Shown here: positions 1-64,000 of the stretch, one piece after another
How the letters are laid out: each line of letters begins with the position of its first letter
How positions within the stretch are numbered: position 1 is the first letter of the stretch
Source: Escherichia coli
GTDB lineage: Bacteria; Pseudomonadota; Gammaproteobacteria; Enterobacterales; Enterobacteriaceae
Length of the DNA: 64,000 bases
Assembly (NCBI RefSeq): GCF_009931435.1
Contig: NZ_CP043414.1
Direction: 5' to 3' (one strand)
The notes under the pieces: generated by a model
What the model was told of the DNA's origin: nothing
The model's input: the letters and a program-made list of their open reading frames with translations, nothing else
Database searches by the model: none
Translations under genes and position numbers: made by a program

Positions 1-681
1 CCATTCATCGCCAGAATAGGTCGCATGGAAACGCTGGGCGAGATTCACCTGATAGCAATCACCGCTGTGCAGATATTCCTGTACCTGGCGAAATTTTTCG
101 CCGTACAGCTCGCGGGTCATATTGGATTGCCAGTCGGAAGTGAGCGTGAAATCTTCCTGCGGCGAGAATTGCTGGCTTTCCAGCCAGGCCCGACGGGCAT
201 TGACATCATTATGACTCAGCAAAGAAACTGTTTGACGCTGGTGGTCGACAATGAGCGCCCAGTCGTAGATACCCACAGCCATATCCGGCAGAACGATATC
301 TTGCTGCGCAATTTCTGGCAGTGACTCAAAACGGCGGCCCAGATCGTAGCCAAACAACCCCAGCGCGCCGCCCTGAAATGGCAAATCTTCGTTATGCGCT
401 GGGCGAATGTCTGCGCGATCCAGCACCTGCTGGAGCACCTGTAGCGGGTCATCAGTGGTCGTTGTGCGTTTTTCGCTTTCACTAACAACGGTTTCTTTAG
501 CGAAAGTAGTCAAAGTACAAATCGGCTCGGCGACCACAATATCAAAGCGGCTATATGGATGATCGGCATAGCCGGAGTGTAAAAGCATCGCCCACGGCAG
601 GTGGCTTAAGCGGGAGAAATAAAATTCAGCGGCGTCCTGACGCCAGGGTAAAGTAATCACAGCGGGAGATAACGTCTTCAT
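1..681 (-). CDS. pabB: Aminodeoxychorismate synthase component I, N-terminal part (gene runs off the window start)
   Basis: Hand translation of the minus strand from ATG at 679..681 gives MKTLSPAVITLPWRQDAAEFYFSRLSHLPWAMLLHSGYADHPYSRFDIVVAEP..., open to position 1; not in ORF track because no stop lies in the window. Confidence 0.85.
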   Translation of the reverse strand, partial: MKTLSPAVITLPWRQDAAEFYFSRLSHLPWAMLLHSGYADHPYSRFDIVVAEPICTLTTFAKETVVSESEKRTTTTDDPLQVLQQVLDRADIRPAHNEDLPFQGGALGLFGYDLGRRFESLPEIAQQDIVLPDMAVGIYDWALIVDHQRQTVSLLSHNDVNARRAWLESQQFSPQEDFTLTSDWQSNMTRELYGEKFRQVQEYLHSGDCYQVNLAQRFHATYSGDEW

Positions 682-754
682 CAGTCCTGACTCTACTGGC
701 TAAGTGCCGGGTAGCATGAAATAATTAGCGCCAACAATTTAGCAGGAGTTAACA

Positions 755-934
755 ATGTTTGCAGGTTTACCTTCACTCACCCATGAACAGCAGCAAAAAG
801 CCGTCGAGCGGATCCAGGAACTGATGGCACAAGGGATGAGCAGCGGCCAGGCAATCGCGTTGGTGGCCGAAGAGCTGCGTGCCAACCACTCTGGCGAACG
901 AATTGTGGCGCGTTTTGAGGATGAAGACGAGTAA
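755..934 (+). CDS. yoaH: UPF0181 small protein YoaH (59 aa)
   Basis: Hand translation: [59 protein letters not shown]; SD-like AGGAG 7 bp upstream; below ORF-track size cutoff. Confidence 0.8.
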
Positions 935-1053
935 GACTCTAATCCGTATTGATTTCGTTATAGAAGCCGATGATTATTTGATTGTGAGAAAAAGGACGCT
1001 TTTTATATGTGGTTAAAAGCGTCCTGCCCCATTTATGCTGATGTAAATTTAAC

Positions 1054-1353
1054 TCAGACCAGTGCTTTTAGTTCTTCCTGCATATATGTTGAAAAGTATT
1101 CAGGATTTTTAATCACAGAGCGTTCACCAGACTCCATTTTTTTTGCCCATCCAACCATTTTTTCCGTGAACCCAGGGTTCCAGCCTTCCTGGTCAGCTCG
1201 CGCCGTAATATCAGCGGCACTCGCGGGTACTCCCAGTTCTTTCAAATATTTAAAGATTCCCTTCGCCGTGCTTTCATTCATCGAACTTGGTGTTGGCGCT
1301 GATACATCCATGGCACCAATGAAATCCAGGGCTTTATCTATTACAGCAGGCAT
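1054..1353 (-). CDS. yoaC: DUF1889 family protein YoaC
   Basis: ORF 1054..1413; start set at internal Met (MPAVIDKALDF...) to give 99 aa as in K-12. Confidence 0.75.
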   Translation of the reverse strand: MPAVIDKALDFIGAMDVSAPTPSSMNESTAKGIFKYLKELGVPASAADITARADQEGWNPGFTEKMVGWAKKMESGERSVIKNPEYFSTYMQEELKALV

Positions 1354-1773
1354 ATTCTTATCCTTAAAATTAACCATGTTATCGATAAGGCTATATATGA
1401 CCTTAATTTGCATCTAATATCAAAGGGATTATAACGATATGGCACGAGTTAACCTGTTGACATTCAGGTGTTTTAAAGGTAGCAGCTCATGGTGTGTTAT
1501 CCAGTAAGAGGGAGAAAATTAACGGTCAGTTCTCACGCTATAACCAGATGTTCAGCTAAGAAAGAAAACCAGAGATGCTAATCGAAGGGCGAACACAACG
1601 GCATTGTTATGTTTATTTATATAGTTAGTTTTATAGCTAAAATTGAAATTATAAAAATAAATAATGAATTAGCAGGAGCATCAACAGTAATATCTTAATC
1701 TCTGGTCGATTTATGTAAAACCGACCAGTATTATCGATAAATTATCGTCTGACTTATTTTGCTTCGATAAAGC

Positions 1774-2118
1774 TTACACCGCAGCCACAATCTTAATTTC
1801 AACTTTATACTTCGGGTTCATCAAACCCGCTTGTACCGTGCAGCGCACCGGCGCATGACCCGCGACAACCCAGGCATCCCACGCTTTATTCATCGCCGCG
1901 AAGTCGTTTTTATCAGCCAGGAAAATGGTGGCATCCAGAATGCTCGATTTATTGCTGCCCTGTTTTTCCAGCACGGCGTCAATCTGCGCCAGCGTGTTGG
2001 CGGTTTGCTCAAAGGCATTGGCGTCGAGGTTTTCCGGTACACCAGTGTAGTAGAGCGTGTTGTTGTGGATTACTACATCAGACCAGCGGGCTTCAGCATC
2101 GATACGAACGATAGTCAT
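1774..2118 (-). CDS. yoaB: RidA/YjgF-family protein YoaB
   Basis: ORF 1774..2166; start set at MTIVRIDAEARW (114 aa). Confidence 0.8.
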   Translation of the reverse strand: MTIVRIDAEARWSDVVIHNNTLYYTGVPENLDANAFEQTANTLAQIDAVLEKQGSNKSSILDATIFLADKNDFAAMNKAWDAWVVAGHAPVRCTVQAGLMNPKYKVEIKIVAAV

Positions 2119-2249
2119 CATTTTGTCCTCATTATCCTTCCATTTTCGTGCTGCAAAGACTGCCACAATGTGAGGTCGCCGTCACCACTTCAACTGGCGA
2201 AAGCGCCCTCATCCTGACATAATCCCTGTTCAAATCAACAGGGGGTAGT

Positions 2250-4160
2250 GTGACGGACGATTTTGCACCAGACGGTCAGCTGGCGAAAGCGATACCAGGC
2301 TTTAAGCCGCGAGAACCACAGCGTCAGATGGCGGTAGCCGTCGCCGGGGCGATAGATAAAAGCCAGCCGCTGGTGGTGGAGGCCGGAACCGGTACGGGCA
2401 AAACCTACGCTTACCTGGCCCCTGCGCTGCGGGCGAAAAAGAAAGTCATTATCTCGACCGGTTCAAAAGCGTTGCAGGATCAGCTCTACAGCCGCGATTT
2501 GCCAACGGTTTCAAAGGCGTTGAAATATACGGGCAACGTGGCGTTGCTGAAAGGGCGCTCTAACTACCTCTGCCTCGAACGTCTCGAACAGCAGGCGCTG
2601 GCGGGTGGCGATCTACCGGTACAGATTTTAAGCGATGTGATCCTGCTGCGCTCCTGGTCTAATCAAACAGTCGATGGTGATATCAGCACCTGCGTCAGCG
2701 TGGCGGAAGATTCACAGGCGTGGCCGCTGGTCACCAGCACCAACGACAACTGCCTTGGCAGCGACTGCCCGATGTATAAAGATTGCTTTGTGGTCAAAGC
2801 ACGCAAAAAAGCGATGGACGCCGATGTGGTGGTGGTAAACCATCATCTCTTTCTGGCGGATATGGTGGTGAAAGAGAGTGGATTTGGCGAACTGATCCCG
2901 GAAGCTGACGTGATGATCTTCGACGAAGCCCACCAACTGCCTGACATTGCCAGCCAGTATTTTGGTCAGTCACTCTCCAGTCGACAACTGCTCGACCTGG
3001 CAAAAGACATCACCATCGCCTACCGCACCGAATTAAAAGACACCCAGCAGTTACAAAAGTGCGCCGACCGCCTTGCCCAGAGCGCGCAGGATTTTCGCCT
3101 GCAATTAGGTGAGCCAGGTTATCGTGGCAACCTGCGCGAACTGTTAGCTAATCCGCAAATTCAGCGAGCATTTTTACTGCTCGATGACACCCTGGAACTT
3201 TGTTATGACGTGGCGAAACTGTCGCTGGGGCGTTCCGTCTTGCTGGATGCGGCATTTGAGCGCGCCACGTTGTATCGTACGCGGCTGAAACGGCTAAAAG
3301 AGATCAATCAGCCGGGCTACAGCTACTGGTACGAATGCACTTCGCGCCATTTTACTCTGGCACTCACGCCGCTTAGCGTGGCGGATAAATTCAAAGAATT
3401 AATGGCGCAAAAACCAGGTAGCTGGATCTTTACCTCAGCAACGCTGTCGGTGAATGACGATCTGCATCATTTTACCTCGCGGCTTGGCATTGAACAGGCA
3501 GAGTCGTTGCTGTTACCCAGCCCGTTTGATTACAGCCGCCAGGCGTTACTCTGTGTGCCGCGCAACCTGCCGCAAACCAATCAACCGGGCTCCGCACGGC
3601 AACTGGCGGCAATGTTGCGACCGATCATCGAAGCTAACAACGGTCGTTGTTTTATGCTTTGTACCTCGCACGCCATGATGCGCGATCTGGCCGAGCAGTT
3701 CCGCGCTACCATGACGCTTCCCGTGTTGTTGCAGGGGGAAACCAGCAAAGGCCAACTGCTACAGCAGTTTGTCAGCGCCGGTAACGCGCTGCTTGTGGCG
3801 ACCAGCAGTTTCTGGGAGGGGGTGGACGTGCGTGGCGATACATTGTCACTGGTGATTATCGACAAGTTGCCGTTTACCTCCCCGGATGACCCGTTGTTAA
3901 AAGCGCGCATGGAAGATTGCCGTTTGCGCGGTGGTGACCCGTTCGATGAAGTACAACTGCCGGATGCGGTCATTACTCTCAAGCAGGGAGTAGGGCGACT
4001 GATTCGCGACGCCGACGATCGAGGGGTTTTGGTGATTTGCGACAATCGGCTGGTGATGCGCCCTTACGGCGCGACGTTTCTCGCCAGTCTGCCGCCAGCG
4101 CCGCGCACCCGTGACATTGCCCGTGCGGTTCGTTTCCTTGCGATACCATCCTCCAGGTAA
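2250..4160 (+). CDS. yoaA: DinG-family ATP-dependent DNA helicase YoaA
   Basis: 636-aa ORF, GTG start; Walker A AGTGTGKT, DEAH-like box (MIFDEAHQL) and four-Cys Fe-S cluster region. Confidence 0.9.
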   Translation: MTDDFAPDGQLAKAIPGFKPREPQRQMAVAVAGAIDKSQPLVVEAGTGTGKTYAYLAPALRAKKKVIISTGSKALQDQLYSRDLPTVSKALKYTGNVALLKGRSNYLCLERLEQQALAGGDLPVQILSDVILLRSWSNQTVDGDISTCVSVAEDSQAWPLVTSTNDNCLGSDCPMYKDCFVVKARKKAMDADVVVVNHHLFLADMVVKESGFGELIPEADVMIFDEAHQLPDIASQYFGQSLSSRQLLDLAKDITIAYRTELKDTQQLQKCADRLAQSAQDFRLQLGEPGYRGNLRELLANPQIQRAFLLLDDTLELCYDVAKLSLGRSVLLDAAFERATLYRTRLKRLKEINQPGYSYWYECTSRHFTLALTPLSVADKFKELMAQKPGSWIFTSATLSVNDDLHHFTSRLGIEQAESLLLPSPFDYSRQALLCVPRNLPQTNQPGSARQLAAMLRPIIEANNGRCFMLCTSHAMMRDLAEQFRATMTLPVLLQGETSKGQLLQQFVSAGNALLVATSSFWEGVDVRGDTLSLVIIDKLPFTSPDDPLLKARMEDCRLRGGDPFDEVQLPDAVITLKQGVGRLIRDADDRGVLVICDNRLVMRPYGATFLASLPPAPRTRDIARAVRFLAIPSSR

Positions 4161-4217
4161 TTTGTGATGGAGTATGGTATGATGCGCGCCTTTTTATTGA
4201 TCTAAGCACGAAGACCC

Positions 4218-4913
4218 ATGCGAATTCTGGCTATCGATACCGCGACAGAGGCCTGCTCTGTCGCCCTGTGGAACGACGGCACTGTCAACGCTCATTTTGA
4301 GCTTTGCCCTCGTGAACATACTCAACGAATCTTACCGATGGTGCAGGATATCCTGACCACCAGCGGAACTTCCCTGACGGACATAAATGCTCTGGCTTAC
4401 GGGCGCGGCCCCGGTAGCTTTACCGGCGTGCGCATTGGTATTGGCATTGCGCAAGGGCTGGCGCTTGGCGCGGAATTACCGATGATTGGCGTCTCCACGC
4501 TAATGACGATGGCGCAAGGGGCGTGGCGCAAAAACGGCGCAACCCGCGTGCTGGCAGCCATTGACGCGCGAATGGGCGAAGTTTACTGGGCCGAATATCA
4601 GCGTGATGAAAATGGTATCTGGCACGGTGAAGAAACCGAAGCCGTACTCAAACCTGAACTCGTTCATGAACGGATGCAACAGCTTTCCGGCGAATGGGTG
4701 ACGGTAGGGACGGGCTGGCAAGCCTGGCCGGATCTCGGTAAAGAGAGCGGTTTGGCCCTGCGCGATGGCGAAGTGTTACTGCCCGCTGCAGAAGATATGC
4801 TGCCGATTGCTTGTCAGATGTTTGCCGAGGGTAAAACGGTGGCGGTGGAACATGCCGAACCGGTTTATTTACGTAACAACGTCGCATGGAAGAAACTTCC
4901 GGGCAAAGAATGA
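4218..4913 (+). CDS. tsaB: tRNA t6A37 threonylcarbamoyladenosine biosynthesis protein TsaB (YeaZ)
   Basis: 231-aa [21 protein letters not shown]... Confidence 0.9.
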
Positions 4914-4952
4914 ATCTTAAGAGTATGCCCTGAGAAAAAAAGGAGTCGCATC

Positions 4953-5534
4953 ATGGCGGTTCAAAAGAATGTTATCAAAGGCATACTGGCAGGTACGTTT
5001 GCGCTAATGCTCAGCGGTTGTGTCACTGTGCCGGACGCCATTAAAGGCAACAGTCCCACGCCGCAACAAGATTTAGTTCGGGTAATGAGTGCGCCGCAGC
5101 TGTACGTTGGTCAGGAGGCACGCTTTGGCGGCAAAGTGGTTGCGGTACAAAACCAGCAAGGGAAAACCCGCCTGGAAATTGCCACCGTACCGCTGGACAG
5201 TGGAGCCAGACCGACGCTGGGAGAACCTTCTCGCGGTCGCATTTATGCCGATGTGAACGGTTTTCTGGATCCGCTAGATTTTCGTGGACAATTGGTCACG
5301 GTAGTTGGACCAATCACCGGTGCGGTTGACGGCAAAATCGGCAACACGCCCTATAAATTTATGGTGATGCAGGTAACGGGTTACAAACGTTGGCATTTAA
5401 CCCAGCAGGTGATTATGCCGCCTCAGCCGATTGATCCATGGTTTTATGGCGGTCGTGGCTGGCCCTATGGCTACGGTGGATGGGGCTGGTATAATCCCGG
5501 CCCCGCGAGAGTACAAACTGTTGTAACTGAATAA
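4953..5534 (+). CDS. yeaY: Slp-family outer-membrane lipoprotein YeaY
   Basis: 193-aa ORF with lipobox LSGC signal peptide. Confidence 0.85.
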
Positions 5535-5555
5535 TTGCTTGTTTTTAAAGAAAAA

Positions 5556-5590
5556 GAAACAGCGGCTGGTCCGCTGTTTCTGCATTCTTA
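5556..5590 (+). terminator. Rho-independent terminator downstream of yeaY
   Basis: Hairpin gaaacagcgg-ctggt-ccgctgtttc followed by a T-rich tract; overlaps a FadR-like motif. Confidence 0.5.
5563..5579 (+). promoter_or_regulatory. Putative distal FadR operator of fadD
   Basis: GGCTGGTCCGCTGTTTC resembles FadR consensus (CTGGTC-GA-TGTT); about 87 bp upstream of the second site, matching the two-operator architecture known for fadD. Confidence 0.4.
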
Positions 5591-5649
5591 CGGTAAAGAT
5601 AAAAATAAATAGTGACGCGCTTCGCAACCTTTTCGTTGGGTAATTATCA

Positions 5650-5666
5650 AGCTGGTATGATGAGTT
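5650..5666 (+). promoter_or_regulatory. Putative proximal FadR operator of fadD
   Basis: AGCTGGTATGATGAGTT, FadR-like half-sites, 73 bp upstream of the fadD TTG start. Confidence 0.45.
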
Positions 5667-5738
5667 AATATTATGTTAACAGCATGTATATCATTTGGGG
5701 TTGCGATGACGACGAACACGCATTTTAGAGGTGAAGAA

Positions 5739-7424
5739 TTGAAGAAGGTTTGGCTTAACCGTTATCCCGCGGACGTTCCGACGGAGATCAACCCTGACCG
5801 TTATCAATCTCTGGTAGATATGTTTGAGCAGTCGGTCGCGCGCTACGCCGATCAACCCGCGTTTGTGAATATGGGGGAGGTGATGACCTTCCGCAAACTG
5901 GAAGAACGCAGTCGCGCGTTTGCCGCTTATTTGCAACAAGGGTTGGGACTGAAGAAAGGCGATCGCGTTGCGTTGATGATGCCTAATTTATTGCAATATC
6001 CGGTGGCGCTGTTTGGCATTTTGCGTGCCGGGATGATCGTTGTAAACGTTAACCCGTTGTATACCCCGCGTGAGCTGGAGCATCAGCTTAACGATAGCGG
6101 CGCATCAGCGATTGTTATCGTGTCTAATTTTGCCCACACTCTGGAAAAAGTGGTTGATAAAACCGCCGTTCAGCACGTTATTCTGACCCGTATGGGCGAT
6201 CAGCTATCCACGGCAAAAGGCACGGTAGTCAACTTCGTTGTTAAATACATCAAGCGTCTGGTGCCGAAATACCATCTGCCAGATGCCATCTCATTTCGCA
6301 GCGCACTGCATAACGGCTACCGGATGCAGTACGTCAAACCCGAACTGGTGCCAGAAGATTTAGCTTTCCTGCAATATACCGGCGGTACCACTGGTGTGGC
6401 GAAGGGCGCGATGCTGACTCACCGCAATATGCTGGCGAATCTGGAACAAGTTAACGCGACTTATGGGCCGCTGTTGCATCCGGGCAAAGAGCTGGTGGTG
6501 ACGGCACTGCCGCTGTATCACATTTTTGCTCTGACCATTAACTGCCTGCTGTTTATTGAACTGGGTGGGCAGAACCTGCTTATCACTAACCCGCGCGATA
6601 TTCCGGGGTTGGTAAAAGAGTTAGCGAAATATCCGTTTACCGCGATAACCGGCGTTAACACCTTGTTCAATGCGTTGCTGAACAATAAAGAGTTCCAGCA
6701 GCTGGATTTCTCCAGTCTGCATCTTTCTGCAGGCGGTGGTATGCCTGTTCAACAAGTGGTGGCTGAACGTTGGGTGAAACTGACCGGACAGTATCTGCTG
6801 GAAGGTTATGGCCTGACCGAGTGTGCGCCGCTGGTCAGCGTTAACCCGTATGATATTGATTATCATAGTGGTAGCATCGGTTTGCCGGTGCCGTCGACGG
6901 AAGCCAAACTGGTGGATGATGATGATAATGAAGTACCACCGGGTCAACCGGGTGAGCTTTGTGTCAAAGGACCGCAGGTGATGCTGGGTTACTGGCAGCG
7001 TCCGGATGCTACCGATGAAATCATCAAAAATGGCTGGTTACACACCGGCGATATCGCGGTGATGGATGAAGAAGGATTCCTGCGCATTGTCGATCGTAAA
7101 AAAGACATGATTCTGGTTTCCGGTTTTAATGTCTATCCCAACGAAATTGAAGATGTCGTCATGCAGCATCCTGGCGTACAGGAAGTCGCAGCTGTTGGCG
7201 TACCTTCCGGCTCCAGTGGTGAAGCGGTGAAAATCTTCGTAGTGAAAAAAGATCCATCGCTTACCGAAGAGTCACTGGTGACCTTTTGCCGCCGTCAGCT
7301 CACGGGCTACAAAGTACCGAAGCTGGTGGAGTTTCGTGATGAGTTACCGAAATCTAACGTCGGAAAAATTTTGCGACGAGAATTACGTGACGAAGCGCGC
7401 GGCAAAGTGGACAATAAAGCCTGA
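5739..7424 (+). CDS. fadD: Long-chain fatty acid--CoA ligase
   Basis: ORF 5673..7424; start set at in-frame TTG ([13 protein letters not shown]...) for 561 aa; AMP-binding motif [12 protein letters not shown]. Confidence 0.85.
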
Positions 7425-7443
7425 GCGTTAAGTCAGTCGTCAG

Positions 7444-7469
7444 ACGCCGGTTAATCCGGCGTTTTTTTT
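7444..7469 (+). terminator. Rho-independent terminator of fadD
   Basis: acgccgg-ttaat-ccggcgt stem followed by T8. Confidence 0.6.
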
Positions 7470-7493
7470 GACGCCCACTAAAGAGAATACAAT

Positions 7494-8621
7494 TTGAATT
7501 ACCAAATGATTACCACGGACGATGCGCTGGCTTCTTTGTGTGAAGCCGTCCGTGCCTTTCCGGCGATAGCCCTGGATACTGAATTTGTTCGTACGCGCAC
7601 CTATTACCCGCAACTGGGTCTAATTCAACTTTTTGATGGTGAGCATCTGGCGCTAATTGATCCTCTCGGGATCTCCGACTGGTCACCGCTGAAAGCGATA
7701 CTGCGCGATCAGTCCATCACAAAATTTCTCCATGCGGGCAGTGAAGATCTGGAAGTGTTCCTCAATGTCTTTGGCGAATTACCACAACCCCTGATTGACA
7801 CGCAAATCCTTGCTGCCTTCTGCGGACGCCCGATGTCATGGGGTTTTGCTTCCATGGTGGAAGAGTATTCCGGCGTTACGCTGGACAAGAGTGAATCGCG
7901 CACCGACTGGCTGGCCAGACCGCTGACTGAACGTCAGTGTGAATACGCAGCGGCGGATGTCTGGTATCTGTTACCGATCACCGCAAAGCTTATGGTAGAA
8001 ACGGAGGCCTCCGGCTGGCTACCTGCGGCGCTGGATGAATGCCGCCTGATGCAAATGCGTCGTCAGGAAGTCGTTGCACCGGAAGATGCCTGGCGTGATA
8101 TCACCAATGCCTGGCAGTTACGCACACGCCAGCTAGCCTGTTTGCAACTGTTAGCCGACTGGCGACTGCGCAAGGCGCGGGAGCGCGATTTGGCAGTGAA
8201 CTTTGTTGTGCGTGAAGAGCATTTGTGGTCGGTAGCACGTTATATGCCGGGAAGTCTTGGCGAACTGGATAGCCTGGGCTTATCCGGTAGCGAAATCCGC
8301 TTTCACGGTAAAACGCTGCTGGCGCTGGTGGAAAAAGCGCAGACATTGCCGGAAGAGGCCTTACCGCAGCCGATGCTTAACCTGATGGACATGCCGGGTT
8401 ATCGTAAAGCGTTTAAAGCGATTAAGTCGCTGATTACTGACGTGAGCGAAACACACAAGATCAGCGCCGAATTGCTGGCATCGCGTCGGCAAATCAACCA
8501 GCTGCTGAACTGGCACTGGAAACTGAAACCGCAGAACAATTTGCCGGAGCTGATTTCCGGCTGGCGTGGTGAGCTGATGGCGGAAGCATTACACAATTTA
8601 TTGCAGGAATATCCACAGTAA
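7494..8621 (+). CDS. rnd: Ribonuclease D
   Basis: 375-aa ORF MNYQMITTDDALASLCEAV...; DEDD 3-5 exonuclease plus HRDC architecture. Confidence 0.9.
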   Translation: MNYQMITTDDALASLCEAVRAFPAIALDTEFVRTRTYYPQLGLIQLFDGEHLALIDPLGISDWSPLKAILRDQSITKFLHAGSEDLEVFLNVFGELPQPLIDTQILAAFCGRPMSWGFASMVEEYSGVTLDKSESRTDWLARPLTERQCEYAAADVWYLLPITAKLMVETEASGWLPAALDECRLMQMRRQEVVAPEDAWRDITNAWQLRTRQLACLQLLADWRLRKARERDLAVNFVVREEHLWSVARYMPGSLGELDSLGLSGSEIRFHGKTLLALVEKAQTLPEEALPQPMLNLMDMPGYRKAFKAIKSLITDVSETHKISAELLASRRQINQLLNWHWKLKPQNNLPELISGWRGELMAEALHNLLQEYPQ

Positions 8622-8627
8622 AATCTT

Positions 8628-8670
8628 CCGAAGCCGGACTGGGCGCGCTCAGCGCCACATCCGGCTTCGG
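8628..8670. terminator. Stem-loop between convergent rnd and yeaX (possible bidirectional terminator)
   Basis: ccgaagccgg ... ccggcttcgg long inverted repeat; no clean U-tract on either strand. Confidence 0.35.
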
Positions 8671-8674
8671 CAAA

Positions 8675-9640
8675 CTACAAATCCAACACCAGGCGTTTAC
8701 CCTTCGCGCGTGAACAACAGATCAACATACTTTGCTGGCTGGCACGCTCTTCATCGCTAAAATACTGATCCCGATGGTCAGCTTCACCTTCCAGTATTGC
8801 CGTTTCGCAGGTTCCGCATACCCCTTCACGACATAAACATTCCACTTTCGCTGCTTTACTATTTTCAATAACCTGCAAAATAGTCATCTCTTCCGGCACC
8901 ACAAACTCTTTTCCGGAACGGGCAAGCACCAGCGTAAATGCATCGCCGGTTTTGTCTTCGATAGCAAATTGCTCAAAGTGCAGCGTATCGGTGGCGATGT
9001 CCAGACGCGCAGCTTCACTTCTTACCGCCTCATTTAGCGCCTCGGGGCCACAGGTATAAACATGTGTGCCAGGTTCGATATCCGCCAATAATCGCGCTAA
9101 TTCCAGTCGTGTTCCGGTTGATGAATGATGCAAATGGACTTTCTCGGCCTGCGGATGCTGGACTAGCTCATCACGAAATGCGCAACTTTCTGGATTTCGC
9201 GAGCAGTAATGTAACTGCCAGTCGACGTCGCTGTATTGCAACTCTGCCATGTGCGACAGGAAAGGGGTGATACCAATACCGCCCGCGATAAATAGATGCT
9301 TTCTGGCCGAGGGAATTAGCGCAAACAGATTATTAGGCGTCGAAATGGTCAACCGATCGCCTGCTTTCACCTGCTGATGCAAAAAGCGCGAACCACCGCG
9401 CGAGTTTTCTTCCAGCCGAACGGCAATCTGATAACGAGACGTATCGAGTGGCGAACTCAGCAGTGAGTACGCATTGCTGTACTGGTTATCACCATCGCTC
9501 ATCTGCACAATGATGTGACTTCCTCCAGTAAACGCAGGTAATGGTTTGCCATCGGTTGCCACCAGCGTGAAGCGTTTCACCTGTTCGGTAAGGGGGTCAA
9601 CCTGACTCACCTGTACTTCAAACATTTGATAGTCTGACAT
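8675..9640 (-). CDS. yeaX: Carnitine monooxygenase reductase subunit (FMN/2Fe-2S ferredoxin reductase, CntB-like)
   Basis: 321-aa ORF; C-terminal plant-type ferredoxin cysteine motif CREGVCGTCE. Confidence 0.85.
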   Translation of the reverse strand: MSDYQMFEVQVSQVDPLTEQVKRFTLVATDGKPLPAFTGGSHIIVQMSDGDNQYSNAYSLLSSPLDTSRYQIAVRLEENSRGGSRFLHQQVKAGDRLTISTPNNLFALIPSARKHLFIAGGIGITPFLSHMAELQYSDVDWQLHYCSRNPESCAFRDELVQHPQAEKVHLHHSSTGTRLELARLLADIEPGTHVYTCGPEALNEAVRSEAARLDIATDTLHFEQFAIEDKTGDAFTLVLARSGKEFVVPEEMTILQVIENSKAAKVECLCREGVCGTCETAILEGEADHRDQYFSDEERASQQSMLICCSRAKGKRLVLDL

Positions 9641-9695
9641 TGCTGTACTCCATCAAAAATCAGCCCAGCGGCGGAAAATACCGCCGCCGATGTCA

Positions 9696-10820
9696 TTAGT
9701 CCTTAAACACCTGCGCCAGCAGATTATGGAAATGGGCGATACCATGTTCGGAAATGCCACTACCGCTACTGTCGGCCATGATGCGCCCCTGACCACGGTA
9801 GCCACGCGATTTCAGCCCTTTCTGTACGCTTTCAACCAGACGTAAATCTTCCGGGCGGAACACATCGCGATACCACTCAATCAACGATTTTTGCTCGTCA
9901 GTTAACTCTTTATTGGTGAAGTAAATATCGTAGTTTTGCAGGGTGGTTTCAGAATCTACAGGGAATTCATAAATGACCGTCATCATCCCTTTGATCGGTG
10001 TGACGTTCAGCATGGTGCACGGCCACAGCCAGAAACCGTGGAATGCCGCATCCGTACCTTCTTCAAATTTAAAAGATTGTTCGGATGGTTTGGCAAAGCC
10101 GTATTGCAGCGTCCAGTTGCCGTGCATGGTGTGCCAGTAACGGTCAACCTGAACGGAGTCAGAAAAGCCTGGATGTGCCGGACCACAGTGATAGCACTCA
10201 AGATAGTTATCGACAATGTTCTTCCAGTTGGCAGGCGTGCGGGTGGTAAAGCGGGCCGCTAGTTTCAGATCGTGGACTTCCGGGCAGGCTTCCAGCACTT
10301 TTGCCCCCAGACCAGGTAACTGATCTTCCACGCTGGTGGCGTTAGGGTCCATGTTGATGAAGACGAATCCGGCATACTCTTCCAGACGCACCGGGACCAG
10401 TTGCGCTTTGTCGCTGTCGAAATTAGCGACGTTTTCGCAGTTACGCGCATGGGCCAGGTTGCCATCGAGTTTGAATGCCCAGGCGTGATACGGGCAGGTA
10501 ATCACATTTTTCGCTTTCCCTTCGCCGCTCAATAACTGATGACCACGGTGCGGGCAAACGTTATAGAACGCGCGCAAAACCTTATCACGACCGCGTACCA
10601 GAACAATGCTTTCGCCAATGATCTCACGCGTCACGTAATCATTGGCATTCACCAGTTCGCTATTGTGAGCGACGCAAATCCAGCTTTTGGCGAAGACGTT
10701 CTCTTTTTCATGTTCAAAGGCGTTCTGATCGGTATAGAAACGGGCCGGAATAGTCCATGCTTCTTGCGGGTTGGCGCAAAAATTTTCAGGTAGTACTAAG
10801 TCAGGGCTCAGATTGCTCAT
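9696..10820 (-). CDS. yeaW: Carnitine monooxygenase oxygenase subunit (Rieske non-heme iron oxygenase, CntA-like)
   Basis: 374-aa ORF; Rieske motif CPHRGHQ...CPYHAW. Confidence 0.9.
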   Translation of the reverse strand: MSNLSPDLVLPENFCANPQEAWTIPARFYTDQNAFEHEKENVFAKSWICVAHNSELVNANDYVTREIIGESIVLVRGRDKVLRAFYNVCPHRGHQLLSGEGKAKNVITCPYHAWAFKLDGNLAHARNCENVANFDSDKAQLVPVRLEEYAGFVFINMDPNATSVEDQLPGLGAKVLEACPEVHDLKLAARFTTRTPANWKNIVDNYLECYHCGPAHPGFSDSVQVDRYWHTMHGNWTLQYGFAKPSEQSFKFEEGTDAAFHGFWLWPCTMLNVTPIKGMMTVIYEFPVDSETTLQNYDIYFTNKELTDEQKSLIEWYRDVFRPEDLRLVESVQKGLKSRGYRGQGRIMADSSGSGISEHGIAHFHNLLAQVFKD

Positions 10821-10851
10821 AGGGATACCTTTATCGTTAGGATGATGGCGT

Positions 10852-12462
10852 TCAGTTGTCGCCTTTGAATACCGTTCCTGCCGGGATCAGCGGATTTTTT
10901 TCCGATGCTTCTACCGGTGTCTGCGGGAGATAATCTTCAACTTGATGAGCCGGGATATCGGCGTAATCCTGCTTCAGCCAGCGAATAAATCCACCGACTT
11001 TCACCAGTAAAATAACGAGGAAGGGCAGGGCTGTTAGTACCACAGTGGTTTTCATGGTTTCCAGCGATGCGCCAGTAAATAAGATAGACAGTGGGATCAG
11101 GGTGATCACCACGCACCAGAATAGGCGAAGACCACGGTCAGGGTCGTCACCTTCCTGAAGATTTCGCGTACTGGTCGCCGCCATAGTGTAGGCCACCGCA
11201 TCCATATGCGAGGCAAGGAAAATAATCATCACGCCCAGGTATGCGGCGAGGAATAATTTACCGGCTGGCAATGACATCAGAACTTGTTGAACGGCAGTTT
11301 CACCGCCCAACGTTTCCAGCACTTGCGGGACGTTGATCACGCCATTGATAAACTGATGAATAGCATAGCTTTCCATTACGCCGAAGAAGAACCAGCAGCC
11401 GACGGTGCTTCCGAGGATCAAGCCCCAAATAACTTCTTTGATCTTACGACCACGCGATACGCGAGTGACAAACATTGCTACGCCGGGCGTGTAAGAGATC
11501 CACCAGAGCCAGTAGAAAACGGTCCAGTTGCGGGTAAATAAACCATCGCCAAGTGGATCGGTAAATAAACTCATTTGCAGGAAGTTTTGGGTGGTCAGGC
11601 CGATGGCATTGATGATGCTGTTGGTAATAAATTCGGTTGGGCCGACAATCAGGACCAGCAATGGCAGAAGGAACGCCCCCCAGCCGACCATTTTGCTCAG
11701 ACGTTGCAAACCGTTGTTGATACCAATCCACGAGCTTAGGCAAAAAATGCCGCCGGAAAGCAGGATAACAAAAGCCTGAACGGTGAAGTTATCTGGTAAA
11801 CCGGTCAGTGCGGAAAGTCCACGAGTAAAGGTTGCGGCGGTGACGACCAGGGAAATAGTCAGCGCACCGACAGTGGCGATCAGGAACATCAAATCAACCA
11901 GTTTTCCCCACGGGCCTTGCGGACGAACGCCGGTAATAGCAGCAATAATGCCGGAAAGGCTCAGCCCTTTATTTTTCCGCACATGAAAGTGATAAGCCAT
12001 GATTAATGAGGCCAGCGTATAAGTTGCCCAGGCGCTGATGCCCCAGTGGAAGAAGGAGTAGGGAACGCTAAATTCGAGTGCCTGTTGTGAACGCGGTGCG
12101 ATATTTAATCCAGGCGTTTGATAATAATAGGCCCATTCAGCAACCCCCCAATAAAGCGTAGAAGAACCTAAACCTGCACAAATAAACATAAACAGCCAGG
12201 AGAGCGTGCTGTATTCCGGTTTTCCTTCGCCAAGACGAATATTGCCGTATTTACTGGTGGCTAAATAAATCACCAGTCCCATTGCCAGCAAAACCAATAC
12301 CTGTACGGCGGAACCTAACGTACGCGTGACAAAAGTGTATATAGCGTTGGCCGCGTCGGCCGATTGTTGTGGGAAAAGGCTTAATGCAGCTGCGATGAAA
12401 AGAATGGCCACCAGGCTGATGCTTATCAACGGCACATCTTTTTTCTTAACATTGCTCATCAT
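10852..12462 (-). CDS. yeaV: BCCT-family betaine/carnitine/choline transporter
   Basis: 536-aa ORF, multiple TM segments; true start may be an internal Met. Confidence 0.8.
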
Positions 12463-12663
12463 GAGTCATCTCCTGGGCATAAAAGCCCGTCTCTGGCTTT
12501 TGCCAGTTGTAATTATTTGCAGGGTATGAGTTGTATGTTGTGTTTAACAAATTGATTATTTACATGTTACATAAATTAAACAATTAAGAATACGGAAAGC
12601 CATAAAACACGAAACGGAAACAATAAAAGGTGAAATGACGCAGGTTATTTACTGCAAAGAACG

Positions 12664-12691
12664 AATAAAAAAACCGCGTCAGTGACGCGGT
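12664..12691 (-). terminator. Rho-independent terminator of dmlA
   Basis: On minus strand: accgcgtcactgacgcggt hairpin followed by T7. Confidence 0.65.
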
Positions 12692-12711
12692 TCAAATAAA
12701 CTGGTTTGACC

Positions 12712-13797
12712 TTAACGCAAAATAATTTTGCAAATCGCGTCGGCAACCTGTGGCGTGGTGGCATTGCCTTTCATATCAGGTGTTTTCGGACCGTGAGCAA
12801 TCACTTCTTCAATCGCGGCCAGAATACCGTTGTGTGCTTGCCGGAAACGCTCATCGCCATTGCCGAGGAAATCAAGCATCATTGCACCGGCCCAAATCGT
12901 GGCGATAGGGTTAGCAATATTTTTCCCGTAGATATCCGGCGCGGAACCGTGGACTGGCTCGAAGAGCGACGGGAAAGTGCGTTCCGGATTCAGGTTGGCG
13001 GATGGGGCAATGCCGATGGTGCCGGTGCAGGCCGGGCCAAGATCGGAAAGAATATCGCCAAACAAATTAGACGCCACCACCACATCGAAGCGTTCCGGCT
13101 GCATCACAAAACGTGCGCAGAGAATATCAATATGCTGCTTGTCCCAGCGGATCTCCGGGTAATTCTCAGCCATTGCTTCCACTCGCTCATCCCAGTACGG
13201 CATGCTGATGGCTAAACCGTTCGATTTAGTGGCAGAAGTTAGCGTCTTACGTGGGCGGCTTTGCGCAAGTTCAAAGGCATAGCGCAAAATACGATCGACA
13301 CCACGACGAGTAAATACCGATTCCTGAATGACGACTTCATGCTCTGTACCTTCATTCACTCTACCGCCGAGCGAGGAATATTCGCCTTCGGTGTTTTCCC
13401 TGACCACGTAAAAATCGATGTCGCCAGGCTGTTTTCCCGCCAGCGGGCAGGGAACGCCAGGAAAGAGACGAACCGGGCGCAGGTTGACGTACTGGTCGAA
13501 CTCACGACGAAATTTCAGCAGCGAACCCCACAACGAAATATGGTCCGGAACGGTATCCGGCCAGCCGACGGCACCAAAATAGATGGCGTCGAAACGGCTA
13601 AGTTGCTCATGCCAGTCGTCCGGCATCATTTTACCGTGATGGCTGTAATACTCGCAGCTCGCCCACTCCATTTGCTCAAAACTCAAGGCGAAGCCCCAGC
13701 GCTCAGCGGCAGCCTGTAACACGCGAATCCCTTCAGGAAGGACTTCTTTGCCAATCCCGTCTCCCGGGATCGCAGCAATACGCATCGTTTTCATCAT
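12712..13797 (-). CDS. dmlA: D-malate dehydrogenase (decarboxylating), isocitrate/isopropylmalate dehydrogenase family
   Basis: 361-aa ORF MMKTMRIAAIPGDGIGKEV... Confidence 0.9.
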   Translation of the reverse strand: MMKTMRIAAIPGDGIGKEVLPEGIRVLQAAAERWGFALSFEQMEWASCEYYSHHGKMMPDDWHEQLSRFDAIYFGAVGWPDTVPDHISLWGSLLKFRREFDQYVNLRPVRLFPGVPCPLAGKQPGDIDFYVVRENTEGEYSSLGGRVNEGTEHEVVIQESVFTRRGVDRILRYAFELAQSRPRKTLTSATKSNGLAISMPYWDERVEAMAENYPEIRWDKQHIDILCARFVMQPERFDVVVASNLFGDILSDLGPACTGTIGIAPSANLNPERTFPSLFEPVHGSAPDIYGKNIANPIATIWAGAMMLDFLGNGDERFRQAHNGILAAIEEVIAHGPKTPDMKGNATTPQVADAICKIILR

Positions 13798-13899
13798 TGG
13801 GTTCTCACTTCCTGACCATCAAAATTGACAATACCCTCATCCTATAATTGACTGAAAAGGAATTAATCCCCGTAACTGGTGAAACATAAAACACGAATC

Positions 13900-14823
13900 A
13901 TGAATAATTTACCGCTGCTGAACGATTTGCGCGTCTTTATGCTGGTGGCTCGCCGGGCTGGTTTTGCCTCCGTGGCAGAAGAATTGGGTGTTTCACCGGC
14001 TTTTGTCAGCAAACGCATTGCCTTGCTGGAACAAACGCTAAATGTGGTGTTGTTACACCGTACCACCCGCCGCGTCACTATTACCGAAGAAGGAGAGCGG
14101 ATTTATGAATGGGCGCAGCGGATTTTGCAGGATGTCGGCCAGATGATGGACGAGCTTTCTGACGTGCGTCAGGTGCCGCAGGGGATGTTGCGTATTATCA
14201 GCAGCTTTGGTTTTGGACGGCAGGTGGTGGCTCCGGCGTTATCGGCGTTGGCGAAGGCGTATCCGCAACTGGAGTTACGTTTTGATGTGGAAGACCGACT
14301 GGTCGATTTGGTCAATGAAGGTGTTGATCTCGATATTCGTATTGGTGATGACATTGCACCTAACTTAATCGCCCGCAAACTGGCGACCAATTACCGTATT
14401 CTCTGCGCATCGCCGGAATTTATTGCGCAATATGGCACGCCGAAACATTTAACCGACCTTTCTGCATTGCCGTGCCTGGTCATTAAAGAGCGCGATCATC
14501 CTTTTGGTATCTGGCAATTACGCAATAAAGAAGGCCACCATGCGATTAAAGTCACCGGCCCGCTGTCGTCTAATCATGGAGAAATTGTTCATCAGTGGTG
14601 TCTTGATGGTCAGGGGATTGCGCTACGCTCCTGGTGGGATGTCAGCGAAAATATTGCCAGTGGTCATTTAGTGCAAGTGCTACCGGAGTATTACCAGCCA
14701 GCAAATGTCTGGGCCGTTTATGTTTCAAGGCTGGCGACGTCAGCGAAAGTGCGGATAACGGTAGAATTTTTACGCCAGTATTTTGCCGAGCACTACCCGA
14801 ATTTTTCACTGGACCACGCCTGA
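13900..14823 (+). CDS. dmlR: LysR-family transcriptional regulator of dmlA
   Basis: ORF 13879..14823; start set at MNNLPLLNDLRVF; divergent from dmlA. Confidence 0.85.
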   Translation: MNNLPLLNDLRVFMLVARRAGFASVAEELGVSPAFVSKRIALLEQTLNVVLLHRTTRRVTITEEGERIYEWAQRILQDVGQMMDELSDVRQVPQGMLRIISSFGFGRQVVAPALSALAKAYPQLELRFDVEDRLVDLVNEGVDLDIRIGDDIAPNLIARKLATNYRILCASPEFIAQYGTPKHLTDLSALPCLVIKERDHPFGIWQLRNKEGHHAIKVTGPLSSNHGEIVHQWCLDGQGIALRSWWDVSENIASGHLVQVLPEYYQPANVWAVYVSRLATSAKVRITVEFLRQYFAEHYPNFSLDHA

Positions 14824-14931
14824 TTAATGATTCAATTATCGTGTTGATATCAGGTTAAACCCTGATTTTCTCCTTTCTAAGCCGCTAGAGATTGGTTAGC
14901 ATATTCACCTTTAATCGCGCATGATCGATAG

Positions 14932-15588
<657 letters not shown>

Positions 15589-15760
15589 TGCATTCAGCCC
15601 GCGTTGTCGCGGGCTTCCAACCTGTAATCCTCCCTGATTCTTCTCTGATACGGTGCTAAATAGTAACCAATAAATGGTATTTAAAATGCAAATTATCAGG
15701 CGTACCCTGAAACGGCTGAAATAAACCGTTTTCAGCGCATTCACCGAAGGAGGGAAAAGG

Positions 15761-16120
15761 ATGCTGCAAATCCCACAGAATTATATTCATACGCGCTCAA
15801 CGCCTTTCTGGAATAAACAAACTGCGCCTGCCGGAATATTCGAACGTCATCTTGATAAAGGAACGCGCCCAGGGGTATACCCACGCCTTTCCGTTATGCA
15901 TGGGGCGGTCAAATATCTCGGCTACGCTGATGAACACAGTACAGAGCCTGATCAAGTGATCCTTATCGAAGCGGGGCAGTTTGCGGTGTTCCCTCCAGAA
16001 AAGTGGCACAACATTGAAGCCATGACTGACGACACTTATTTCAACATTGACTTCTTCGTTGCTCCTGAAGTCCTGATGGAAGGCGCGCAACAACGAAAAG
16101 TCATTCATAACGGGAAATGA
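15761..16120 (+). CDS. yeaR: DUF1971 protein YeaR
   Basis: 119-aa ORF; forms a pair with yoaG 3 bp downstream. Confidence 0.85.
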   Translation: MLQIPQNYIHTRSTPFWNKQTAPAGIFERHLDKGTRPGVYPRLSVMHGAVKYLGYADEHSTEPDQVILIEAGQFAVFPPEKWHNIEAMTDDTYFNIDFFVAPEVLMEGAQQRKVIHNGK

Positions 16121-16123
16121 ATC

Positions 16124-16306
16124 ATGGGCAAAGCAACGTATACCGTGACCGTCACCAATAACAGTAATGGCGTTTCTGTCGATTATGAAACAGAGACGCC
16201 GATGACTTTGCTGGTGCCAGAAGTGGCGGCTGAAGTGATAAAAGATCTGGTGAATACCGTGCGTTCTTATGACACGGAAAACGAACATGATGTTTGTGGT
16301 TGGTAA
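16124..16306 (+). CDS. yoaG: DUF1869 protein YoaG
   Basis: 60-aa ORF MGKATYTVTVTNNSNGVSVDYETE... Confidence 0.8.
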   Translation: MGKATYTVTVTNNSNGVSVDYETETPMTLLVPEVAAEVIKDLVNTVRSYDTENEHDVCGW

Positions 16307-16453
16307 TTATCACTGATCGTAGATGGCGCAATTTCTGCGCCATCGCAAAAAAATCCTCCGTGATGCTTGTCACAAATCTTGCCCTCCTGATGTTGTGCTA
16401 TGCTTTTTATCAGCGACTAACCCGCTAATGCAAAACAGATAAGTGAGGAAACA

Positions 16454-16702
16454 ATGGGCATTCTGTCATGGATTATTTTTGGGCTTATTGCCGGTATTCT
16501 GGCGAAGTGGATCATGCCAGGTAAAGATGGTGGTGGATTCTTTATGACTATCCTGCTGGGGATAGTCGGTGCCGTAGTCGGCGGATGGATCAGCACGCTG
16601 TTTGGCTTTGGTAAAGTCGATGGCTTCAATTTTGGCAGCTTCGTGGTTGCCGTTATTGGTGCGATTGTCGTGCTGTTTATCTACAGAAAGATCAAAAGTT
16701 AA
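16454..16702 (+). CDS. yeaQ: GlsB/YeaQ/YmgE-family small membrane protein
   Basis: 82-aa ORF, glycine-rich TM helices. Confidence 0.85.
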   Translation: MGILSWIIFGLIAGILAKWIMPGKDGGGFFMTILLGIVGAVVGGWISTLFGFGKVDGFNFGSFVVAVIGAIVVLFIYRKIKS

Positions 16703-16760
16703 CGCGTAAATTGCACAAAGGCTGCACACAGGCAGCCTTTGCTATTTTTTAGATGTGACG

Positions 16761-16835
16761 TTACCACCATCCCAACTCAGTGCCGAGAACGACAATAATC
16801 GCTACGCCCATCATAATAATCGTTGTTTTTTTCAT
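16761..16835 (-). CDS. yoaJ: Small membrane protein YoaJ (24 aa)
   Basis: Hand translation of minus strand: MKKTTIIMMGVAIIVVLGTELGWW; not in ORF track. Confidence 0.75.
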   Translation of the reverse strand: MKKTTIIMMGVAIIVVLGTELGWW

Positions 16836-16837
16836 CT

Positions 16838-16936
16838 TTATGCTCCCGGGGCAGCATAGCCGCCAATAAAAAACCATGCTAAAAATACGACCGCTGTAAT
16901 AAAGATTACAACCGGAAAAATAATACCGATTCGCAT
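16838..16936 (-). CDS. yoaK: Small membrane protein YoaK (32 aa)
   Basis: Hand translation of minus strand: MRIGIIFPVVIFITAVVFLAWFFIGGYAAPGA; stop lies 2 bp upstream of the yoaJ start. Confidence 0.75.
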   Translation of the reverse strand: MRIGIIFPVVIFITAVVFLAWFFIGGYAAPGA

Positions 16937-16968
16937 GTTATCACCAATCAAAAGGATGTGAATACGCC

Positions 16969-17994
16969 TCAGGAATGTAGCGCTGAATGCGCGACAAAAG
17001 GTGTTTTCTGTTTGTGTTTTTTCTCCTGATACATCGCGATATCGGCAGCATGCAGGGCGCTGTCTGCATCGGTCGTTTCAGGATCGACTTCTACTATGCC
17101 AAGACTGGCACCAGGATAATACAAATCAACATCACCTAAGTGATATTCTCCGCGTATTTGCTGTTGAATACGTTCTCGCAGCGATGGAATATCCGCATTC
17201 TCATTGTTCAGTGAAACAACCAAAAACTCATCACCGCCGAGACGACCAATAACTTCGCCATTTTGCTGGAGCGTATTAAGGCGCTCGCCAACCTGAATAA
17301 GAAACAGATCGCCACTATTATGACCAAAACGATCATTGATTAATTTGAAGTTATCCAGATCGATAAATGCGATCATTATCTTATGGTTAAGATGCCTCGC
17401 AAGAGAAAACAGCGTCGTCAGGTTTTCAAAAATCGCCCGCCGATTCGGTAGCCCGGTTAACGAGTCGGTATACGATTGCGCAATCAGTGCGGCATTGGCT
17501 TCGCGCAGCTGTTCAACCAGCGCCTCTTTTTGAATATATTGTGCAATCAGTCCGGCGAATAACTGCAAAACCTGTTCCGCGCGTTCACTCCACTGGCGCT
17601 TCTCACTGCTGGCGGCGCAAAGCGTGCCATAGAATGATCCATCCGGTAAGTGAATTGGCGTGCTCAGAAATGTGGTGATGCCAAGATTGCGTGCCGCAAT
17701 ACAGTCGCCCCAACGGTCGGGGACTTCATCGCTGAAAAAGCAGTTTTCATCAATGGCGCGTTTGCATAACGAGTAATCCCACGAGACGGTAAAATTCTCC
17801 GGGATGTGCATTTTCTGGCTGTTACGGGCAAACATTATATGCTGCAGGCGCGCTTCGACATCCACTTTGGTCAGGTAGGTTGATTCCATATCAGTGACCA
17901 TTTCCAGCATCTCCAGAAGCTGTCGGACCAGGCTTTCCAGTGACTGTTCTTTGGCAAGGGATTGCGAGACGCGGGCGATAATCTGATCTGACAC
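16969..17994 (-). CDS. dgcP: Diguanylate cyclase, GAF-GGDEF
   Basis: ORF 16969..18123; start set at in-frame GTG (VSDQIIARV) for 341 aa; intact RLGGDEF motif. Confidence 0.85.
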   Translation of the reverse strand: MSDQIIARVSQSLAKEQSLESLVRQLLEMLEMVTDMESTYLTKVDVEARLQHIMFARNSQKMHIPENFTVSWDYSLCKRAIDENCFFSDEVPDRWGDCIAARNLGITTFLSTPIHLPDGSFYGTLCAASSEKRQWSERAEQVLQLFAGLIAQYIQKEALVEQLREANAALIAQSYTDSLTGLPNRRAIFENLTTLFSLARHLNHKIMIAFIDLDNFKLINDRFGHNSGDLFLIQVGERLNTLQQNGEVIGRLGGDEFLVVSLNNENADIPSLRERIQQQIRGEYHLGDVDLYYPGASLGIVEVDPETTDADSALHAADIAMYQEKKHKQKTPFVAHSALHS

Positions 17995-18176
17995 GAAACA
18001 ACTCCAGGATACGGCGGGTAAATGCTGATTATTTAATCTTTGCAGGCATGATAAAACATCAACAACAAAGATGAAACAAGGCGTAATATGATTTGAGTGA
18101 ATGTAATAAAAATAGTGCTGCAAAACAAAACGATACCGCGATACTCTAAGCCTGGATAAATATGTGAGATCAATAA

Positions 18177-18431
18177 ATGAAAATTATCAGTTTTGTTCTG
18201 CCTTGCTTGCTGGTCCTGGCTGGTTGTTCAACCCCTTCTCAGCCAGAAGCACCTAAACCGCCGCAGATTGGTATGGCAAATCCGGCGTCGGTCTATTGCC
18301 AGCAGAAGGGCGGGACGCTCATTCCTGTGCAGACAGCGCAAGGGGTCAGCAACAATTGCAAATTACCGGGCGGTGAAACGATTGATGAATGGGCATTGTG
18401 GCGACGGGACCATCCGGCTGGTGAAAAATAA
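18177..18431 (+). CDS. yoaF: DUF333 lipoprotein YoaF
   Basis: 84-aa ORF with LAGC lipobox. Confidence 0.8.
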   Translation: MKIISFVLPCLLVLAGCSTPSQPEAPKPPQIGMANPASVYCQQKGGTLIPVQTAQGVSNNCKLPGGETIDEWALWRRDHPAGEK

Positions 18432-18452
18432 CCGCCGGATGCTGCACTAAAA

Positions 18453-18800
18453 TCACAAGCTACGTAGCCAGTCTGCCAGCACCAGCGCATGGTTCTGCGT
18501 GGTGTTTTTTGCTGAGTAGAGCAGGGTTAGCGGCTGTTTTTTGGCGATGTCTGCCAGCCGCTTTCCTTCTTGCTCGTGTTGCGCCAGTTCTGCAAGATAT
18601 TGCTCGCGAAAGGTTGCAAAATCGACGACTTCGCCGTGAAAGGCTTTGCGCAGTTCCGTTGACGGCGTGATTTCTTTATCCCACTCATCAAGGGCTAAAT
18701 CGGTTTTTTTGATACCACGCGGCCAGAGGCGGTCGACCAGTACGCGATAACCATCGCTCTGTTCAGCCGGATCATAAACGCGTTTGCACTGAATATTCAT
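18453..18800 (-). CDS. yeaO: DUF488 protein YeaO
   Basis: ORF 18453..18821; start set at MNIQCKRVYDP (115 aa). Confidence 0.8.
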   Translation of the reverse strand: MNIQCKRVYDPAEQSDGYRVLVDRLWPRGIKKTDLALDEWDKEITPSTELRKAFHGEVVDFATFREQYLAELAQHEQEGKRLADIAKKQPLTLLYSAKNTTQNHALVLADWLRSL

Positions 18801-18854
18801 CGTATTTGTTCTCCTTTTCACGCATGATTTGTCACGTCACTATAGCACCGGATA

Positions 18855-20036
18855 TTAGCGAATTTCTTTGTCTCTTCCGGCGCAAAGTCCGAAAATCGCC
18901 ATCAGTAGTGAAAGTATTGCAACTCCCATCAGTGGTACGGACCAGTCACCGTTAGCATCGTGTATTTTGCCCATCAGCGGCGGCCCACAGGCTGCCAGCA
19001 AATACCCGACGGATTGTGCCATCCCCGAGAGTGCCGCCGCCTGATGCGCCGAACTTGCCCTCAGACCAATGAACGTCAACCCCAGTATCATTGTTGCGCC
19101 GGAACCAAAACCGAAAAGCAGAGTCCAGGTGATCGCGTGTGCTGGCATAAAGCAGAGCCCAACCGCGCCCACTGCGCACATCAAGGCAACGAACGCTGCA
19201 ATACCACGCTGATCTTTCACATGATGTAAGAAAAGTGGGATCAGCAAACCGGGAGCTGCTGTGGCTAGTTGCAGCAAACCATGCAGTGAACCCGCCTGTG
19301 CTTCGCTATAGCCGTGACTGATGAGGATCGCCGGAAGCCAGCCAATAATCACGTAATAGACGAGTGAGTTGATCCCAAGAAACAATGTTACCTGCCAGGC
19401 AAGCGGCGAACGCCAGATACCCCGAGTATGTAAGGCGCGTGAGGTACTCAAATTTGCATGTTGTTGACTTCGCCACTGTGGCAGCCATAAAAAAAGAGCC
19501 AGCAGAGGAAAACACATCAGCATGAGCAACGCGCCTTGCCAGCCAAAACCGTTCAAAGCCAGCGGCACGACCATAGCCGATCCCAGTGCCGCCGCAGCTC
19601 CCATTGTCAGGGAATATGCGCCGGTAAGTCTGGCGACGGAATGAGGGAAATCGCGTTTAATTAATCCTGGCAGTAAGACATTGCCTAATGCAATCCCACC
19701 GCCAATGACCGCTGTACCGCCAAATAATAAGTAAGGCGAAGGGAGAGAGCGAATTGCAATACCAGCACAGATCAAAAGTAACGCGGCAAACAGGCTACGT
19801 TCCATACCAAAACGTCGCGCCACCGGGGCGGCCAGCGGTGAGATTAGCGCAAAGGCTAATAATGGCAGGGTGGTCAATAAGCCGGTTTGCGCCGTCGTTA
19901 GCGAGTAAGCGGAACGAATCGTATCCAGTAACGGTGCTGCGCCGGTAAAGGTGACGCGTAATGTTGTGGCAATCATCAGAATGCCAGCGATAAGGACAAT
20001 CCTGTTTTTACCGCTTAATGAAGTTGAACAGGTCAT
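18855..20036 (-). CDS. nimT: MFS transporter (2-nitroimidazole exporter NimT)
   Basis: 393-aa ORF, 12-TM MFS-like. Confidence 0.85.
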   Translation of the reverse strand: MTCSTSLSGKNRIVLIAGILMIATTLRVTFTGAAPLLDTIRSAYSLTTAQTGLLTTLPLLAFALISPLAAPVARRFGMERSLFAALLLICAGIAIRSLPSPYLLFGGTAVIGGGIALGNVLLPGLIKRDFPHSVARLTGAYSLTMGAAAALGSAMVVPLALNGFGWQGALLMLMCFPLLALFLWLPQWRSQQHANLSTSRALHTRGIWRSPLAWQVTLFLGINSLVYYVIIGWLPAILISHGYSEAQAGSLHGLLQLATAAPGLLIPLFLHHVKDQRGIAAFVALMCAVGAVGLCFMPAHAITWTLLFGFGSGATMILGLTFIGLRASSAHQAAALSGMAQSVGYLLAACGPPLMGKIHDANGDWSVPLMGVAILSLLMAIFGLCAGRDKEIR

Positions 20037-20132
20037 ATGCTTCTCATTGTTACAAACGAGGCTGTACCTTACCGTTTTTATTGTTATGTTGAATCAAGCT
20101 AAAATGACAAAATATCGCTAAATTCGGACAAA

Positions 20133-20954
20133 ATGATGCACAGGTTGAATCTCAATGGCTATGAACCCGACCGACACCATGAAGCCGCGGTCGCATTTTG
20201 TATTCACGCCGGAACGGATGAGTTAACCAGTTCTGTACATAAGCACCGCAAAGGGCAGTTGATACTGGCACTACATGGTGCAATTACCTGTACGGTGGAA
20301 AATGCTTTGTGGATGGTGCCGCCACAATATGCGGTTTGGATACCGGGCGGGGTGAAACATAGCAATCAAGTGACAGCTAACGCTGAACTCTGTTTTCTGT
20401 TTATCGAACCCAGCGCAGTGACAATGCCGACAACATGTTGCACATTGAAAATATCGCCCTTATGCCGGGAATTAATTTTAACCCTGGCAAACAGGACGAC
20501 GACTCAGCGTGCTGAGCCGATGACCCGCAGATTAATTCAGGTCCTGTTTGATGAACTCCCTCAGCAGCCACAACAACAGCTGCACCTGCCCGTTTCTTCT
20601 CATCCTAAAATCCGCACGATGGTGGAGATGATGGCGAAAGAGCCCGTCGAGTGGGGCTCATTGGGGCAATGGGCTGGCTTTTTTGCGATGAGTGAACGCA
20701 ATCTTGCCCGGCTGATAGTGAAAGAGACGGGGTTGAGTTTTCGCCAGTGGCGTCAGCAGTTACAGCTGATTATGGCGCTTCAGGGATTAGTAAAAGGCGA
20801 TACAGTACAGAAAGTTGCACATACGCTGGGGTATGATTCAACAACGGCCTTTATTACTATGTTTAAGAAAGGCCTGGGGCAAACGCCAGGCCGATATATT
20901 GCGGGATTAACTACTGTTTCCCCACAATCAGCGAAACCAGACCCGCGGCAATAA
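20133..20954 (+). CDS. nimR: AraC-family transcriptional regulator NimR
   Basis: 273-aa ORF with cupin N-domain and AraC HTH C-domain; divergent from nimT. Confidence 0.85.
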
Positions 20955-21357
20955 GCGGGCCAACCGGTACGCCGCGAAACAGCGCCACGCCCAAAACAGT
21001 GCCCACCAGCAGCCCGGCGACCAGTTGCGGCTGGCTGCCCATTAACGTCACGCCGCGCCCACCTAGCCAGGAGACAATAACGCCTACTGCAATTGCCACC
21101 AGCGATTTCCAGTTCAGAAATGAGTGAATCAGGGTTGAGGGCGGTAGCGTCCCGCTGGCGATGGGGGCCATAACGCCAATCGTCAGAATGATTATCCCGA
21201 TACTTAGCCCCTGTTTTTCAATCCACGGGAAAAAGGTGCTTAACGGTGTGACGCGGACAATGATTAACACCAGAATTGAAACGGCGACAGTGGTGTTATG
21301 ACTGATAAAGCCCAGCGCAGCTAACCCGAGCAGGATCAGCAAAGTGACATCAAACAT
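20911..21357 (-). CDS. yeaL: UPF0756 membrane protein YeaL
   Basis: 148-aa ORF; 3-prime end overlaps nimR by 44 bp (convergent). Confidence 0.8.
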
Positions 21358-21525
21358 CGTGGTTTCCTTGCCAAAAAATAATAAGCCTGCTTACTTTACG
21401 CTTGCTGCAGGAAGGAAGTAGAAAATCTTTACGTTTTTTGCATAAAAAATCAGGCGAACTGTCATCAAACTGCCATTTGTACACGCTATCAATAACGTGA
21501 AAACAGTTATCTCCCGGGGCATACC

Positions 21526-21630
21526 ATGAACGATCAAATGTTCGTTGAGACACTGATTATCACGTCATCGTTTTTTGTTATTGCTGTTGTGCTAGTTTTG
21601 TCCGTTCTGCTTATTGAACGGACAGGCTAG
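21526..21630 (+). CDS. yoaI: Small membrane protein YoaI (34 aa)
   Basis: Hand translation: [34 protein letters not shown]; not in ORF track; stop abuts the yeaK stop. Confidence 0.7.
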
Positions 21631-22134
21631 TTACGCAGTGCGGCGGAAATTCACCAGTTCTGGTTTCGCAATGCGCAGATAATCCGCAGTTTTCAAAATA
21701 ACGGATTTATTCAGCATGCCTGCATTAAAGGCGATTTCATCGAATCGCTCGAAGAGCAATGGGTCGGCGACCAGTTTGAGTTTTGGATGGAAGCTGAAAG
21801 GGGGGATCGCGCCAAAGACACAGCCTGTGAGTTCATCGACTTCCGCCGGGCTGGCCAACGAAGCGCGTAATCCGCCTATATGGATGGCAAGTTGGCTCAG
21901 ATCGGCCTGTTGATCGGCAGCGAGGATCGCCAGAACATGTTGATTTACGCCATTGCCTTTGACTTTACATACCAGTGCCTTAGCCCCCTGGCCTAAAGCG
22001 GTGCCACGAATTTCTGACACCGCTTCGCATTTACCTACCGCCTCATGGGTAACGACGCGGAAGTCAGCTCCTTCTTGTGATAATAAAGCGATTAACCGCT
22101 GATGCGTCACGCTTCCTTTAGCCATTTCAGTCAT
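21631..22134 (-). CDS. yeaK: YbaK/ProX-type aminoacyl-tRNA deacylase YeaK
   Basis: 167-aa ORF. Confidence 0.8.
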   Translation of the reverse strand: MTEMAKGSVTHQRLIALLSQEGADFRVVTHEAVGKCEAVSEIRGTALGQGAKALVCKVKGNGVNQHVLAILAADQQADLSQLAIHIGGLRASLASPAEVDELTGCVFGAIPPFSFHPKLKLVADPLLFERFDEIAFNAGMLNKSVILKTADYLRIAKPELVNFRRTA

Positions 22135-22176
22135 TTCATGCTCCTGAGATTACAAGCAAACAACCACAGAAGATTA

Positions 22177-23667
22177 TCATGAACGGCTGTTTTTGTTCTG
22201 CTTATTGACATATAAACGCTCATCGGAAGCTTTATACGCATCATGTAACGTATCGTTTTCTTTCATCGCATAAATACCGGAAGAGAAGCCGATCTCTTTC
22301 TGCGGCGCGATATGTTGCAGACGTTTTTCGATACGTTCAGGCAGTTGTGCTGCAATTTGCGGCGTCGAATCGACAAGAATGATGCAGAATTCATCGCCAC
22401 CGAGTCGGATGGCATAATCACTTTTACGAATCGACTGTTTAATCGCCTGAGCTAATAACGTAATCGCTAAATCTCCTTCCTGATGACCGAGCGTGTCATT
22501 TATTTGCTTTAACTTGTCCATGTCAATTGCAATAAACATCACCGAAGAACCAGATTGCACCAGTTTTTGCAACCGCTGCTCCAGTTCAGGGGTTAATATT
22601 TTGCGATTATACAGTCCGGTCATCGCATCACTAATATTTTCTCGCGACACATTTTGGTATAAACGGAAGTGCATCCGCACCATATTCAGCAAAATTAACG
22701 CCGTCAAAATCCAGAACAGAACGCTTTTCCACGAAGATGTGATAAAGTAAAGAATATCAATGGATAACGATACACGAATGCCGCCCGGTAAGTCATGGAC
22801 GTAACTGACATACTGGAACAGATTATCTTCGCTCTGGTTGATGATAATGTCGCGCCCAGAATCTGTATCGGTTAGCGTGACATTGAGAAAACGCCAGAGG
22901 AGAGGGCGGTCATGCGTGTAAAAGATATTCCGCAGATTGTTTTTATTAATATCCAGCAGCACAATTCCTTTTAGCTGCCCTGCAACATACACTGGCGTCA
23001 GCAAACTCATCACGTTCTGTTTAGTACGCTGATCCTGGTAAATGCTCGATAATACGGTGCGACCGGTAAAAACTTTTTCAATATCTTTGCGATCGATGCC
23101 AATGCTTCCTGACTGCAGGAAGGACCAGTTATTCATCGCAAAGTACTCAACATTAACCGGCTCATAAAAATAGACATAGAGGTCATTGAGATCGAGATAA
23201 TAGTGAAATTTCTCTTCGGCCATTCCAAGACCTGAACCATAATCATCCTGGTGGCGGTTGCCTTCCACTGCCTGATCAAAAGCGGGTAATAGTGCCGCAG
23301 CTTCCACAATTGTGTCGCAGTCAGTGGATGCGGTTTGTAGTGTACCGTGTAAGCCCGTGTACTTATGGGCAGTCAGGTTTAAACCATGGGTATTATTGGC
23401 AGACTCAAAAGCCTCGCAGATGGCGCGCCGCTGTTCTGGCGACACTTCCGACTGCTCAGCAGCGAGAGCGCGCATCACATGCGCGGCAATGCTCTGATTC
23501 TGATACTTATCATAAAGAAAGGAGGAGTCTGCTCTCTGCACGATATAGCGCAGATAGGCACTCATTGCTCTGTCGCTGGCGACAAGTTCAAAAATAAGGA
23601 AGGAAGATGTCAGCACAATGACACTTGCGGCGATAAAATGCCGGAGCATTCTATGGTGCAATTTCAT
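22177..23667 (-). CDS. dgcJ: Membrane-anchored diguanylate cyclase
   Basis: ORF 22177..23847; start set at MKLHHRMLRHF (496 aa); intact RLGGDEF. Confidence 0.85.
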   Translation of the reverse strand: MKLHHRMLRHFIAASVIVLTSSFLIFELVASDRAMSAYLRYIVQRADSSFLYDKYQNQSIAAHVMRALAAEQSEVSPEQRRAICEAFESANNTHGLNLTAHKYTGLHGTLQTASTDCDTIVEAAALLPAFDQAVEGNRHQDDYGSGLGMAEEKFHYYLDLNDLYVYFYEPVNVEYFAMNNWSFLQSGSIGIDRKDIEKVFTGRTVLSSIYQDQRTKQNVMSLLTPVYVAGQLKGIVLLDINKNNLRNIFYTHDRPLLWRFLNVTLTDTDSGRDIIINQSEDNLFQYVSYVHDLPGGIRVSLSIDILYFITSSWKSVLFWILTALILLNMVRMHFRLYQNVSRENISDAMTGLYNRKILTPELEQRLQKLVQSGSSVMFIAIDMDKLKQINDTLGHQEGDLAITLLAQAIKQSIRKSDYAIRLGGDEFCIILVDSTPQIAAQLPERIEKRLQHIAPQKEIGFSSGIYAMKENDTLHDAYKASDERLYVNKQNKNSRS

Positions 23668-23847
23668 GATAAATGGCACTCCTTCGGTTAGTGAAACGAG
23701 AAAACCAGATAAAGTTCGATTGCGGCCTGGCACAGGGGCGCTAATTATACTCATCTCTGCGCCGCTGGGGAGGGGAAATTTAGGGGTAATAGTAATAAAT
23801 TGTATGCAAAAGCCACGCAAAAAGCATGGCTCTGAATATTTTTGCAC

Positions 23848-25323
23848 TTAAATATGATGAATAATCACTTTGTTGCCCCCCTCGCTTTTCGCTTCGCGTA
23901 AGGCTTTATCTGCTTCCGTCATGACAAGCGAGATATTACGCGTGTCACCCGTTGAAAAAACCGTGCCAATACTGATGGTCATTTGTTCAGGAACATCATA
24001 TCTGTTACTAAAACCGGTCAGGAGTTCGACATTTTTACGCATACGTTCCGCAATGATTTTTGCCTGGGCACTATTGAGTTCGGTAAATAGCAAGCCAAAC
24101 ACCTCACCCTCCAGTCGCGCTAAAATATCATCGGGGCGGATGCTTTGCTGGATAATATCGACAATTGAAACCAGCACTTTATCACCCACACGATGTCCCC
24201 ATTGGGCATTGATGCGCTTGAACTGATTAATATCAACCAGCATGACACAAAAGTCCTTAACAACAGGTCGCGACAATAATGACTCTACGCTGTTGAAAAA
24301 GTAGCGCCGATTATAAATATTGGTCAGTACATCATGAACTGCCAGTTTGCTGGAGAGTTGCAGTTCCTGAAAAATGTTATAAATCAGAAAAGACACAACA
24401 AACAGTTTACTGGAAACTTCAATCCCGCGACTGATATACCAGATGGTGTAATTATACTCATCCAGAGTCAGTAGAAGTAAGTTGCAGCATAGCGATGCCA
24501 GACATAATAATGCTATTAACGGCCATAGTTCGCTGGCTAATCGTGTACGCATGATAATAAAGAACAGTAAAAATGCCCACAAACAAACCAATATTTTTGT
24601 ATAGTTGATTCCCCAGGTCGCAGTATGGTTGTCCGGACAGTAATCGACGACATACAAAGAATAGTCAGCGTTATAACTGCTCAGATTGTGTGCCAGAAGG
24701 GGAAAAACTAAAAAAGGAATCAGCGCCAGCAACAGAATGCCAGTTTTTTTCTTATTGTTGTCAAGGATGTTGTCTTTCCCATAACAAAAGAGCGCCAGCG
24801 AGGTTAAACAAATGAAACTGAGTTGGCGGAAAATATAGAAAATAGAAACATCATTCGACTTTGTCTGGATCAGTGTACTGCCGTTGATTGGTTTATGGAT
24901 AATTACAATGGTTTCAACTAAATAGATAAGGCCACTTAAAAATGCAAGGCTTAAAATGAGTGTTGGTAAAATTTGTTTGTTAGTGAAATACTTCATTAAC
25001 ATGAAAAGAAAAATGACGGCGTTAAGGAAAAACAAAGCCACAACAACCATCAGGTAATTCATCTGTGGGATGAGTTTTACATTGGTGTTTTCGTTATATA
25101 AGGTAGTAATGCAAAATAAAATTAACGTCAGCAATAAGCTGAAAATAAAAAAGCCTTGAGCTTTTAATTTTTGTGTACCCATAGAAGCCATAAAAAGGAG
25201 AGCAATGTGAGTGCTGGATTTTATTGATGGCAGAGATATATGGTTTTGACCAAGATCAATTTTCGTTGACGATAAAAAATAATTAAAGAATAACCCCAGG
25301 GAAATACGTGTTGACCGAATCAT
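23848..25323 (-). CDS. cdgI: Membrane GGDEF-domain protein with degenerate active site (c-di-GMP binding, CdgI/YeaI)
   Basis: 491-aa ORF; GGDEF position reads ARLEGEVFGLLF (EGEVF), so likely catalytically inactive. Confidence 0.85.
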   Translation of the reverse strand: MIRSTRISLGLFFNYFLSSTKIDLGQNHISLPSIKSSTHIALLFMASMGTQKLKAQGFFIFSLLLTLILFCITTLYNENTNVKLIPQMNYLMVVVALFFLNAVIFLFMLMKYFTNKQILPTLILSLAFLSGLIYLVETIVIIHKPINGSTLIQTKSNDVSIFYIFRQLSFICLTSLALFCYGKDNILDNNKKKTGILLLALIPFLVFPLLAHNLSSYNADYSLYVVDYCPDNHTATWGINYTKILVCLWAFLLFFIIMRTRLASELWPLIALLCLASLCCNLLLLTLDEYNYTIWYISRGIEVSSKLFVVSFLIYNIFQELQLSSKLAVHDVLTNIYNRRYFFNSVESLLSRPVVKDFCVMLVDINQFKRINAQWGHRVGDKVLVSIVDIIQQSIRPDDILARLEGEVFGLLFTELNSAQAKIIAERMRKNVELLTGFSNRYDVPEQMTISIGTVFSTGDTRNISLVMTEADKALREAKSEGGNKVIIHHI

Positions 25324-25469
25324 TTTTCCGAATGATTGTTTTCTGAAACTAAATTGTGTAAAGGTTATGCTGTCATATTTAAAGCGATTGTAAGCTAATG
25401 TATGTAATAAATGAGATAATTTACAGTGAGCTAAAAATCAGCCAGGCGATAATGACCCGGCTGACAGTT

Positions 25470-26765
<1,296 letters not shown>

Positions 26766-26865
26766 CTACATTTGCCAACTGTTTGCTACGCCTGTGTTGC
26801 CGCTTCTCTGGCCCACGGTTCGCTGTCGTTGTAGGCCCGGTAGCATGCGTACCGGGCCATGGTTG

Positions 26866-28800
26866 TTAAGACGATTTACGTACGCGCAAATACCATTCGC
26901 ACAGTAAACGCACCTGTTTACGGGTGTAGCCTTTTTCCATCATACGGTCGACAAAATCGTCGTGTTTCTTCTGCTCGTCGGTTGACGTTTTGGCGTTAAA
27001 CGAAATAACCGGCAACAGCTCCTCGGTATTAGAGAACATTTTCTTCTCAATAACCGTGCGCAGTTTTTCATAGCTGGTCCAGTTCGGATTGCGTCCGCTG
27101 TTATTCGCTCTGGCGCGCAGTACGAAGTTGACAATCTCGTTGCGGAAATCTTTTGGATTACTGATCCCCGCCGGTTTCTCAATTTTCTCCAGCTCAGCGT
27201 TGAGAGATTCGCGGTCAAATAGCTGCCCGGTATCCGGGTCGCGATACTCCTGATCCTGAATCCAGAAATCTGCATACGTGACATAACGGTCAAAAATGTT
27301 TTGTCCATATTCAGAATAGGATTCAAGATACGCAGTCTGAATCTCTTTACCGATAAACTCAGCATATTTCGGAATCAAGTAACCTTTCAGGAACTCGAGA
27401 TAACGCTCAGCCTGCTCCTGAGGGAACTGCTCGCGCTCGATCTGCTGTTCCAGGACGTAGAACAGATGAACAGGGTTTGCTGCCACTTCCACGTGGTCGA
27501 AGTTGAACACGCGAGAGAGGATCTTAAACGCAAAACGCGTGGACAGACCGTTCATCCCTTCATCAACGCCTGCGTAGTCACGATATTCCTGATACGACTT
27601 GGCTTTCGGATCGGTGTCTTTCAGACTTTCGCCATCATAAACCCGCATCTTCGAATAAATGCTGGAGTTTTCCGGCTCTTTCAGACGCGAAAGAATGGAA
27701 AAACGAGACAGCGTTTCCAGCGTGCCAGGTGCGCATGGGGCGTGAGTCAGTTCACTGTGATTAAGCAATTTCTCGTAGATTTTGATCTCTTCGGAAATAC
27801 GCAAGCAATATGGCACCTTCACGATATAAACACGATCGAGGAAGGCTTCGTTGTTCTTGTTATTACGGAAAGTGACCCATTCGGATTCGTTCGAATGGGC
27901 GAGAATAATCCCGTTAAACGGCAGGGCGGAGATACCTTCCGTCCCGTTGTAGTTACCTTCCTGAGTGGCGGTTAACAGGGGATGCAGCACTTTAATCGGT
28001 GCTTTAAACATCTCGACAAACTCCATGATCCCCTGGTTGGCGCGGCATAGTGCACCGGAATATCCGTAGGCGTCCGGATCGTTCTGCGCGTAGTGTTCGA
28101 GTTTACGGATATCGACTTTCCCTACCAGCGCTGAGATGTCCTGGTTGTTCTCATCGCCAGGTTCCGTTTTGGCGATAGCAATTTGTTGCAGAATTGACGG
28201 CCAGACCTTTACCACCCGGAACTTAGTAATATCGCCACCAAATTCATGCAGGCGTTTTGCTGCCCACGGCGACATGATGGTGCCAAGATAGCGTCGAGGA
28301 ATGCCATACTCTTTTTCCAGAATCTGCGCATCTTCTTGCGGATTGAAAAGACAGAACGGATGATCGTTGACCGGGCTCCGCTCACCGTTAGCGCTTAATA
28401 CATAGATCGGCACGAGCTGCATTAATGATTTCAGTCGCTCAGCAAGCGATGATTTACCCCCACCCACAGGCCCCAGCAGATACAGGATTTGTTTCTTCTC
28501 CTCCAGCCCCTGAGCCGCGTGTTTCAGATAAGAGACAATCTGTTCAATCGCGTCTTCCATGCCGTAAAACTCTTCAAAGGCCGGGTAACGTGCAATGACC
28601 CGGTTAGAAAAGAGTCGAGAAAGTCTGGGTTCCTGGGCTGTATCGACCATGACAGGCTCACCGATAGCCATCAATAGCCGCTCAGCCGCGTTGGCATAAG
28701 CACTGCGATCTTGCCGACAAGTGGTAAGAAACTCCTGCAGTGTGAACTCTTCGTCCTTGGCAGCTTCATATCGCTGGCGATAGTGATCGAATATATTCAT
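26866..28800 (-). CDS. yeaG: PrkA-family serine protein kinase YeaG
   Basis: 644-aa ORF; Walker A LLGPVGGGKSSL. Confidence 0.9.
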   Translation of the reverse strand: MNIFDHYRQRYEAAKDEEFTLQEFLTTCRQDRSAYANAAERLLMAIGEPVMVDTAQEPRLSRLFSNRVIARYPAFEEFYGMEDAIEQIVSYLKHAAQGLEEKKQILYLLGPVGGGKSSLAERLKSLMQLVPIYVLSANGERSPVNDHPFCLFNPQEDAQILEKEYGIPRRYLGTIMSPWAAKRLHEFGGDITKFRVVKVWPSILQQIAIAKTEPGDENNQDISALVGKVDIRKLEHYAQNDPDAYGYSGALCRANQGIMEFVEMFKAPIKVLHPLLTATQEGNYNGTEGISALPFNGIILAHSNESEWVTFRNNKNNEAFLDRVYIVKVPYCLRISEEIKIYEKLLNHSELTHAPCAPGTLETLSRFSILSRLKEPENSSIYSKMRVYDGESLKDTDPKAKSYQEYRDYAGVDEGMNGLSTRFAFKILSRVFNFDHVEVAANPVHLFYVLEQQIEREQFPQEQAERYLEFLKGYLIPKYAEFIGKEIQTAYLESYSEYGQNIFDRYVTYADFWIQDQEYRDPDTGQLFDRESLNAELEKIEKPAGISNPKDFRNEIVNFVLRARANNSGRNPNWTSYEKLRTVIEKKMFSNTEELLPVISFNAKTSTDEQKKHDDFVDRMMEKGYTRKQVRLLCEWYLRVRKSS

Positions 28801-29235
28801 GGTATGCCGTCCTTTCGTTTTTTAGCACAGGTTAAGAGCCGTTCATATGAATAGTAGAGGCTCCCGGAAGAGGTAAACTGAACGACGTCTCTTGCTAAAA
28901 CACAGCAACTCTCATGCCATTTTATCGACGATGAGAACAACGTGCCCGGTGATACACCTTCAAAATTAAGCGTAGATGGCAAATGGAAAACTTGCCTGCA
29001 CGGCTTTCTTAATTTCAATGGCATATCAACAACTCATCCATAAAATTTGCATAATTAATGTAAAGACCAGGGTCGCCAGTAACGCGTAATTCATTTGGCT
29101 GTAAGCGTGGTGTCATCTGCGTCAGGAAAATTAAACAGTTACTTTAAAAAATGAAAACGTAAAAAGGTTGGGTTTCGATGTATTGACGGGTAAACTTTGT
29201 CGCCCGCTAAACATTTGTTTAAGGAATGATTAATT

Positions 29236-29982
29236 GTGACCAAACTCAAACTTCTGGCACTTGGAGTGCTTATCGCAACGTCTGCAGGCGTAGCGCACGC
29301 TGAAGGTAAATTTTCCCTGGGCGCAGGCGTAGGTGTCGTTGAACACCCATATAAAGATTACGATACCGATGTTTACCCAGTACCGGTAATCAACTATGAA
29401 GGCGATAACTTCTGGTTCCGTGGCTTAGGTGGTGGTTACTACCTGTGGAATGACGCAACGGATAAACTTTCAATTACCGCTTACTGGTCGCCGCTTTACT
29501 TCAAAGCTAAAGACAGTGGCGATCACCAAATGCGTCACCTGGATGACCGTAAGAGCACCATGATGGCTGGTCTGTCTTATGCTCACTTTACCCAGTACGG
29601 TTACCTGCGTACCACCCTGGCTGGCGATACCCTGGATAACAGCAACGGCATCGTCTGGGATATGGCCTGGTTGTATCGTTACACCAACGGTGGCCTGACC
29701 GTGACTCCGGGTATTGGTGTGCAGTGGAACAGCGAAAACCAGAACGAATACTATTATGGCGTATCGCGCAAAGAGTCTGCGCGCAGCGGTCTGCGTGGCT
29801 ATAACCCGAATGACAGCTGGAACCCTTACCTGGAGCTAAGTGCCAGCTACAACTTCCTCGGCGACTGGAGTGTTTACGGCACCGCACGCTACACTCGTCT
29901 GTCTGATGAAGTTACTGACAGCCCGATGGTAGATAAATCCTGGACTGGCCTGATTTCTACCGGGATCACCTACAAATTCTGA
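29236..29982 (+). CDS. mipA: MltA-interacting outer-membrane protein MipA
   Basis: 248-aa ORF, GTG start, signal peptide, ends in aromatic (F) typical of beta-barrel OMPs. Confidence 0.85.
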   Translation: MTKLKLLALGVLIATSAGVAHAEGKFSLGAGVGVVEHPYKDYDTDVYPVPVINYEGDNFWFRGLGGGYYLWNDATDKLSITAYWSPLYFKAKDSGDHQMRHLDDRKSTMMAGLSYAHFTQYGYLRTTLAGDTLDNSNGIVWDMAWLYRYTNGGLTVTPGIGVQWNSENQNEYYYGVSRKESARSGLRGYNPNDSWNPYLELSASYNFLGDWSVYGTARYTRLSDEVTDSPMVDKSWTGLISTGITYKF

Positions 29983-30071
29983 TAATGCATCTTTCCAGGG
30001 CATTTTGTGCATAAAAACAGGGCGTAACGCCCTGTTTTGCATTACGGTGGTGCTATACCTGGGAGGAAACA

Positions 30072-30926
30072 ATGCAACAAAAAATGATTCAATTTAGTGG
30101 CGATGTCTCACTGCCAGCCATAGGGCAGGGAACATGGTATATGGGCGAAGATGCCAGTCAGCGTAAAACAGAAGTTGCTGCACTACGCGCGGGCATTGAA
30201 CTCGGTTTAACCCTCATTGATACCGCCGAAATGTATGCCGATGGCGGTGCCGAAAAAGTGGTTGGGGAAGCATTAATCGGTCTGCGTGAGAACGTCTTTC
30301 TCGTCTCTAAAGTCTATCCGTGGAATGCTGGCGGGCAAAAAGCGATAAATGCATGCGAAGCCAGTTTACGCCGTCTCAATACTGATTATCTCGATCTCTA
30401 CTTATTACACTGGTCTGGCAGTTTCGCTCTCGAAGAGACTGTCGCAGCGATGGAAAAATTGATCGCCCAGGGAAAAATCCGCCGCTGGGGCGTTTCTAAC
30501 CTTGATTATGCCGATATGCAGGAACTCTGGCAGCTGCCGGGGGGAAATCAGTGTGCCACTAATCAGGTGCTTTACCATCTCGGTTCACGAGGGATTGAGT
30601 ACGATCTACTGCCCTGGTGCCAGAAACAGCAGATGCCGGTGATGGCTTACAGTCCATTAGCCCAGGCCGGCCGGTTGCGCAATGGACTGTTAAAAAATGC
30701 GGTAGTCAACGAAATTGCACATGCTCACAATATCAGTGCGGCACAAGTATTGTTGGCGTGGGTAATCAGCCATCAGGGTGTGATGGCGATTCCAAAAGCG
30801 GCAACTGTCGCACATGTCCAACAAAATGCGGATGTGCTTGAGGTTGAACTTTCGTCAGCGGAATTAGTTATGCTGGATAAAGCGTATCCGGCACCAAAAG
30901 GAAAAACTGCGTTGGATATGGTGTGA
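30072..30926 (+). CDS. yeaE: Aldo-keto reductase YeaE
   Basis: 284-aa ORF. Confidence 0.85.
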   Translation: MQQKMIQFSGDVSLPAIGQGTWYMGEDASQRKTEVAALRAGIELGLTLIDTAEMYADGGAEKVVGEALIGLRENVFLVSKVYPWNAGGQKAINACEASLRRLNTDYLDLYLLHWSGSFALEETVAAMEKLIAQGKIRRWGVSNLDYADMQELWQLPGGNQCATNQVLYHLGSRGIEYDLLPWCQKQQMPVMAYSPLAQAGRLRNGLLKNAVVNEIAHAHNISAAQVLLAWVISHQGVMAIPKAATVAHVQQNADVLEVELSSAELVMLDKAYPAPKGKTALDMV

Positions 30927-30976
30927 TGTTGATACGTGCCGGATGCATCGCACCCGGCACACAATATTAACGCAAA

Positions 30977-31861
30977 TTAACGTTTCGCAACGCGAATGGA
31001 TTGCGCCAGATGTGCAGGTTTCTCTTTGGTGACTTTTTGCGTTTCTGAAGCGTATGCCGTTTCTACACAAACAAAGGTCTTGTAGCCATCATCCGGCATA
31101 TCGCCCATGCTAACTGAAAGCGCCGGTCCTGGGTTCCAGCCTACAACGTTCAGATGATGCTGGTGGCCTACGGCGATAATACGATTCAGCGCTTCGTCAT
31201 TAATTACGCTGCAATCTTGCGGATTCAGATACACGCGATCGGTACGGTCAGGGAAGGTCTGAATACCGTCGGTCAGTACATCTTCTTTCGCGTCATTTAC
31301 TTTATCAATGAAGCGATCGCCTAGTCCACTGACGCTTACCTTAGCGATATCACCCACGTTAAAGTAGGTATGCAGAGCAGAGGTAGTTTCAAATTCGCCG
31401 TGTGCTTCAAGATCGATTTCACAGGTTTTACCCACGTGGAAATGCGCTAACAGCGTAAAGTCGTGCGGCCAGAATTTTTTCGTCTCTTCGCTTTGTGTCA
31501 ATTCAAAAGTCAGCGCTACACCATCAGCATCTTCACGATGTGATTTCAGCGTCCACGGCAGGTTGCGGGCAAAACCGTGCGCAGGCAGACCTTGTTGTGC
31601 AGCCGGACCAAACCACGGCCAGCAAACCGGTATGCCACCGCGAATGGCGACGCCATTTTTGAACGGTGTGTTGTTACTCAACCACAGAACTTCTTCTGCA
31701 CCCGCAGGTTTCCACGAGAGAAGGTGTGCGCCCTGTAATGCAAAAGAGGCTTTTACCTGGGGATGATCGACCACAATGAGGTCCAGTTCATCCAGTTTAC
31801 GACGGGAGAGGACAGGGGAGATTTGTTCGATGACCGGAAGGGCAAAAATTTTCTTAATCAT
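30977..31861 (-). CDS. yeaD: Glucose-6-phosphate 1-epimerase-like (aldose 1-epimerase family) YeaD
   Basis: ORF 30977..31882; start set at MIKKIFALPV (294 aa). Confidence 0.85.
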   Translation of the reverse strand: MIKKIFALPVIEQISPVLSRRKLDELDLIVVDHPQVKASFALQGAHLLSWKPAGAEEVLWLSNNTPFKNGVAIRGGIPVCWPWFGPAAQQGLPAHGFARNLPWTLKSHREDADGVALTFELTQSEETKKFWPHDFTLLAHFHVGKTCEIDLEAHGEFETTSALHTYFNVGDIAKVSVSGLGDRFIDKVNDAKEDVLTDGIQTFPDRTDRVYLNPQDCSVINDEALNRIIAVGHQHHLNVVGWNPGPALSVSMGDMPDDGYKTFVCVETAYASETQKVTKEKPAHLAQSIRVAKR

Positions 31862-31944
31862 GACGCAGTCCTTTAACTTCATTTTATCAGGTAAAAAAAA
31901 GAGCGACCGAAGTCGCTCTTTTTAGATCACAGAGTCATCTCAAC

Positions 31945-32952
<1,008 letters not shown>

Positions 32953-33281
32953 CTATTTGTTAGTGAATAAAAGGTTGCCTGTAAAATTACAAAAACCTTA
33001 CGCAGCGTCAAGCGGAATCGTGTCAATCATTGCGACAAATCAATCCTGTGCCTAAGCATTATGCGACTGACTCGCCTCACTCTTCCTTTGGGCTTGAGAC
33101 CACATGGGGTCGGCGCCCCGAATTTTAAAGGGCAATTACGATAAAAATGTGATTTTCATCACGATTTAGGTGCAGCCATTTCGTCGAGATCAAGTTTAGG
33201 ACAAAATTTTGCCAGTTGGTGTTAATGTTTTGTTAGAATCAGTCACGTAATGTGAGCACGATTAAAGTGAGATGTGAGCAA

Positions 33282-33695
33282 ATGGCTAATAAACCTTCGG
33301 CAGAAGAACTGAAAAAAAATTTGTCCGAGATGCAGTTCTACGTGACGCAGAATCATGGGACAGAGCCGCCATTTACGGGTCGTTTACTGCATAACAAGCG
33401 TGACGGCGTATATCACTGTTTGATCTGCGATGCCCCGCTGTTTCATTCCCAAACCAAGTATGATTCCGGCTGTGGCTGGCCCAGTTTCTACGAACCGGTG
33501 AGTGAAGAATCCATTCGTTATATCAAAGACTTGTCACATGGAATGCAGCGCATAGAAATTCGTTGCGGTAACTGTGATGCCCATCTGGGGCATGTCTTCC
33601 CCGACGGGCCACAGCCAACGGGTGAACGTTATTGTGTTAACTCAGCCTCTTTACGCTTTACCGATGGCGAAAACGGCGAAGAAATCAACGGTTGA
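33282..33695 (+). CDS. msrB: Peptide methionine (R)-S-oxide reductase MsrB
   Basis: ORF 33252..33695; start set at [10 protein letters not shown] (137 aa); two CxxC zinc motifs and catalytic RYCVNSASL. Confidence 0.9.
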
Positions 33696-33736
33696 AAAAA
33701 CGATTCAGCAACTTATTCCACAGGAGCGGAAAATTT

Positions 33737-34009
33737 ATGAATCTTGATGACATTATCAACAGCATGACGCCTGAGGTATACCAGCGTTTGTCGACAGCCG
33801 TTGAACTGGGTAAGTGGCCAGATGGCGTTGCGCTGACCGAGGAACAAAAAGAGAACTGCCTACAGCTGGTGATGCTGTGGCAAGCCCGCCATAATACCGA
33901 AGCACAGCATATGACAATTGACACACATGGTCAGATGGTTATGAAGAGCAAACAACAGTTAAAAGAAGATTTTGGTATCTCAGCAAAGCCTATTGCCATG
34001 TTTAAATGA
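33737..34009 (+). CDS. yeaC: DUF1315 protein YeaC
   Basis: ORF 33692..34009; start set at MNLDDIINSM (90 aa). Confidence 0.8.
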   Translation: MNLDDIINSMTPEVYQRLSTAVELGKWPDGVALTEEQKENCLQLVMLWQARHNTEAQHMTIDTHGQMVMKSKQQLKEDFGISAKPIAMFK

Positions 34010-34177
34010 TTGAATTATTCAGCTTTTTGAGTCTGTTATTAAGTGCGAACAAAAATACTTGTTTGACGTCTTGATTGTTCGATTTAGCGGTTGATAGGTT
34101 AAATGCAACACTGACGAGTATAACCTGGCCTACGATGTCAATGAGGAAATGTAGGCCAGAGATGTATTCAACTAATA

Positions 34178-34819
34178 TTACTCCTGCGTCTCTTCCCAGT
34201 CTGCCAGCGTATATAGCGTTGCCCCAGCTGCTGACATCTCCATAAACGCGTGCGCACTGTCCTGTGGCTGGATATTCACGCCACGACAACCATCGGTAAT
34301 CACATTAACCTTATAACCTAACTGTAACGCGTCCAGCACGGTAAACTTCACGCAATAGTCAGTAGCCAGGCCCATAATGATCAATTCATCGATTTCATGA
34401 TCGCGTAACCAGTCATCGAGCGTGGTTTTCTGCCGACGGCCGTTATCAAAAAAGGCACTGTAACTGTCAACTAAAGGATTTTCGCCTTTATGGAACACCG
34501 CTGCGATCGCTTTTTGGTTCAGTAACGGATGTAATTGTGCGCCTTCACTGTTCTGCACACAGTGATCTGGCCAGAAGGTTTGTGGCAAACCGTCGAGTTG
34601 GCCTGGCGTATAAGGCTCTACACCGTGCTGACTGGCAAAACTGCCGTGATTCGCCGGGTGCCAGTCTTGACTGGCGATAACCGCTTCACCGCGCGACTGG
34701 CACCAGTCAATCAGGCGGTTAGCGACATCCACCGTACTGTCACCTTCCGGCACGGCGAGCGCGCCACCAGCACAGAAATCATTTTGTAAATCGACCAGTA
34801 ACAGGGCGCGAGGGGGCAT
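34178..34819 (-). CDS. pncA: Nicotinamidase / pyrazinamidase
   Basis: ORF 34178..34837; start set at MPPRALLLVDLQNDF (213 aa). Confidence 0.9.
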   Translation of the reverse strand: MPPRALLLVDLQNDFCAGGALAVPEGDSTVDVANRLIDWCQSRGEAVIASQDWHPANHGSFASQHGVEPYTPGQLDGLPQTFWPDHCVQNSEGAQLHPLLNQKAIAAVFHKGENPLVDSYSAFFDNGRRQKTTLDDWLRDHEIDELIIMGLATDYCVKFTVLDALQLGYKVNVITDGCRGVNIQPQDSAHAFMEMSAAGATLYTLADWEETQE

Positions 34820-34829
34820 TGCAGTCTCC

Positions 34830-35846
34830 TTAATCATCCGGCGTCAGTTCGCCGCGCAGGTTTTGGCTCATGGCCTTGCGAATGGTTTCAGTATCCAGTT
34901 CCTGGCTAAGCAGGTAATGCAGTTTGGTTAGCGTGGCTTCTACAGTCATATCTGCACCGCCAATAACGCCGGCATGGGCGAGGGCGTTACCAGTGGCATA
35001 ACCCCCCATGTTCACTTTGCCGGACATACATTGTGTCAGGTTGACTACCACAATTCCGCGATCGCTGGCTTCTTGTAATTCTTGCAGGAAGGCTTTGTTT
35101 TGTGGCGCATTACCCACGCCATATGAGCGCAGAATCAATGCCTTCACCGGTTGGCGCAGAAAATTGCGCACGACGTCAGCAGAAATCCCTGGATAAATCG
35201 TCACTACGCCAATCGGTTGTGGGGTGATTGGATGAACGATCAATTCCCCTTCACCGTGCGGGGCGGGTGGCGTATTCAAACGACGAATATGGATACCTGC
35301 TTCCAGTAACGGAGGAAGGTTTGGAGAGGCAAACGCATCAAAACCATCGGCATGGGCTTTGGTGGTACGGTTGCCACGATAAAGTCGATTATTAAAAAAG
35401 AGAGTTACTTCGTTGATAGGATAATTCGCCGCAACGTACAACGCATTCAGCAGATTAATTTGTCCGTCAGAGCGTAACTCAGCCAGCGGGATTTGTGACC
35501 CTGTCACAATGACCGGTTTACCGAGATTCTCGAGCATGAACGACAGCGCAGAGGCGGTATACGCCATCGTGTCGGTGCCGTGCAGAATGACAAAACCATC
35601 ATAGTCGTCATAATGCGCTTTAATATCTTCAGCAATATGCTGCCAGTCTTCTGGCGTCATATCTGAAGAGTCCATCAGCGGCGTATATTCATGAATGGTG
35701 AAATCTGGCATCTCCGGGCGATGGAATTCCGGCATCAGCGCCAGTTGGCGTTGTAGATGACCTGACACCGGAATATAACCCTGCTCGGAACGCTGCATCC
35801 CGATGGTCCCGCCCGTGTAGGCGACGTAAATTGATTTCTTTTGCAT
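34830..35846 (-). CDS. ansA: Cytoplasmic L-asparaginase I
   Basis: 338-aa ORF MQKKSIYVAYTGGTIGMQRS... Confidence 0.9.
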   Translation of the reverse strand: MQKKSIYVAYTGGTIGMQRSEQGYIPVSGHLQRQLALMPEFHRPEMPDFTIHEYTPLMDSSDMTPEDWQHIAEDIKAHYDDYDGFVILHGTDTMAYTASALSFMLENLGKPVIVTGSQIPLAELRSDGQINLLNALYVAANYPINEVTLFFNNRLYRGNRTTKAHADGFDAFASPNLPPLLEAGIHIRRLNTPPAPHGEGELIVHPITPQPIGVVTIYPGISADVVRNFLRQPVKALILRSYGVGNAPQNKAFLQELQEASDRGIVVVNLTQCMSGKVNMGGYATGNALAHAGVIGGADMTVEATLTKLHYLLSQELDTETIRKAMSQNLRGELTPDD

Positions 35847-35977
35847 GATATTGATATGAATGATATCGAAAGAGCAAAAGTATATACGTGAGGGGCAGCG
35901 AGCGCACCTGGATACTCTGTGGATATGAGAAAAGTCCGGCAGAACGGAGGGATTAGTGTCCCGCCGGAGAAAAGTGG

Positions 35978-36700
35978 TTAATCCTGCAACGCATAGGTTA
36001 CGGTGGTTACTACGCGTACCGTTTTATTAATCGCCGTAGGATCATCTTCATCACTGCCACTGGCGAAGATCTGGAACACGCCTTGTGAGGCATCGCTAAT
36101 TGACCCCACCTGGCTACCTGAGTCCGTTGCAAATTGTAATGCTGCGTTGCGTGCATCTTTGGTGGCGGCGGCAATCATCTCAGCGCGCAGTGCGCCAATA
36201 CCATTAAAGCGATAGGCGACTTTGCTCTCAGCGATAGCGCCCTCCGTAGCGACTTGCAGTTCGTTTAATTTCGCGACGACTTTTTCGACAGCAGCAACAT
36301 TATGGGTTTTTATCGTCACTGACCCGTCTGCGTTATAGCGTGGCATTGTGGGATCATCTTTCAGATAAAAGGAATCTGTTCGCTTGCTTGTCCATTGGCC
36401 CAGGGTTATCTCTTTCTCGTTAATCCCCTGAGCATTGAGTTCGGCAACAATTTTTTTCTGCGCGTCTTCCAGTTTCGGGAACAGTTCGCCGGGAATATTA
36501 CCCTTAAAGTTAATCGCAATTGTTAATTCTGCCGTATCTGCGCGAACTTCTTTTTCAGAAAGCCCACGCACATTTACATAACGGTTATTGGTTTTTAAAT
36601 GTTTAACACCATCGCCAACAAAATAACCACAGGCGCTAATCCCCAGTCCGAGGACGATAGCGGCAATTAAAGAGGGGGCCTTATTCACTGATGACTCCAT
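35978..36700 (-). CDS. SIMPL/DUF541-like (YggE/BP26-like) exported or membrane-anchored protein; not expected between ansA and sppA in K-12
   Basis: ORF 35978..36790; probable start at Met31 (MESSVNKAPSLIAAIVLGLGISACGYF, hydrophobic signal/anchor) or at in-frame GTG 36688, which has GGAG 6 nt upstream. Confidence 0.6.
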   Translation of the reverse strand: MESSVNKAPSLIAAIVLGLGISACGYFVGDGVKHLKTNNRYVNVRGLSEKEVRADTAELTIAINFKGNIPGELFPKLEDAQKKIVAELNAQGINEKEITLGQWTSKRTDSFYLKDDPTMPRYNADGSVTIKTHNVAAVEKVVAKLNELQVATEGAIAESKVAYRFNGIGALRAEMIAAATKDARNAALQFATDSGSQVGSISDASQGVFQIFASGSDEDDPTAINKTVRVVTTVTYALQD

Positions 36701-36803
36701 ATCAGATGCTAAATGAGCAAGGGAATGTAGTGGAGAGAGGGAGTGAAAGACAGTCCGATTCAGGAGTGTGGCCGACAGCATATCGGCCACATTTTTGCAG
36801 GAT

Positions 36804-38660
36804 TTAACGCACGTTGGCGCAGGTCAGGCAAAACGCATAACGGTTTTGTGGGTCGTTAAACGCTGCCAGCTTGTCGCTTTCACTTTTAACGGTAGAGGCT
36901 ACCGAGGCCAGCGGTGCAGGTAACATGGCCTGGAACGCATCTGGCAACATTGCCCGGACAGAACCAGACATATTGTCCATCACTTTGTCGAAGAAGGTCG
37001 GTTCATCAACGTAGTATTCCAGATGCCACTGTTTCACTTTTGCCAGCTCTGCTGCTTTGGCAACCGCATCATCGAAATCTCCGAGACTATCGACCAGCCC
37101 GTTAGCTTTTGCATCCTGACCGGTCCAGACGTGGCCCTGGGCGATTTTATCAATCTGCTCCGGCGTCGAATGACGCGCATCAGCAACCAGCGTGATAAAG
37201 CGTTTATAGCCATTCTCAATGCTTAACTGCATCATCTGCTGCGCTTCCGGCGGCAGTGCCTTGGTGATAGAAACATCCGCCAGCGGTGAAGTTGAGACGC
37301 CATCGGTATGAACACCAATCGAATCCAAACTATTTTCTACGGTAGTGATCACGCCGAAGATACCGATAGAACCGGTCAGGGTGCTGGGGTTAGCCACAAT
37401 GTAATTAGCTGGCGTGGAAATCCAGTAACCACCAGATGCCGCCATGCCGCCCATCGATACAACCACAGGCTTACCCGCTGCCCTGGCGGCTGCCAGTTCA
37501 GCGCGAATCACTTCAGAGGCGGTAACGCTGCCGCCAGGGCTATTAACACGCAGAACAATCGCTTTCACTTTCGGGTCAAGGCGAGCGTCGCGGATTTGTG
37601 CCGCAGTGGTATCACCGCCAACATTCCCCTGAGTTTCCTCGCCATCCATAATTGCGCCATTCGCGAAGACGACACCGATGCTGTCACCGGTATCTGCCGG
37701 CGTTTTCAATGCGTAATCGTAATAACTGATGGCGCGATAATTTTTATCAGTCTTACTCCAGCCGAACTCTTTGGTCAGAGCTTTTTCGATTTCGGCACTT
37801 GATGCCAGTGCATCGACCAGCTTGTTTTCCAGCGCATATTTCGCGGTATCGCCACCTGTTTTGGTTAAACCCTCAAGCAACCCTTGCGCACCAGGGAATA
37901 CCTGCTGAGCAGGGATCTGCCGGTTAGCGGCAACAGTATTCAGATAGTTTTGCCACAGCTCACCGATCCAGCGGCTGTCAGCTTCGCGGGCTGCCGGTGA
38001 CATATCATCACGAATAAACGGTTCAACGGCAGATTTATACGTACCCACGCGGAACACATGGGTGGAGACTTTCAGCTTATCCAGTAACGATTTGTAGTAC
38101 AGACCGTTGGTAGCAAAACCGTGCAGATCCACCACGCCTTGTGGAGATAGCCAAATTTTGTTGGCGAAACTGGCGAGATAATATTGCCCCTGGCTGTAGT
38201 TCTCGCCTATGGCATAAACTGGCTTCCCGCTGTCACGAAACTCTTTCAGGGCTTTGCCGATGTACTGCATAGACGGCTGGTCGCCGCCTGCGAAGTTTTT
38301 CAGATCCATCACGATACCGGTGATATTGCGGTCGTCCTTCGCCTGGCGAATGGTGTTGACGATATCAAACAGTGAGTTTTCCTGCAGACGGTCGGAACTG
38401 GCACCAAGGAGCTGGCGGCTTAGCTTACTAAACCGCTGAGAACTGTCGGGTTTATCGACGATTACACCAGATATGTCCAGCAGCAGCGCGCCACGACTGG
38501 CCGTTTCTTTCGAATCACCACCTCTGACCTGCATCCAGATCCCCACACCAACCAGTACGAGAAAAATAAAGAACAGGTTAAGTACCATTTCACGGACGAA
38601 ATTCAGCAGACGCCACGTCCATTTAAAAAATCCGGCAATAAATCGCCAAAGGGTTCGCAT
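36804..38660 (-). CDS. sppA: Signal peptide peptidase A (protease IV)
   Basis: ORF 36804..38804; start set at [14 protein letters not shown] (618 aa). Confidence 0.9.
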
Positions 38661-38820
38661 GTATTCTCCCAACTTAAGGTCACACCTGTCACAGGCGCAA
38701 TAGATGTGGTTATCGTAATGACCCAACCGGCACTTGTCAGCAGGAATTGCGGACTGTGCTGTAACAAAATCCACTCTCGTGTTAATTTTGTGAATAAATA
38801 TCATGACAGGAGTTAATCAA

Positions 38821-39372
38821 ATGGATGCACTCGAACTATTGATCAATCGCCGTAGCGCCTCCCGCCTGGCTGAACCTGCGCCAACGGGTGAACAACTGCA
38901 AAACATCCTGCGTGCGGGTATGCGTGCCCCGGACCATAAGTCCATGCAACCGTGGCATTTTTTTGTGATTGAAGGGGAAGGACGCGAGCGTTTCAGCGCA
39001 TTATTGGAACAGGGGGCGATTGCTGCCGGTAGTGATGACAAAGCTATCGACAAAGCGCGTAATGCGCCGTTCCGCGCACCGCTCATCATAACGGTGGTGG
39101 CAAAATGCGAAGAAAATCATAAAGTCCCGCGCTGGGAACAGGAAATGTCTGCGGGATGTGCGGTCATGGCGATGCAAATGGCAGCAGTTGCCCAGGGGTT
39201 TGGCGGTATCTGGCGCAGTGGCGCATTAACTGAAAGTCCGGTAGTGCGTGAAGCATTCGGTTGCCGTGAGCAGGATAAAATTGTCGGTTTTCTCTACCTT
39301 GGTACGCCGCAGTTGAAAGCATCTACGTCGATAAACGTCCCGGACCCGACGCCGTTTGTGACTTATTTCTGA
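38821..39372 (+). CDS. ydjA: NAD(P)H nitroreductase YdjA
   Basis: ORF 38803..39372; start set at [13 protein letters not shown] (183 aa). Confidence 0.85.
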
Positions 39373-39488
39373 TAATTGTCGCGAAACTGTCTGGATTGTG
39401 AGCAAAGGCGCAGGAATTCAGACACTCTCACTTATCACTTCATGGAATGAGGGTTACCATACCCGGATTGCATTGACAGGAGATGTCC

Positions 39489-40532
39489 ATGAGCGAGAAC
39501 TCGATTCGTTTGACCCAATACAGCCACGGTGCAGGTTGCGGCTGTAAAATTTCCCCAAAAGTGTTGGAGACCATCCTGCACAGTGAGCAGGCGAAGTTTG
39601 TTGATCCGAATTTGCTTGTGGGTAATGAAACCCGCGACGATGCGGCGGTGTACGATCTGGGCAATGGCACCAGCGTTATCAGTACCACCGACTTCTTTAT
39701 GCCGATCGTTGATAATCCTTTCGATTTTGGCCGCATTGCGGCGACTAACGCCATCAGCGATATCTTCGCGATGGGTGGCAAACCGATTATGGCGATTGCG
39801 ATCCTCGGCTGGCCTATTAACAAACTTTCCCCTGAAATTGCCCGCGAAGTAACCGAAGGTGGACGCTATGCATGCCGTCAGGCGGGTATTGCGCTGGCTG
39901 GCGGTCACTCCATCGATGCGCCGGAGCCGATTTTTGGTCTGGCGGTAACGGGGATCGTACCGACCGAGCGGGTGAAGAAAAACAGTACTGCACAAGCCGG
40001 ATGCAAACTGTTCCTGACGAAACCGCTGGGAATTGGCGTTCTTACTACGGCTGAGAAAAAATCACTGCTGAAACCAGAACATCAGGGACTAGCGACGGAA
40101 GTGATGTGCCGGATGAATATTGCAGGCGCGTCCTTTGCCAACATCGAAGGCGTAAAAGCGATGACTGACGTGACTGGTTTTGGTCTGCTGGGGCATTTGA
40201 GCGAAATGTGTCAGGGTGCTGGTGTGCAGGCGCGAGTCGACTATGACGCGATCCCGAAACTGCCGGGGGTTGAAGAGTACATTAAGTTGGGCGCAGTGCC
40301 TGGCGGCACCGAACGTAACTTTGCCAGCTATGGGCATCTGATGGGTGAAATGCCGCGTGAAGTGCGCGATCTGCTGTGCGATCCGCAAACTTCTGGCGGT
40401 CTGCTGCTGGCGGTCATGCCGGAAGCAGAAAATGAGGTCAAAGCTACAGCCGCCGAGTTTGGCATTGAACTGACGGCGATTGGCGAACTGGTGCCAGCGC
40501 GCGGCGGTCGTGCCATGGTTGAGATCCGTTAA
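39489..40532 (+). CDS. selD: Selenide, water dikinase (selenophosphate synthetase)
   Basis: ORF 39483..40532; start set at [10 protein letters not shown] (347 aa); N-terminal [11 protein letters not shown] with Cys at the Sec/Cys position. Confidence 0.9.
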
Positions 40533-40536
40533 TTCA

Positions 40537-42492
40537 ATGCGGTTGTTTATTGCCGAAAAACCGAGTCTGGCGCGCGCCATTGCTGATGTCCTGCCCAAAC
40601 CGCACCGGAAAGGCGATGGCTTTATCGAGTGCGGTAATGGCCAGGTGGTGACCTGGTGTATCGGTCACCTGCTTGAGCAGGCGCAGCCAGACGCCTACGA
40701 CAGTCGCTATGCGCGCTGGAACCTGGCCGATCTCCCCATTGTCCCGGAAAAGTGGCAATTACAGCCACGACCCTCCGTGACCAAACAACTTAATGTGATC
40801 AAACGCTTCCTGCATGAAGCCAGCGAAATCGTTCACGCCGGGGACCCGGATCGCGAAGGACAATTGCTGGTGGATGAAGTGCTGGACTACCTGCAACTGG
40901 CACCGGAAAAGCGCCAGCAGGTACAGCGTTGTTTGATAAACGACCTGAACCCGCAGGCGGTTGAGCGGGCGATCGATCGTCTTCGCTCCAATAGCGAGTT
41001 TGTACCACTGTGCGTTTCTGCGCTGGCGCGAGCACGAGCCGACTGGTTATACGGCATCAATATGACCCGCGCGTACACCATTCTCGGTCGTAATGCGGGT
41101 TATCAGGGCGTGCTTTCCGTGGGACGCGTGCAGACGCCCGTGCTCGGGCTGGTGGTGCGCCGCGATGAAGAAATTGAAAACTTCGTGGCTAAAGACTTCT
41201 TTGAAGTCAAAGCGCATATCGTGACACCTGCCGATGAGCGGTTTACCGCTATCTGGCAACCGAGCGAAGCGTGTGAACCGTACCAGGATGAAGAAGGGCG
41301 CTTGTTACATCGTCCGCTGGCGGAGCATGTAGTTAACCGCATTAGTGGTCAACCGGCTATTGTCACCAGCTATAACGATAAACGGGAATCAGAATCCGCG
41401 CCGCTGCCGTTTTCGCTTTCGGCGTTGCAGATTGAAGCGGCAAAACGCTTTGGTCTGAGCGCGCAGAATGTGCTTGATATTTGCCAGAAGCTGTACGAAA
41501 CGCACAAGCTAATCACTTATCCGCGTTCCGATTGTCGCTATTTGCCAGAAGAACATTTTGCCGGACGCCACGCGGTGATGAATGCTATCGGCGTCCATGC
41601 GCCGGATCTGTTGCCGCAACCAGTGGTAGATCCAGATATACGCAACCGCTGTTGGGATGACAAAAAGGTCGATGCGCACCACGCCATCATCCCGACCGCG
41701 AGGAGTTCTGCCATCAACCTGACGGAAAACGAGGCGAAGGTCTATAACCTGATTGCTCGTCAGTATTTGATGCAGTTCTGTCCGGACGCGGTGTTCCGCA
41801 AGTGTGTTATCGAACTGGAAATAGCCAAAGGCAAATTTGTCGCTAAAGCCCGTTTTCTAGCTGAAGCAGGCTGGCGCACGCTGTTAGGCAGCAAAGAGCG
41901 CGATGAAGAAAACGACGGCACGCCACTGCCTGTGGTGGCGAAAGGCGATGAGTTGCTGTGTGAAAAAGGTGAAGTGGTAGAGCGGCAAACCCAGCCGCCG
42001 CGCCATTTTACCGATGCAACACTGCTTTCGGCGATGACCGGGATCGCGCGCTTTGTGCAGGACAAAGATCTGAAAAAGATCCTTCGTGCCACCGATGGTC
42101 TGGGGACAGAAGCGACTCGCGCCGGGATTATTGAACTGCTGTTCAAGCGAGGCTTCCTGACCAAAAAAGGGCGCTATATCCACTCCACCGACGCCGGAAA
42201 AGCATTATTCCATTCGCTGCCAGAGATGGCGACGCGACCGGACATGACCGCGCACTGGGAATCGGTGCTGACGCAAATCAGCGAAAAGCAGTGTCGCTAT
42301 CAGGACTTTATGCAACCGTTGGTGGGGACGCTGTATCAGTTGATTGATCAGGCCAAACGTACGCCGGTGCGGCAGTTTCGCGGCATAGTGGCTCCAGATG
42401 GCGGAGAAGGAAATAAAAAGACTTCATCACGTAAGCGAGCAGCGAAAAAAAGCCCGCCATCAGCAGAGGCGGGCAGTGGAGTGATAATGTAA
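40537..42492 (+). CDS. topB: DNA topoisomerase III
   Basis: ORF 40480..42492; start set at [14 protein letters not shown], 4 bp after the selD stop; basic C-terminal tail. Confidence 0.9.
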
Positions 42493-42515
42493 TGCTCTGA
42501 TGCAGTCAGTTTTCG

Positions 42516-42560
42516 TAGGCCAGATAAGGCGTTCACGCCGCATCTGGCATAAACGCCTGA
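42516..42560. repeat. REP (repetitive extragenic palindromic) element between convergent topB and gdhA
   Basis: gtaggccagataaggcgttcacgccgcatctggca, classic REP consensus. Confidence 0.55.
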
Positions 42561-42575
42561 AACGGCGCTAATGAC

Positions 42576-43919
42576 TTAAATCACCCCCTGCGCCAGCATC
42601 GCATCGGCAACCTTCACAAAACCGGCAATGTTCGCGCCCTGCACGTAGTTGGTTTGCTCACCTTCACCACCATGCTCAACACAGGCATGGTGGATATCCA
42701 GCATGATGTGATGCAAACGTGCGTCAACTTTCTCGGCTTTCCAGCCCAGGCGCGCAGCGTTTTGCGCCATTTCCAGGCCGGATGTAGCTACGCCACCAGC
42801 ATTAGCCGCTTTACCCGGTGCAAACAGTACGCCTGCCTGCTGGAACAGTTCAGTCGCTTCGATGGTGGTCGGCATATTTGCCCCTTCGGCGACGGCTTTA
42901 ACGCCATTGGCGATAAGCTGATGCGCGGCGTCTACATCCAGTTCGTTCTGGGTGGCGCAAGGCAGGGCGATATCAACCGGTACAGACCACGGCTGTTGGC
43001 CTTCGAGATAGACCAGGCCAAATTCTTTGGCGTAATCTGCCACTCGACCATCGCGGCTGGCTTTGATTTCGATAAGACGTGCCAGTTTCTCTTTAGTGAA
43101 TCCGCTTTCATCAACGACAGTGCCACTGGAATCTGACGCAGTAATCACACGGGCACCAAATTCCATCGCTTTTTCGATAGCGTACTGAGCGACGTTGCCG
43201 GAGCCAGAAACGGAAACGCGCATCCCTTCAAAACCCATACCGTGGCGTTTTAGCATTGCTTCTGTGAAATAAACCAGACCGTAGCCGGTTGCTTCCGGGC
43301 GAATAAGACTGCCGCCAAAAGAAAGCCCCTTACCGGTGAAGACGCAGGCGGTATTGTTGGAGAGCTTTTTCATCATCCCCGCCATAAAGCCGACTTCACG
43401 ACCACCAACGCCGATATCACCTGCCGGAACGTCGGTATCCGCGCCCAGGTGGCGATACAGTTCAGTCATCAGGGCCTGGCAAAAACGCATCACTTCACCT
43501 TCGCTTTTTCCTTTCGGATCGAAATCGCTGCCACCTTTACCACCGCCCATCGGCAGGGTAGTCAGGGCATTTTTGAAGGTTTGCTCGAAGCCGAGAAATT
43601 TGAGAATGGAGAGGTTAACTGACGGATGGAAACGCATACCGCCTTTGTACGGGCCGATGGCGGAGCTGAACTGCACGCGCCATGCACGGTTGACCTGTAC
43701 CTGGTTGCGATCGTCAACCCATACCACGCGAAACTGGATCACGCGCTCCGGTTCAACCAGACGCTCCAGTAATGACATTTGGCGATATTTTGGATTTTGT
43801 TCAAGAAAAGGCCAGAGTGTGGTCATTACTTCACGAACGGCTTGCGCGAACTCGGTTTGATTCGGGTCGCGCTTTTGGACATGGTTGAGGAATGACTCCA
43901 GAGAATATGTCTGATCCAT
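42576..43919 (-). CDS. gdhA: NADP-specific glutamate dehydrogenase
   Basis: 447-aa ORF MDQTYSLESFLNHVQKRDPNQ... Confidence 0.95.
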   Translation of the reverse strand: MDQTYSLESFLNHVQKRDPNQTEFAQAVREVMTTLWPFLEQNPKYRQMSLLERLVEPERVIQFRVVWVDDRNQVQVNRAWRVQFSSAIGPYKGGMRFHPSVNLSILKFLGFEQTFKNALTTLPMGGGKGGSDFDPKGKSEGEVMRFCQALMTELYRHLGADTDVPAGDIGVGGREVGFMAGMMKKLSNNTACVFTGKGLSFGGSLIRPEATGYGLVYFTEAMLKRHGMGFEGMRVSVSGSGNVAQYAIEKAMEFGARVITASDSSGTVVDESGFTKEKLARLIEIKASRDGRVADYAKEFGLVYLEGQQPWSVPVDIALPCATQNELDVDAAHQLIANGVKAVAEGANMPTTIEATELFQQAGVLFAPGKAANAGGVATSGLEMAQNAARLGWKAEKVDARLHHIMLDIHHACVEHGGEGEQTNYVQGANIAGFVKVADAMLAQGVI

Positions 43920-44154
43920 AGATATAAAACCCTTATATATTAATACGATTATGCTTATGTTGTTTATGTCATGTGCTTTTGCAGTTTTCGACTATACCAT
44001 CAAGAATGTGACGGTAAGCAAGAAAAAAATGACTCACGAAAGCAAATTAATAACGGGAGAAATCTCATAACCAAAAGCGATAACTCAGACGCTAAAGTTT
44101 TGCCGCCAGGCTACCGTTATCAGTAACAGAGACAAAAACGTTAAGGAGTTCCCT

Positions 44155-44427
44155 GTGAGTCGAGCATTGTTCGCCCTAGCATTGGCATTTCCATTCATTG
44201 CACTGGCTAACCCGCATTATCGTCCGGACGTGGAGGTAAACGTACCGCCTGAAGTATTCAGTTCAGGCGGGCAGTCAGCGCAGCCCTGTAATCAGTGCTG
44301 CGTCTATCAGGATCAAAACTATTCTGAAGGGGCGGTAATTAAAGCCGAAGGAATACTGCTGCAATGCCAGCGGGATGACAAAACTCTTGGCACTAATCCG
44401 CTGGTCTGGCGGCGCGTAAAGCCATAA
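44155..44427 (+). CDS. ynjH: DUF1496 exported protein YnjH
   Basis: 90-aa ORF with signal peptide; 3-prime end overlaps nudG by 35 bp. Confidence 0.8.
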   Translation: MSRALFALALAFPFIALANPHYRPDVEVNVPPEVFSSGGQSAQPCNQCCVYQDQNYSEGAVIKAEGILLQCQRDDKTLGTNPLVWRRVKP

Positions 44428-44800
44428 ACGCCTTTAATAGTGGAATGTCAGCAGGGGCCAGCGGATATTGCAGCGCCTCTTCAGGTGAGCACCAGACCAG
44501 CGCCTGATGTTCATGTGCCTGTAACGTCCCGTGGAAGTGGGGTATGTGCCAGGCATGAAGATGGATAATCCGCCCCGAAACTTCTCGCTGATGGCTGGCA
44601 ACATACTCACCCACAGTTGCTTCGATGCCCAATTCTTCGCGTAACTCACGCACCAGCGCCTGCCGCTGGCTTTCATCCGGTTCGACTTTACCACCAGCAA
44701 ATTCCCATAATCCCGCTTGATCGCTATGCGTAGGGCGTTGCGCGATTAAAATTTTGTCATCCTGTTCGATGATGGCGGCAACAACATCAATCATTTTCAT
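44393..44800 (-). CDS. nudG: CTP pyrophosphohydrolase (Nudix)
   Basis: 135-aa ORF; Nudix box GGKVEPDESQRQALVRELREELGIE. Confidence 0.85.
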   Translation of the reverse strand: MKMIDVVAAIIEQDDKILIAQRPTHSDQAGLWEFAGGKVEPDESQRQALVRELREELGIEATVGEYVASHQREVSGRIIHLHAWHIPHFHGTLQAHEHQALVWCSPEEALQYPLAPADIPLLKAFMALRAARPAD

Positions 44801-44886
44801 AAATTACACACGGTCGAATACAGGAAAAATGCCATAATATCCGCAGTGTTGCTCAATCAGAAAGGCTTTATATTTAAGGAGTGCCT

Positions 44887-45507
44887 GTGTTAGACCGCCA
44901 TCTTCATCCCCGAATTAAACCTTTGTTGCATCAGTGTGTGAAGGTGCTGGATAAACCCGGCATTACGCCAGATGGTTTAACATTAGTGGGATTTGCCATC
45001 GGCGTGCTGGCACTGCCGTTTCTGGCGCTGGGCTGGTATCTGGCGGCGCTAATCGTCATTTTGTTGAACAGGCTGCTTGATGGTCTGGACGGCGCGTTGG
45101 CGCGGCGAAGAGGACTTACCGACGCGGGTGGCTTTCTCGATATTTCTCTCGATTTTCTTTTTTACGCACTGGTGCCTTTTGGGTTTATCCTCGCCGCACC
45201 GGAGCAAAACGCGCTGGCAGGCGGCTGGCTGCTGTTTGCGTTTATCGGCACGGGCAGCAGTTTTCTCGCTTTTGCTGCGCTGGCGGCGAAACATCAGATT
45301 GATAATCCCGGTTATGCGCATAAATCGTTTTATTATCTGGGCGGGTTAACCGAAGGCAGCGAGACGATTTTGCTGTTTGTTCTGAGTTGCCTCTTGCCAG
45401 CTTATTTTCCGTGGTTTGCGTGGGTATTTGGTGCGTTGTGCTGGATGACGACCTTTACGCGGGTGTGGAGTGGGTATCTGACGCTGAAGTCGCTCCAGCG
45501 CCAGTAA
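44887..45507 (+). CDS. ynjF: CDP-alcohol phosphatidyltransferase family membrane protein YnjF
   Basis: ORF 44881..45507; start set at second GTG (MLDRHLHP, 206 aa); motif DGLDGALAR. Confidence 0.8.
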   Translation: MLDRHLHPRIKPLLHQCVKVLDKPGITPDGLTLVGFAIGVLALPFLALGWYLAALIVILLNRLLDGLDGALARRRGLTDAGGFLDISLDFLFYALVPFGFILAAPEQNALAGGWLLFAFIGTGSSFLAFAALAAKHQIDNPGYAHKSFYYLGGLTEGSETILLFVLSCLLPAYFPWFAWVFGALCWMTTFTRVWSGYLTLKSLQRQ

Positions 45508-45515
45508 TTGCAATG

Positions 45516-46823
45516 TTATTTGCTGCTGTCCGGGCCGCGCTCACCGGTTGCTACGGGATTTTTCGGATCGCTGCTCCATTCGTACCAGCCGCCGTCGTAA
45601 ACGGAGACGTTATTCCAGCCCATTGCTCGTGCGTACATAAAGGTTTCGGACGCGCGCCAGCCGGTGCCGCAGTAGAATGAAACTTGCTGATCTGGTTTGA
45701 TATTCCATGCTTTCCACATAGCGGCAATATCATCGGCGCTACGCATGGTGCCATCCGGGTTATGGAAATCCTCCATATGCGTCGAGTCGCTACCAGCGTG
45801 TCCCCAACGGGCTCCGGCTATTTCACCTTTTGGCTTAATATAGCTGTAACCACTGGTCGTACCGATAAATTCTGGCCACGAACGAATGCTCACCAGCGAT
45901 GCATCCTGGCGATGCAGCAGCCCACGGGCCTGTTCCATATCAAGCATCAACTGCGGTTGCGCCGGGATCTTCACGCCGAAATCCGGTTCAGCTTTCACTT
46001 TCGGTGGCGTTCCGCGCTCAACAGGCAGTCCCGCGTCGGACCAGGTTTGCCAGCCGCCGTCCAGCAGGCGCACATCTTTCACCCCTGCATAGAGCATAAT
46101 CTGTGCTACACGCGCTGCTGCGTATACATCACGACCATATAGAATCACCGTGGTGTCATGACGAATGCCATGCTTTGCCAGCATCGCTTTCAGTTGTTCA
46201 TCAGAGACTTTATTCCACAGCGGTTCGCTTTCCACTTCATTGGTATCGATGTAATCCGCGCCGGGAATATGGCTGATAAGGTAAAGCTTAGGAGCGCCCC
46301 AGGCCGCTTCAATGACTTTCCAGTCACCGGCAGGTTTCGCCGTAACCTCTTTACCCTGTTGCAGGTCATGCAGCCATTGCGGATAAACCAGCTGCTCAAA
46401 GTGCGGCAGTTTTTGCAGACGGGAAGGTTCGCTTAGCGCGTCACTCAGGATGGAGATATGCGTAAAACCTGCTTTTTGCAGTCGCGTTTTGACGGCGTCG
46501 ACATCTTTGTCATTACCGTACAGCGCCACCGGAGCGTCGGTTTTCAGGTTATGTTGCTTGATCCACGCGTTGAGCTGTTCGGTGCTCATTTTGTCGAGCC
46601 AGCTAGCAGAGAGGTTTAAGGCGGCAGGTTCATGACCGGAAGGGCCATTTAAGGTTTGTGGCCAGCCGTTATAAAACGCGCTGGGGCGAGTATCTATCGC
46701 TTTGCCATTTTGTTGTTGAAGCTGGTCAAGAGTAAGAGGCTTCGCCAGTTCAGCGGCCCACGAAGAAGCGCAAGCCAGCCCTAAAGCCATTGCCAGCGCG
46801 GTCATTTGAGAAACACGTTTCAT
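45516..46823 (-). CDS. ynjE: Periplasmic thiosulfate sulfurtransferase (triple rhodanese)
   Basis: ORF 45516..46871; start set at MKRVSQMTALAM (435 aa); rhodanese active-site loop FYCGTGWRASE. Confidence 0.85.
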   Translation of the reverse strand: MKRVSQMTALAMALGLACASSWAAELAKPLTLDQLQQQNGKAIDTRPSAFYNGWPQTLNGPSGHEPAALNLSASWLDKMSTEQLNAWIKQHNLKTDAPVALYGNDKDVDAVKTRLQKAGFTHISILSDALSEPSRLQKLPHFEQLVYPQWLHDLQQGKEVTAKPAGDWKVIEAAWGAPKLYLISHIPGADYIDTNEVESEPLWNKVSDEQLKAMLAKHGIRHDTTVILYGRDVYAAARVAQIMLYAGVKDVRLLDGGWQTWSDAGLPVERGTPPKVKAEPDFGVKIPAQPQLMLDMEQARGLLHRQDASLVSIRSWPEFIGTTSGYSYIKPKGEIAGARWGHAGSDSTHMEDFHNPDGTMRSADDIAAMWKAWNIKPDQQVSFYCGTGWRASETFMYARAMGWNNVSVYDGGWYEWSSDPKNPVATGERGPDSSK

Positions 46824-46889
46824 CGAAAATCCCGACATTGTAGTTTTGAGTGCGCCATTCTGAACTGACACATTGGGAAAAACTTTGCG

Positions 46890-47543
46890 TTATCGCAGTT
46901 TGTTGTAATTTTCTGACCACTGCGCCATATCCAGAACAGAACTATCAGCAGGAACATCCTGGAGATCGTGCGTTACCTGAACGACGGGGATCGCCAGTTC
47001 GCGAACTTCGCTGAACACCCACTGGCGAAAATTATCGCGCAGAGCCACATCAAGACGGCTGAACGGCTCATCCAGGAGTAACGCTTTTGGCTGGGCGAGA
47101 AGGGCGCGTAGCAGAGCAACGCGCGCTCGCTGACCGCCAGACAAAGTGGCAGGATCCTGATGGAAAGCTCCGTCAAGGCCTGAACGCTCAAGTGCATCAT
47201 TCACGGCATTACGTCGGGCATTCCCCTTAAGTGTCTCCGGTAGCGCCAGCAGTAAATTTTGCCCGACGCTGAACTGGTCAAATAACAGTGCATCCTGGAA
47301 AAGAATGCCAATCTGACGCTGTGCGGTGGGTAGCATGTCAATCCGTTGCTCATTGAGCCATAGCTCACCTGCACAAGAAAACTGTCCGGCCAGCGCACCA
47401 ATCATCCATGAAAACAGTGTAGATTTTCCACAGCCAGACGGCCCCATTAACGTGACAATGTCACCTTTATCCACCGTAAAGTTAACGTTTGTCAGCAAGC
47501 GGCTTTCTGGTAAACGTAGCGAAACATTTTTCACGCAGAGCAT
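46890..47543 (-). CDS. ynjD: ABC transporter ATP-binding protein YnjD
   Basis: ORF 46890..47630; start set at MLCVKNVSLRL (217 aa); Walker A GPSGCGKST, signature LSGGQRARV. Confidence 0.8.
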   Translation of the reverse strand: MLCVKNVSLRLPESRLLTNVNFTVDKGDIVTLMGPSGCGKSTLFSWMIGALAGQFSCAGELWLNEQRIDMLPTAQRQIGILFQDALLFDQFSVGQNLLLALPETLKGNARRNAVNDALERSGLDGAFHQDPATLSGGQRARVALLRALLAQPKALLLDEPFSRLDVALRDNFRQWVFSEVRELAIPVVQVTHDLQDVPADSSVLDMAQWSENYNKLR

Positions 47544-49078
47544 TAGCGGAGTCCTTGTCTGACATAACCTACCCATTTTGCGACTAACGCGGTCAGGGCA
47601 AAAATAATAAGCGGCAACAGTAGTTGCCATAAAGCCTGGGCGGCGAGAATGCCGTTGCTGCCGCCGCTGCTTAATGCCACCGCTTCAGTGGTGAGTGTCG
47701 GAAAACGCCCCGCGCCCAGCCACAGCGTCGGCATATACTGCGCAATACTGACTGAAAATCCCACCGCGAAGGTAATCAGCGCAGGGCGCAACATGAGTGG
47801 GCATTTCACGTAAAAGAAGATTTTGGCCCGCGACCAGCCCAGTGTTTGCGCAATCAAAATTAACCGTGAATCAATGCGCTGCCAGGCGGGTTGCAGGATA
47901 AACAGCATCCACGGCATTACCCACAGCAGATGCCCCCAGACCACCGCTGTCCAGTTCCCATCTATGTTCAGCCATAGCGCCAGCATGTACTGGCCCGCCA
48001 CCAGCGGCAGAGCGGGTAATAAAATGGGCAACCAGAGCCACAACTGGCGACGCTTTGCCCCCCATTCCAGCCACAGCAGTAACAGGACCAAAGCGATAAA
48101 CGTCGCCACCAGCCCCATTGTCAGGCTGTTGATGAGCGCTTCACTATTGATCGTCGACTGATCCGCGAGGATCGCCAGCAGAGCCACACAGAGCACACCG
48201 GTTAAGGGTAAAAAAATCGCCAGTGTATTACCGGGTAATAAAGGAGTGGCGTGCTTACGAACGCCATCTTCCTGGGGGATCGTGCGTCGCCAGGCGCGCC
48301 ATAACAGATAACCAAGCAAAACGTAGGCGGCGAGTAACAGCATCAGCAGCAGACTGGCAAGCGCGCCTTTTGTCTGTTGGTCAATGCCACCCTGGGTTAG
48401 CCACTGCCAGCTAATTACCGCCAGCGTCGGTGGATTACCCGGCCCGAGAATAATTGCCACATCCACGACCGACAACGACCATGCCACAATAGCCAGCATC
48501 GCCATTGCCAGTGCAGGCGCGACGGAGGGCAACAACAACCAGTTCAGACATTGCCAGCGGCTGTAGCCCAGCGAATCCAGTACAATAACCTGCTGCAACA
48601 GCCGTTTCTCGCTCAATACTGCCGCTAAGATCCACAGCAGAAATGCGCTTTCTTTCACCGCCAGGGTAAGGCCCAGCCCAATACCCAATTTATCCATCGG
48701 CGGAGTGAGAAAAGGAAAAACCTGATAAACCAGGCCACCTTCAGCAAACAGCAACAGGGCGCTGGTGGCAAAAGCCACATGGGGAATGGCGAGCAGCCAC
48801 GGCAGACGGGCGCACATACGCTGCCATTTCGGCCCAGGCCACAGCGCCATAACTACCAGCAGGGCAATCGTCAATGCGCCGAGCGCCGCGATGGTTGTTG
48901 ACACCAGCGTCGCCAGTAATGCCTGCGGTAGCTGCGGATCGGCAAATAACGCCTGCCAGTGTGCCAACGACAAAGCAGGCGATATCAGCGTGAACGCCGC
49001 CGGGATCAGCGGTGCATAAATCACCGCCACCATCGCCCACAGCAACAAGATTAATGCGTACCGTAACGGTGTAGCCAT
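47543..49078 (-). CDS. ynjC: ABC transporter permease YnjC
   Basis: ORF 47543..49102; start tentatively at MATPLRYALILL; stop shares 1 nt with the ynjD start. Confidence 0.75.
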   Translation of the reverse strand: MATPLRYALILLLWAMVAVIYAPLIPAAFTLISPALSLAHWQALFADPQLPQALLATLVSTTIAALGALTIALLVVMALWPGPKWQRMCARLPWLLAIPHVAFATSALLLFAEGGLVYQVFPFLTPPMDKLGIGLGLTLAVKESAFLLWILAAVLSEKRLLQQVIVLDSLGYSRWQCLNWLLLPSVAPALAMAMLAIVAWSLSVVDVAIILGPGNPPTLAVISWQWLTQGGIDQQTKGALASLLLMLLLAAYVLLGYLLWRAWRRTIPQEDGVRKHATPLLPGNTLAIFLPLTGVLCVALLAILADQSTINSEALINSLTMGLVATFIALVLLLLWLEWGAKRRQLWLWLPILLPALPLVAGQYMLALWLNIDGNWTAVVWGHLLWVMPWMLFILQPAWQRIDSRLILIAQTLGWSRAKIFFYVKCPLMLRPALITFAVGFSVSIAQYMPTLWLGAGRFPTLTTEAVALSSGGSNGILAAQALWQLLLPLIIFALTALVAKWVGYVRQGLR

Positions 49079-50220
49079 TCTTGTTCCAGCGCATTTACCC
49101 AACCTGCGTGCGGTTCAGCCAGTACCGGCGGCAGATCCTGCGGCATTCTTGATTGCAATATTTCGCGCTGCCCGTCAGGCAGTTTTTGTGGATCGAGAAC
49201 CGATGGATCGCCCCAGACAGCAGGGTCTGCTTTACGTAGCTGTGCATCAGGTGAGAGCAGGAAATTGGCAACCACCTTCGCCGCAGCACTGGCATTCGCG
49301 TTGGCAGGAACGGTGACGAAATGCACGTTGCCAATCATCCCCTCGCGAAAGCCAAAACTGTAACTGCTTGCCGGCAAATCGCCACTGGCGATTTTTTGCT
49401 GGGCATGTGCAGGATTAAAGGTCAGCGACAGGCGCAATGTGCCAGTTTTCAGCAGAGCATCCATCCGCGCGGGCGAAGGTGGGAAATCCTTTCCTTCGCG
49501 CCATAGATACGGATGCAGCGCATCAAGATATTGCCACAAGGGCGCAGTGATACGGGCGAAAGTCGCATCGTTCGGCGCTTCTTTTAATGCTGCGGGATCT
49601 GGCGTCAGCATAATCAGTAACTGTTCAAGAAATGCGGTGCCAGTAAAGTCTGGCGGGCGCGGATAGGTAACCGTGCCAGGATTGGCTTTAGCGAATTCCA
49701 GTAAGGCTTGCGGTGTTTGTGGTGGCAGTGGCGTAACATCGCGGCGGGCGATAAACGTCAGTTGTGCGCCGCCCCACGGCGATTCTGCGCCTTCGACAGG
49801 TACAGAAAAATCTTCCCGTACCGGCAGTTGTGTATCGACATAACGCCAGTTTGGCAGAGTCTCAGCCCAGCCGGTTTGCAGTAAATTGGCCTCTTTTAAG
49901 GTGCGGAAGTTTTCGCCGTTCACCCAGAGCAGATCCACCGAACCGCCTGTCTCGCGCCCGGCTGCGGCTTCGGTCTGAATGCGCTTCACCGCGTCTGCGG
50001 CATCCGCCAGGCGGACAATCTTCAGGTTTATATCATAATGGGTTTTCATCTCGCCGCTAACCCAGTCGAGATAGCGGTTAATTGCGGTATCGCCGCCCCA
50101 GGCGTTAAACCAGACGGTTTGCCCTTTGGCCTCATTTTTAACTTCCTGCCAGTCACTGGCATGTGTTGCCAGAGAAAACAGCGATAACAATCCCAGCAAC
50201 CACCCACAATGGCGCATCAT
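49051..50220 (-). CDS. ynjB: ABC transporter periplasmic substrate-binding protein YnjB
   Basis: 389-aa ORF with signal peptide; start may be second Met. Confidence 0.8.
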   Translation of the reverse strand: MMRHCGWLLGLLSLFSLATHASDWQEVKNEAKGQTVWFNAWGGDTAINRYLDWVSGEMKTHYDINLKIVRLADAADAVKRIQTEAAAGRETGGSVDLLWVNGENFRTLKEANLLQTGWAETLPNWRYVDTQLPVREDFSVPVEGAESPWGGAQLTFIARRDVTPLPPQTPQALLEFAKANPGTVTYPRPPDFTGTAFLEQLLIMLTPDPAALKEAPNDATFARITAPLWQYLDALHPYLWREGKDFPPSPARMDALLKTGTLRLSLTFNPAHAQQKIASGDLPASSYSFGFREGMIGNVHFVTVPANANASAAAKVVANFLLSPDAQLRKADPAVWGDPSVLDPQKLPDGQREILQSRMPQDLPPVLAEPHAGWVNALEQEWLHRYGTH

Positions 50221-50226
50221 CTCTCC

Positions 50227-50775
50227 TTAAGAACGTTTTTCAGGAATACGGCACAGCCCCTGAGCGGGAATGTCCATGGCAGAATTAAAACGGGCTGACA
50301 GATTTTGCAGGCCGATCAATGCCGTCAGTTCGGTGAGCGCCTGGGCGTCAAAATGCGTAGCCAGTCGGGTACGCAGGGCTGCATCGACTGTTGGCGGCGT
50401 TACGCTTGCGGCTTCGGCGTACTCCAGCGCCAGCCGTTCTTCATCGCTAAAGAGCGGGCTTTGCCGCCAGTCAGCCACTGCCAGCAGTTTATCGGTGCTG
50501 CCAGTGCGCTCGGCGACTTTCATACTGGTGATATCCACGCAAAACTCACACAGGCACATTTGCGCAATGCGCGCGCTGACAAGCGATCGCACTACCGGAT
50601 CGAGCGGTGAGCGTTTACGCTCCAGCCAACCGACAAACATCGACACCAGATAAAAGATAAACGGGATCCGTCCCCACCAGCGAATTGGACTTAGCACCTC
50701 GCCGTAATGGCGACGATGCAGCCACGCCTGCGGACGTAAACTTAAAGGAATTTTGCTAAGCGGTGGTAAACCCAT
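50227..50775 (-). CDS. ynjA: AhpD-like / carboxymuconolactone decarboxylase family protein YnjA
   Basis: 182-aa ORF; cysteine motif CLCEFC. Confidence 0.8.
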   Translation of the reverse strand: MGLPPLSKIPLSLRPQAWLHRRHYGEVLSPIRWWGRIPFIFYLVSMFVGWLERKRSPLDPVVRSLVSARIAQMCLCEFCVDITSMKVAERTGSTDKLLAVADWRQSPLFSDEERLALEYAEAASVTPPTVDAALRTRLATHFDAQALTELTALIGLQNLSARFNSAMDIPAQGLCRIPEKRS

Positions 50776-51482
50776 CAGGCATTCCTCTTCTGGCGTTCAA
50801 GCCATATTTTTTTCGCCATAAAAATCACCACGGTCAGGGCAAACAGAATAAACAGTCCGGTGACAAACCAGAAGGTACCGCCCGTTAACATACTGCCCGC
50901 CCAGGAATAAACAATAGTCGCCGGTAACTGACCAAGCCCGGTGGCGATAAAAAACGAGCGAAAACGTATTGACGTCAAACCGGCAGCATAGCTGATTGGA
51001 TCGAAAGGGACAAAAGGCAATAACCGGCATACCAGGATAGTGTGTTTGCCGTAGCGAGTGAAAAAGCCGTCCATACTGTCAAGCACGGTTTTACCGGTTA
51101 ATTTTTCCACCACTTCGCGGCCCATCACTCTGGCAATAAAAAAGCATAGCGCCGCGCCCGCCATAGAACTGGTCCACGACAGCAAGCCACCCCAGAACGC
51201 ACCGAACAGCGAGGCATTGGCAAAGGTGATCAAAAATGCAGGCAGCGGTGCAGCAATGGCCTGTAAAATCATCAACATGAACGAGACAACTGCTGCCAGT
51301 GCGCCGTAAGACTGAATAAAGCGTTCTATACCCTGTTGGTCCACGGCGGCAAACGCCGCAACGCTGCGATTGATAAACTGATGGACGCCGGGAAGCAGTG
51401 CCCATGCCAGCAGCATAGCGAACAACAGGATGATGAGGGTTATACGGTAGTACCAGATTTTACGCGATTGCATCTTCATCAT
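50775..51482 (-). CDS. ydjZ: TVP38/TMEM64 (DedA-like) family membrane protein YdjZ
   Basis: 235-aa ORF; stop shares 1 nt with the ynjA start. Confidence 0.8.
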   Translation of the reverse strand: MMKMQSRKIWYYRITLIILLFAMLLAWALLPGVHQFINRSVAAFAAVDQQGIERFIQSYGALAAVVSFMLMILQAIAAPLPAFLITFANASLFGAFWGGLLSWTSSMAGAALCFFIARVMGREVVEKLTGKTVLDSMDGFFTRYGKHTILVCRLLPFVPFDPISYAAGLTSIRFRSFFIATGLGQLPATIVYSWAGSMLTGGTFWFVTGLFILFALTVVIFMAKKIWLERQKRNA

Positions 51483-51496
51483 CCTTTATCGTGGCT

Positions 51497-52174
51497 TTAT
51501 TCGGTGATTTTAAAGGTAACCGTAGCCAGCGTGTTATCTGCCGGGAGAACCGAGGCATTGCCTTTGAATTGCACTTCACCACGTTTTTCCACCGCACCAT
51601 AAGTGTATGTTGCATTGCTGACGATGCCGACCGGGCAGCTATCCAGACATACCAGGCAGCCCGTTTTCTTCTCTTCTGCGGCGGCTAAATTACCGCCAAA
51701 GCGCATGTCCAGTTTTTTACCGTTATTGTCGACAATCACCTCATCGAATGAATACGCTTTTGCTGCCCCTTGCCAGTTGACCGAAATATCCAGTTTGCTG
51801 CCCGCTACATGAGTCGTTTCTTTATTCTCCATGGTCATGTTTTCGCCCGGGATACCACCGGCTTGTTTCAGTGCTTCATAAAATGCTTTCGGGGTCGCAT
51901 AACCCATAAACAGCGATTTATGTCCGTTGGAGCCATCTTTAAACACTATGCCGTGTCGAGTGTCGTCTGTCAGGAAACGGCCATTAATTTGTACCAGCAT
52001 GGTGACCGTATGGTTATTGTTATCGACACGCAGTGGTTGGCTGTCTGAAAGCCCGTCGTATTCCACTTTTGCTGCCGCATTCTCTTTTTGATCGCAGCCA
52101 CTAAGCCCGGCAACGGCCAGTAAACACAGTGCAGCCAGTCCTTTTTTCCATGACGCTGAATAATGTTGCAACAT
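51497..52174 (-). CDS. ydjY: Lipoprotein YdjY
   Basis: ORF 51497..52336; start set at MLQHYSASWKKG (225 aa); lipobox LSGC; C-terminal CLVCLDSCP cysteine cluster. Confidence 0.75.
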   Translation of the reverse strand: MLQHYSASWKKGLAALCLLAVAGLSGCDQKENAAAKVEYDGLSDSQPLRVDNNNHTVTMLVQINGRFLTDDTRHGIVFKDGSNGHKSLFMGYATPKAFYEALKQAGGIPGENMTMENKETTHVAGSKLDISVNWQGAAKAYSFDEVIVDNNGKKLDMRFGGNLAAAEEKKTGCLVCLDSCPVGIVSNATYTYGAVEKRGEVQFKGNASVLPADNTLATVTFKITE

Positions 52175-52178
52175 CGTT

Positions 52179-52889
52179 CTATCCTTCATTTTTGGGGTGA
52201 GTAAGTGGGCTGCGGCGCGAAGCAGACAGATCCACGTGTTTGTGTCGGGCGTAGAGTTTGGCAAGCTGGACGAGAATAAACAGTGCCAGGCCCGCCAGAC
52301 AGAGTTGTAAAATAAAGCGCAGCGTAATGCCTTCACTGGCGAGATCGCTGGCCATCACGGTATAAATAACGATACCGGGCAGGGTAGTGAGTGCCGAAAT
52401 AAAGGTATAAGGCCAGAAGGCGATAGTGGTTAATCCGTAGGCGTAATTTTGAATATTGTAAGGAAACAGCGGGATTAAGCGGGTAAGAATTAAAAAATCG
52501 ATACCGTTATGTGCAATGCCTTTTTCAATGGCCTGGAAGGTATGGCTGTGACCAACGTATTTCAGCAATAAATCGCGCCCCAAAAAGCGTGCCAACAGGA
52601 ATGAACTCGAGGAGGCCAGCGTGGCGGCAATTAATGATAGTAGTGTCCCTAAGATCGGGCCAAAAACTATGCCTCCAGCGATCACCAGTATGCTTCCTGG
52701 TAACAGAAAGAGGGTGGCAATGATGAATAACACAATATAAAGGCAATAACCGAACAATCCGCTCTGGCGAATGAGAGTTTGTAAGTGGGGTAAATCGGTG
52801 AGCAGATCGAATAAACCGCAAGCGTGGATAGCGTAAATGACCAGCGCAAAAATAAAACAGGCAAAAAGAAATTTACGCTCAGCGTTCAT
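52179..52889 (-). CDS. ydjX: TVP38/TMEM64 (DedA-like) family membrane protein YdjX
   Basis: ORF 52179..52937; start set at MNAERKFLFA (236 aa). Confidence 0.8.
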   Translation of the reverse strand: MNAERKFLFACFIFALVIYAIHACGLFDLLTDLPHLQTLIRQSGLFGYCLYIVLFIIATLFLLPGSILVIAGGIVFGPILGTLLSLIAATLASSSSFLLARFLGRDLLLKYVGHSHTFQAIEKGIAHNGIDFLILTRLIPLFPYNIQNYAYGLTTIAFWPYTFISALTTLPGIVIYTVMASDLASEGITLRFILQLCLAGLALFILVQLAKLYARHKHVDLSASRRSPLTHPKNEG

Positions 52890-53055
52890 TGTGGAGTTTC
52901 CTATATCAAACTTGATAATAGAGAAGTGGTCAGACAACTAAAAACGCAGTGACGGTATAACAAAGGACGGCAGGCAACAAATCATTACTGACAGTTTGTT
53001 GATTTTTCTCAAGGTTAATTCTCCTGACTCCGTTTGAGTCAGGAGAGCAGCTAAA

Positions 53056-53862
53056 TTAGCGGCGGAAGGTCGCCCAGACGGGGGCGTGATCGGACGGTTT
53101 TTCCATGCTGCGAATTTCATAGTCGATGCCGGTTTCTACGCAACATTCTGCCAGCGGTTGGCTGGCGAGAAGCAGGTCGATGCGCAGACCACGGTTATCG
53201 TCAAAACCTTTTGAGCGGTAATCAAACCATGAGAAACGATCTGCTGTTTGCGGATTCGCATGGCGGAAGGTATCGACCAACCCCCAGCTCATCAGTCTCT
53301 CCATCCATTCGCGTTCCTCCGGAAGGAAAGAACATTTTCCGGTACGCAGCCAGCGCTTACGGTTCTCTTCGCCAATGCCAATATCCAGGTCGGTAGGACT
53401 GATATTCATATCGCCCATAATCAGCACCGGATTTTCACGCTTGAGTTCGGTTTCCAAATAATTTTGCAGATTCTGATAAAACTGCGCCTTCGCCGGGAAT
53501 TTTATCGGATGGTCGCGGCTTTCACCCTGCGGGAAGTAACCGTTGATCACGGTGACATTGCCCAGCGGCGAGGGGATTTCCGCCATAATAATTCGCCGTT
53601 GTGCCTCTTCGCCGTCGTCAGGGAAGCCGCGACGCACAGCAATCGGCGTCTCTTTGGTCAACAATGCCACGCCGTAATGGCCTTTCTGCCCGTGATAAAA
53701 CACGTTGTAGCCGAGCTTTGCCACCTCTTCGAGCGGAAACATATCGTCATGAACTTTTGTCTCCTGCAGGCCAATCACATCCGGCTGGTGCTTTTCGACA
53801 ATGGCTTCAAGCTGGTGAGGTCTGGCGCGCAGGCCGTTGATATTAAAAGAGACAAATTTCAT
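53056..53862 (-). CDS. xthA: Exodeoxyribonuclease III
   Basis: ORF 53056..53874; start set at [14 protein letters not shown] (268 aa). Confidence 0.9.
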
Positions 53863-54219
53863 AGTCGCTGCCATTTATTCAGATAAAGAGTGCGTGGATG
53901 GTAGCAGAATTTCGCTTTGCTTACCGCCTGTTGTTAAGTGATTTGATCGATGGTTGTTAATGATGTCAACGATGGCGCAAAAATTGCCCGCTTTTGGTGC
54001 GCGCTGCGTCAGAATGGCGCAGTAATTTCCAGTAAATTTCGTCAATGATCACAATTCCAGAATTATATTTTACTTTTGCATAATATTGCGTTTTTTATTC
54101 TTTCTATTCACCATCATCGCAAACATATTCACTTTTTATGCACTTTAAATGCATAGCGTACAGTTATAACTCCTTGATTATCAGTTAATCGCCCCCTTTT
54201 ATGCACTTTTATCACTGGC

Positions 54220-54235
54220 TGGCACGAACCCTGCA
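54220..54235 (+). promoter_or_regulatory. Sigma-54 (-24/-12) promoter of astCADBE
   Basis: TGGCAC-gaacc-CTGCA matches TGGCAC-N5-TTGCA, about 73 bp upstream of the astC ATG; ArgR-box-like TATTCAC repeats lie further upstream. Confidence 0.5.
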
Positions 54236-54271
54236 ATCTACATTTACAGCGCAAACATTACTTATTATTAA

Positions 54272-60335
<6,064 letters not shown>

Positions 60336-60664
60336 TACTTACCCGCAGAAATCATTCTGCGGGTATTAAGTTACTTTCTTATAAATTAATACAGATTAAT
60401 CCTGGTTATTTGCTTTATTTATCACCAGTCATCCGGTATAGTTCTTCATAATCTCTGCAAAATCATCATGTTGTAATATTCTCTCATCACTCTCCATCAA
60501 ATTTTCTTTTTTTCTCCATAATTGGCGCAAAAGTGTTTTTTACACTTTCATTGTTTTACCGTTGCTCTGATTAATTGACGCTAAAATCAGTAAAGTTAAT
60601 CTCGTCAACACGGCACGCTACTTAAGAAAGCCGTAATAAATAACTGAAAGGAAGGATATAGAAT

Positions 60665-61150
60665 ATGCGTAAATTAACTGCACTGTTTGTTGCCTCTACC
60701 CTGGCTCTTGGCGCGGCTAACCTGGCCCATGCCGCAGACACCACTACCGCAGCACCGGCTGACGCGAAGCCGATGATGCACCACAAAGGCAAGTTCGGTC
60801 CGCATCAAGACATGATGTTCAAAGACCTTAACCTGACCGACGCGCAGAAACAGCAGATCCGCGAAATCATGAAAGGCCAGCGTGACCAGATGAAACGTCC
60901 GCCGCTGGAAGAACGCCGCGCAATGCATGACATCATTGCCAGCGATACCTTCGATAAAGCAAAAGCTGAAGCGCAGATCGCAAAAATGGAAGAACAGCGC
61001 AAAGCTAACATGCTGGCGCACATGGAAACCCAGAACAAGATTTACAACATCCTGACGCCGGAACAGAAAAAGCAATTTAATGCTAATTTTGAGAAGCGTC
61101 TGACAGAACGTCCAGCGGCAAAAGGTAAAATGCCTGCAACTGCTGAATAA
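60665..61150 (+). CDS. spy: Periplasmic ATP-independent chaperone Spy
   Basis: 161-aa ORF MRKLTALFVASTLALGAANLAHA... Confidence 0.9.
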   Translation: MRKLTALFVASTLALGAANLAHAADTTTAAPADAKPMMHHKGKFGPHQDMMFKDLNLTDAQKQQIREIMKGQRDQMKRPPLEERRAMHDIIASDTFDKAKAEAQIAKMEEQRKANMLAHMETQNKIYNILTPEQKKQFNANFEKRLTERPAAKGKMPATAE

Positions 61151-61173
61151 TCTTTCAGCCAAAAAACTTAAGA

Positions 61174-61236
61174 CCGCCGGTCTTGTCCACTACCTTGCAG
61201 TAATGCGGTGGACAGGATCGGCGGTTTTCTTTTTTG
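61174..61236 (+). terminator. Rho-independent terminator of spy
   Basis: ccgccggtcttgtccac ... gtggacaggatcggcgg long stem followed by TTTTCTTTTTTG. Confidence 0.7.
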
Positions 61237-61274
61237 TTCTCAAACAGATGCAAAAAAAGCCTGATCGCCACTAA

Positions 61275-62775
<1,501 letters not shown>

Positions 62776-62934
62776 TGTTGACTCCGAGTGCTGGTTATCT
62801 ATCCAGTGTAACAGGCGGGGAGCGATTAAAAAAGAGGCGGGTCGATGACAAAGGTTACACCATGAGACGTGCTACGCCTGTCAGGCCTATTCGACTCCTG
62901 CAATGTATTGAATTTGCATAGTTTTGTAGGTTGA

Positions 62935-62966
62935 ATAAGGCGTTCACGCCGCATCCGGCGTGAACA
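62935..62966. repeat. REP-like palindrome between nadE and cho
   Basis: ataaggcgttcacgccgcatccggcgtgaaca; perfect 10-bp stem gttcacgccg / cggcgtgaac. Confidence 0.5.
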
Positions 62967-63003
62967 AAGTACTCTTTTTCGCACAAACCAAATGTGCAAA
63001 TTA

Positions 63004-63831
63004 TTACTTTTTCCAGAAATCATCGAAAACGGTAATTGGCGGACGGCGTTTATGTTCGGTTTTCAGATACCAGTTCTCTATTGTTCTGGCGACCTGTTCA
63101 GGTAGGTTTTTCCCTTCCAGATAGTCGTCGATATTGTCATAGGTCACGCCGAGTGCCACTTCATCTGGCAGAGAAGGGCGATCATCTTCCAGATCGGCCG
63201 TTGGGGCTTTCTTATAAAGATGTTCCGGACAACCTAATGCCGCCAGTAACTGTTTACCCTGACGTTTGTTGAGGCGATACAGCGGATTAATGTCCGTACC
63301 GCCGTCACCATATTTAGTGAAGAATCCGGTAATGGCTTCTGCTGCATGATCGGTGCCCACCACGACACCGCTGGTCATACCCGCAATGCTATATTGTGCT
63401 TTCATCCGCTCACGCGCTTTTTCATTGCCACGGACAAAATCACTTAATTCAACACCCGCTTCGCGCAGCGCCTGTTCGCTGGCCAATACCGCGCCCTTGA
63501 TATTAACGGTTAATACGCGATCCGGTTGAATAAAGGCAATGGCATCCTGACAATCTTGTTCGTCGGCCTGAACACCATAGGGCAGGCGTACGGCAATAAA
63601 TTGCAGCGATTCGTTGCCGGTTTCCTGGCGCAGCTCATTAATCGCCATCTGGCACAGCTTACCGGCAAGCGTGGAGTCCTGACCGCCGCTGATCCCGAGC
63701 ACCAGTGATTTAATGAACGGATAAGTTTGCAGGTAGCTTTTCAGAAAATCGACACTACGACGAATTTCCTCTTCAGCATTAATCTGCGGTTTTGCGCCCA
63801 GCGCCTTTATTATTTGTTGTTGCAATGTCAT
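63004..63831 (-). CDS. nadE: NH3-dependent NAD+ synthetase
   Basis: 275-aa ORF; PP-loop motif LGISGGQDS. Confidence 0.9.
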
Positions 63832-64000
63832 TGAACCCCTCCAGACAGAAAAGACAAAACGTCCTTAAAGCTAACCCGTTGCTACTGAAACGACAAGCGA
63901 CAGCGGGCTGAATGGTGGTTAAAACGTCATACAGGAATCCTCTGAAAGCGGAGCCGTTTCGTTCACGGGCTTGAAAAAGCGCCCAATGTATTCCAGGCTT

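Follow-up and report, generated by a model that had tools for sequence, protein, structure and literature searches.

The small membrane protein gene yoaI of Escherichia coli and its zero-gap convergent junction with yeaK: an already characterised gene, a junction kept tight among relatives and an Escherichia-specific hairpin

Introduction

Reviews already include YoaI of Escherichia coli K-12 among the small-protein modulators of sensor kinases. In that strain the protein has been detected by Ribo-RET and, as an SPA-tagged membrane protein, by western blotting; a two-hybrid assay shows its binding to EnvZ, and in reporter assays it activates omrB and ompC and represses ompF, an activity that is lost in the E31A and E31Q forms. 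The residues Ser26, Val27 and Glu31 have been described as invariant in YoaI (Vellappan et al.). Deletion of yoaI gives a signalling phenotype and overexpression of YoaI prolongs the lag phase, and the protein, followed through a chromosomal yoaI-SPA fusion, becomes more abundant in low Mg2+ while the level of its mRNA stays the same, independently of PhoQ.

At the level of transcription, the 18-mer TGTCATCAAACTGCCATT has been reported as the sequence bound by PhoB under the yoaI/yeaL ChIP-seq peak of K-12, where PhoB recruits sigma-70 and RNA polymerase to the yoaI promoter and the activity of a yoaI reporter is PhoB-dependent. In low phosphate, the values for yoaI RNA are 11755/12778 in the wild type and 32/23 in the delta-phoB mutant (log2 +8.8, approximately 450-fold).

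The gene is convergent with yeaK, and in K-12 the transcripts of the two genes have been found to overlap. ExcludonFinder counts yeaK-yoaI as one of 165 convergent excludons that recur in half or more of 58 RNA-seq data sets, the neighbouring junctions yeaL-nimR and yeaO-yoaF being likewise among its entries. According to supplementary file 2 of Adams et al. (2021), Rho terminates transcription in a bicyclomycin-sensitive region at 1874225(+), on the strand antisense to yoaI (Rho score 2.8, p = 1e-5). Total RNA of wild-type K-12 grown in LB contains 2.35 RPM sense and 13.36 RPM antisense to yoaI, that is, a 5.7-fold antisense excess, and 45.4 RPM sense and 3.28 RPM antisense to yeaK (Huang et al., 2020). 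Table S3 of that study lists a perfect, p19-captured 22-bp duplex in which CGGGGGCAUGCUAUGAACGAUC (210 reads) is paired with UCGUUCAUAGCAUGCCCCCGGG (166 reads); this has the geometry of RNase III products, with a 2-nt overhang, and covers both the Shine-Dalgarno sequence and the ATG of yoaI, the density of p19-captured double-stranded RNA being approximately 10-fold higher over yoaI than over yeaK.

Here we describe this locus in a stretch of 64,000 nucleotides of E. coli DNA (contig NZ_CP043414.1), hereafter the window. All of the expression and functional data used come from E. coli K-12 and not from the strain of the window. For K-12, the gene, its regulator, its protein partner, the zero-gap geometry, the overlap of the transcripts and the in vivo duplex are already published; what is new here is (i) that 39 of 41 species with yoaI retain a tight junction (−4 to +30 nt), and (ii) that a strong, Escherichia-specific hairpin, without covariation support, is found at the junction.

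Results

Identity and coding evidence

The yoaI coding sequence occupies positions 21526..21630 on the plus strand, with an ATG start, a TAG stop at 21628-21630 and a product of 34 aa, according to the ORF translation, NCBIfam and RefSeq. An earlier, sequence-only reading of the window had described a 34-aa plus-strand frame that ends at 21630 and directly abuts the yeaK stop, and its coordinates, sequence and zero spacing prove to be exact; it had also named the frame yoaI, for a small membrane peptide, an identity borne out by the NCBIfam match and the RefSeq annotation. The match to the NCBIfam equivalog NF041475.1, “small membrane protein YoaI,” reaches 76.6 bits for a curated cut-off of 45 bits (E = 1.1e-21) and aligns residues 1-34 with positions 1-34 of the profile. 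A single transmembrane helix is predicted (approximately residues 9-30), followed by a cytoplasmic tail of sequence ERTG, and the protein ends in L25 S26 V27 L28 L29 I30 E31 R32 T33 G34, with S26, V27 and E31 all present. Every testable defining feature of the YoaI family is found in the gene of the window.

The surroundings agree with the annotation of the species. An 801-bp region was matched in 5411 of 5426 complete E. coli genomes, to which the region of the window is at most 98.5-99% identical, and the RefSeq order in E. coli is yeaL, yoaI, yeaK (“mischarged aminoacyl-tRNA deacylase”), with the same 0-nt junction, K-12 included, where yeaK occupies 1873574..1874077 and yoaI 1874078..1874182 (ATG at 1874182).

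By itself, a frame of 34 codons is not beyond chance, since 57 ORFs of at least 20 aa are present in 3.5 kb here. Among the 41 distinct orthologue sequences, column entropy at codon positions 1, 2, and 3 is 0.75, 0.35, and 1.28, pN/pS is approximately 0.35-0.38 in the annotated yoaI frame while the other sense frames give 1.0 and 1.8, and the median dN/dS is 0.22, a substitution pattern which indicates that yoaI is a protein-coding gene under purifying selection. S26 is the same in all of these orthologues; V27 and E31 recur in at least 80% of them, not in all.

Promoter and leader

Upstream of the gene, the Pho box TGTCATCAAACTGCCATT lies at 21460..21477 on the plus strand, 49-66 nt from the yoaI ATG, where it takes the place of a −35 element; it is identical to the K-12 ChIP-seq 18-mer, and the window has this one copy, for a chance expectation of 0. 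In an alignment of 42 orthologous upstream regions, the pattern TGTCAT-N5-TG(T/C)CAT recurs in at least 90% of the sequences, and the same holds for a −10-like T-A-N-N-A pattern downstream of it, a GGG Shine-Dalgarno block and the sequence ATG-AAC-GAT. In the window, the putative −10-like hexamer would be TATCAA (21487..21492, plus strand), placed 9 nt downstream of the Pho box, and the Shine-Dalgarno-like element is GGGG (21516..21519, plus strand), 6 nt upstream of the ATG and part of a GGG/GAG block conserved across the orthologues. The arrangement is that of Pho regulon promoters, namely two TGTCA-type direct repeats in an 11-bp register that replace the −35 element some 10 bp upstream of the −10, here a presumptive one. 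No full sigma-70 −35/−10 promoter was predicted on either strand between 20800 and 22400, as is expected of a promoter that depends on an activator, in this case PhoB. The leader of yoaI was also examined for a structure able to explain translational control, and it is no more stable than shuffled sequences (z = 0.16).

Neighbouring genes

On the minus strand, yeaK (21631..22134) encodes the mischarged aminoacyl-tRNA deacylase, a protein of 167 aa with a YbaK/ProX-type editing domain (ORF, Pfam, and RefSeq; PF04073 tRNA_edit, 92.3 bits). Its stop codon, TAA, is the reverse complement of tta at 21631-21633, and there are zero bases between the stops of yoaI and yeaK. On the other side of yoaI, the yoaI-yeaL spacer (21358..21525) holds, for the minus strand, the equivalent of the K-12 Rho termination region (approximately 21483), and beyond it lies yeaL (20911-21357, minus strand), whose product carries DUF441 (Pfam). 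Eight convergent pairs are present in the surrounding 48 kb, with spacings of −44, 0, 21, 42, 50, 58, 92, and 156 nt, among which the zero spacing of yoaI and yeaK is at the short end, without being exceptional.

Several other observations concern this neighbourhood. The convergent genes nimR (20133-20954, plus strand) and yeaL share 44 nt of coding sequence, at 20911-20954, and in a close relative the yoaF/yeaO gap is 21 nt, such that three successive tail-to-tail junctions, all listed as excludons in K-12, occur within approximately 3.5 kb. For dgcJ, the mechanical ORF at 22177-23847 (minus strand) has 556 aa from a GTG, compared with 496 aa (1491 nt) in RefSeq for close relatives, and the upstream extension is probably not translated. 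Inside yeaL, on the opposite strand, 21122-21151 (plus strand) gives a sub-threshold match to the Rfam family JUMPstart (21.5 bits, E = 0.086, the gathering score being 35), which is most likely due to chance.

The junction among relatives

A scan with YeaK, taking one genome per species, gave 80 loci, and in 41 of them yoaI is detectable beside yeaK. It is present in Escherichia, Salmonella, Citrobacter koseri, C. amalonaticus, Enterobacter, Lelliottia, Kosakonia, Trabulsiella, Yokenella, Cedecea, and Pluralibacter, among others, and absent from the C. freundii complex, Klebsiella, Raoultella, Kluyvera, Atlantibacter, and others, in which the yeaK-yeaL spacer is simply shorter. As about half of the sampled yeaK-bearing Enterobacteriaceae lack yoaI, yeaK does not need it.

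Where yoaI is present, the stop-to-stop spacing lies between −4 and +30 nt in 39 of the 41 species representatives: there is no gap in Escherichia and Cedecea, an overlap of 4 nt in Salmonella, Yokenella, and Trabulsiella, a gap of 1-9 nt in C. koseri and C. amalonaticus, and mostly one of about 20 nt in Enterobacter. In Huaxiibacter chinensis and Enterobacter asburiae, yoaI is intact and lies approximately 2.2 kb from the yeaK stop, with an insertion between the two genes; these loci would be natural tests of the importance of the tight junction.

Some of the loci depart from the common form. In Enterobacter quasihormaechei (locus L044, 3022-3162), an ORF of 46 aa ends in VIASVLLLENG, the C-terminus of YoaI of E. 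hormaechei, and its N-terminal part is unrelated; a frameshift in yoaI or a fault in the assembly is the probable cause. The contig CACSKA010000011.1, labelled Chryseobacterium sp. 18061, carries a yeaK of the Enterobacteriaceae type (79% identical) with a convergent yoaI, and is probably a contamination or a mislabelled assembly. In three loci of Pseudocitrobacter, in which tblastn finds no yoaI, a hydrophobic ORF of 27 aa with a TTG start (e.g., LFFVLIFVAFALCLLFILIARDETPPV) is convergent with yeaK and overlaps its 3′ end by 32 nt; this may be a very divergent or decaying yoaI. Finally, YldA (29 aa, MAEAFYILIGFLIMAAIIVMAVLYLENHS; 5331-5420 of locus L083, and 643330..643419 in K-12) gives a sub-threshold NCBIfam cross-match with YoaI (E = 0.005). 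The two have in common a C-terminal VLxLE motif and a convergent geometry, as yldA ends 3 nt from the ybdR stop and is also an excludon entry; BLASTP returned no alignment between YldA and YoaI, so that YldA is no more than a candidate paralogue.

The hairpin at the junction

A stem-loop that can form on both strands spans the yoaI/yeaK junction (21588..21635), and its extended stem includes the yoaI stop codon. The core is a perfect inverted repeat of 9 bp, formed by TGTCCGTTC (21599-21607) and GAACGGACA (21616-21624), with a loop of 8 nt, and folding gives −23.2 kcal/mol on the plus strand (z −5.95) and −17.2 kcal/mol on the minus strand (z −5.06). The arms of the core are also the codons for S26-V27-L28 and E31-R32-T33, and the stem may in part follow from these codons.

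This stem-loop is strong only in Escherichia. No covariation was found in it, as paired cells make up 59.3%, and 58.3% after shuffling (77 of 500 shuffles reach the observed value; covariation score 0.164 vs. 0.153), and the Rfam scan of 20800-22400 returned no match other than the chance-level JUMPstart in yeaL. A conserved structured RNA element was thus rejected, given the lack of covariation and of an Rfam family, and a strength limited to Escherichia. The hairpin was also considered as an intrinsic terminator, possibly a bidirectional one; it is followed by GUUACGCAG on the plus strand and by CACAACAGC on the minus strand, neither of which is a U-tract, and with the terminator scan empty as well this role was rejected. 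A second hairpin, at 21681-21707, was discarded as a terminator for yoaI, being no more stable than shuffled sequences (z = −1.0). It is conceivable that the junction hairpin protects the 3′ ends after Rho termination and exonuclease trimming.

In three Enterobacter loci, and also in two further ones (L040 and L043), the spacer of approximately 20 nt contains the palindrome GGCTGAC-N5-GTCAGCC, with both of the convergent TGA stops in its arms. This is another junction hairpin, different from that of Escherichia.

Overlap of the transcripts

The terminator scan gave no intrinsic terminator at or near the yoaI-yeaK junction on either strand, and consequently the complete transcripts of yoaI and yeaK must enter each other. 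The K-12 data extend this considerably on the yeaK strand. The Rho termination region at 1874225 lies 43 nt beyond the yoaI ATG (1874182), with a coarse resolution of 800-nt windows, and in the data of Huang et al. the coverage of this strand per nt is approximately 0.127 RPM over yoaI, 0.090 within yeaK and approximately 0.010 in yeaL. By alignment, the equivalent of the 22-bp K-12 duplex in the window is 21514..21535 (both strands), with a few bases different. Term-seq has no 3′ end called in K-12 between 1873900 and 1874399, and neither yoaI nor yeaK appears in the SMRT-Cappable-seq supplements. Base composition is a weak indication of Rho loading here: on the yoaI strand, an excess of C over G is confined to the stretch 300-400 nt past the yoaI stop, and the composition of the yeaK strand gives no indication.

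The sequence-only reading had supposed that the zero spacing implied overlapping 3′ UTRs. The overlap itself stands, and in K-12 the transcripts do not end before it, as attested by the excludon entry, the Rho region, the antisense reads and the duplex; what does not stand is that one 3′ UTR would only face another, since the read-through from yeaK covers all of yoaI, including its ribosome-binding site. In other words, according to the published K-12 data, yoaI is embedded, in antisense, in the Rho-terminated 3′ UTR of yeaK.

Discussion

The evidence gathered here makes it very probable that we are dealing with yoaI, a genuine gene that has been characterised before and encodes a 34-residue single-pass inner-membrane protein, its overlap with yeaK included. 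A translation signal exists for it, as published for K-12 (Ribo-RET and the SPA-tag western). As it stands, the result is the confirmation of an annotation, correct and ordinary.

The sequence of events is that published for K-12. Under phosphate limitation, PhoB bound to the Pho box recruits RNA polymerase and raises the yoaI mRNA approximately 450-fold; YoaI is inserted in the membrane, and Glu31 of its cytoplasmic tail contacts EnvZ and stimulates the EnvZ-OmpR output. On the opposite strand, transcription from dgcJ/yeaK crosses the whole of yoaI until Rho stops it just past the yoaI start codon, and transcription from yoaI enters the 3′ part of yeaK; the two RNAs pair in vivo in a duplex cut by RNase III. 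From this, it may be supposed that a strong induction of yoaI modestly lowers the yeaK mRNA and that, in phosphate-replete cells, where the read-through RNA of yeaK exceeds the yoaI mRNA, the former may damp a leaky synthesis of YoaI, with an effect that is apparently small.

Does the overlap regulate?

The antisense interference that had been suggested as possible from the sequence holds in part. The duplex and the antisense excess speak in its favour; an effect on expression is what the data hardly bear out. In the delta-phoB comparison, yeaK RNA is 389/413 in the wild type and 709/655 in the mutant (log2 −0.8, approximately 1.7-fold lower, q = 0.0115, just outside the threshold of that study), and dgcJ (yeaJ), the gene upstream, is unchanged (+0.4, not significant). 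The libraries of this comparison were made with ScriptSeq. ScriptSeq libraries are directional. The drop in yeaK could be an indirect effect of the physiology of the delta-phoB strain. In rnc mutants grown in LB, yoaI sense RNA passes from 2.35 to 2.21 and 1.86, and yeaK sense RNA from 45.4 to 33.1 and 15.5; as neither rises, RNase III cleavage of the duplex limits neither mRNA in LB. Interference is thus plausible, small and unproven, and a neutral overlap is almost as likely.

The latter possibility, to which we give a little less than an even chance, is that the overlap is a by-product of a compact genome, yoaI having been inserted or having arisen in the yeaK-yeaL spacer with neither output meaningfully changed and hence no regulatory excludon. 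Differences in spacing between genera, over a range of −4 to +30 nt, and the tolerance of a 2.2-kb insertion in two species, would be natural in such a case, yet 39 of the 41 species keep the spacing tight. The change in yeaK is 1.7-fold and just short of significance, although yeaK falls and the upstream dgcJ does not; neither mRNA increased in the rnc mutants, whereas the captured duplex lies exactly on the Shine-Dalgarno sequence and ATG of yoaI. The neighbourhood is rich in short or negative convergent spacings (three junctions in a row have −44, 0, and 21 nt), there are 165 convergent excludons genome-wide, and the junction hairpin is lineage-specific and without covariation, all of which agrees with neutrality; the 5.7-fold excess of antisense over sense under non-inducing conditions does not.

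At the other extreme, the junction could be a conserved, conditional two-way antisense switch, in which, in phosphate-replete cells, the more abundant yeaK read-through paired with the Shine-Dalgarno sequence and ATG of yoaI would set the threshold for YoaI, the starvation-induced yoaI (approximately 450-fold) would lower YeaK, and changes in read-through or in Rho could underlie the rise of YoaI in low Mg2+. This we consider unlikely. Standard SPA-tagging adds the tag and a marker 3′ of the target gene. Here they would fall between yoaI and yeaK and disturb the native antisense geometry, which counts against the Mg2+ part of the switch. If the overlap were regulatory, it would link the Pho regulon to the tRNA-editing capacity of the cell through yeaK, and it could supply the missing post-transcriptional mechanism for the accumulation of YoaI in low Mg2+.

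Very much less probable is a pair resembling type I toxin-antitoxin systems, in which a hydrophobic, toxic YoaI would be held in check by the cis-antisense read-through RNA of yeaK. YoaI is indeed small and hydrophobic, and its overexpression prolongs the lag phase, but the gene is activated approximately 450-fold by a physiological signal without reported killing, the phenotype of its deletion is one of signalling and not that of a toxin, and the protein has a specific partner, EnvZ, which it engages through E31. Equally, there is an antisense RNA over the ribosome-binding site and a duplex cut by RNase III, but an antisense sRNA gene or promoter dedicated to this end is lacking (on both strands of 20800-22400 the sigma-70 scan was empty), as is an Rfam family of antitoxin RNAs; the antisense RNA is the read-through of yeaK, without a promoter of its own, which places the pair outside the type I class.

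The idea that yoaI is a chance open frame, and that the conserved element is really the 3′ UTR of yeaK or an RNA structure, may draw on the local abundance of short ORFs and on the very stable hairpin that overlaps the 3′ end of the frame, but it has a negligible probability and is already refuted by the coding-frame substitution pattern, the full-length HMM match above its cut-off, the conservation of the Shine-Dalgarno sequence, ATG and Pho box, the published translation and tagged protein in K-12, a hairpin that is unconserved beyond Escherichia and without covariation, and the lack of an Rfam family at the locus.

Comparison with known systems

The junction resembles those described for overlapping bidirectional intrinsic terminators, in that a single stable hairpin, able to fold on either strand, coincides exactly with the junction. 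It differs from them in that there is no U-tract, the T-run of the plus strand precedes the stem, and the RNA coverage of K-12 continues through the junction; the lack of a U-tract and this continuity of the coverage indicate that the hairpin does not work as a terminator. With convergent excludons, the pair shares the convergent genes, the lack of a terminator between them, the overlapping transcripts and a duplex of the RNase III type. The structural definition of an excludon therefore fits, whereas mutually exclusive expression, which is the defining outcome of these systems, is not established for yoaI-yeaK.

Compared with YoaI of K-12 (b1788), the gene of the window has the same 34 aa in length, the convergent yeaK, the divergent yeaL, the 0-nt stop-to-stop gap, the identical Pho box 18-mer and the residues S26, V27, and E31. 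The protein differs by one substitution, V18 in place of A18, the V18 variant in E. coli being WP_032193887.1, and the 5′ leader and the hairpin show a few base differences, with a junction stem that is longer and stronger in the window than in K-12.

With regard to its product, the closest parallels are MgrB-PhoQ, SafA-PhoQ, and MzrA-EnvZ: in all of these, as in YoaI, a short single-pass protein is induced by one two-component system, binds the kinase of another or of the same system, and changes its output. Within this group YoaI falls far short of the 127 aa of MzrA, acts as an activator, in contrast to MgrB, and differs from the other modulators of sensor kinases in that it acts via a cytoplasmic tail of four residues.

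Follow-up and report, generated by a model that had tools for sequence, protein, structure and literature searches.

The question raised by this locus is what two neighbouring genes for GGDEF proteins, one with an intact and one with a degenerate active site, each contribute to c-di-GMP signalling, and whether an open frame of 60 codons in front of one of them is translated. The window analysed (64,000 nucleotides in all) was found to come from the E. coli chromosome and to run colinear with that of K-12 (97% DNA identity), and in RefSeq both K-12 and near-identical E. coli genomes are annotated with the same genes and the same ends. The locus is the well known and ordinary yeaI(cdgI)-yeaJ(dgcJ) locus of E. 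coli: K-12 CdgI (YeaI, b1785) and DgcJ (YeaJ, b1786) occupy the same position with the same motifs and the same neighbours (yeaG, yeaH and yeaK), and the differences from them are allelic only (4 amino acids in DgcJ). The genes and boundaries are as follows.

16969..17994, minus strand: dgcP (yeaP) CDS, 341 aa, GTG start, GAF and GGDEF domains
22177..23667, minus strand: dgcJ (yeaJ) CDS, 496 aa, ATG at 23667
23668..23847, minus strand: cdgI-dgcJ spacer of 180 nt, the "60-codon extension", very probably non-coding
23848..25323, minus strand: cdgI (yeaI) CDS as annotated in the database, 491 aa
25437..25465, minus strand: terminator-like hairpin 3' of yeaH (terminator scan), which sets yeaGH apart from cdgI

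The open reading frames and their coordinates agree with the initial annotation, which had described two adjacent membrane GGDEF genes on the minus strand and a third, dgcP, about 4 kb away with a GAF domain and an intact RLGGDEF; 4183 nt separate dgcP from dgcJ, and a GAF_2 domain was matched in DgcP (1.4e-10). A recent tandem duplication of cdgI and dgcJ was considered and rejected, as the two GGDEF domains are only 29% identical, no closer than those of CdgI and DgcP (31%), and the N-terminal sensor domains are unrelated. Most likely the stretch holds two independently transcribed core-genome genes for inner-membrane GGDEF proteins, DgcJ being a cyclase and CdgI a pseudo-enzyme that serves as a c-di-GMP receptor, with the 60-codon stretch a non-coding spacer between them. 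The accepted view of the locus is confirmed, and this main finding adds nothing for specialists.

Pfam searches identified GAPES1 (PF17155; 1.9e-149, profile positions 1-274 of 274) and GGDEF (PF00990; 3.2e-40) in DgcJ, MASE4 (PF17158; 1.5e-48 over aa 88-319) and GGDEF (9.1e-45) in CdgI, and, besides GAF_2, GAF (6.7e-09) and GGDEF (1e-40) in DgcP. All three Pfam GGDEF matches were above the gathering score, TIGR00254 (GGDEF) scores ranged from 121 to 125 bits (cut-off 37), and the fold assignments are unambiguous as far as they can be read from sequence. DgcJ consists of TM1 (aa 8-26), a periplasmic GAPES1/dCache domain (aa 31-304), TM2 (aa 309-327) and the GGDEF domain (aa 346-494), and it scored 744 bits against the NCBIfam equivalog NF040885 (cut-off 500), with profile positions 1-492 falling on residues 4-495. 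Active (A) and inhibitory (I) sites were mapped with PleD residue numbering, which was checked on the PDB sequence.

17224..17244, minus strand: DgcP A-site RLGGDEF, aa 251-257
22387..22407, minus strand: DgcJ A-site RLGGDEF, aa 421-427, D425 and E426 catalytic
22417..22428, minus strand: DgcJ I-site RKSD, aa 414-417
24097..24117, minus strand: CdgI degenerate A-site RLEGEVF, aa 403-409 (491-aa numbering)
24127..24138, minus strand: CdgI I-site RPDD, intact, aa 396-399

Both signatures reported for the tandem pair, the intact RLGGDEF of dgcJ and the RLEGEVF of yeaI, were thus located. DgcJ and DgcP keep GGDEF (aa 423-427 and aa 253-257, respectively) together with all of the equivalents of D327, K332, N335, D336, H340, D344 and R366. 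The I-site residues R414 and D417 and the R390 equivalent (R445) are present in DgcJ; DgcP is without an RxxD I-site and reads QQNGE, with Q244 and E247 at those positions. The periplasmic dCache/GAPES1 domain between the two transmembrane helices of DgcJ would control the cytoplasmic GGDEF domain, in which A-site and inhibitory I-site are both intact, and the c-di-GMP made would be handed locally to the glycosyltransferase NfrB, as in the literature. There, DgcJ was reported in 2021 to activate NfrB, the glycan synthase of the phage N4 receptor, locally; genetic evidence demonstrates DgcJ cyclase activity, which N4 infection requires, DgcJ contacts NfrB, and the GGAAF and DE425NQ mutants of DgcJ are inactive (PMC8669469, PMC8669472).

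The membrane domain of CdgI has seven hydrophobic segments, and MASE4 was described as a 7TM domain in AlphaFold-based work (PMC10760455). Its GGDEF domain is homologous over the whole length to that of PleD (PDB 1W25/2V0N; E = 3e-19) and to 6ZXM (4e-22), and the I-site lies at the same place as in PleD. PleD, however, has GGEEF and is active, whereas CdgI differs from it in the signature at G368E and E371V (reading E405-G-E-V408-F) and elsewhere at D329N, D336A, Y439R and R446G. Equivalents of D327, K332, N335, D344 and R366 are retained, and the I-site R396-x-x-D399 stands five residues before the signature, with R427 as the R390 equivalent; these I-site residues were invariant in 15 MASE4-GGDEF relatives. 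CdgI lacks an intact GG(D/E)EF and was therefore not filed as a cyclase. The RefSeq name of the protein is "sensor domain-containing diguanylate cyclase", despite EGEVF. R446G was tried as a marker of inactivity and rejected, as the active DgcJ and DgcP are without this arginine too.

The closest paralogues named for CdgI are DgcT and DgcX (PMC5635695, PMC10459773). DgcT (YcdT) and DgcX, active E. coli MASE4-GGDEF cyclases, share its architecture of a 7-TM MASE4 and a GGDEF domain; they keep GGEEF, IND and GRN where CdgI has EGEVF, INA and GGN. Relatives of MASE4-GGDEF type that carry GGEEF (P0029 to P0034) are about 40% identical to CdgI. Orthologous loci were recognised by the order yeaG-yeaH-MASE4/GGDEF-GAPES1/GGDEF-yeaK. 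At this position the Citrobacter orthologues keep GGEEF, DIDHFKRIND and GRN, and E. coli, E. marmotae, E. albertii, E. fergusonii and another relative read EGEVF, EGEEF, EGNVF or EGKRF. The change of the first glycine to glutamate (G368E) is common to all Escherichia species compared and the rest of the motif drifts after it, as expected once catalysis was lost. Both the Citrobacter GGEEF and the shared Escherichia glycine-to-glutamate change followed by drift are new relative to the published view. Catalysis would have been lost in the common ancestor of Escherichia, with G368E first and drift at positions 370/371, D336 and R446 afterwards, leaving a pseudo-enzyme composed of a 7-TM MASE4 and a GGDEF domain.

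The claim that yeaI does not encode a cyclase was upheld by the substitutions in the PleD-numbered alignment and by the drift of the signature across Escherichia. It is very unlikely that CdgI is instead a weak or conditional diguanylate cyclase which, despite EGEVF, adds c-di-GMP in some conditions. In favour of such activity, the cyclase WspR complemented the biofilm defect of CFT073 ΔyeaI in no-salt LB, but in glycerol medium it did not (PMC3484386); yeaI was also said to raise c-di-GMP in BW25113, according to a citation of Sanchez-Torres 2011 in PMC6824119. The retained D327, K332, N335, D344 and R366 equivalents would suit a cyclase, but neither the first glycine nor the catalytic E371 remains, D336, D329 and R446 are lost too, and positions 370/371 vary freely within Escherichia (E/N/K and V/E/R), more than an active site could bear. 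Specialists class CdgI as inactive (PMC5635695, PMC10459773), in the words of one paper as "catalytically non-functional" (PMC10459773). In earlier genetic studies YeaI was regarded as a cyclase. Genetic results on this point contradict one another, and the literature search turned up no assay of CdgI for cyclase activity in vitro.

The proposal that yeaI acts as a c-di-GMP sensor gained support from the invariant I-site and R427, and the purified His6-GGDEF domain of CdgI has been shown to bind c-di-GMP (Sarenko 2017, PMC5635695, Fig. S4). The reading of CdgI as a receptor is right, but it has already been published. RxxD and the R390 equivalent are invariant in every CdgI orthologue, Citrobacter included. 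PelD, PopA and SgmT are degenerate GGDEF proteins which bind c-di-GMP through an I-site RxxD and act as receptors; CdgI is like them in its degenerate A-site and conserved RxxD, but its partner domains and output differ and, unlike theirs, its origin is a recent one, from an active MASE4 cyclase in syntenic position. In Caulobacter PdeA (CC3396) a degenerate GGDEF domain senses GTP and activates the EAL domain to which it is fused. That CdgI likewise senses GTP at its degenerate A-site, and not c-di-GMP at the I-site, was judged improbable. The two proteins have in common a degenerate signature and retained guanine-binding residues: N372 and D381 (the N335 and D344 equivalents, which contact guanine), K479 (K442) and D364 (D327) are invariant in Escherichia CdgI. 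CdgI differs from PdeA in that its ligands for metal and phosphate have been lost or drift (two lineages have N or K at E370, position 371 is V/E/R, and R446 is G in all) and in that no enzymatic output domain, EAL or other, is attached for GTP to regulate, while c-di-GMP binding was shown experimentally (PMC5635695) and the I-site is invariant.

The cdgI gene is under strong purifying selection (ω 0.01-0.08): ω was 0.014 between the window and K-12, and 0.076 overall (0.077 for the GGDEF domain alone) against E. albertii at a dS of about 1. For dgcJ, ω was 0.03. There is very little likelihood that cdgI is a decaying, silent pseudogene without function. The protein is undetectable under standard conditions (PMC5635695), the protein database contains many truncated forms (P0013, P0019, P0024), S. 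flexneri (PMC11327459) and laboratory-evolved strains have lost the gene by deletion, and deletion chimeras with dgcJ exist (P0026, P0035). Against decay stand the ω values of cdgI, a comparison of 10 strains in which 44 of the 50 segregating sites in codons 48-491 were silent, the presence of the region in 5410 of 5426 complete genomes, the retention of cdgI in every Escherichia species since the loss of the A-site, and regulation by AppY, SrsR, RstA and FNR binding. With catalysis lost and both the RxxD/R390 I-site and purifying selection kept, the evidence argues for a c-di-GMP receptor, not a synthase. This receptor probably acts through heteromeric contacts with other GGDEF domains that c-di-GMP modulates, a mode of output proposed by Sarenko et al.; strong heteromeric contacts of the CdgI GGDEF domain with other GGDEF domains were seen in two-hybrid experiments with the overproduced domain (PMC5635695).

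The dgcJ open reading frame (22177..23847, minus strand) runs over 556 codons from a GTG, exactly 60 more than the 496-aa form. Within the additional stretch the following signals were identified.

23810..23832, minus strand: hairpin and U-run just 3' of the cdgI stop, likely intrinsic terminator (from folding)
23744..23749, minus strand: TATAAT, probable -10 of dgcJ, putative TSS near 23737, no recognisable -35
23679..23684, minus strand: AAGGAG, dgcJ Shine-Dalgarno, 11 nt before the ATG at 23667

The terminator stem also forms in E. fergusonii and at both Citrobacter loci, although its sequence there is different, and GTATAAT is invariant in 7 taxa. The spacer would thus carry the cdgI terminator followed by the promoter and leader of dgcJ. 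It is unusually conserved within E. coli, which is new here: there were 0 differences from K-12 in 180 positions, compared with 1.4-5.6% in other spacers, and in 5375 of 5408 genomes its identity was 99% or more, a level that two control stretches reached in 40 of 5417 and in 5 of 5418. Outside E. coli its length is 179 nt in E. albertii, 182 nt in E. fergusonii, 166 nt in L010 and 185 and 189 nt in Citrobacter, where the frame of the extension contains several stops. A simple scan for promoters and terminators missed both the TATAAT of dgcJ, because there is no -35, and the cdgI hairpin, and it returned 7 promoter-like sites where 9.4 were expected. A structured RNA in the spacer found no support: a 201-nt fold gave z = -2.0, driven by the terminator hairpin, and Rfam had no match in the spacer; the only Rfam matches in the window, sroD and ES036, lie elsewhere. 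A sigma-54 promoter for yeaJ, an idea taken from PMC3162934, was rejected; the best site (TGGCACGGTTTTTTCA, 23953..23968) is inside cdgI, and the window contains 50 matches where 46 were expected.

The view that the 60-codon extension of dgcJ is not translated was borne out by the terminator hairpin, the invariant TATAAT, the AAGGAG, the Citrobacter stops and the variation in length from 166 to 189 nt. The 496-aa start fits the NCBIfam DgcJ equivalog profile, which begins at residue 4, and the published mutant numbering DE425NQ (PMC8669472). It was considered exceedingly unlikely that the in-frame ORF is translated, whether as part of a longer form of DgcJ or within a CdgI-DgcJ fusion made when ribosomes read through the cdgI stop. 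No stop interrupts the 60 codons of the stretch, it shares the frame of both genes with one TAA between it and cdgI, and it is extremely conserved in E. coli, but this conservation is at the nucleotide level, with no synonymous-type differences, and neither length nor frame is kept in other species. Differences between E. coli and E. albertii are mostly amino-acid-changing (9 in about 57 codons), the stretch contains the terminator hairpin and -10 box, and chance alone leaves a frame of 60 codons open in some 6% of random sequence.

The annotated codons 1-47 of cdgI behave like non-coding DNA: they contain 9 amino-acid-changing and 0 silent changes, compared with 6 and 44, respectively, in the rest of the gene (P = 4e-7), and 7 of the 8 amino-acid differences between the window and K-12 fall in them, with 1 in residues 48-491. 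Orthologues are annotated at 444-448 aa. From these patterns the true start is probably M45 or M48, with the annotated ATG some 44-47 codons too early; no Shine-Dalgarno was found at either candidate.

23848..25182, minus strand: likeliest translated part of cdgI, 444 aa starting with M48 (a start at M45, 25191, would give 447 aa)
25218..25223, minus strand: conserved -10-like hexamer TAAAAT, 22 nt after the FNR box, putative TSS near 25211
25246..25259, minus strand: FNR box TTGATCTTGGTCAA, within annotated cdgI codons 22-26

An FNR ChIP-seq peak and motif were reported "within yeaI" (Myers et al., PMC3688515, Tables S5 and S6). With the start at M45 or M48, this site falls at -41.5 of the conserved -10 box, the distance being that from the centre of the FNR box to the TSS predicted from the -10-like box. 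The FNR box is conserved from Citrobacter to E. coli, as is its spacing to the TAAAAT/TAGAAT box. CdgI was undetectable in aerobic LB and toxic if overproduced (PMC5635695), and its expression would be tied to special conditions through FNR, AppY, SrsR, RstA and CsrA inputs. It is conceivable, if doubtful when taken as a whole, that the cdgI model is 44-47 codons too long, that the FNR site is a class II activator site of the true promoter, that CdgI is an anaerobically (gut-) expressed, c-di-GMP-gated pseudo-cyclase which titrates other GGDEF proteins, and that the spacer is a dense dgcJ control region, possibly a thermo-responsive element. Anaerobic expression, if true, would explain the absence of CdgI from aerobic laboratory culture.

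In this locus DgcJ is the already characterised local cyclase of the phage N4 receptor pathway and CdgI the textbook E. coli example of a stand-alone protein with a degenerate GGDEF domain. The plausible FNR-dependent promoter hints at conditions in which CdgI is made, and a corrected cdgI start bears on the design of tagged or overexpression constructs. The conserved region upstream of dgcJ is a place to seek the regulator behind its induction at 37 °C. For the GGDEF family, the comparison of Citrobacter with Escherichia provides a clean, datable case of an enzyme becoming a receptor under continued selection.

The window is E. coli chromosomal DNA. The 16 kb from 13709 to 29708 was found to be colinear with positions 1866000-1882000 of E. 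coli K-12 MG1655, in reverse orientation and at 97.0% identity, and 3.5 kb around dgcJ-cdgI was matched in 5424 of 5426 complete E. coli genomes. Gene order (window orientation; RefSeq, best match and K-12) is leuE, yeaR, yoaG, yeaQ, yoaJ, yoaK, dgcP, yoaF, yeaO, nimT, nimR, yeaL, yoaI, yeaK, dgcJ, cdgI (yeaI), yeaH, yeaG. The initial annotation had placed two adjacent GGDEF genes here and a third, dgcP, nearby; its gene coordinates, motifs and dgcP position were exactly reproduced by the ORF list and motif search:

22177..23847, minus strand: dgcJ ORF (annotated ATG at 23667, giving 496 amino acids, plus a 60-codon upstream extension)
22387..22407, minus strand: RLGGDEF of DgcJ
23848..25323, minus strand: cdgI/yeaI, 491 amino acids
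24097..24117, minus strand: RLEGEVF of CdgI
16969..17994, minus strand: dgcP, 341 amino acids, 4183 nt away from dgcJ
17224..17244, minus strand: RLGGDEF of DgcP

Pfam assigned GAPES1 and GGDEF domains to DgcJ, MASE4 and GGDEF to CdgI, and GAF and GGDEF to DgcP, all far over threshold. In NCBIfam, DgcJ scored 744 bits and passed the equivalog cut-off of 500, and CdgI passed the generic GGDEF domain model only. The RefSeq/PGAP product name for 23848..25323 is 'sensor domain-containing diguanylate cyclase', which is misleading, the catalytic A-site being degenerate. A recent duplication giving rise to dgcJ and cdgI was ruled out, the GGDEF domains being 29% identical and the sensor domains unrelated.

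Elsewhere in the window, the 9.2-kb ydjE-ydjL cluster and ynjI are missing relative to K-12 (~34006..34172 and ~42464..42573), while an extra SIMPL-domain gene (35978..36790, minus strand, a 270-codon ORF between sppA and ansA) is present and was found in 943 of 5426 complete genomes. No K-12 counterpart exists for 223 nt (12335..12557) located upstream of yeaV or at its 5' end; the stretch appears to code for an extended N-terminus of YeaV. About 100 nt upstream of yeaG is a sigma-54-like element, TGGCATGAGAGTTGCT (28904..28919, minus strand), which departs from TGGCAC-N5-TTGCW at one position. Rfam matches across the window were limited to the sRNAs sroD (7383..7468, plus strand, 115 bits) and ES036/CssrF (62883..62925, minus strand, 42.9 bits), and no tRNA genes were found in it.

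Catalytic and allosteric residues were mapped from PleD, the sequence and numbering of which were checked against the PDB. DgcJ and DgcP retain D327, D329, K332, N335, D336, H340, D344, R366 and GGDEF. CdgI retains D327, K332, N335, H340, D344, R366 and K442 and carries the substitutions G368E, E371V, D329N, D336A, Y439R and R446G, the last of which was dropped as a diagnostic of inactivity because R446 is also missing from the active DgcJ and DgcP. CdgI (R396, D399 and R427) and DgcJ both have an intact allosteric I-site, defined as R359-x-x-D362 five residues ahead of the signature together with R390; DgcP lacks it on the same map. Alignments with solved cyclases gave the same residue pattern; the initial annotation had proposed a motif alignment with characterised cyclases as a check.

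According to Sarenko et al. 2017 (PMC5635695), no other degenerate GGDEF protein of E. coli K-12 is stand-alone; CdgI combines a degenerate A-site with an I-site that is intact, and its purified GGDEF domain is stated to bind c-di-GMP. The reading of YeaI as a c-di-GMP sensor rather than a cyclase was thus borne out by the residue map together with published binding. The protein was not detectable in aerobic complex medium, its overproduction was toxic, and strong heteromeric contacts were seen between its GGDEF domain and those of several other proteins; the proposal made there is that CdgI inhibits other GGDEF proteins in a manner modulated by c-di-GMP (PMC5635695). It has also been termed catalytically non-functional (PMC10459773); older genetic studies, whose results were mixed, took YeaI to be a cyclase (PMC3484386; further work as cited in PMC6824119). 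Reported inputs on cdgI are CsrA (PMC5635695), RstA (PMC6824119), SrsR and AppY; for AppY, a ChIP peak and an induction of 34-fold were described. DgcJ, an active cyclase with a periplasmic dCache domain, is specifically needed for phage N4 infection; it contacts NfrB, a c-di-GMP-activated glycosyltransferase, and transcription of its gene is higher at 37 °C than at 30 °C (PMC8669469, PMC8669472).

CdgI orthologues, found by protein search and cluster names, were present in E. marmotae, E. whittamii, E. albertii, E. fergusonii and a relative represented by locus L010, as well as in Citrobacter enshiensis, Citrobacter sp. Awk 4 and Citrobacter sp. NCU1, and the synteny yeaG-yeaH-[MASE4-GGDEF]-[GAPES1-GGDEF]-yeaK was seen in all five orthologue loci fetched with flanks. 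The Citrobacter proteins are fully canonical (RLGGEEF, DIDHFKRIND, GRN). The G-to-E signature change is common to all Escherichia-lineage CdgI proteins, the signatures being EGEVF (E. coli, E. fergusonii), EGEEF (E. marmotae), EGNVF (E. albertii) and EGKRF (L010), and RxxD, R390, N335 and D344 are unchanged in all orthologues compared. Because the change is shared, the Citrobacter form canonical and the divergence later, these alignments indicate that catalysis was lost once, ahead of Escherichia diversification, and that the signature drifted afterwards while the I-site did not. The L010 orthologue (Logan SRR26188688, gene 1370..2716; 64% identity, RLEGKRF, same synteny) raises the possibility that the change is older than the named Escherichia species. 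Omega for cdgI was 0.014 between the window and K-12 (codons 48-491: 1 non-synonymous and 19 synonymous differences) and 0.076 against E. albertii (0.077 for the GGDEF domain alone; dS ~1), and ~0.03 for dgcJ; the cdgI gene is not decaying. Two database proteins, P0026 (532 amino acids) and P0035 (560 amino acids), are fusions of an N-terminal CdgI segment (MASE4) with a C-terminal DgcJ segment and appear to be natural deletions between the neighbours. Laboratory evolution of a K-12 strain has also produced a cdgI-dgcJ' deletion (PMC8117528), and in S. flexneri cdgI is lost and dgcJ truncated (PMC11327459).

Annotated orthologues outside E. coli are 444-448 amino acids long. Codons 1-47 of annotated cdgI differ from K-12 by 7 non-synonymous and 0 synonymous changes, against the 1 and 19 of the remainder (p = 9e-6), and among ten E. 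coli strains all 9 polymorphisms in these codons alter the amino acid and 0 are silent, compared with 6 altering and 44 silent in the rest of the gene (Fisher p = 4e-7), with segregating sites at codon positions 1/2/3 of 3/4/2 in codons 1-47 and 3/1/46 in codons 48-491. The annotated ATG is ATT in strain 2017C-4109 and absent from E. albertii, where indels and a stop interrupt the frame of codons 1-47; Citrobacter also has stops in this frame. M48 (25182) is the only cdgI ATG common to all seven taxa, and M45 (25191) is common to most Escherichia species. Codons 1-44/47 (25183..25323, minus strand) are very probably not coding, and the true start is likely to be M48 or M45. The first hydrophobic helix begins nine residues past M48, which fits a 7-TM protein whose N-terminus is short and external. 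A Shine-Dalgarno sequence is missing at both candidate starts, in agreement with the very low CdgI protein level.

The seven-taxon alignment showed two conserved islands amid diverged DNA 5' of M45/M48, listed here with two elements further upstream:

25246..25259, minus strand: FNR box TTGAT-N4-(A/G)TCAA, TTGATCTTGGTCAA, conserved from Citrobacter to E. coli and matching the FNR consensus perfectly in three taxa
25218..25223, minus strand: TA(A/G)AAT (TAAAAT in the window), conserved 22 nt past the FNR box (21 nt in E. albertii)
25362..25335, yeaH-cdgI spacer: predicted σ70-like promoter (promoter scan)
25389..25402, minus strand: RstA-like box TACA-N6-TACA, TACATTAGCTTACA, upstream of cdgI

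Taking TA(A/G)AAT as a -10 box would centre the FNR box at -41.5, the class II activator position. FNR binding at yeaI is already known: Myers et al. 2013 (PMC3688515) give this same site a ChIP-seq and ChIP-chip peak for FNR, placing its motif, TTGATCCTGGTCAA, 'within yeaI', and report higher anaerobic σ70 occupancy at yeaI, with no FNR-dependent expression change found in glucose minimal medium (Table S9). Given the shorter gene, we infer that this site may belong to cdgI's own promoter. The σ70-like promoter and RstA-like box may provide a second, upstream promoter; RstA binding to the yeaI promoter has been reported in EHEC (PMC6824119).

The 60-codon dgcJ extension corresponds to the 180-nt cdgI-dgcJ spacer (23668..23847); its ORF opens on a GTG directly 3' of the cdgI TAA, in frame with both genes. 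The initial annotation had considered it probably untranslated, which agrees with a length that differs between species (166, 179, 180, 182, 185 and 189 nt), several stops in the Citrobacter frame, and differences from E. albertii that are in the majority amino-acid-changing; the spacer is non-coding. The following elements were identified within it:

Spacer, minus strand: hairpin GCCATGC-UUUUU-GCGUGGC, then U's (RNA fold)
23749..23744, minus strand: TATAAT, within a GTATAAT invariant in seven taxa
23684..23679, minus strand: AAGGAG, with AGGAG invariant, 11 nt ahead of the invariant dgcJ ATG

The hairpin is probably the cdgI terminator, because E. fergusonii and Citrobacter retain the stem although its sequence there is quite different. 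Since no recognisable -35 for the TATAAT was found in the spacer, the dgcJ promoter is likely to be activator-dependent. Unexpectedly, conservation of the spacer within E. coli far exceeds that of neighbouring spacers and of synonymous sites: it has 0/180 differences from K-12, whereas divergence is 1.4-5.6% in all the remaining spacers of the 16 kb; 5375 of 5408 genomes match it at 99% identity or more, against only 40 of 5417 and 5 of 5418 for two same-length control stretches; and ten diverse strains had 3 segregating sites (1.7%), compared to 4.8-6.4% in DNA upstream of cdgI.

The original observation is confirmed and its interpretation of CdgI is correct, yet both were already established; small by-products of this analysis concern where cdgI starts, the geometry of the FNR site, when catalysis was lost, and the conservation of the spacer.

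Follow-up and report, generated by a model that had tools for sequence, protein, structure and literature searches.

The 168-bp spacer between yeaC and pncA in the Escherichia coli chromosome analyzed here is, with high probability, the empty allele of a two-state locus, and homologous recombination in the genes on either side exchanges the one state for the other. Within the window, i.e., the whole 64-kb stretch of DNA under study (contig NZ_CP043414.1), yeaC and pncA are convergent and contiguous and no ydj gene lies between them (Table 1): yeaC ends at position 34009 and the stop codon of pncA begins at 34178 on the opposite strand, which bears out the distance given in an earlier reading of the same DNA made from its letters alone (the sequence-only reading). 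Moreover, other empty genomes have spacers homologous to this one, with 1,089 genomes matching. In E. coli K-12 MG1655 the corresponding interval between the end of pncA (1852528) and the end of yeaC (1861702) measures 9,173 bp and is annotated with ydjE, ydjF, ydjG, ydjH, ydjI, ydjJ, ydjK and ydjL, so that the eight genes which the sequence-only reading had placed there are indeed present. The ydj operon of 8.8 kb codes for two MFS transporters, a DeoR regulator, a kinase, an aldolase and three dehydrogenases/reductases of an acid-sugar pathway; these statements on function rest on the product names of the K-12 RefSeq annotation and on the summary in the available part of PMC9602453.

In the empty state, the convergent genes yeaC and pncA are separated by a short AT-rich spacer with a REP-tail hairpin at its pncA end, and in the occupied state the ydjE-ydjL operon is inserted between the yeaC 3' flank and this hairpin. 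Both states are free of mobility genes and att-like repeats and most likely pass between lineages through homologous recombination in the conserved flanking genes. The phenotype to be expected from the empty state would be the lack of catabolism of the natural substrate of the Ydj pathway.

Table 1. Coordinates of the yeaC-pncA locus in the window (position 1 is the first nucleotide of the 64-kb stretch).
Feature	Position	Strand	Evidence or remark
msrB	33282-33695	+	upstream of yeaC; preceded by gapA (-)
yeaC (DUF1315), left flank of the site	33737-34009	+	Pfam PF07023, E 1.7e-27; RefSeq annotation of the identical stretch in RMDEC465
Minimal recombinant patch	33862-34205		window equals RMDEC465 (empty), unlike 2020CK-00188 (islet-bearing); SNP positions
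yeaC-pncA spacer, empty allele of the ydjE-ydjL site	34010-34177		168 bp, 36% G+C
Stretch without detectable K-12 counterpart	34044-34108		65 bp, replacing 9,082 bp in K-12 (1852587-1861668; ydjE-ydjL and promoter region); blastn, local alignments with shuffle controls
pncA 3' flank common to islet-bearing genomes	34109-34177		homologous to the K-12 pncA-ydjE intergenic region; 51 nt at 76% identity
IS621-target-like 11-mer	34123-34133	+	ACCTGGCCTAC; CT core 34130-34131; one mismatch to ATCWGGCCTAC; pattern search
Hairpin, REP-tail-like palindrome	34125-34159		9-bp arms CTGGCCTAC (34125-34133) and GTAGGCCAG (34151-34159), 17-nt loop
pncA (nicotinamidase), right flank of the site	34178-34819	-	nucleotide identity to K-12 98.4%
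ansA	34830-35846	-	after pncA; followed by the SIMPL-domain gene, then sppA

Alignment of the junction to K-12 (blastn against 86 kb of K-12 DNA), which the sequence-only reading had suggested as a check, placed the breakpoints at positions 34043, i.e., 34 nt past the yeaC stop codon, and 34109, where the K-12 alignment picks up again. On the pncA side, the homology to K-12 reached a local alignment score of 54 as compared to a shuffle maximum of 30.5, and a score of 102 was obtained for the divergent Escherichia locus L006. The yeaC-side part of the spacer is collinear with K-12, with a score of 22-26 as compared to a shuffle maximum of 25-33; since this is not significant alone, the position of the left breakpoint carries an uncertainty of about 35 bp. 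No direct or inverted repeats above chance are common to both ends of the K-12 islet, the longest word in common being 9 nt and matched by 33 of 200 shuffles, and the K-12 annotation of the islet comprises only transporters, enzymes and a regulator but no mobility gene. Neither in the 168-bp spacer nor at the K-12 islet ends was a transposase, an integrase, a tRNA or a flanking repeat beyond chance detected, in accordance with the earlier statement that the spacer bears no IS or att-like scar. The homology between the ydj islets of K-12 and those of Citrobacter, Klebsiella, Raoultella and Yokenella ends about 127 bp upstream of ydjL, which, as judged from these alignments, would mark the inner edge of the transferable unit.

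The notion of a metabolic islet subject to presence/absence polymorphism, put forward in the sequence-only reading, was substantiated by genome counts: islet DNA was present in 4,336 of 5,426 complete E. coli genomes, and yeaC and pncA were contiguous in 1,089-1,091 of them. As the two classes sum to the whole set of 5,426 complete genomes, relocation of the islet elsewhere in a genome is at most exceptional, and by the same counts a ydj copy elsewhere in the present strain, known here from 64 kb, is unlikely. Among the matches listed, the empty genomes were mostly O26, O103, O111 and similar strains. The polymorphism as such is already published and represents an ordinary, documented strain difference. 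In the available part of a survey of E. coli (PMC9602453, Microbiol Spectr 2022), the presence of these eight genes (ydjE to ydjL) is described as varying across phylogroups, with ydjI found in 96.6% of phylogroup A, 29.9% of B1, 100% of B2, 50% of C, 100% of D and 100% of E, and presence of the ydj operon is statistically linked to lactic-acid resistance.

The site was compared across the Enterobacterales with PncA as anchor and one genome per species, yielding 80 loci. pncA and yeaC were less than 300 bp apart in 30 of the 80 species representatives and 300-700 bp apart in three; an insert of 1.3-2.4 kb separated the genes in 29 and one of about 7.8 kb in two, ydjE-ydjL lay next to pncA in seven, and the state was not assigned in nine. 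The adjacent group includes Salmonella diarizonae, Kosakonia, Phytobacter, Pseudescherichia, Siccibacter, Shimwellia, Mixta, Rahnella and Serratia oryzae, and the group bearing the islet at the same site consists of Citrobacter species, Raoultella planticola, two Klebsiella species and Yokenella. L006 and L009, which represent two divergent Escherichia lineages, are both empty; their flanks are about 89-94% identical to the window, and their spacers of 156 and 167 bp align over the full length with that of the window. Due to the wide adjacency and the full-length homology of the empty Escherichia spacers, the contiguity of pncA and yeaC is, on comparative grounds, an old architecture and the site a multi-state variable locus across the order. 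The proposal that the 168-bp spacer is the ancestral empty site thus holds for the architecture of the site; in this particular chromosome, however, the empty allele forms a short patch in a haplotype that is otherwise nearly the same as that of an islet-bearing strain.

The insert of 1.3-2.4 kb consists of a GH18 chitinase-like gene, either alone or together with an HNH gene. The GH18 chitinase-like protein (secreted, 417 aa, PF00704) is encoded just downstream of pncA in many Enterobacterales (L012, L039, L021, L027, L026 and others) and its gene is often accompanied by an HNH endonuclease gene (114 aa) between pncA and yeaC; in Citrobacter youngae and Klebsiella spallanzanii the gene order is pncA, ydjE-L, GH18. 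A search for GH18/HNH remnants in the Escherichia spacers and in the K-12 ydjL-yeaC region by tblastn and blastn returned nothing better than E 0.1. In Escherichia albertii NBRC 107761 (L007, 2128-3698), pncA is followed by an ORF for a 112-aa membrane-like protein and a DDE_Tnp_1 transposase, not by yeaC or ydjE, on a contig that stops before the next core gene.

The exchange of states can be read from the SNPs around the spacer. To the right of the junction, the closest genome is that of 2020CK-00188, which bears the islet: the window shows zero differences to it in 32348-33861 and one in 34206-48182. Apart from this, the two chromosomes differ within the block of about 17 kb by three SNPs in 32323-32347, by six SNPs in 33862-33926 (the 3'-terminal part of yeaC), by the class of the spacer, by the islet as such and at positions 34176 and 34205. 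Compared to the empty strain RMDEC465, the window shows zero differences in 33821-34991, and RMDEC465 diverges on either side. The crossover intervals are 33821-33861 in yeaC and 34206-34991 in pncA, and the recombinant patch takes in the last ~150 nt of yeaC according to the SNP table. As far as these polymorphisms tell, the islet state is one that was swapped by homologous recombination with one crossover in each of the two genes: a haplotype of about 17 kb that is almost identical to 2020CK-00188 is broken by a patch of 0.34-1.2 kb in which the window equals RMDEC465. The presence of a short empty patch within a near-identical islet-bearing haplotype implies that the state was recently exchanged, not inherited undisturbed. 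A local peak of divergence between B1 and K-12 around the junction, which would point to a tract imported into B1, was also sought; divergence showed a mild rise only, in msrB-yeaC, of about 2%.

With regard to the direction of the swap, we lean slightly towards a loss, i.e., the lineage of this chromosome may have lost the operon in one step by importing a short empty allele. The islet of 2020CK-00188 is about 2% diverged from K-12, as are its flanks, which argues against a recent import from a K-12-like donor. Furthermore, the family sharing the right-flank haplotype (SIMPL-positive, 943 genomes) is almost always islet-bearing. Short tracts are a common kind of recombination in E. coli and are more frequent than tracts of 10 kb. 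Taken together, the divergence of the 2020CK-00188 islet, the predominance of islet-bearing genomes in the family and the frequency of short tracts favor a loss in the window lineage.

The reverse direction nevertheless has a considerable probability, if one short of even. Here, the window, RMDEC465 and N96 would keep the ancestral empty site and 2020CK-00188 would have gained the islet via an import of at least 9.5 kb with crossovers in yeaC and pncA. A gain in 2020CK-00188 is favored by the fact that three of the four related chromosomes of this haplotype family (window, RMDEC465 and N96) are empty, and it would be in line with the empty spacers in two divergent Escherichia lineages, with the adjacency widespread in the order, and with the G+C content of the islet (46.3%), which is below that of its flanks (52.8% and 48.8%). 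However, the window-type empty spacer occurs in just two genomes although the SIMPL-bearing family comprises 943, and a gain requires a far longer tract than a loss. In addition, the islet of 2020CK-00188 displays ordinary inter-lineage divergence and no recent foreign origin, and ydjI is universal in phylogroups B2, D and E in the accessible portion of the published survey (PMC9602453).

The spacer of the window was 100% identical only to that of RMDEC465, as compared to 96% for N96, 73% for L009 and 55% for L006. The common B1 type is 78-79% identical to it, with flanking genes that are 96-98% identical. Only 2 of the 5,426 complete genomes carry the window-type empty spacer, and the remaining ~1,086 empty genomes have the B1-type spacer of 159-160 bp; the rare variant could act as a lineage marker. 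The pncA-proximal 70 nt form two classes, one comprising the window, B1 and L009 and the other L006 and the islet-bearing K-12 and 2020CK-00188; what sets the classes apart is an indel of 11 bp together with the sequence of the loop. In N96 (L092, 9151-9318), the first 103 nt of the spacer equal those of the window and are followed by six substitutions, most of them matching the B1 type; this combination of a window-type left part and a B1-like right part indicates that the spacer itself recombines and is mosaic. A more far-reaching reading, which we consider rather unlikely, would regard the yeaC-pncA spacer as an old, possibly trans-species dimorphism, in which ydj would be linked only to class 1 (L006 and all islet-bearing E. 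coli), class 2 would be made up of L009, B1 and the window, and niche-dependent selection would keep both states; the window would then represent a conversion of 0.34-1.2 kb that removed the 9-kb operon in one step.

The ends of the spacer match the outer flanks of the K-12 islet, as would be expected if illegitimate recombination, or recombination between short repeats, had excised the islet in situ from an occupied site like that of K-12 and left 168 bp behind. Such a deletion is very improbable, since the pncA-proximal 70 nt show about 26 differences, including the 11-bp indel, to the islet-bearing relative as compared to one difference in the adjacent 14 kb, and since 65 bp of the spacer lack a K-12 counterpart; moreover, B1 and a divergent Escherichia lineage have spacers homologous to this one from end to end, and the K-12 islet is not flanked by repeats. 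It is equally hard to credit that the spacer encodes a small RNA or small protein of its own as a functional stand-in for the islet. Spacers of 156-168 bp in Escherichia are longer than those of most genera with adjacent pncA and yeaC (about 50-100 bp), and mechanical ORFs of 56 and 95 aa span the spacer, but these ORFs overlap pncA out of frame, Rfam gave no match at E<=1 in 33600-34400, and promoter-like sites numbered 2 as compared to 1.6 in shuffles. Besides, conservation of the leftmost 100 nt within E. coli is only 70-78%, and their folding does not surpass that of shuffled sequences (z -1.6).

The perfect 9-bp inverted repeat with a loop of about 17 nt, which had already been noticed in the spacer, was recovered with exactly 17 nt between its arms. 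Its core, GGCCTAC-N8-30-GTAGGCC, occurs once in the 64-kb window as compared to 0.00 expected (100 shuffles), and its folding energy amounts to -23.8 kcal/mol on the plus strand (z -4.7) and -19.8 kcal/mol on the minus strand (z -2.4). Every Escherichia locus retrieved, K-12, B1, L006 and L009 among them, has the hairpin downstream of pncA and equally far from the stop codon of this gene; the 7-bp core GGCCTAC/GTAGGCC is invariant among the aligned Escherichia loci and the loop varies. K-12 carries the hairpin between pncA and ydjE, i.e., on the pncA side of the islet, and its presence in the occupied K-12 means that it is not an islet scar and is unrelated to the polymorphism. At the orthologous position, Lelliottia, Enterobacter and a record titled Escherichia sp. 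ESNIH1 possess a full tail-to-tail REP pair with the same heptamer ends. As in REP elements, a GTAG/CTAC tail stands next to a palindrome in CTGGCCTAC and GTAGGCCAG; a G+C-rich body of about 25-35 nt matching the consensus was not found around the arms, the surroundings of which are AT-rich, unlike REP, and CTTATCMGGCCTAC with one mismatch allowed was located in the 64-kb window only at 42515, not in the spacer. Since the REP body is lacking, we call the hairpin a REP-tail relic, not a REP, and by comparison with the orthologous loci it most likely derives from a tail-to-tail REP pair. By analogy with what REPs do, it would probably act as a stem-loop that protects the 3' ends of the converging pncA and yeaC transcripts. 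Terminator-like sites were absent from 33600-34400, and the hairpin, with its 17-nt loop, is followed by no T-run on either strand.

The natural target of IS621 was described as ATCAGGCCTAC in REP elements (PMC11208160). Besides the 11-mer at the left arm of the hairpin (Table 1), the other arm (34151-34161, minus strand) fits the IS621 target ATCWGGCCTAC with one mismatch. In 2011C-3911 (L004, 6114-7390), a copy of this REP-specific element interrupts the B1-type spacer at precisely the CT core of the left-hand arm (...ATCTGGC[CT]-IS621-[CT]ACAATG), which shows that the REP-tail hairpin is a live natural target of IS621, and one more such target outside canonical REP. The B1 form of the site, in which the insertion was seen, reads ATCTGGCCTAC, and the variant of the window reads ACCTGGCCTAC. 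The perfect 9-bp palindrome in the empty site notwithstanding, a mobile island with site-specific excision that left this repeat as an att-like scar is extremely improbable, since occupied genomes also carry the hairpin and on one side of the islet only, its motif is the generic REP-pair motif of many loci, and neither a recombinase (integrase or transposase) nor a tRNA/att target in or beside the islet nor direct repeats at both of its ends were found.

Several other variable spots were observed in the window. Between ansA and sppA lies a SIMPL/DUF541 gene (window 35926-36766; ORF 35978-36790, minus strand; Pfam PF04402, E 4e-18) that 943 of 5,426 complete E. coli genomes, O157:H7 among them, possess, and in place of which K-12 and the B1 strain O111 have a spacer of only about 52-170 bp; it represents a second presence/absence polymorphism, 1.7 kb from the ydj site. 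The gene ynjI (DUF1266; K-12 1843717-1844998) is absent at 42493-42573, where topB and gdhA are separated by 81 bp, and is likewise missing from RMDEC465, N96 and 2020CK-00188. The topB-gdhA gap contains the REP tail CTTATCTGGCCTAC (42515-42528, minus strand), the sole other REP-tail match in the 64-kb window. Between dmlA and yeaV, 223 bp (12335-12557) are without K-12 counterpart. yeaV is annotated with 1,446 nt in K-12 as compared to 1,611 nt in RMDEC465 and 2020CK-00188, and in view of this shorter length K-12 yeaV probably carries a deletion at its 5' end. The region of yeaW and yeaV (carnitine monooxygenase and BCCT transporter, ~10000-12000) shows 67-83 substitutions per kb to both nearest genomes as compared to 0.5-3% in its neighbours, a level of divergence that suggests an imported allele. 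Finally, yoaH-yoaC-yoaB (~935-2190) could be aligned to the nearest genomes only piecewise (84-94% identity); extra genes in this region encode a pentapeptide-repeat protein in RMDEC465 and SMI1/KNR4 and hypothetical proteins in 2020CK-00188.

The importance of the empty site beyond book-keeping is little. The strain is predicted to be without the Ydj acid-sugar pathway, and the sharp mosaic junctions illustrate well, for teaching, how homologous recombination in core flanks removes or adds an operon that has no mobility genes. About 20% of the complete genomes being empty here, mainly B1 serotypes O26, O103 and O111, is in agreement with the available part of PMC9602453. That part scores gene presence only, and the sequence of the empty site, its variants and the recombination junctions come from the present analysis, which adds the breakpoints, separates the hairpin from the polymorphism, and reveals how rare the window's spacer variant is and how sharp the recombination junctions are. 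As compared to REP/BIME elements, the arms of the hairpin also end in the REP tail GGCCTAC; however, the G+C-rich REP bodies of about 25 nt are missing and tails of 7-9 nt pair across an AT-rich loop of 15-17 nt. For IS621, a member of the IS110 family guided by a bridge RNA, the insertion at the CT core of the hairpin fits the published target ATCAGGCCTAC (PMC11208160). The GH18 cassette with or without HNH, in turn, fills the pncA-yeaC site in the same manner as the ydj islet (29 of 80 species representatives) but with unrelated cargo. Chromosomal hotspots of the E. coli pan-genome harbor islets specific to certain strains, which change places through homologous recombination in the core genes beside them, as reportedly described by Touchon et al. 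(2009), among others. The ydj islet likewise lacks mobility genes, occupies the same site in several genera, has a lower G+C content than its surroundings and shows crossovers in core genes; it is thus a textbook instance of such hotspot islets, with nothing essential that differs and with unusually sharp junctions.

Follow-up and report, generated by a model that had tools for sequence, protein, structure and literature searches.

A SIMPL-domain gene between sppA and ansA of Escherichia coli, absent from K-12, that probably encodes an N-terminally anchored envelope protein

A 64,000-nt stretch of DNA from Escherichia coli (GCF_009931435.1, NZ_CP043414.1), hereafter the window, carries between ansA and sppA a gene that is absent from the K-12-type genomes examined. 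We consider it likely, with a probability of roughly 0.8, that this is a functional accessory gene whose 236-aa product is an envelope protein of the N-terminally anchored SIMPL branch, a branch represented by the Simpl-like protein of C. jejuni. The gene itself is not new: it is annotated as Z2800 in EDL933, which has been public since the EDL933 genome, and as WP_001030438.1 in RefSeq, which names the gene in the carriers examined, and its Pfam family has been described and includes relatives of solved structure. The smaller points that we add are a deletion allele with a single scar and hyper-divergent borders, a lipobox confined to Escherichia, and a link to a published Z2800 peptide.

Results and Discussion

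An intact gene in a widened spacer

The spacer between ansA (34830..35846, minus strand) and sppA (36804..38660, minus strand; 618 aa, 1857 nt), both placed by the ORF list and RefSeq annotation, measures 957 bp in the window (35847..36803) and 166 bp in a K-12-like genome (O16:H48), as had been anticipated in an earlier note on this DNA that contrasted a spacer of about 960 bp with a short one in K-12. Its sole long minus-strand ORF is intact and has its 3' end at 35978. The ORF list, Pfam and the RefSeq annotation of 100%-identical loci together define a coding sequence of 236 aa with a GTG start (35978..36688, minus strand); the RefSeq/PGAP start, the GTG at 36688, was taken from a locus 100% identical to the window across the 1,451 nt compared. 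The protein is identical to WP_001030438.1, "SIMPL domain-containing protein". An alternative in-frame ATG (36700..36698) would yield 240 aa, and the 236-240 aa ORF at 35978..36700 described in the earlier note thus stands, with 236 aa by RefSeq and 240 aa from the ATG. A GGAG Shine-Dalgarno element read from the sequence (36698..36695, within a block at 36695..36700, minus strand) lies 6 nt 5' of the GTG and overlaps the alternative ATG, and the surrounding block TGATA.GGA..CATCAGTG is kept in every Escherichia species aligned.

Two longer gene models were rejected. A 270-aa ORF with a GTG start at 36790 overlaps the hairpin downstream of sppA, and its N-terminal extension falls outside the RefSeq gene model; the 267-aa EDL933 annotation is an over-extension that runs into the same hairpin. 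The mechanically called sppA ORF (36804-38804, minus strand) is likewise longer than the annotated gene (666 versus 618 aa), and its 48 upstream codons, which overlap the divergent ydjA start region, are probably not translated.

The GC content of the SIMPL gene is 47.7% (GC3 45.6%), against 51-52% (GC3 52-55%) for sppA and ansA. With a gap of ~4 points, the description of its composition as native holds only roughly, the gene being slightly low.

A SIMPL protein of the C. jejuni type

The resemblance to SIMPL/DUF541 proteins that had been noticed from the sequence was borne out by the profile search proposed with it, in which Pfam family PF04402 matched over the full model (positions 1-205 of 205, E=3.2e-18, 67.2 bits). 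The domain occupies residues 38-232 in 236-aa numbering (35993..36577, minus strand), according to Foldseek and a Pfam match at 42-236 on the 240-aa form. All homologues listed bear PF04402, barring one short fragment (P0119). An AlphaFold2 (AF2) model built from a 30-sequence alignment (pLDDT 84.9) has an N-terminal helix (residues 4-31) that leads into the β-α-β lobes of the SIMPL fold. Searched against the PDB with Foldseek, it matched 7C50 (E=1.2e-16, TM 0.64/0.76) and Brucella abortus BP26 (4HVZ, E=2.4e-11), the further matches being noise (E above 8e-5, rmsd ~18 Å). By phmmer, the best solved relatives are 10AM (E=1e-27) and 7C50/7C51 (E=4e-26), at ~30-35% identity over the whole length; the alignment to 10AM covers roughly residue 8/9 to 236 and thus includes the N-terminal segment.

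These entries represent the C. jejuni Simpl-like protein, which is similar in length to the window protein (231 versus 236 aa) and shares its N-terminal hydrophobic segment, after which come R.V.V.G...E..AD and, further on, the common motif MI..AT..AR.AA..FA.DS.S..G.I..ASQG. Entry 10AM is named "Periplasmic protein" and comprises nine chains of 231 aa. Unlike the window protein, the C. jejuni protein has no Cys or lipobox, comes from a distant organism and differs at ~65% of residues. In the family alignment, G16, G21, G25, R36, V38, V40, G42, E45, M171, A175, T176, A179, R180, D189, S190, G195, Q202 and G203 are invariant, and the conserved domain motifs are R36-x-V-x-V-x-G and the block EMIAAATKDARNAA..FA.DSGS.VG.I..ASQG. 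By informal criteria, the window protein belongs to the C. jejuni SLP-like, N-terminally anchored SIMPL subfamily. A search of the available literature on SIMPL/DUF541 turned up no publication that deals with this subfamily or describes entries 7C50 and 10AM.

The protein had been described in the earlier note as being of the YggE/BP26 type, which is right as to the family, through the Pfam match and the BP26 fold, and wrong as to YggE orthology. The NCBIfam YggE equivalog (NF008299) scores 19.5 bits (E=5e-4) against a cut-off of 249, so the protein is not a YggE orthologue and is better placed in the C. jejuni SLP-like branch. E. coli YggE shares with the window protein its species and its SIMPL/DUF541 domain and is periplasmic, but it is encoded at another locus and is not known to carry a membrane anchor. 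The family takes its name from mammalian SIMPL (IRAK1BP1), a eukaryotic signalling adaptor of the cytosol, which has only the Pfam domain name in common with the window protein, and no functional parallel is implied. BP26 (Omp28) of Brucella is an exported envelope protein of the same Pfam family and fold, but only 16% identical to the window protein in the structural alignment, and it has a cleavable signal peptide and not a conserved Gly-rich anchor. BP26, an immunodominant protein of the envelope whose localisation is debated, is reported to bind the matrix proteins collagen, vitronectin and fibronectin in vitro (PMC7697752). Nothing suggests that the window protein is an adhesin.

A lipid or a transmembrane anchor

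The N-terminal hydrophobic anchor proposed from the sequence is well founded. Codons 1-25 (36614..36688, minus strand) encode an export or anchor segment, MNKAPSLIAAIVLGLGISAC followed by GYFVG, which we delimited by alignment, a lipobox script and the AF2 model. Its hydrophobic stretch runs for 22 residues, from A4 to G25, and is modelled as part of one continuous helix over residues 4-31. This segment would direct the protein to Sec export and tether the SIMPL domain on the periplasmic side of the membrane.

In E. coli the segment (MNKAPSLIAAIVLGLGISAC20-GYFVG) also satisfies a lipoprotein rule, which we applied by script in the style of PROSITE: K/R in the n-region, an uncharged h-region, and [LVI][ASTVI][GAS]C with the Cys at position 15-35. 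Here K3 is followed by an uncharged h-region and by the lipobox I-S-A-C, with Cys at position 20 (codon at 36629..36631). The sequences from E. albertii, Escherichia sp. E1V33, Escherichia sp. MOD1-EC7003 and an enteric contig conform as well, as does homologue P0007, while that of E. fergusonii breaks the rule with a Val at -1. Among ~76 non-Escherichia homologues from reference genomes, only one, from a Micavibrio, conforms. The idea that the whole family consists of lipoproteins was therefore dropped, the lipobox being limited to the Escherichia clade and this one Micavibrio homologue.

For E. coli, we lean somewhat towards lipidation, in which LspA would cleave at Cys20 and the lipid-anchored protein would be sorted by Lol to the outer membrane; we rate this at slightly better than an even chance. 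The destination would follow from the established "+2 rule" of Lol sorting, since Gly occupies position +2. Only a little short of an even chance goes to the alternative that the E. coli protein is a bitopic inner-membrane protein with an uncleaved signal anchor, in which Cys20 is a mere membrane residue. Cys20 is missing in 26 of the 30 aligned homologues and, among orthologues, is confined to the Escherichia clade. Elsewhere in the family, and possibly here, the same segment would be an uncleaved Gly-rich transmembrane helix. The conservation pattern points the same way: Gly16, Gly21, Gly25 and Gly27 do not vary within the family, GYF(V/I)G follows the Cys, and conservation in the anchor is highest after Cys20 (GYFVGDG), which together with the continuous AF2 helix favours an uncleaved transmembrane anchor. 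The length of the hydrophobic stretch, the non-canonical Val of E. fergusonii and the alignment with 10AM from residue 8, by which the deposited sequence includes the N-terminal segment, also suit a signal anchor. Set against it are the full lipoprotein rule satisfied in E. coli, E. albertii, E1V33 and MOD1-EC7003, and the name "Lipoprotein" given to one UniRef cluster of this protein. The positive-inside rule is not clearly obeyed by the charged residues on either side of the hydrophobic stretch.

Distribution in E. coli and across the genus

The gene is present in 943 of 5,426 complete E. coli genomes (17%) and absent from ~83%. Each carrier has a single chromosomal copy, always at the same site, and the remaining genomes match the flanks only; in all 943 carriers the match covers at least 99% of the query length. 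The carriers fall into two bands of identity. About 585 genomes, including O25b:H4-ST131, whose protein is identical to that of the window, are at least 99% identical to it, and ~358 genomes, including O157:H7 and O145:H28 (WP_001030441.1), lie near 97.9%.

In every Escherichia species examined the gene lies between sppA and ansA. The order sppA–SIMPL–ansA recurs in Escherichia sp. E1V33 and Escherichia sp. MOD1-EC7003 (proteins 94-96% identical), in E. albertii (86%) and E. fergusonii (70%), and on one enteric contig whose SIMPL protein is 67% and sppA product 90% identical. The 90%-identity UniRef cluster also includes E. marmotae and one Shigella flexneri sequence. Outside Escherichia, the nearest relatives are environmental or metagenomic sequences of at most 58% identity, and identities of ~33-39% are found in Bacteroidales, Synergistota, Micavibrio, Thalassospira, Parasutterella and others.

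An ancestral gene and a shared deletion allele

The synonymous divergence of the gene resembles that of its neighbours. Relative to O157, dS is 0.08 for the SIMPL gene, 0.12 for sppA and 0.11 for ansA; relative to MOD1-EC7003 it is 0.30, 0.30 and 0.19; and relative to E. albertii 1.2, 0.73 and 0.69, respectively. The gene is under purifying selection, with a dN/dS of 0.05-0.12 over all comparisons with the window, which is 2- to 8-fold more relaxed than that of sppA and ansA.

Gene-less spacers were compared from five genomes, namely the K-12-like strain, AST262, APEC O2-211, FDAARGOS_1287 and EH2252. They are near-identical to one another and have one common structure: the sppA stop codon is followed by 35 nt with a hairpin (GTGGCCGAC…GTCGGCCAC), a U-tract, and 131 nt up to the ansA ATG. 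In the window, the distance from the SIMPL stop codon to the ansA ATG is also exactly 131 nt, so the alleles differ by 790 nt at 35978..36767 (957 = 36 + 790 + 131, against 35 + 131 in K-12). The five empty genomes examined thus carry one shared 790-nt deletion allele.

Taken together, the shared synteny, neighbour-like dS, constrained dN/dS and single scar support vertical inheritance of the gene from an ancestor of the genus Escherichia and its later loss in K-12-type lineages, and not a recent insertion. The same reading had been offered in the earlier note, which was also correct that the gene is missing from the K-12 site and that no mobility genes flank it: none appear in the ORF list or annotation of the locus, and no identical copy occurs at this site in the K-12-like genome. 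The only flanking repeat, a perfect 10-nt inverted repeat bracketing the extra DNA (35980-35989 and 36795-36804), was tried as the mark of a mobile element and rejected. Neither E. albertii nor E. fergusonii conserves its arms, the indel border is the hairpin (36767) and not the repeat, and by our estimate 1.6 kb of sequence should contain about one such 10-nt pair by chance; we judge it a chance occurrence. On repeats, integrase or transposase genes and patchy spread across related species, the locus does not qualify as a genomic island.

That the gene is nonetheless a recent horizontal islet, acquired by the ST131 and O157 lineages, is in our view very improbable. Such an origin would fit the placement of Z2800 in the O157-island protein section of PMC3681748, the GC content ~4 points under that of the neighbours, and the environmental or metagenomic provenance of the closest non-Escherichia relatives, none above 58% identity. 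It conflicts with the identical position of the gene in E. albertii, E. fergusonii, E1V33, MOD1-EC7003 and the enteric contig, with dS values that track the flanks (0.08 versus 0.11 within E. coli and 1.2 versus 0.7 to E. albertii), with the lack of mobility genes and of a conserved inverted repeat, and with the one scar common to all five empty alleles examined. We give equally little credence to the view that the ORF is a decaying relic, functionless in E. coli. The gene is dispensable, being missing in ~83% of genomes, no clear promoter was found, and truncated database entries of 220, 198 and 143 aa exist, mostly from partial contigs; but all 943 carriers cover at least 99% of the query length, dN/dS is 0.05-0.12 in each comparison, and a peptide has been detected in EHEC.

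The borders of the indel are unusually divergent. Carrier and empty alleles are 64-69% identical in the ~70 nt (ansA side) and ~40 nt (sppA side) that border it, while the flanks of the window are 94-100% identical to the K-12-like genome, and a border patch of the empty allele matches E. albertii at 47 of 57 positions versus 45 of 65 for E. coli carriers. Such borders suggest either that the haplotypes are older than ordinary E. coli diversity or that one of them was introgressed. We speculate that the sppA–ansA spacer is a long-lived presence/absence polymorphism and that, if balancing selection or introgression maintained it, the protein could be a lineage-specific envelope factor of pandemic ST131 and of EHEC O157/O145. 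In that case a Gly/Ala-to-Cys change in what was ancestrally a transmembrane anchor would recently have made it an outer-membrane lipoprotein, and it would help in colonising the host or in surviving stress. The scenario as a whole is a long shot.

Expression and regulatory features

Hansen et al. 2013 (PLoS Pathog; PMC3681748) reported phosphotyrosine Y68 on Z2800 (NP_288200.1), and their supplementary table gives the Z2800 peptide TNnRyVNVR with a Mascot score of ~46. This peptide corresponds to residues 33-41 of the window protein, and Y68 in the numbering of the 267-aa O157 form (AAG56753.1, "orf; hypothetical protein [E. coli O157:H7 str. EDL933]") is Y37 in 236-aa numbering. The match in both peptide and numbering identifies the window gene as the orthologue of EDL933 Z2800, the product of which was therefore detected in EHEC, through a single modified peptide of moderate score.

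A scan of 35700-37000 yielded neither a sigma-70 consensus promoter nor a strict-consensus terminator; a weak -10-like TACATT lies at 36729..36724 (minus strand). After the SIMPL stop codon there is a terminator-like hairpin (35927..35967, minus strand; RNA fold -18.3 kcal/mol, z=-4.7) with an 11-bp stem (35936..35967) followed by ACUUUUCUC, which the strict scan did not call because its U-tract is short. A second hairpin, GUGGCCGAUAUGCUGUCGGCCAC, lies on the sppA side (36768..36790, minus strand; RNA fold -17.8 kcal/mol) and has no U-tract in the window. The U-tract is absent here in the E. coli, E. albertii and E1V33/MOD1-EC7003 carriers and present in K-12-type genomes and E. fergusonii, so that a canonical sppA terminator is a feature of the deletion allele and not of the carrier allele. 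Read-through from sppA is thus plausible in E. coli carriers, and part of the transcription of the SIMPL gene may come from this source. Between this hairpin and the gene, a 24-nt block, CTCCTGAATCGGACTGTCTTTCAC (36743..36766, minus strand), is conserved in the alignment of all six Escherichia sequences, including E. fergusonii, and may be a regulatory site.

Possible function

As for what the protein does, we tentatively put forward a non-enzymatic role, probably with self-association, in the envelope or in protection against stress, of the kind proposed for YggE and BP26, while regarding it as rather doubtful. No obvious catalytic constellation was found in the family alignment of the SIMPL domain, and self-association would be expected by analogy with the BP26 multimer and the nine chains of 10AM. 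Genomic context offers no partner. ORFs were called in 85 loci and their 794 proteins clustered, and every neighbour family was limited to at most 8 of the 70 loci from outside Escherichia, from which we conclude that the SIMPL gene stands alone. Explanations in terms of an anti-phage defence system or an RNA family were discarded, with 0 PADLOC-DB families at E<=1 and no Rfam match in or near the spacer. The gene would be dispensable in most conditions, and this would explain the wide spread of the deletion allele.

It is unlikely that the gene encodes a second YggE, that is, a soluble periplasmic protein relieving oxidative stress like the YggE of K-12. Both the equivalog score of 19.5 bits against a cut-off of 249 and the conserved membrane anchor of the window protein, which YggE is not known to have, speak against this. 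In its favour, the two proteins share a Pfam family, and E. coli YggE is reported to protect cells from oxidative stress (PMC5118699, citing Kim 2005 and Acuña 2009).

The gene provides a clean case of an ancestral Escherichia gene that is absent from K-12 and has thereby been missed by functional genomics done in K-12. Two lineages of medical importance, ST131 and O157:H7/O145:H28, have kept it. Since the SIMPL family has no accepted molecular function, we suggest that an E. coli member would be a practical starting point for its study, the pathogens that carry it being genetically tractable.

Other observations in the window and the compared genomes

Some genomes carry insertion sequences close to the spacer. 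An IS200/IS605-family tnpA lies between the SIMPL gene and sppA, in the upstream region of the SIMPL gene, in E. coli 24A16CRGN010 (6133-6591 of locus L093, equivalent to ~36700-36800 of the window); this genome (H33) is the one examined out of ~nine (H33-H41) in which the match spans ~700 extra bases. In E. coli EH2252 (302-1458 of locus L092), IS600 interrupts ansA, adjoining the empty spacer.

On the other side of ansA, the ydjE–ydjL cluster is absent from the window at 33692-34837, where pncA abuts yeaC and msrB, whereas the cluster adjoins pncA in the K-12-like genome, ST131 and O157. The pncA–yeaC/msrB arrangement also occurs in E. fergusonii, Escherichia sp. MOD1-EC7003 and APEC O2-211. 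Collinearity with the pncA–yeaC arrangement extends to about 1,095 of the 5,426 complete E. coli genomes, and only ~16 of these also have the SIMPL gene. In O157:H7 TW14359 (1-1126 of locus L087), ydjE is annotated as a pseudogene with its N-terminus missing. Finally, the sole two matches above the Rfam gathering threshold in the 64-kb window are the sRNAs sroD (7383-7468, plus strand, 115 bits) and ES036/CssrF (62883-62925, minus strand, 42.9 bits).

Follow-up and report, generated by a model that had tools for sequence, protein, structure and literature searches.

A 64,000-nucleotide stretch of Escherichia coli DNA (contig NZ_CP043414.1, hereafter the window) carries, on its minus strand, the gene for signal peptide peptidase A (sppA) followed by a gene for a SIMPL-domain protein, which lies between sppA and ansA. 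A compact GC-rich hairpin separates the first two genes. The features of this junction are as follows.

36804–38660, minus strand: sppA coding sequence, signal peptide peptidase A, 618 aa (RefSeq annotation of a 100% identical strain, L001, and the ORF list).
36792–36796, no strand assigned: TTTTT on the plus strand, AAAAA on the sppA-sense strand, within the 12-nt spacer from the sppA stop to the hairpin.
36767–36791, minus strand: sppA 3′ stem-loop with nine Watson-Crick pairs, TGTGGCCGA/TCGGCCACA.
36689–36766, minus strand: spacer from the hairpin to the SIMPL start codon, C-rich and G-poor on the sense strand.
35978–36688, minus strand: SIMPL-domain gene (RefSeq annotation of the 100% identical strain; Pfam PF04402).
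35927–35968, minus strand: terminator-like hairpin of the SIMPL gene itself, UCCGGCGGGAC...GUUCUGCCGGA then CUUUUCU (dG −18.3, z −4.1).

A sequence-only reading of the window had described a stable hairpin followed by ATTTTT at 36768–36796, lying between two minus-strand genes. Both statements are borne out, the first by the sequence and its folding, with the run of five T on the plus strand only, and the second by the annotation of the identical strain and the PF04402 assignment. The sppA stop codon occupies 36804–36806 and the hairpin begins 12 nt past it. The two 8-nt arms, GTGGCCGA (36768–36775) and TCGGCCAC (36783–36790), are perfectly complementary and enclose the loop cagcata; T36767 and A36791 form a ninth pair, and ATTTTT follows at 36791–36796. 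The plus-strand context at 36761–36800 thus reads ...caggagt GTGGCCGA cagcata TCGGCCAC atttttgcagg.... The same reading placed the U-tract ahead of the hairpin on the minus strand. In fact, it is an A-run (AAAAAU) that precedes the hairpin on the minus-strand RNA.

Folding of a 61-nt plus-strand RNA gave −27.4 kcal/mol (z = −6.2, with none of 200 shuffled sequences equally good), and the minus-strand segment gave −21.0 kcal/mol (z = −3.6). For the hairpin alone the figures are −14.8 kcal/mol on the plus RNA, with 9 bp and a 7-nt loop, and −17.2 kcal/mol on the sppA-sense RNA, where additional U.G and A-U pairs extend the stem to 11 bp and narrow the loop to 3 nt. The plus RNA attains −19.3 kcal/mol once AGGAGU pairs with the U-run. 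Six of the nine pairs of the plus-strand stem are G-C, and UUUUU follows directly. Neither strand of the site was called by a consensus terminator scanner, presumably because G.T and A.T pairing between AGGAGT and ATTTTT lets the scanner stem absorb the T-run. Perfect 8-bp GC-rich stems followed by at least five T in 8 nt occur 9 times in the window, at 6 sites with both strands counted, whereas Markov simulations give 0.28, and this class of features is therefore not due to chance.

The hairpin motif itself is present in a single copy in the window, even with two mismatches allowed (0 expected), and the surrounding 141-bp region matches one place per E. coli genome. These counts bear on the suggestion that the hairpin belongs to a REP/BIME-like or other repeated palindromic family. 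Such an element would also be a GC-rich extragenic palindrome, but the single-copy status, the absence of an Rfam match and a sequence that we take to be unlike the REP consensus refute this interpretation, to which we give a negligible probability. An Rfam scan at E ≤ 10 returned chance snoRNA and thermometer matches only.

We fetched 80 Enterobacteriaceae sppA loci, which together with the window make 81, and scored, for each, the best hairpin in the 75 nt that follow the stop codon. In 69 of these 81 loci a hairpin lies 0–21 nt past the stop, on the sppA strand, with at least four T in the next 8 nt; this stop-proximal hairpin with its T-rich tail is the canonical sppA terminator. All 80 loci other than the window possess a hairpin at the corresponding position. 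Its sequence depends on the genus: Citrobacter, Enterobacter and Kluyvera share CCCCTCTTC...GAAGAGGGG, and the stem GTGGCC(GA)...(TC)GGCCAC is specific to Escherichia, at the same distance from the stop in every Escherichia allele examined. Three types can be distinguished among these Escherichia alleles; the sequences below are those of the sppA strand.

SIMPL gene absent (K-12 and two other E. coli): stem followed by ATTATTTTTT.
SIMPL gene present, U-tract present (contig with the E. fergusonii SIMPL protein): AAATTA-TGTGGCC(16-nt loop)GGCCACA-TTTTTTTGT-CTCCAGAATCAGACTGTTTTTCAC.
SIMPL gene present, U-tract absent (the window, Escherichia sp. MOD1-EC7003, E1V33, E. whittamii and E. albertii): stem followed directly by CTCCTGAAYCGGACTGTCTTTCAC.

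The comparison with the K-12 sppA 3′ region, which the sequence-only reading had proposed as a check, resolves the question by revealing an orthologous terminator with a U-tract on the sense strand. On the sppA strand, the scanner classes the K-12 site as terminator-like; the site shares with the window the arms GTGGCCGA/TCGGCCAC, the 12-nt distance from the sppA stop, the genus-specific sequence and a similar stability (−17.1 versus −17.2 kcal/mol). The two differ in their loops (AGATC in K-12, UAUGCUG in the window), in the gene that follows sppA (ansA in K-12, the SIMPL gene in the window) and, on the sppA strand, in both flanks of the stem: K-12 has ATTATTTTTT on the 3′ side and ACTGA on the 5′ side, whereas the window has ACTCCTGA and AAAAAT. 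The sense-strand tail of the window, CUCCUGAA, contains two U in 8 nt, as against six in K-12 and at least four in the 69 canonical loci. The window hairpin is thus a stable stem-loop placed shortly after a stop codon and, judging from the alignments and the scanner result for K-12, orthologous to a canonical terminator, and it lacks the sppA-strand U-tract that marks an intrinsic terminator. In the E. fergusonii-type allele the outer stem is the same and leads into TTTTTTT, which is succeeded by a block with homology to the sequence behind the window hairpin; in the alignment, the window type shows a 9-column gap exactly at the E. fergusonii U-tract. The 5′ flank of the stem on the sense strand varies among Escherichia alleles (AAAAAT, AAATAT, AATTAC, AAATTA and, in K-12, ACTGA). 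This stretch is A/T-rich but variable, and the plus-strand "U-tract" is therefore the spacer between stop codon and hairpin read backwards.

The plus-strand run itself has five T's in E. coli and MOD1-EC7003 (one cryptic clade) only. Elsewhere it is ATATTT in E1V33 and E. whittamii, GTAATT in E. albertii and ATAATT in E. fergusonii. Seven core pairs of the stem are invariant in nine Escherichia alleles, and the loop and flanks vary. The ninth pair goes from UA to CG in E. albertii, which is the one compensatory change, and a covariation test over the nine alleles was not significant (170 of 500 shuffles were as good). G36786A (strain 32F4) and GTGGTCGAC (strain E69) are independent C to U changes in the 5′ arm as seen from the sense strand; each keeps a U.G wobble on the sppA RNA, whereas the plus RNA acquires a mismatched C.A. 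In the window type, the inner U.G pair likewise favours the sense RNA. In this small count, three wobble variants speak for the sense strand and one against (E. fergusonii, G to A in the inner stem), a hint, short of proof, that the stem serves the sppA-sense strand.

These observations bear directly on the proposal that the hairpin terminates an antisense transcript. A plus-strand intrinsic terminator under selection could end a cis-antisense or divergent small RNA that begins in the 5′ region of the SIMPL gene, or guard sppA against pervasive antisense transcription, and every sequence feature of such a terminator is present in the form of the 9-bp GC-rich stem with UUUUU directly after it. 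The sequence is also near-invariant in 943 SIMPL-containing E. coli genomes, which are too closely related to be informative. However, no plus-strand gene lies upstream, the nearest, yeaC, ending at 34009; the scanner found no plus-strand promoter-like site from 35614 to the hairpin (about 1.1 kb); and the site has no Rfam match. Furthermore, the U-run decays to AUAUUU, GUAAUU and AUAAUU in the other species listed above, the natural stem variants yield C.A mismatches on the plus RNA, and the extra loop-closing pairs form on the sense RNA only. We therefore regard selection for plus-strand termination as unlikely. A 51-codon GTG-initiated ORF on the plus strand (36768–36923) begins inside the hairpin and runs antisense to the 3′ end of sppA; we found no evidence that this ORF is a gene.

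The distribution of the SIMPL gene is relevant to a second proposal, namely that the hairpin is a relic brought in or created by the insertion or rearrangement that introduced this gene. Of 5426 complete E. coli genomes, 943 have the gene between sppA and ansA, O157:H7, O55:H7, O145 and ST131 among them; K-12 lacks it. It occupies the same site in E. albertii, E. whittamii, two cryptic-clade genomes and E. fergusonii, that is, in all Escherichia species sampled, and was also found on a metagenomic contig whose sppA is closest to that of the Citrobacter freundii complex. This distribution indicates that the SIMPL gene is old at the site and was lost by K-12. It likewise makes the hairpin older than the difference between K-12 and the window, whose hairpin type is also found in E. 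albertii, E. whittamii and the cryptic clades. The spacer between sppA and ansA in K-12 aligns with the terminator region of the SIMPL gene (...AATCC..CCG.T.T..GCC...TTTC..TATCC.CA.AGTATC.AGGTGCGC); since this intergenic region holds a decayed copy of that terminator region, K-12 is a deletion derivative. In favour of an origin of the hairpin with the SIMPL gene, the SIMPL-containing form is carried by 943 E. coli genomes, presence of the gene and absence of the sense U-tract coincide in the E. coli alleles examined, and the three SIMPL-less alleles that were read (K-12, L004 and L006) all have the U-tract. However, the stem and its distance from the sppA stop are unchanged in SIMPL-less E. 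coli, E. fergusonii combines the SIMPL gene with a U-tract, the gene is found at the site throughout the genus and on the Citrobacter-like contig, and K-12 retains the decayed terminator region of a deletion derivative. An origin of the hairpin in the SIMPL rearrangement is thus very improbable. What survives of the proposal is the notion of a relic, in the form of an sppA terminator without its U-tract; its attribution to the arrival of the SIMPL gene does not stand, because the same stem exists in SIMPL-less K-12 and the gene is old at the site.

Parsimony over these few taxa suggests that the ancestral junction had a U-tract and that the lineage of the window lost it. This polarity follows from the canonical terminators of the outgroups, from E. 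fergusonii, which has both U-tract and SIMPL gene, and from the Citrobacter-like contig, in which the hairpin is followed by TTTCTGCC. With only 70% identity in the SIMPL protein, the E. fergusonii locus may not be a simple orthologue.

Two scenarios for the difference between K-12 and the window were set aside. The first places the K-12 deletion junction at a CCAC microhomology, where it would have created the U-tract from sequence behind the SIMPL stop codon. This junction is unsupported, with 6 of 19 positions matching outside anchors that were chosen after the fact; a junction further downstream, at AATC(C), appears to fit the aligned sequences better. The second is an inversion of the terminator. 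Around the loop, the antisense strand of the window does match the K-12 sense strand slightly better (GTGGCCGACAG...TCGGCCACAT), but the flanks are collinear (TAA-nTCyTGyA in both), and the simple 9-nt indel seen with E. fergusonii also runs counter to an inversion.

Other features of the region vary as well. In three Citrobacter genomes (C. portucalensis, C. werkmanii and C. youngae; L011, L012 and L018, 4104–6320) sppA and ansA are separated by a different insertion, about 2.2 kb long, so this junction seems to be a recurrent insertion site; in two of the three, the T-tail of the sppA hairpin is weak, with three T in 8 nt. Distant SIMPL homologues (L084 and L085, 54% identity) lie beside dapA/dapB, with no sppA nearby, and so carry no information on the hairpin. 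Elsewhere in the window, a plus-strand yeaC-like ORF adjoins the minus-strand pncA (33692–34837). K-12 carries between these two genes a 9-kb ydjL-ydjK-ydjJ-ydjI-ydjH-ydjG-ydjF-ydjE block that is absent from the window, and an E. fergusonii-type contig (L083) has the same compact gene order as the window. Over the junction and its surroundings (parts of ansA and sppA with the sequence between them), identity of the window to K-12 is only about 94%. The region as a whole has the look of an old alternative haplotype.

An IS200 element (IS200/IS605 tnpA) was found in 9 of the 943 SIMPL-containing E. coli genomes, at the junction corresponding to 36796/36797 of the window. It is inserted exactly between plus-strand CACATTTTT and GCAGG, without target duplication and with tnpA on the window plus strand, as exemplified by E. 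coli AST85 (L090:3109-3815). The right end of the element forms a hairpin (CCTCCGGCATAGCCGGAGG followed by TTTTTC) 14 nt past the sppA stop, on the sppA strand, and the insertion therefore supplies a canonical sense terminator.

The spacer that separates the hairpin from the SIMPL gene has no U-tract at the place where E. fergusonii carries TTTTTTTGT. Its composition was scored over a 79-nt segment on the sense strand (A16 C26 G10 T27), and it includes a conserved block, CTCCWGAAYCRGACTRTYTTTYA, and the motif ACTACATT. The block (36743–36766, minus strand) lies directly 3′ of the hairpin and is kept in all six SIMPL-containing Escherichia alleles, among them the otherwise divergent E. fergusonii allele, in which it comes after the U-tract. 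Another conserved motif, ACTA[C/G]A[T/G]T, occupies about 36722–36729, some 35 nt before the SIMPL start codon. Block and motif may serve the SIMPL gene as a regulator site and a −10 element, the motif being the candidate −10 element. No sigma-70-like promoter for the SIMPL gene passed the scanner in this spacer, and a visual search for sigmaE-like and extended −10 motifs turned up nothing convincing. The SIMPL gene begins with GTG, preceded by GGAG, and its own terminator-like hairpin, upstream of the ansA promoter region, is kept in L005, L008 and L009. The SIMPL protein evolves fast relative to its neighbours, with 86% identity in E. albertii and 70% in E. fergusonii, as against 97% for the C-terminal 200 aa of SppA and 98–99% for AnsA in other Escherichia species. 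Its N-terminus (VNKAPSLIAAIVLGLGISAC...) resembles a lipoprotein signal with a lipobox.

Taken together, the alignments and the survey of sppA loci make it very probable that the hairpin is the stem-loop that ends the sppA transcription unit, orthologous to the sppA intrinsic terminator of K-12 and E. fergusonii. The ancestral element would have consisted of an A/T-rich spacer, a GC-rich stem and a U-tract, and was probably symmetric in appearance. In the window haplotype the sppA-strand U-tract is missing (the 9-nt gap relative to E. fergusonii) and the upstream A-run is retained, so that on the opposite strand the A-run and the palindromic stem mimic a plus-strand terminator. Intrinsic termination by E. 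coli RNA polymerase requires a U-tract, and the sense-strand hairpin, being deprived of it, should terminate poorly. RNA polymerase transcribing sppA would form the hairpin without the U-tract needed for release, and would then either read through into the SIMPL gene or be halted by Rho within the untranslated spacer, which is rich in C and poor in G. Either way, the hairpin would shield the 3′ end of the sppA mRNA from 3′-to-5′ exonucleases. Considering the poor sense terminator, the C26/G10 composition of the spacer and the stem-loop precedent of Dar & Sorek discussed below, the most likely present role is that of a 3′-end-protecting stem-loop and leaky stop for the sppA mRNA, with some read-through into the SIMPL gene. 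Such read-through would be unneeded for expression in E. fergusonii, where a strong terminator stands ahead of the SIMPL gene, which must then have its own promoter there. Any polymerase arriving on the plus strand would probably be terminated, and we see no indication of selection for this; the ending of stray plus-strand transcripts would be a by-product. The Term-seq and transcriptome supplements covered for mapped sppA 3′ ends (K-12 Term-seq; O157 Sakai Term-seq and RIBO-seq) contain no sppA entry.

A more far-reaching possibility, which we hold to be rather doubtful, is that loss of nine bases, the U-tract, switched the polarity of the terminator. The hairpin would then be permissive on the sppA strand, joining the SIMPL envelope gene to sppA in a single transcription unit, and the leftover A-run would make it a one-way block to antisense transcripts running into sppA. 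In that case the K-12 type, with its terminator intact and the SIMPL gene deleted, and the window type, with the U-tract lost and the SIMPL gene retained, would represent alternative solutions at the same junction. Under the preferred reading, that of a U-tract-less sppA terminator, the object is ordinary: a gene-end stem-loop with a simple evolutionary explanation for its odd orientation, which matters little for biology at large. It does carry a caution for annotation, as a terminator stem that keeps only its upstream A-run will be scored by predictors as a terminator on the wrong strand. The junction also offers a natural allelic series (U-tract with SIMPL, U-tract without SIMPL, SIMPL without U-tract, and IS200 insertion) that could be used to measure the in vivo contributions of the U-tract and the A-tract. 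Finally, the SIMPL gene and the ydjL-ydjE block are markers of an old presence/absence polymorphism that distinguishes a B2/E-type from a K-12-type haplotype of the region.

In E. coli, Rho-dependent transcripts end at stable stem-loops that lack a U-rich tail, are followed by sequence richer in C than in G, and guard the RNA against PNPase and RNase II (Dar & Sorek 2018, PMC6061677). The window hairpin resembles these protective stem-loops in its position just after a gene, in the absence of a U-rich tail and in the C26/G10 composition downstream. It differs from them by the AAAAA directly upstream on the sense strand, as the Rho-dependent 3′ hairpins are reported to have no upstream A-tracts (Dar & Sorek 2018, PMC6061677). 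Bidirectional intrinsic terminators, in which an A-tract, a hairpin and a U-tract lie between convergent genes, share with the window a palindromic GC-rich stem and an adjoining homopolymer run, and the E. fergusonii allele (AAATTA-stem-TTTTTTT) approaches their symmetric form. In the window, by contrast, the genes are co-directional, and there is one tract only, which serves the strand without a gene. REP elements are likewise extragenic GC-rich palindromes at gene 3′ ends, whereas the window hairpin is single-copy, of another sequence and without BIME organisation.

Follow-up and report, generated by a model that had tools for sequence, protein, structure and literature searches.

The short REP-bearing topB-gdhA spacer of an Escherichia coli genome: probably an ancestral-type allele of a multi-allelic site

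The convergent genes topB and gdhA of Escherichia coli K-12 enclose a further gene, ynjI, and the question arises what it means when another E. coli genome has little more than a REP element at the same place. This situation is encountered in a 64,000-nucleotide stretch of contig NZ_CP043414.1 (assembly GCF_009931435.1), here called the window. An earlier note, made from the letters alone, had placed ynjI between these genes in K-12, reported its absence from a gap of 83 bp between the two stop codons and interpreted the REP-filled gap as a recombination scar. The K-12 layout and the measurement are both borne out. According to the sequence and the list of open reading frames, the topB stop codon ends at 42492 and the complementary gdhA stop codon starts at 42576, leaving 83 bp without ynjI. 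In K-12 (strain MC4100) ynjI (1041 bp, 346 amino acids, on the topB strand) does lie at this site and is followed by two REPs in a spacer of 1284 bp rather than of about 80 bp. With K-12 YnjI as query, tblastn against the 64-kb window yielded no hit below E = 0.007 and none at the site. The interpretation as a scar fares differently, and most of the following is concerned with it.

The features of the locus, in positions of the window, are these:

40537 to 42492, plus strand: topB (DNA topoisomerase III), 651 amino acids, intact, from the list of open reading frames
42373 to 42492, plus strand: haplotype-specific C-terminal tail of topB, the left portion of the segment in which the alleles differ
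42445 to 42474, minus strand: terminator-like hairpin for the gdhA transcript inside the topB coding tail, from a terminator scan, folds and stem conservation
42493 to 42575, no strand: convergent intergenic spacer of 83 bp, the "empty" type-I allele
42515 to 42549, minus strand: complete Y-type REP (palindromic unit), from sequence match, fold and orthology with E. albertii
42550 to 42575, plus strand: BIME linker, 5' stump of a second REP and AATGAC, from alignment to E. albertii and to loci L007 and L008
42576 to 43919, minus strand: gdhA (NADP-specific glutamate dehydrogenase), 447 amino acids, intact, from the list of open reading frames

The predicted TopB is 100% identical to WP_001235791.1 of E. 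coli 2020CK-00188 and the predicted GdhA is 100% identical to the annotated protein of the same strain. A promoter scan of the 83-bp spacer found no promoters.

The sequence GTAGGCCAGATAAGGCGTTCACGCCGCATCTGGCA at 42515-42549 of the spacer has the reverse complement TGCCAGATGCGGCGTGAACGCCTTATCTGGCCTAC, which is a canonical Y-type REP. REPs of this type follow the consensus of an imperfect palindrome of about 35 nt, GCC(G/T)GATGCGGCG...CGCCTTATC(C/A)GGCCTAC, and the minus strand of the window conforms to it over 42515-42549, wholly outside the genes and between the topB and gdhA stop codons. A canonical REP had been announced at 42516-42560 by the earlier note; its class was correctly recognized and its extent was not, the quoted span being the REP plus 11 nt of linker. 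None of 100 shuffled sequences yielded a REP match. A hairpin of 7+4 bp is predicted by MFE and centroid folds alike, and the fold of the spacer has z-scores of -2.3 (plus strand) and -3.3 (minus strand). The element belongs to a dispersed multicopy family, as a 100%-identical 35-mer and 96%-identical 46-mers are found at unrelated loci in other E. coli genomes and queries containing the REP match a median of 2-4 places per E. coli genome; within the 64-kb window there is a single copy at up to three mismatches. The REP-derived Rfam family naRNA4 (RF02564) scored 36.2 bits, below its gathering score of 59.5, and this sub-threshold match reflects the REP content of the family only. The Rfam scan of 41.5-44.5 kb returned no other RNA families.

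A second REP in the opposite orientation has been reduced to the 16-nt 5' head CGCCTGAAACGGCGCT at 42554-42569, which forms a small 4-bp hairpin in the fold. In E. albertii, where the second REP is complete (TGCCTGATGCAACGCTTGCGCGTCTTATCAGGCCTAC), the linker and the head of that REP align with linker and stump of the window; the same stump is present at L007 and L008. A BIME in the strict sense consists of two complete inverted REPs with a short linker. Such a pair is found in the orthologous spacers of E. albertii and Citrobacter sp. Awk 4, and the partner in the window is the 16-nt head; the window spacer is a decayed BIME with one complete REP and the head of a second.

The gene that occupies this place in K-12 has several features of its own. 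K-12 YnjI matches Pfam DUF1266 (PF06889) at 1.8e-25, and the GC content of ynjI is 41-43% compared to 53-55% for its neighbours. BglJ-RcsB activates the gene, and H-NS and/or StpA have some direct or indirect part in its regulation (PMC3950696). Low GC content and an influence of H-NS/StpA are features typical of acquired DNA. The YnjI family is tiny and confined to the topB/gdhA site, where all relatives at 91%, 80% and 68% identity reside. The 91%-identical ynjI belongs to Escherichia sp. MOD1-EC7003 and the 80%-identical one to a Pseudocitrobacter faecalis contig from the Hadza gut (L094), while the P. faecalis type strain (L024) has no ynjI though its flanks are 99% identical to those of that contig. 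The 68% figure refers to the protein encoded at 5001-6032 of several E. coli contigs (L089-L093), and either an unusually fast-evolving gene or an old allele could account for it. Aligned over the whole locus, ynjI included, the DNA of these contigs is 94.5% identical to K-12 despite the 68% identity of the proteins. Across E. coli, Escherichia sp. MOD1-EC7003 and Pseudocitrobacter the divergence of ynjI is about that of its flanks, which argues that ynjI itself is old. PADLOC gave no family match that would mark YnjI as a defence protein. A full-text literature search on the population distribution of ynjI found nothing, and DUF1266 was treated only incidentally.

The occupancy of the site was surveyed in 5426 complete E. 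coli genomes. The presence/absence comparison proposed in the earlier note identifies ynjI as a variable accessory gene with 3506 carriers, missing from about 35% of complete E. coli genomes. It is contiguous with topB and gdhA in 3469 of the 5426 and so resides, in E. coli, at this site alone. Insertion sequences have entered the site in a few genomes. The two flanking genes are adjacent and the site is "empty" in 1516/5426 genomes, ST131 included, and an island encoding an Hsp70 and a J-domain protein takes the place of ynjI in another 369/5426, including UPEC 536, ATCC 25922 and clone D. The spacer type of the window is rare, its 117-bp allele-specific segment being found in identical form in 17 of the 5426. 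The absence of ynjI here is an ordinary accessory-gene polymorphism, and the element in the gap is of an already known kind.

Which of the states is older can be judged from other species. Species-representative genomes were scanned with TopB and 80 loci were listed, a set that does not contain E. fergusonii, E. marmotae, E. ruysiae or the E. coli representative/type strain. Among these matches, topB and gdhA are adjacent and convergent without ynjI in at least about 55 Enterobacteriaceae species outside Escherichia, in genera including Citrobacter, Salmonella, Enterobacter, Kosakonia, Kluyvera and Pseudocitrobacter. Those spacers that were inspected closely are 11-147 bp long, and many of them contain REPs. 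The ynjI-less Escherichia among the matches listed are E. albertii, Escherichia sp. E1V33 and a lineage of about 90% identity labelled E. coli SCPM-O-B-8794; the spacers of all three align with that of the window from stop codon to stop codon, including the same REP and its flanks, and the window spacer resembles that of Citrobacter too. The E. albertii spacer carries an array of three REPs, of which the window retains REP1 and the head of REP2 in the alignment. The empty spacer of the ST131 type corresponds to the REP3 portion of this array. To the right of ynjI, K-12 aligns with the array from the REP1/REP2 linker through REP2 and REP3. On these alignments all spacer forms could be derived from one BIME array, the ynjI segment taking the place of REP1 and of the left spacer. 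REP1 is absent from all ynjI-positive alleles examined. REPs are located at the right-hand junction of the ynjI segment; a REP/BIME-associated rearrangement at the site is plausible. A gain or replacement on the K-12-type haplotype, rather than a loss in the window, is the most likely polarity.

The difference between the alleles extends into topB. Over the last 120 nt of the gene, the window and K-12 are 67-70% identical in two 60-nt bins, compared to 92-100% upstream, and BLAST homology between them breaks at 42463. In the same two bins the window tail is 77-92% identical to other ynjI-less alleles. The divergence of about 30% between the window and K-12 tails rules out a simple deletion as the cause of the allele difference. 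The last 60 nt of the K-12 tail are 92% identical to the tail of Pseudocitrobacter sp. L022, the core genes being only about 80-88% identical, and L022 combines the K-12-type tail with a K-12-type REP pair and no ynjI. Its tail and REP pair suggest the exchange of a segment between genera, and its arrangement shows that a clean loss, or an empty type-II site, does occur. Judged from these comparisons, the window and K-12 forms appear to be old alternative haplotypes. That topB tail haplotypes are common to several genera may be of interest to specialists. In E. albertii NBRC 107761 (L009) the topB frame is cut short by a stop codon after residue 624 (about 6151-6231), with the usual tail codons continuing in frame downstream. 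Either a real truncation or a sequencing error may be responsible; if the truncation is real, the topB tail is dispensable.

The 83-bp gap is best regarded as an ancestral-type "empty" allele of a multi-allelic site and not as the remnant of a ynjI deletion, with a probability of roughly 0.75. The recombination scar envisaged in the earlier note, read as a deletion, has only partial support. REPs do lie at the junctions, but the reading is not borne out by the adjacency of topB and gdhA in about 55 species outside Escherichia, by the collinear spacers of ynjI-less relatives, which share REP1 with the window, by the lack of REP1 in K-12 or by the divergence of the topB tail; the low GC content and one-site family of ynjI and the 1516 empty sites among the 5426 genomes likewise leave it unsupported. 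The polarity is thereby corrected: the older form is that of the short REP spacer, and K-12 as the reference has a derived or alternative haplotype, which means that K-12-centred comparisons should not score a deletion here.

A probable course of events can be outlined. A REP array like the three-REP spacer of E. albertii would have decayed to the REP of the window and the head of a second. K-12-type strains carry an alternative haplotype of about 1.4 kb, comprising the 30%-divergent topB tail, a decayed terminator hairpin and a topB terminator of its own, and bringing along the AT-rich, H-NS-influenced ynjI and a different REP pair. These two haplotypes and a third, with an HscC-like Hsp70 and a J-domain/Sel1 protein, would all be old and would have been swapped by homologous recombination through the conserved flanking genes. 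Exchange mediated by the flanks would explain why other Escherichia species and Pseudocitrobacter show the same polymorphism.

At the RNA level, the spacer probably serves as a shared 3' untranslated region of the convergent topB and gdhA. Becerril et al. in 1985 and Merino et al. in 1987 reportedly found that deletion of a gdhA-distal REP lowers gdhA mRNA stability. The REP hairpin of the window may protect the 3' ends of both the topB and the gdhA mRNA, and gdhA transcription would then stop at a second hairpin and its T7 run inside the topB reading frame. More generally, REPs are documented as mRNA stabilisers, as terminators or attenuators and as protein-binding sites (PMC3333891).

The candidate for this stop was found by a terminator scan of the gdhA-sense strand at 42474-42445 and reads GCCCGCC-TCTGCTGAT-GGCGGGC-TTTTTTT, with a 7-bp all-G/C stem, a 9-nt loop and T7. 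By its sequence it is a putative Rho-independent terminator on the minus strand, a GC-rich stem-loop followed by a T run, and it sits within the codons of the TopB tail, at 18-47 nt from where the topB reading frame ends. The hairpin is recovered in folds, and the whole gdhA 3' region has a z-score of -4.5. A comparison of 16 ynjI-less alleles (Escherichia, Citrobacter, Pseudocitrobacter and Intestinirhabdus) shows minus-strand pairing for 99.1% of stem cells, and the one-sided stem changes are without exception (8/8) G-U wobbles on the minus strand and mismatches on the plus strand. Double compensatory changes do not occur in the stem among these 16 alleles, and the independent events are few. 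The strand asymmetry is only suggestive of an RNA-level role in gdhA termination. An embedded gdhA terminator would explain the conserved KKSPP...AG motif of the TopB tail. The distal arm of the hairpin is decayed in K-12-type tails, which have their own hairpin and T8 terminator after topB. A decay of the terminator in the wake of ynjI insertion was considered as a further argument on polarity and set aside as only suggestive: the ynjI-positive P. faecalis contig has an intact hairpin and the ynjI-less L022 a decayed tail.

It is conceivable, if rather unlikely, that the empty haplotype reached this lineage recently, the allele itself being old. An ancestor with ynjI would have lost the gene to an imported block of 14 kb or more that came from a different lineage of E. 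coli. This history is favoured by the near identity of window positions of about 34-48 kb to 2020CK-00188 (0-2 mismatches per 2 kb), the flanks of that block differing by 1-2%, by the rarity of the window-type spacer (17/5426) and by a divergence from K-12 of 4-9% at 40-59 kb versus 2-3% to the left of 40 kb. However, 2020CK-00188 could equally be the recipient of the shared block, and strains closest to the window elsewhere (e.g. 2013C-4282, WL297 and E200086) also have the window-type spacer, which fits vertical inheritance. The region reads as a mosaic with a recombinant history, and a recent import of the whole haplotype block into the lineage of either the window or 2020CK-00188 is possible. 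Two further differences lie within this stretch. At 34005-34173 the 9.2-kb ydjE-ydjL sugar-utilisation cluster, which K-12 and 2020CK-00188 have between yeaC and pncA, is absent and about 167 bp are found instead. At 35932-36767 ansA and sppA are separated by an additional gene of about 800 bp, where K-12 has only 47 bp; its counterpart in 2020CK-00188 is annotated as a SIMPL-domain protein.

A broader proposal, which must be called doubtful, treats the site as a long-lived trans-genus cargo site whose ancient haplotypes are maintained and exchanged between Escherichia and Pseudocitrobacter, the cargos being pieces of an atypical-Hsp70 module like hscC-djlC-ybeU that acts as a conflict or stress system under balancing selection. 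The alternative cargos are the DUF1266 protein YnjI, of which no fewer than four deeply diverged alleles exist, and an HscC-like Hsp70 accompanied by a J-domain/Sel1 protein. The latter make up the third allele, which in E. coli strain 361 (L005, 570-4506) is a 3.9-kb island with its own, different topB tail and encodes an Hsp70 43% identical to HscC and a protein with a J domain and Sel1 repeats. Rapid divergence, presence/absence variation and mutual exclusivity would together indicate such a system. If the proposal is true, it provides a handle on the function of DUF1266 proteins. The possibility that the island is a defence system was tried as well; PADLOC returned weak partial matches only (PDC-M61B at 3.5e-4 and PtuA over 43 residues), which were not taken as evidence. 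In six loci of the species comparison (L034, L047, L048, L057, L059 and L071), 1-8 kb of unrelated cargo follow directly after topB, mostly between topB and gdhA, and look from the first residues like a TRAP transporter, porin/PTS genes, MFS and LysR genes, an Hcp-like gene and a prophage integrase. The 3' junction of topB seems to be a general insertion hotspot in Enterobacteriaceae.

According to the deletion account, a K-12-type arrangement existed in this lineage until recombination between REPs removed ynjI, with one REP left behind. K-12 does have REPs immediately to the right of ynjI, the L022 haplotype without ynjI makes a loss within the K-12 type possible, and partial deletion is exemplified by strain JNEC-KY203, in which IS1 truncates ynjI. 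A 15-nt identity, CATAAACGCCTGAAA, also links window positions 42548-42562 with the K-12 sequence spanning the ynjI stop codon. The account is nevertheless improbable: the REP that should have been left behind is REP1, which all ynjI-positive alleles examined lack, the REPs of K-12 are missing from the window, the two alleles diverge by about 30% at the end of topB (last 120 nt), and ynjI-less Escherichia species have spacers collinear with that of the window, which is also similar to that of Citrobacter. An ancient loss of ynjI is possible. As decisive evidence of a ynjI remnant, the 15-nt match was rejected, as the REP followed by the CATAAACGCCT motif occurs at unrelated loci and the match aligns with the BIME linker of ynjI-less species; it is best read as common BIME linker sequence. 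A shared left junction, TTTCGT, found in the window and in K-12 just before REP1 and the ynjI segment, respectively, was discarded too, being too short and not kept in the ynjI-positive L010. Finally, an independent arrival of the REP, mobilised by a RAYT transposase into an already empty spacer, could appeal to the variation from 0 to 3 REP copies in this spacer among species and to the known mobilisation of REPs (PMC3333891), but it is highly improbable, as the REPs of the window, L007, L008 and E. albertii agree in position and orientation and have homologous flanks on both sides. A comparable pair of an inverted and a forward REP is found in Citrobacter sp. Awk 4.

The ancestral-type allele and its alternatives can be compared with known systems. 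One of these is ynjI (b1762) itself, encoding the DUF1266 inner-membrane protein of K-12; the gene stands precisely where the window is empty and has the transcriptional direction of topB. The cargos of the site belong to the same families as the K-12 cluster hscC-djlC-ybeU / djlB-ybeR / ybeQ-ybeT, in which an atypical Hsp70, J-domain co-chaperones, DUF1266 and Sel1 proteins are encoded. That cluster contains two genes of the DUF1266 family, to which YnjI belongs; BLASTP of YnjI against YbeR and YbeU gave no similarity beyond the common Pfam domain. The J/Sel1 protein of the island combines a DjlB/DjlC-like J domain with YbeQ/YbeT-like Sel1 repeats. Unlike the hscC cluster, no single topB/gdhA allele seen joins DUF1266 with the Hsp70/J pair. 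A multi-allelic hotspot with cargos from the HscC/DjlC/DUF1266/Sel1 neighbourhood may again be of interest to specialists. A mobile element with a known preference for REPs is met at this site as well. In E. coli GPEC1337 (L004, 3001-4514) IS1397 is inserted in the REP loop of an ST131-type empty spacer, with a short TTT/GTTT duplication. This insertion fits the published specificity of IS1397 for REP loops, as cited in PMC3333891 and PMC1525189; the window is free of IS1397.

With the REP/BIME elements of E. coli the window spacer has many features in common. Its REP is a 35-nt imperfect palindrome of the Y type with terminal GTAG/CTAC, is extragenic and located between convergent genes, is predicted to form a stable hairpin, has near-identical genomic copies and is accompanied by a partner of opposite orientation in the orthologous E. 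albertii spacer; it departs from them in that the partner in the window itself is a 16-nt head only. A close parallel is the REP pair downstream of gdhA in K-12, which flanks the 3' end of the same gene and belongs to the same element class. Its members, TGCCGGGGGCGCTGCGCTTGCCCGGCCTAC and GTAGGCCTGATAAGCGTAGCGCCATCAGGCA, are, however, other copies and match REP2 and REP3 of E. albertii, whereas the window has retained REP1, which is lacking in K-12.
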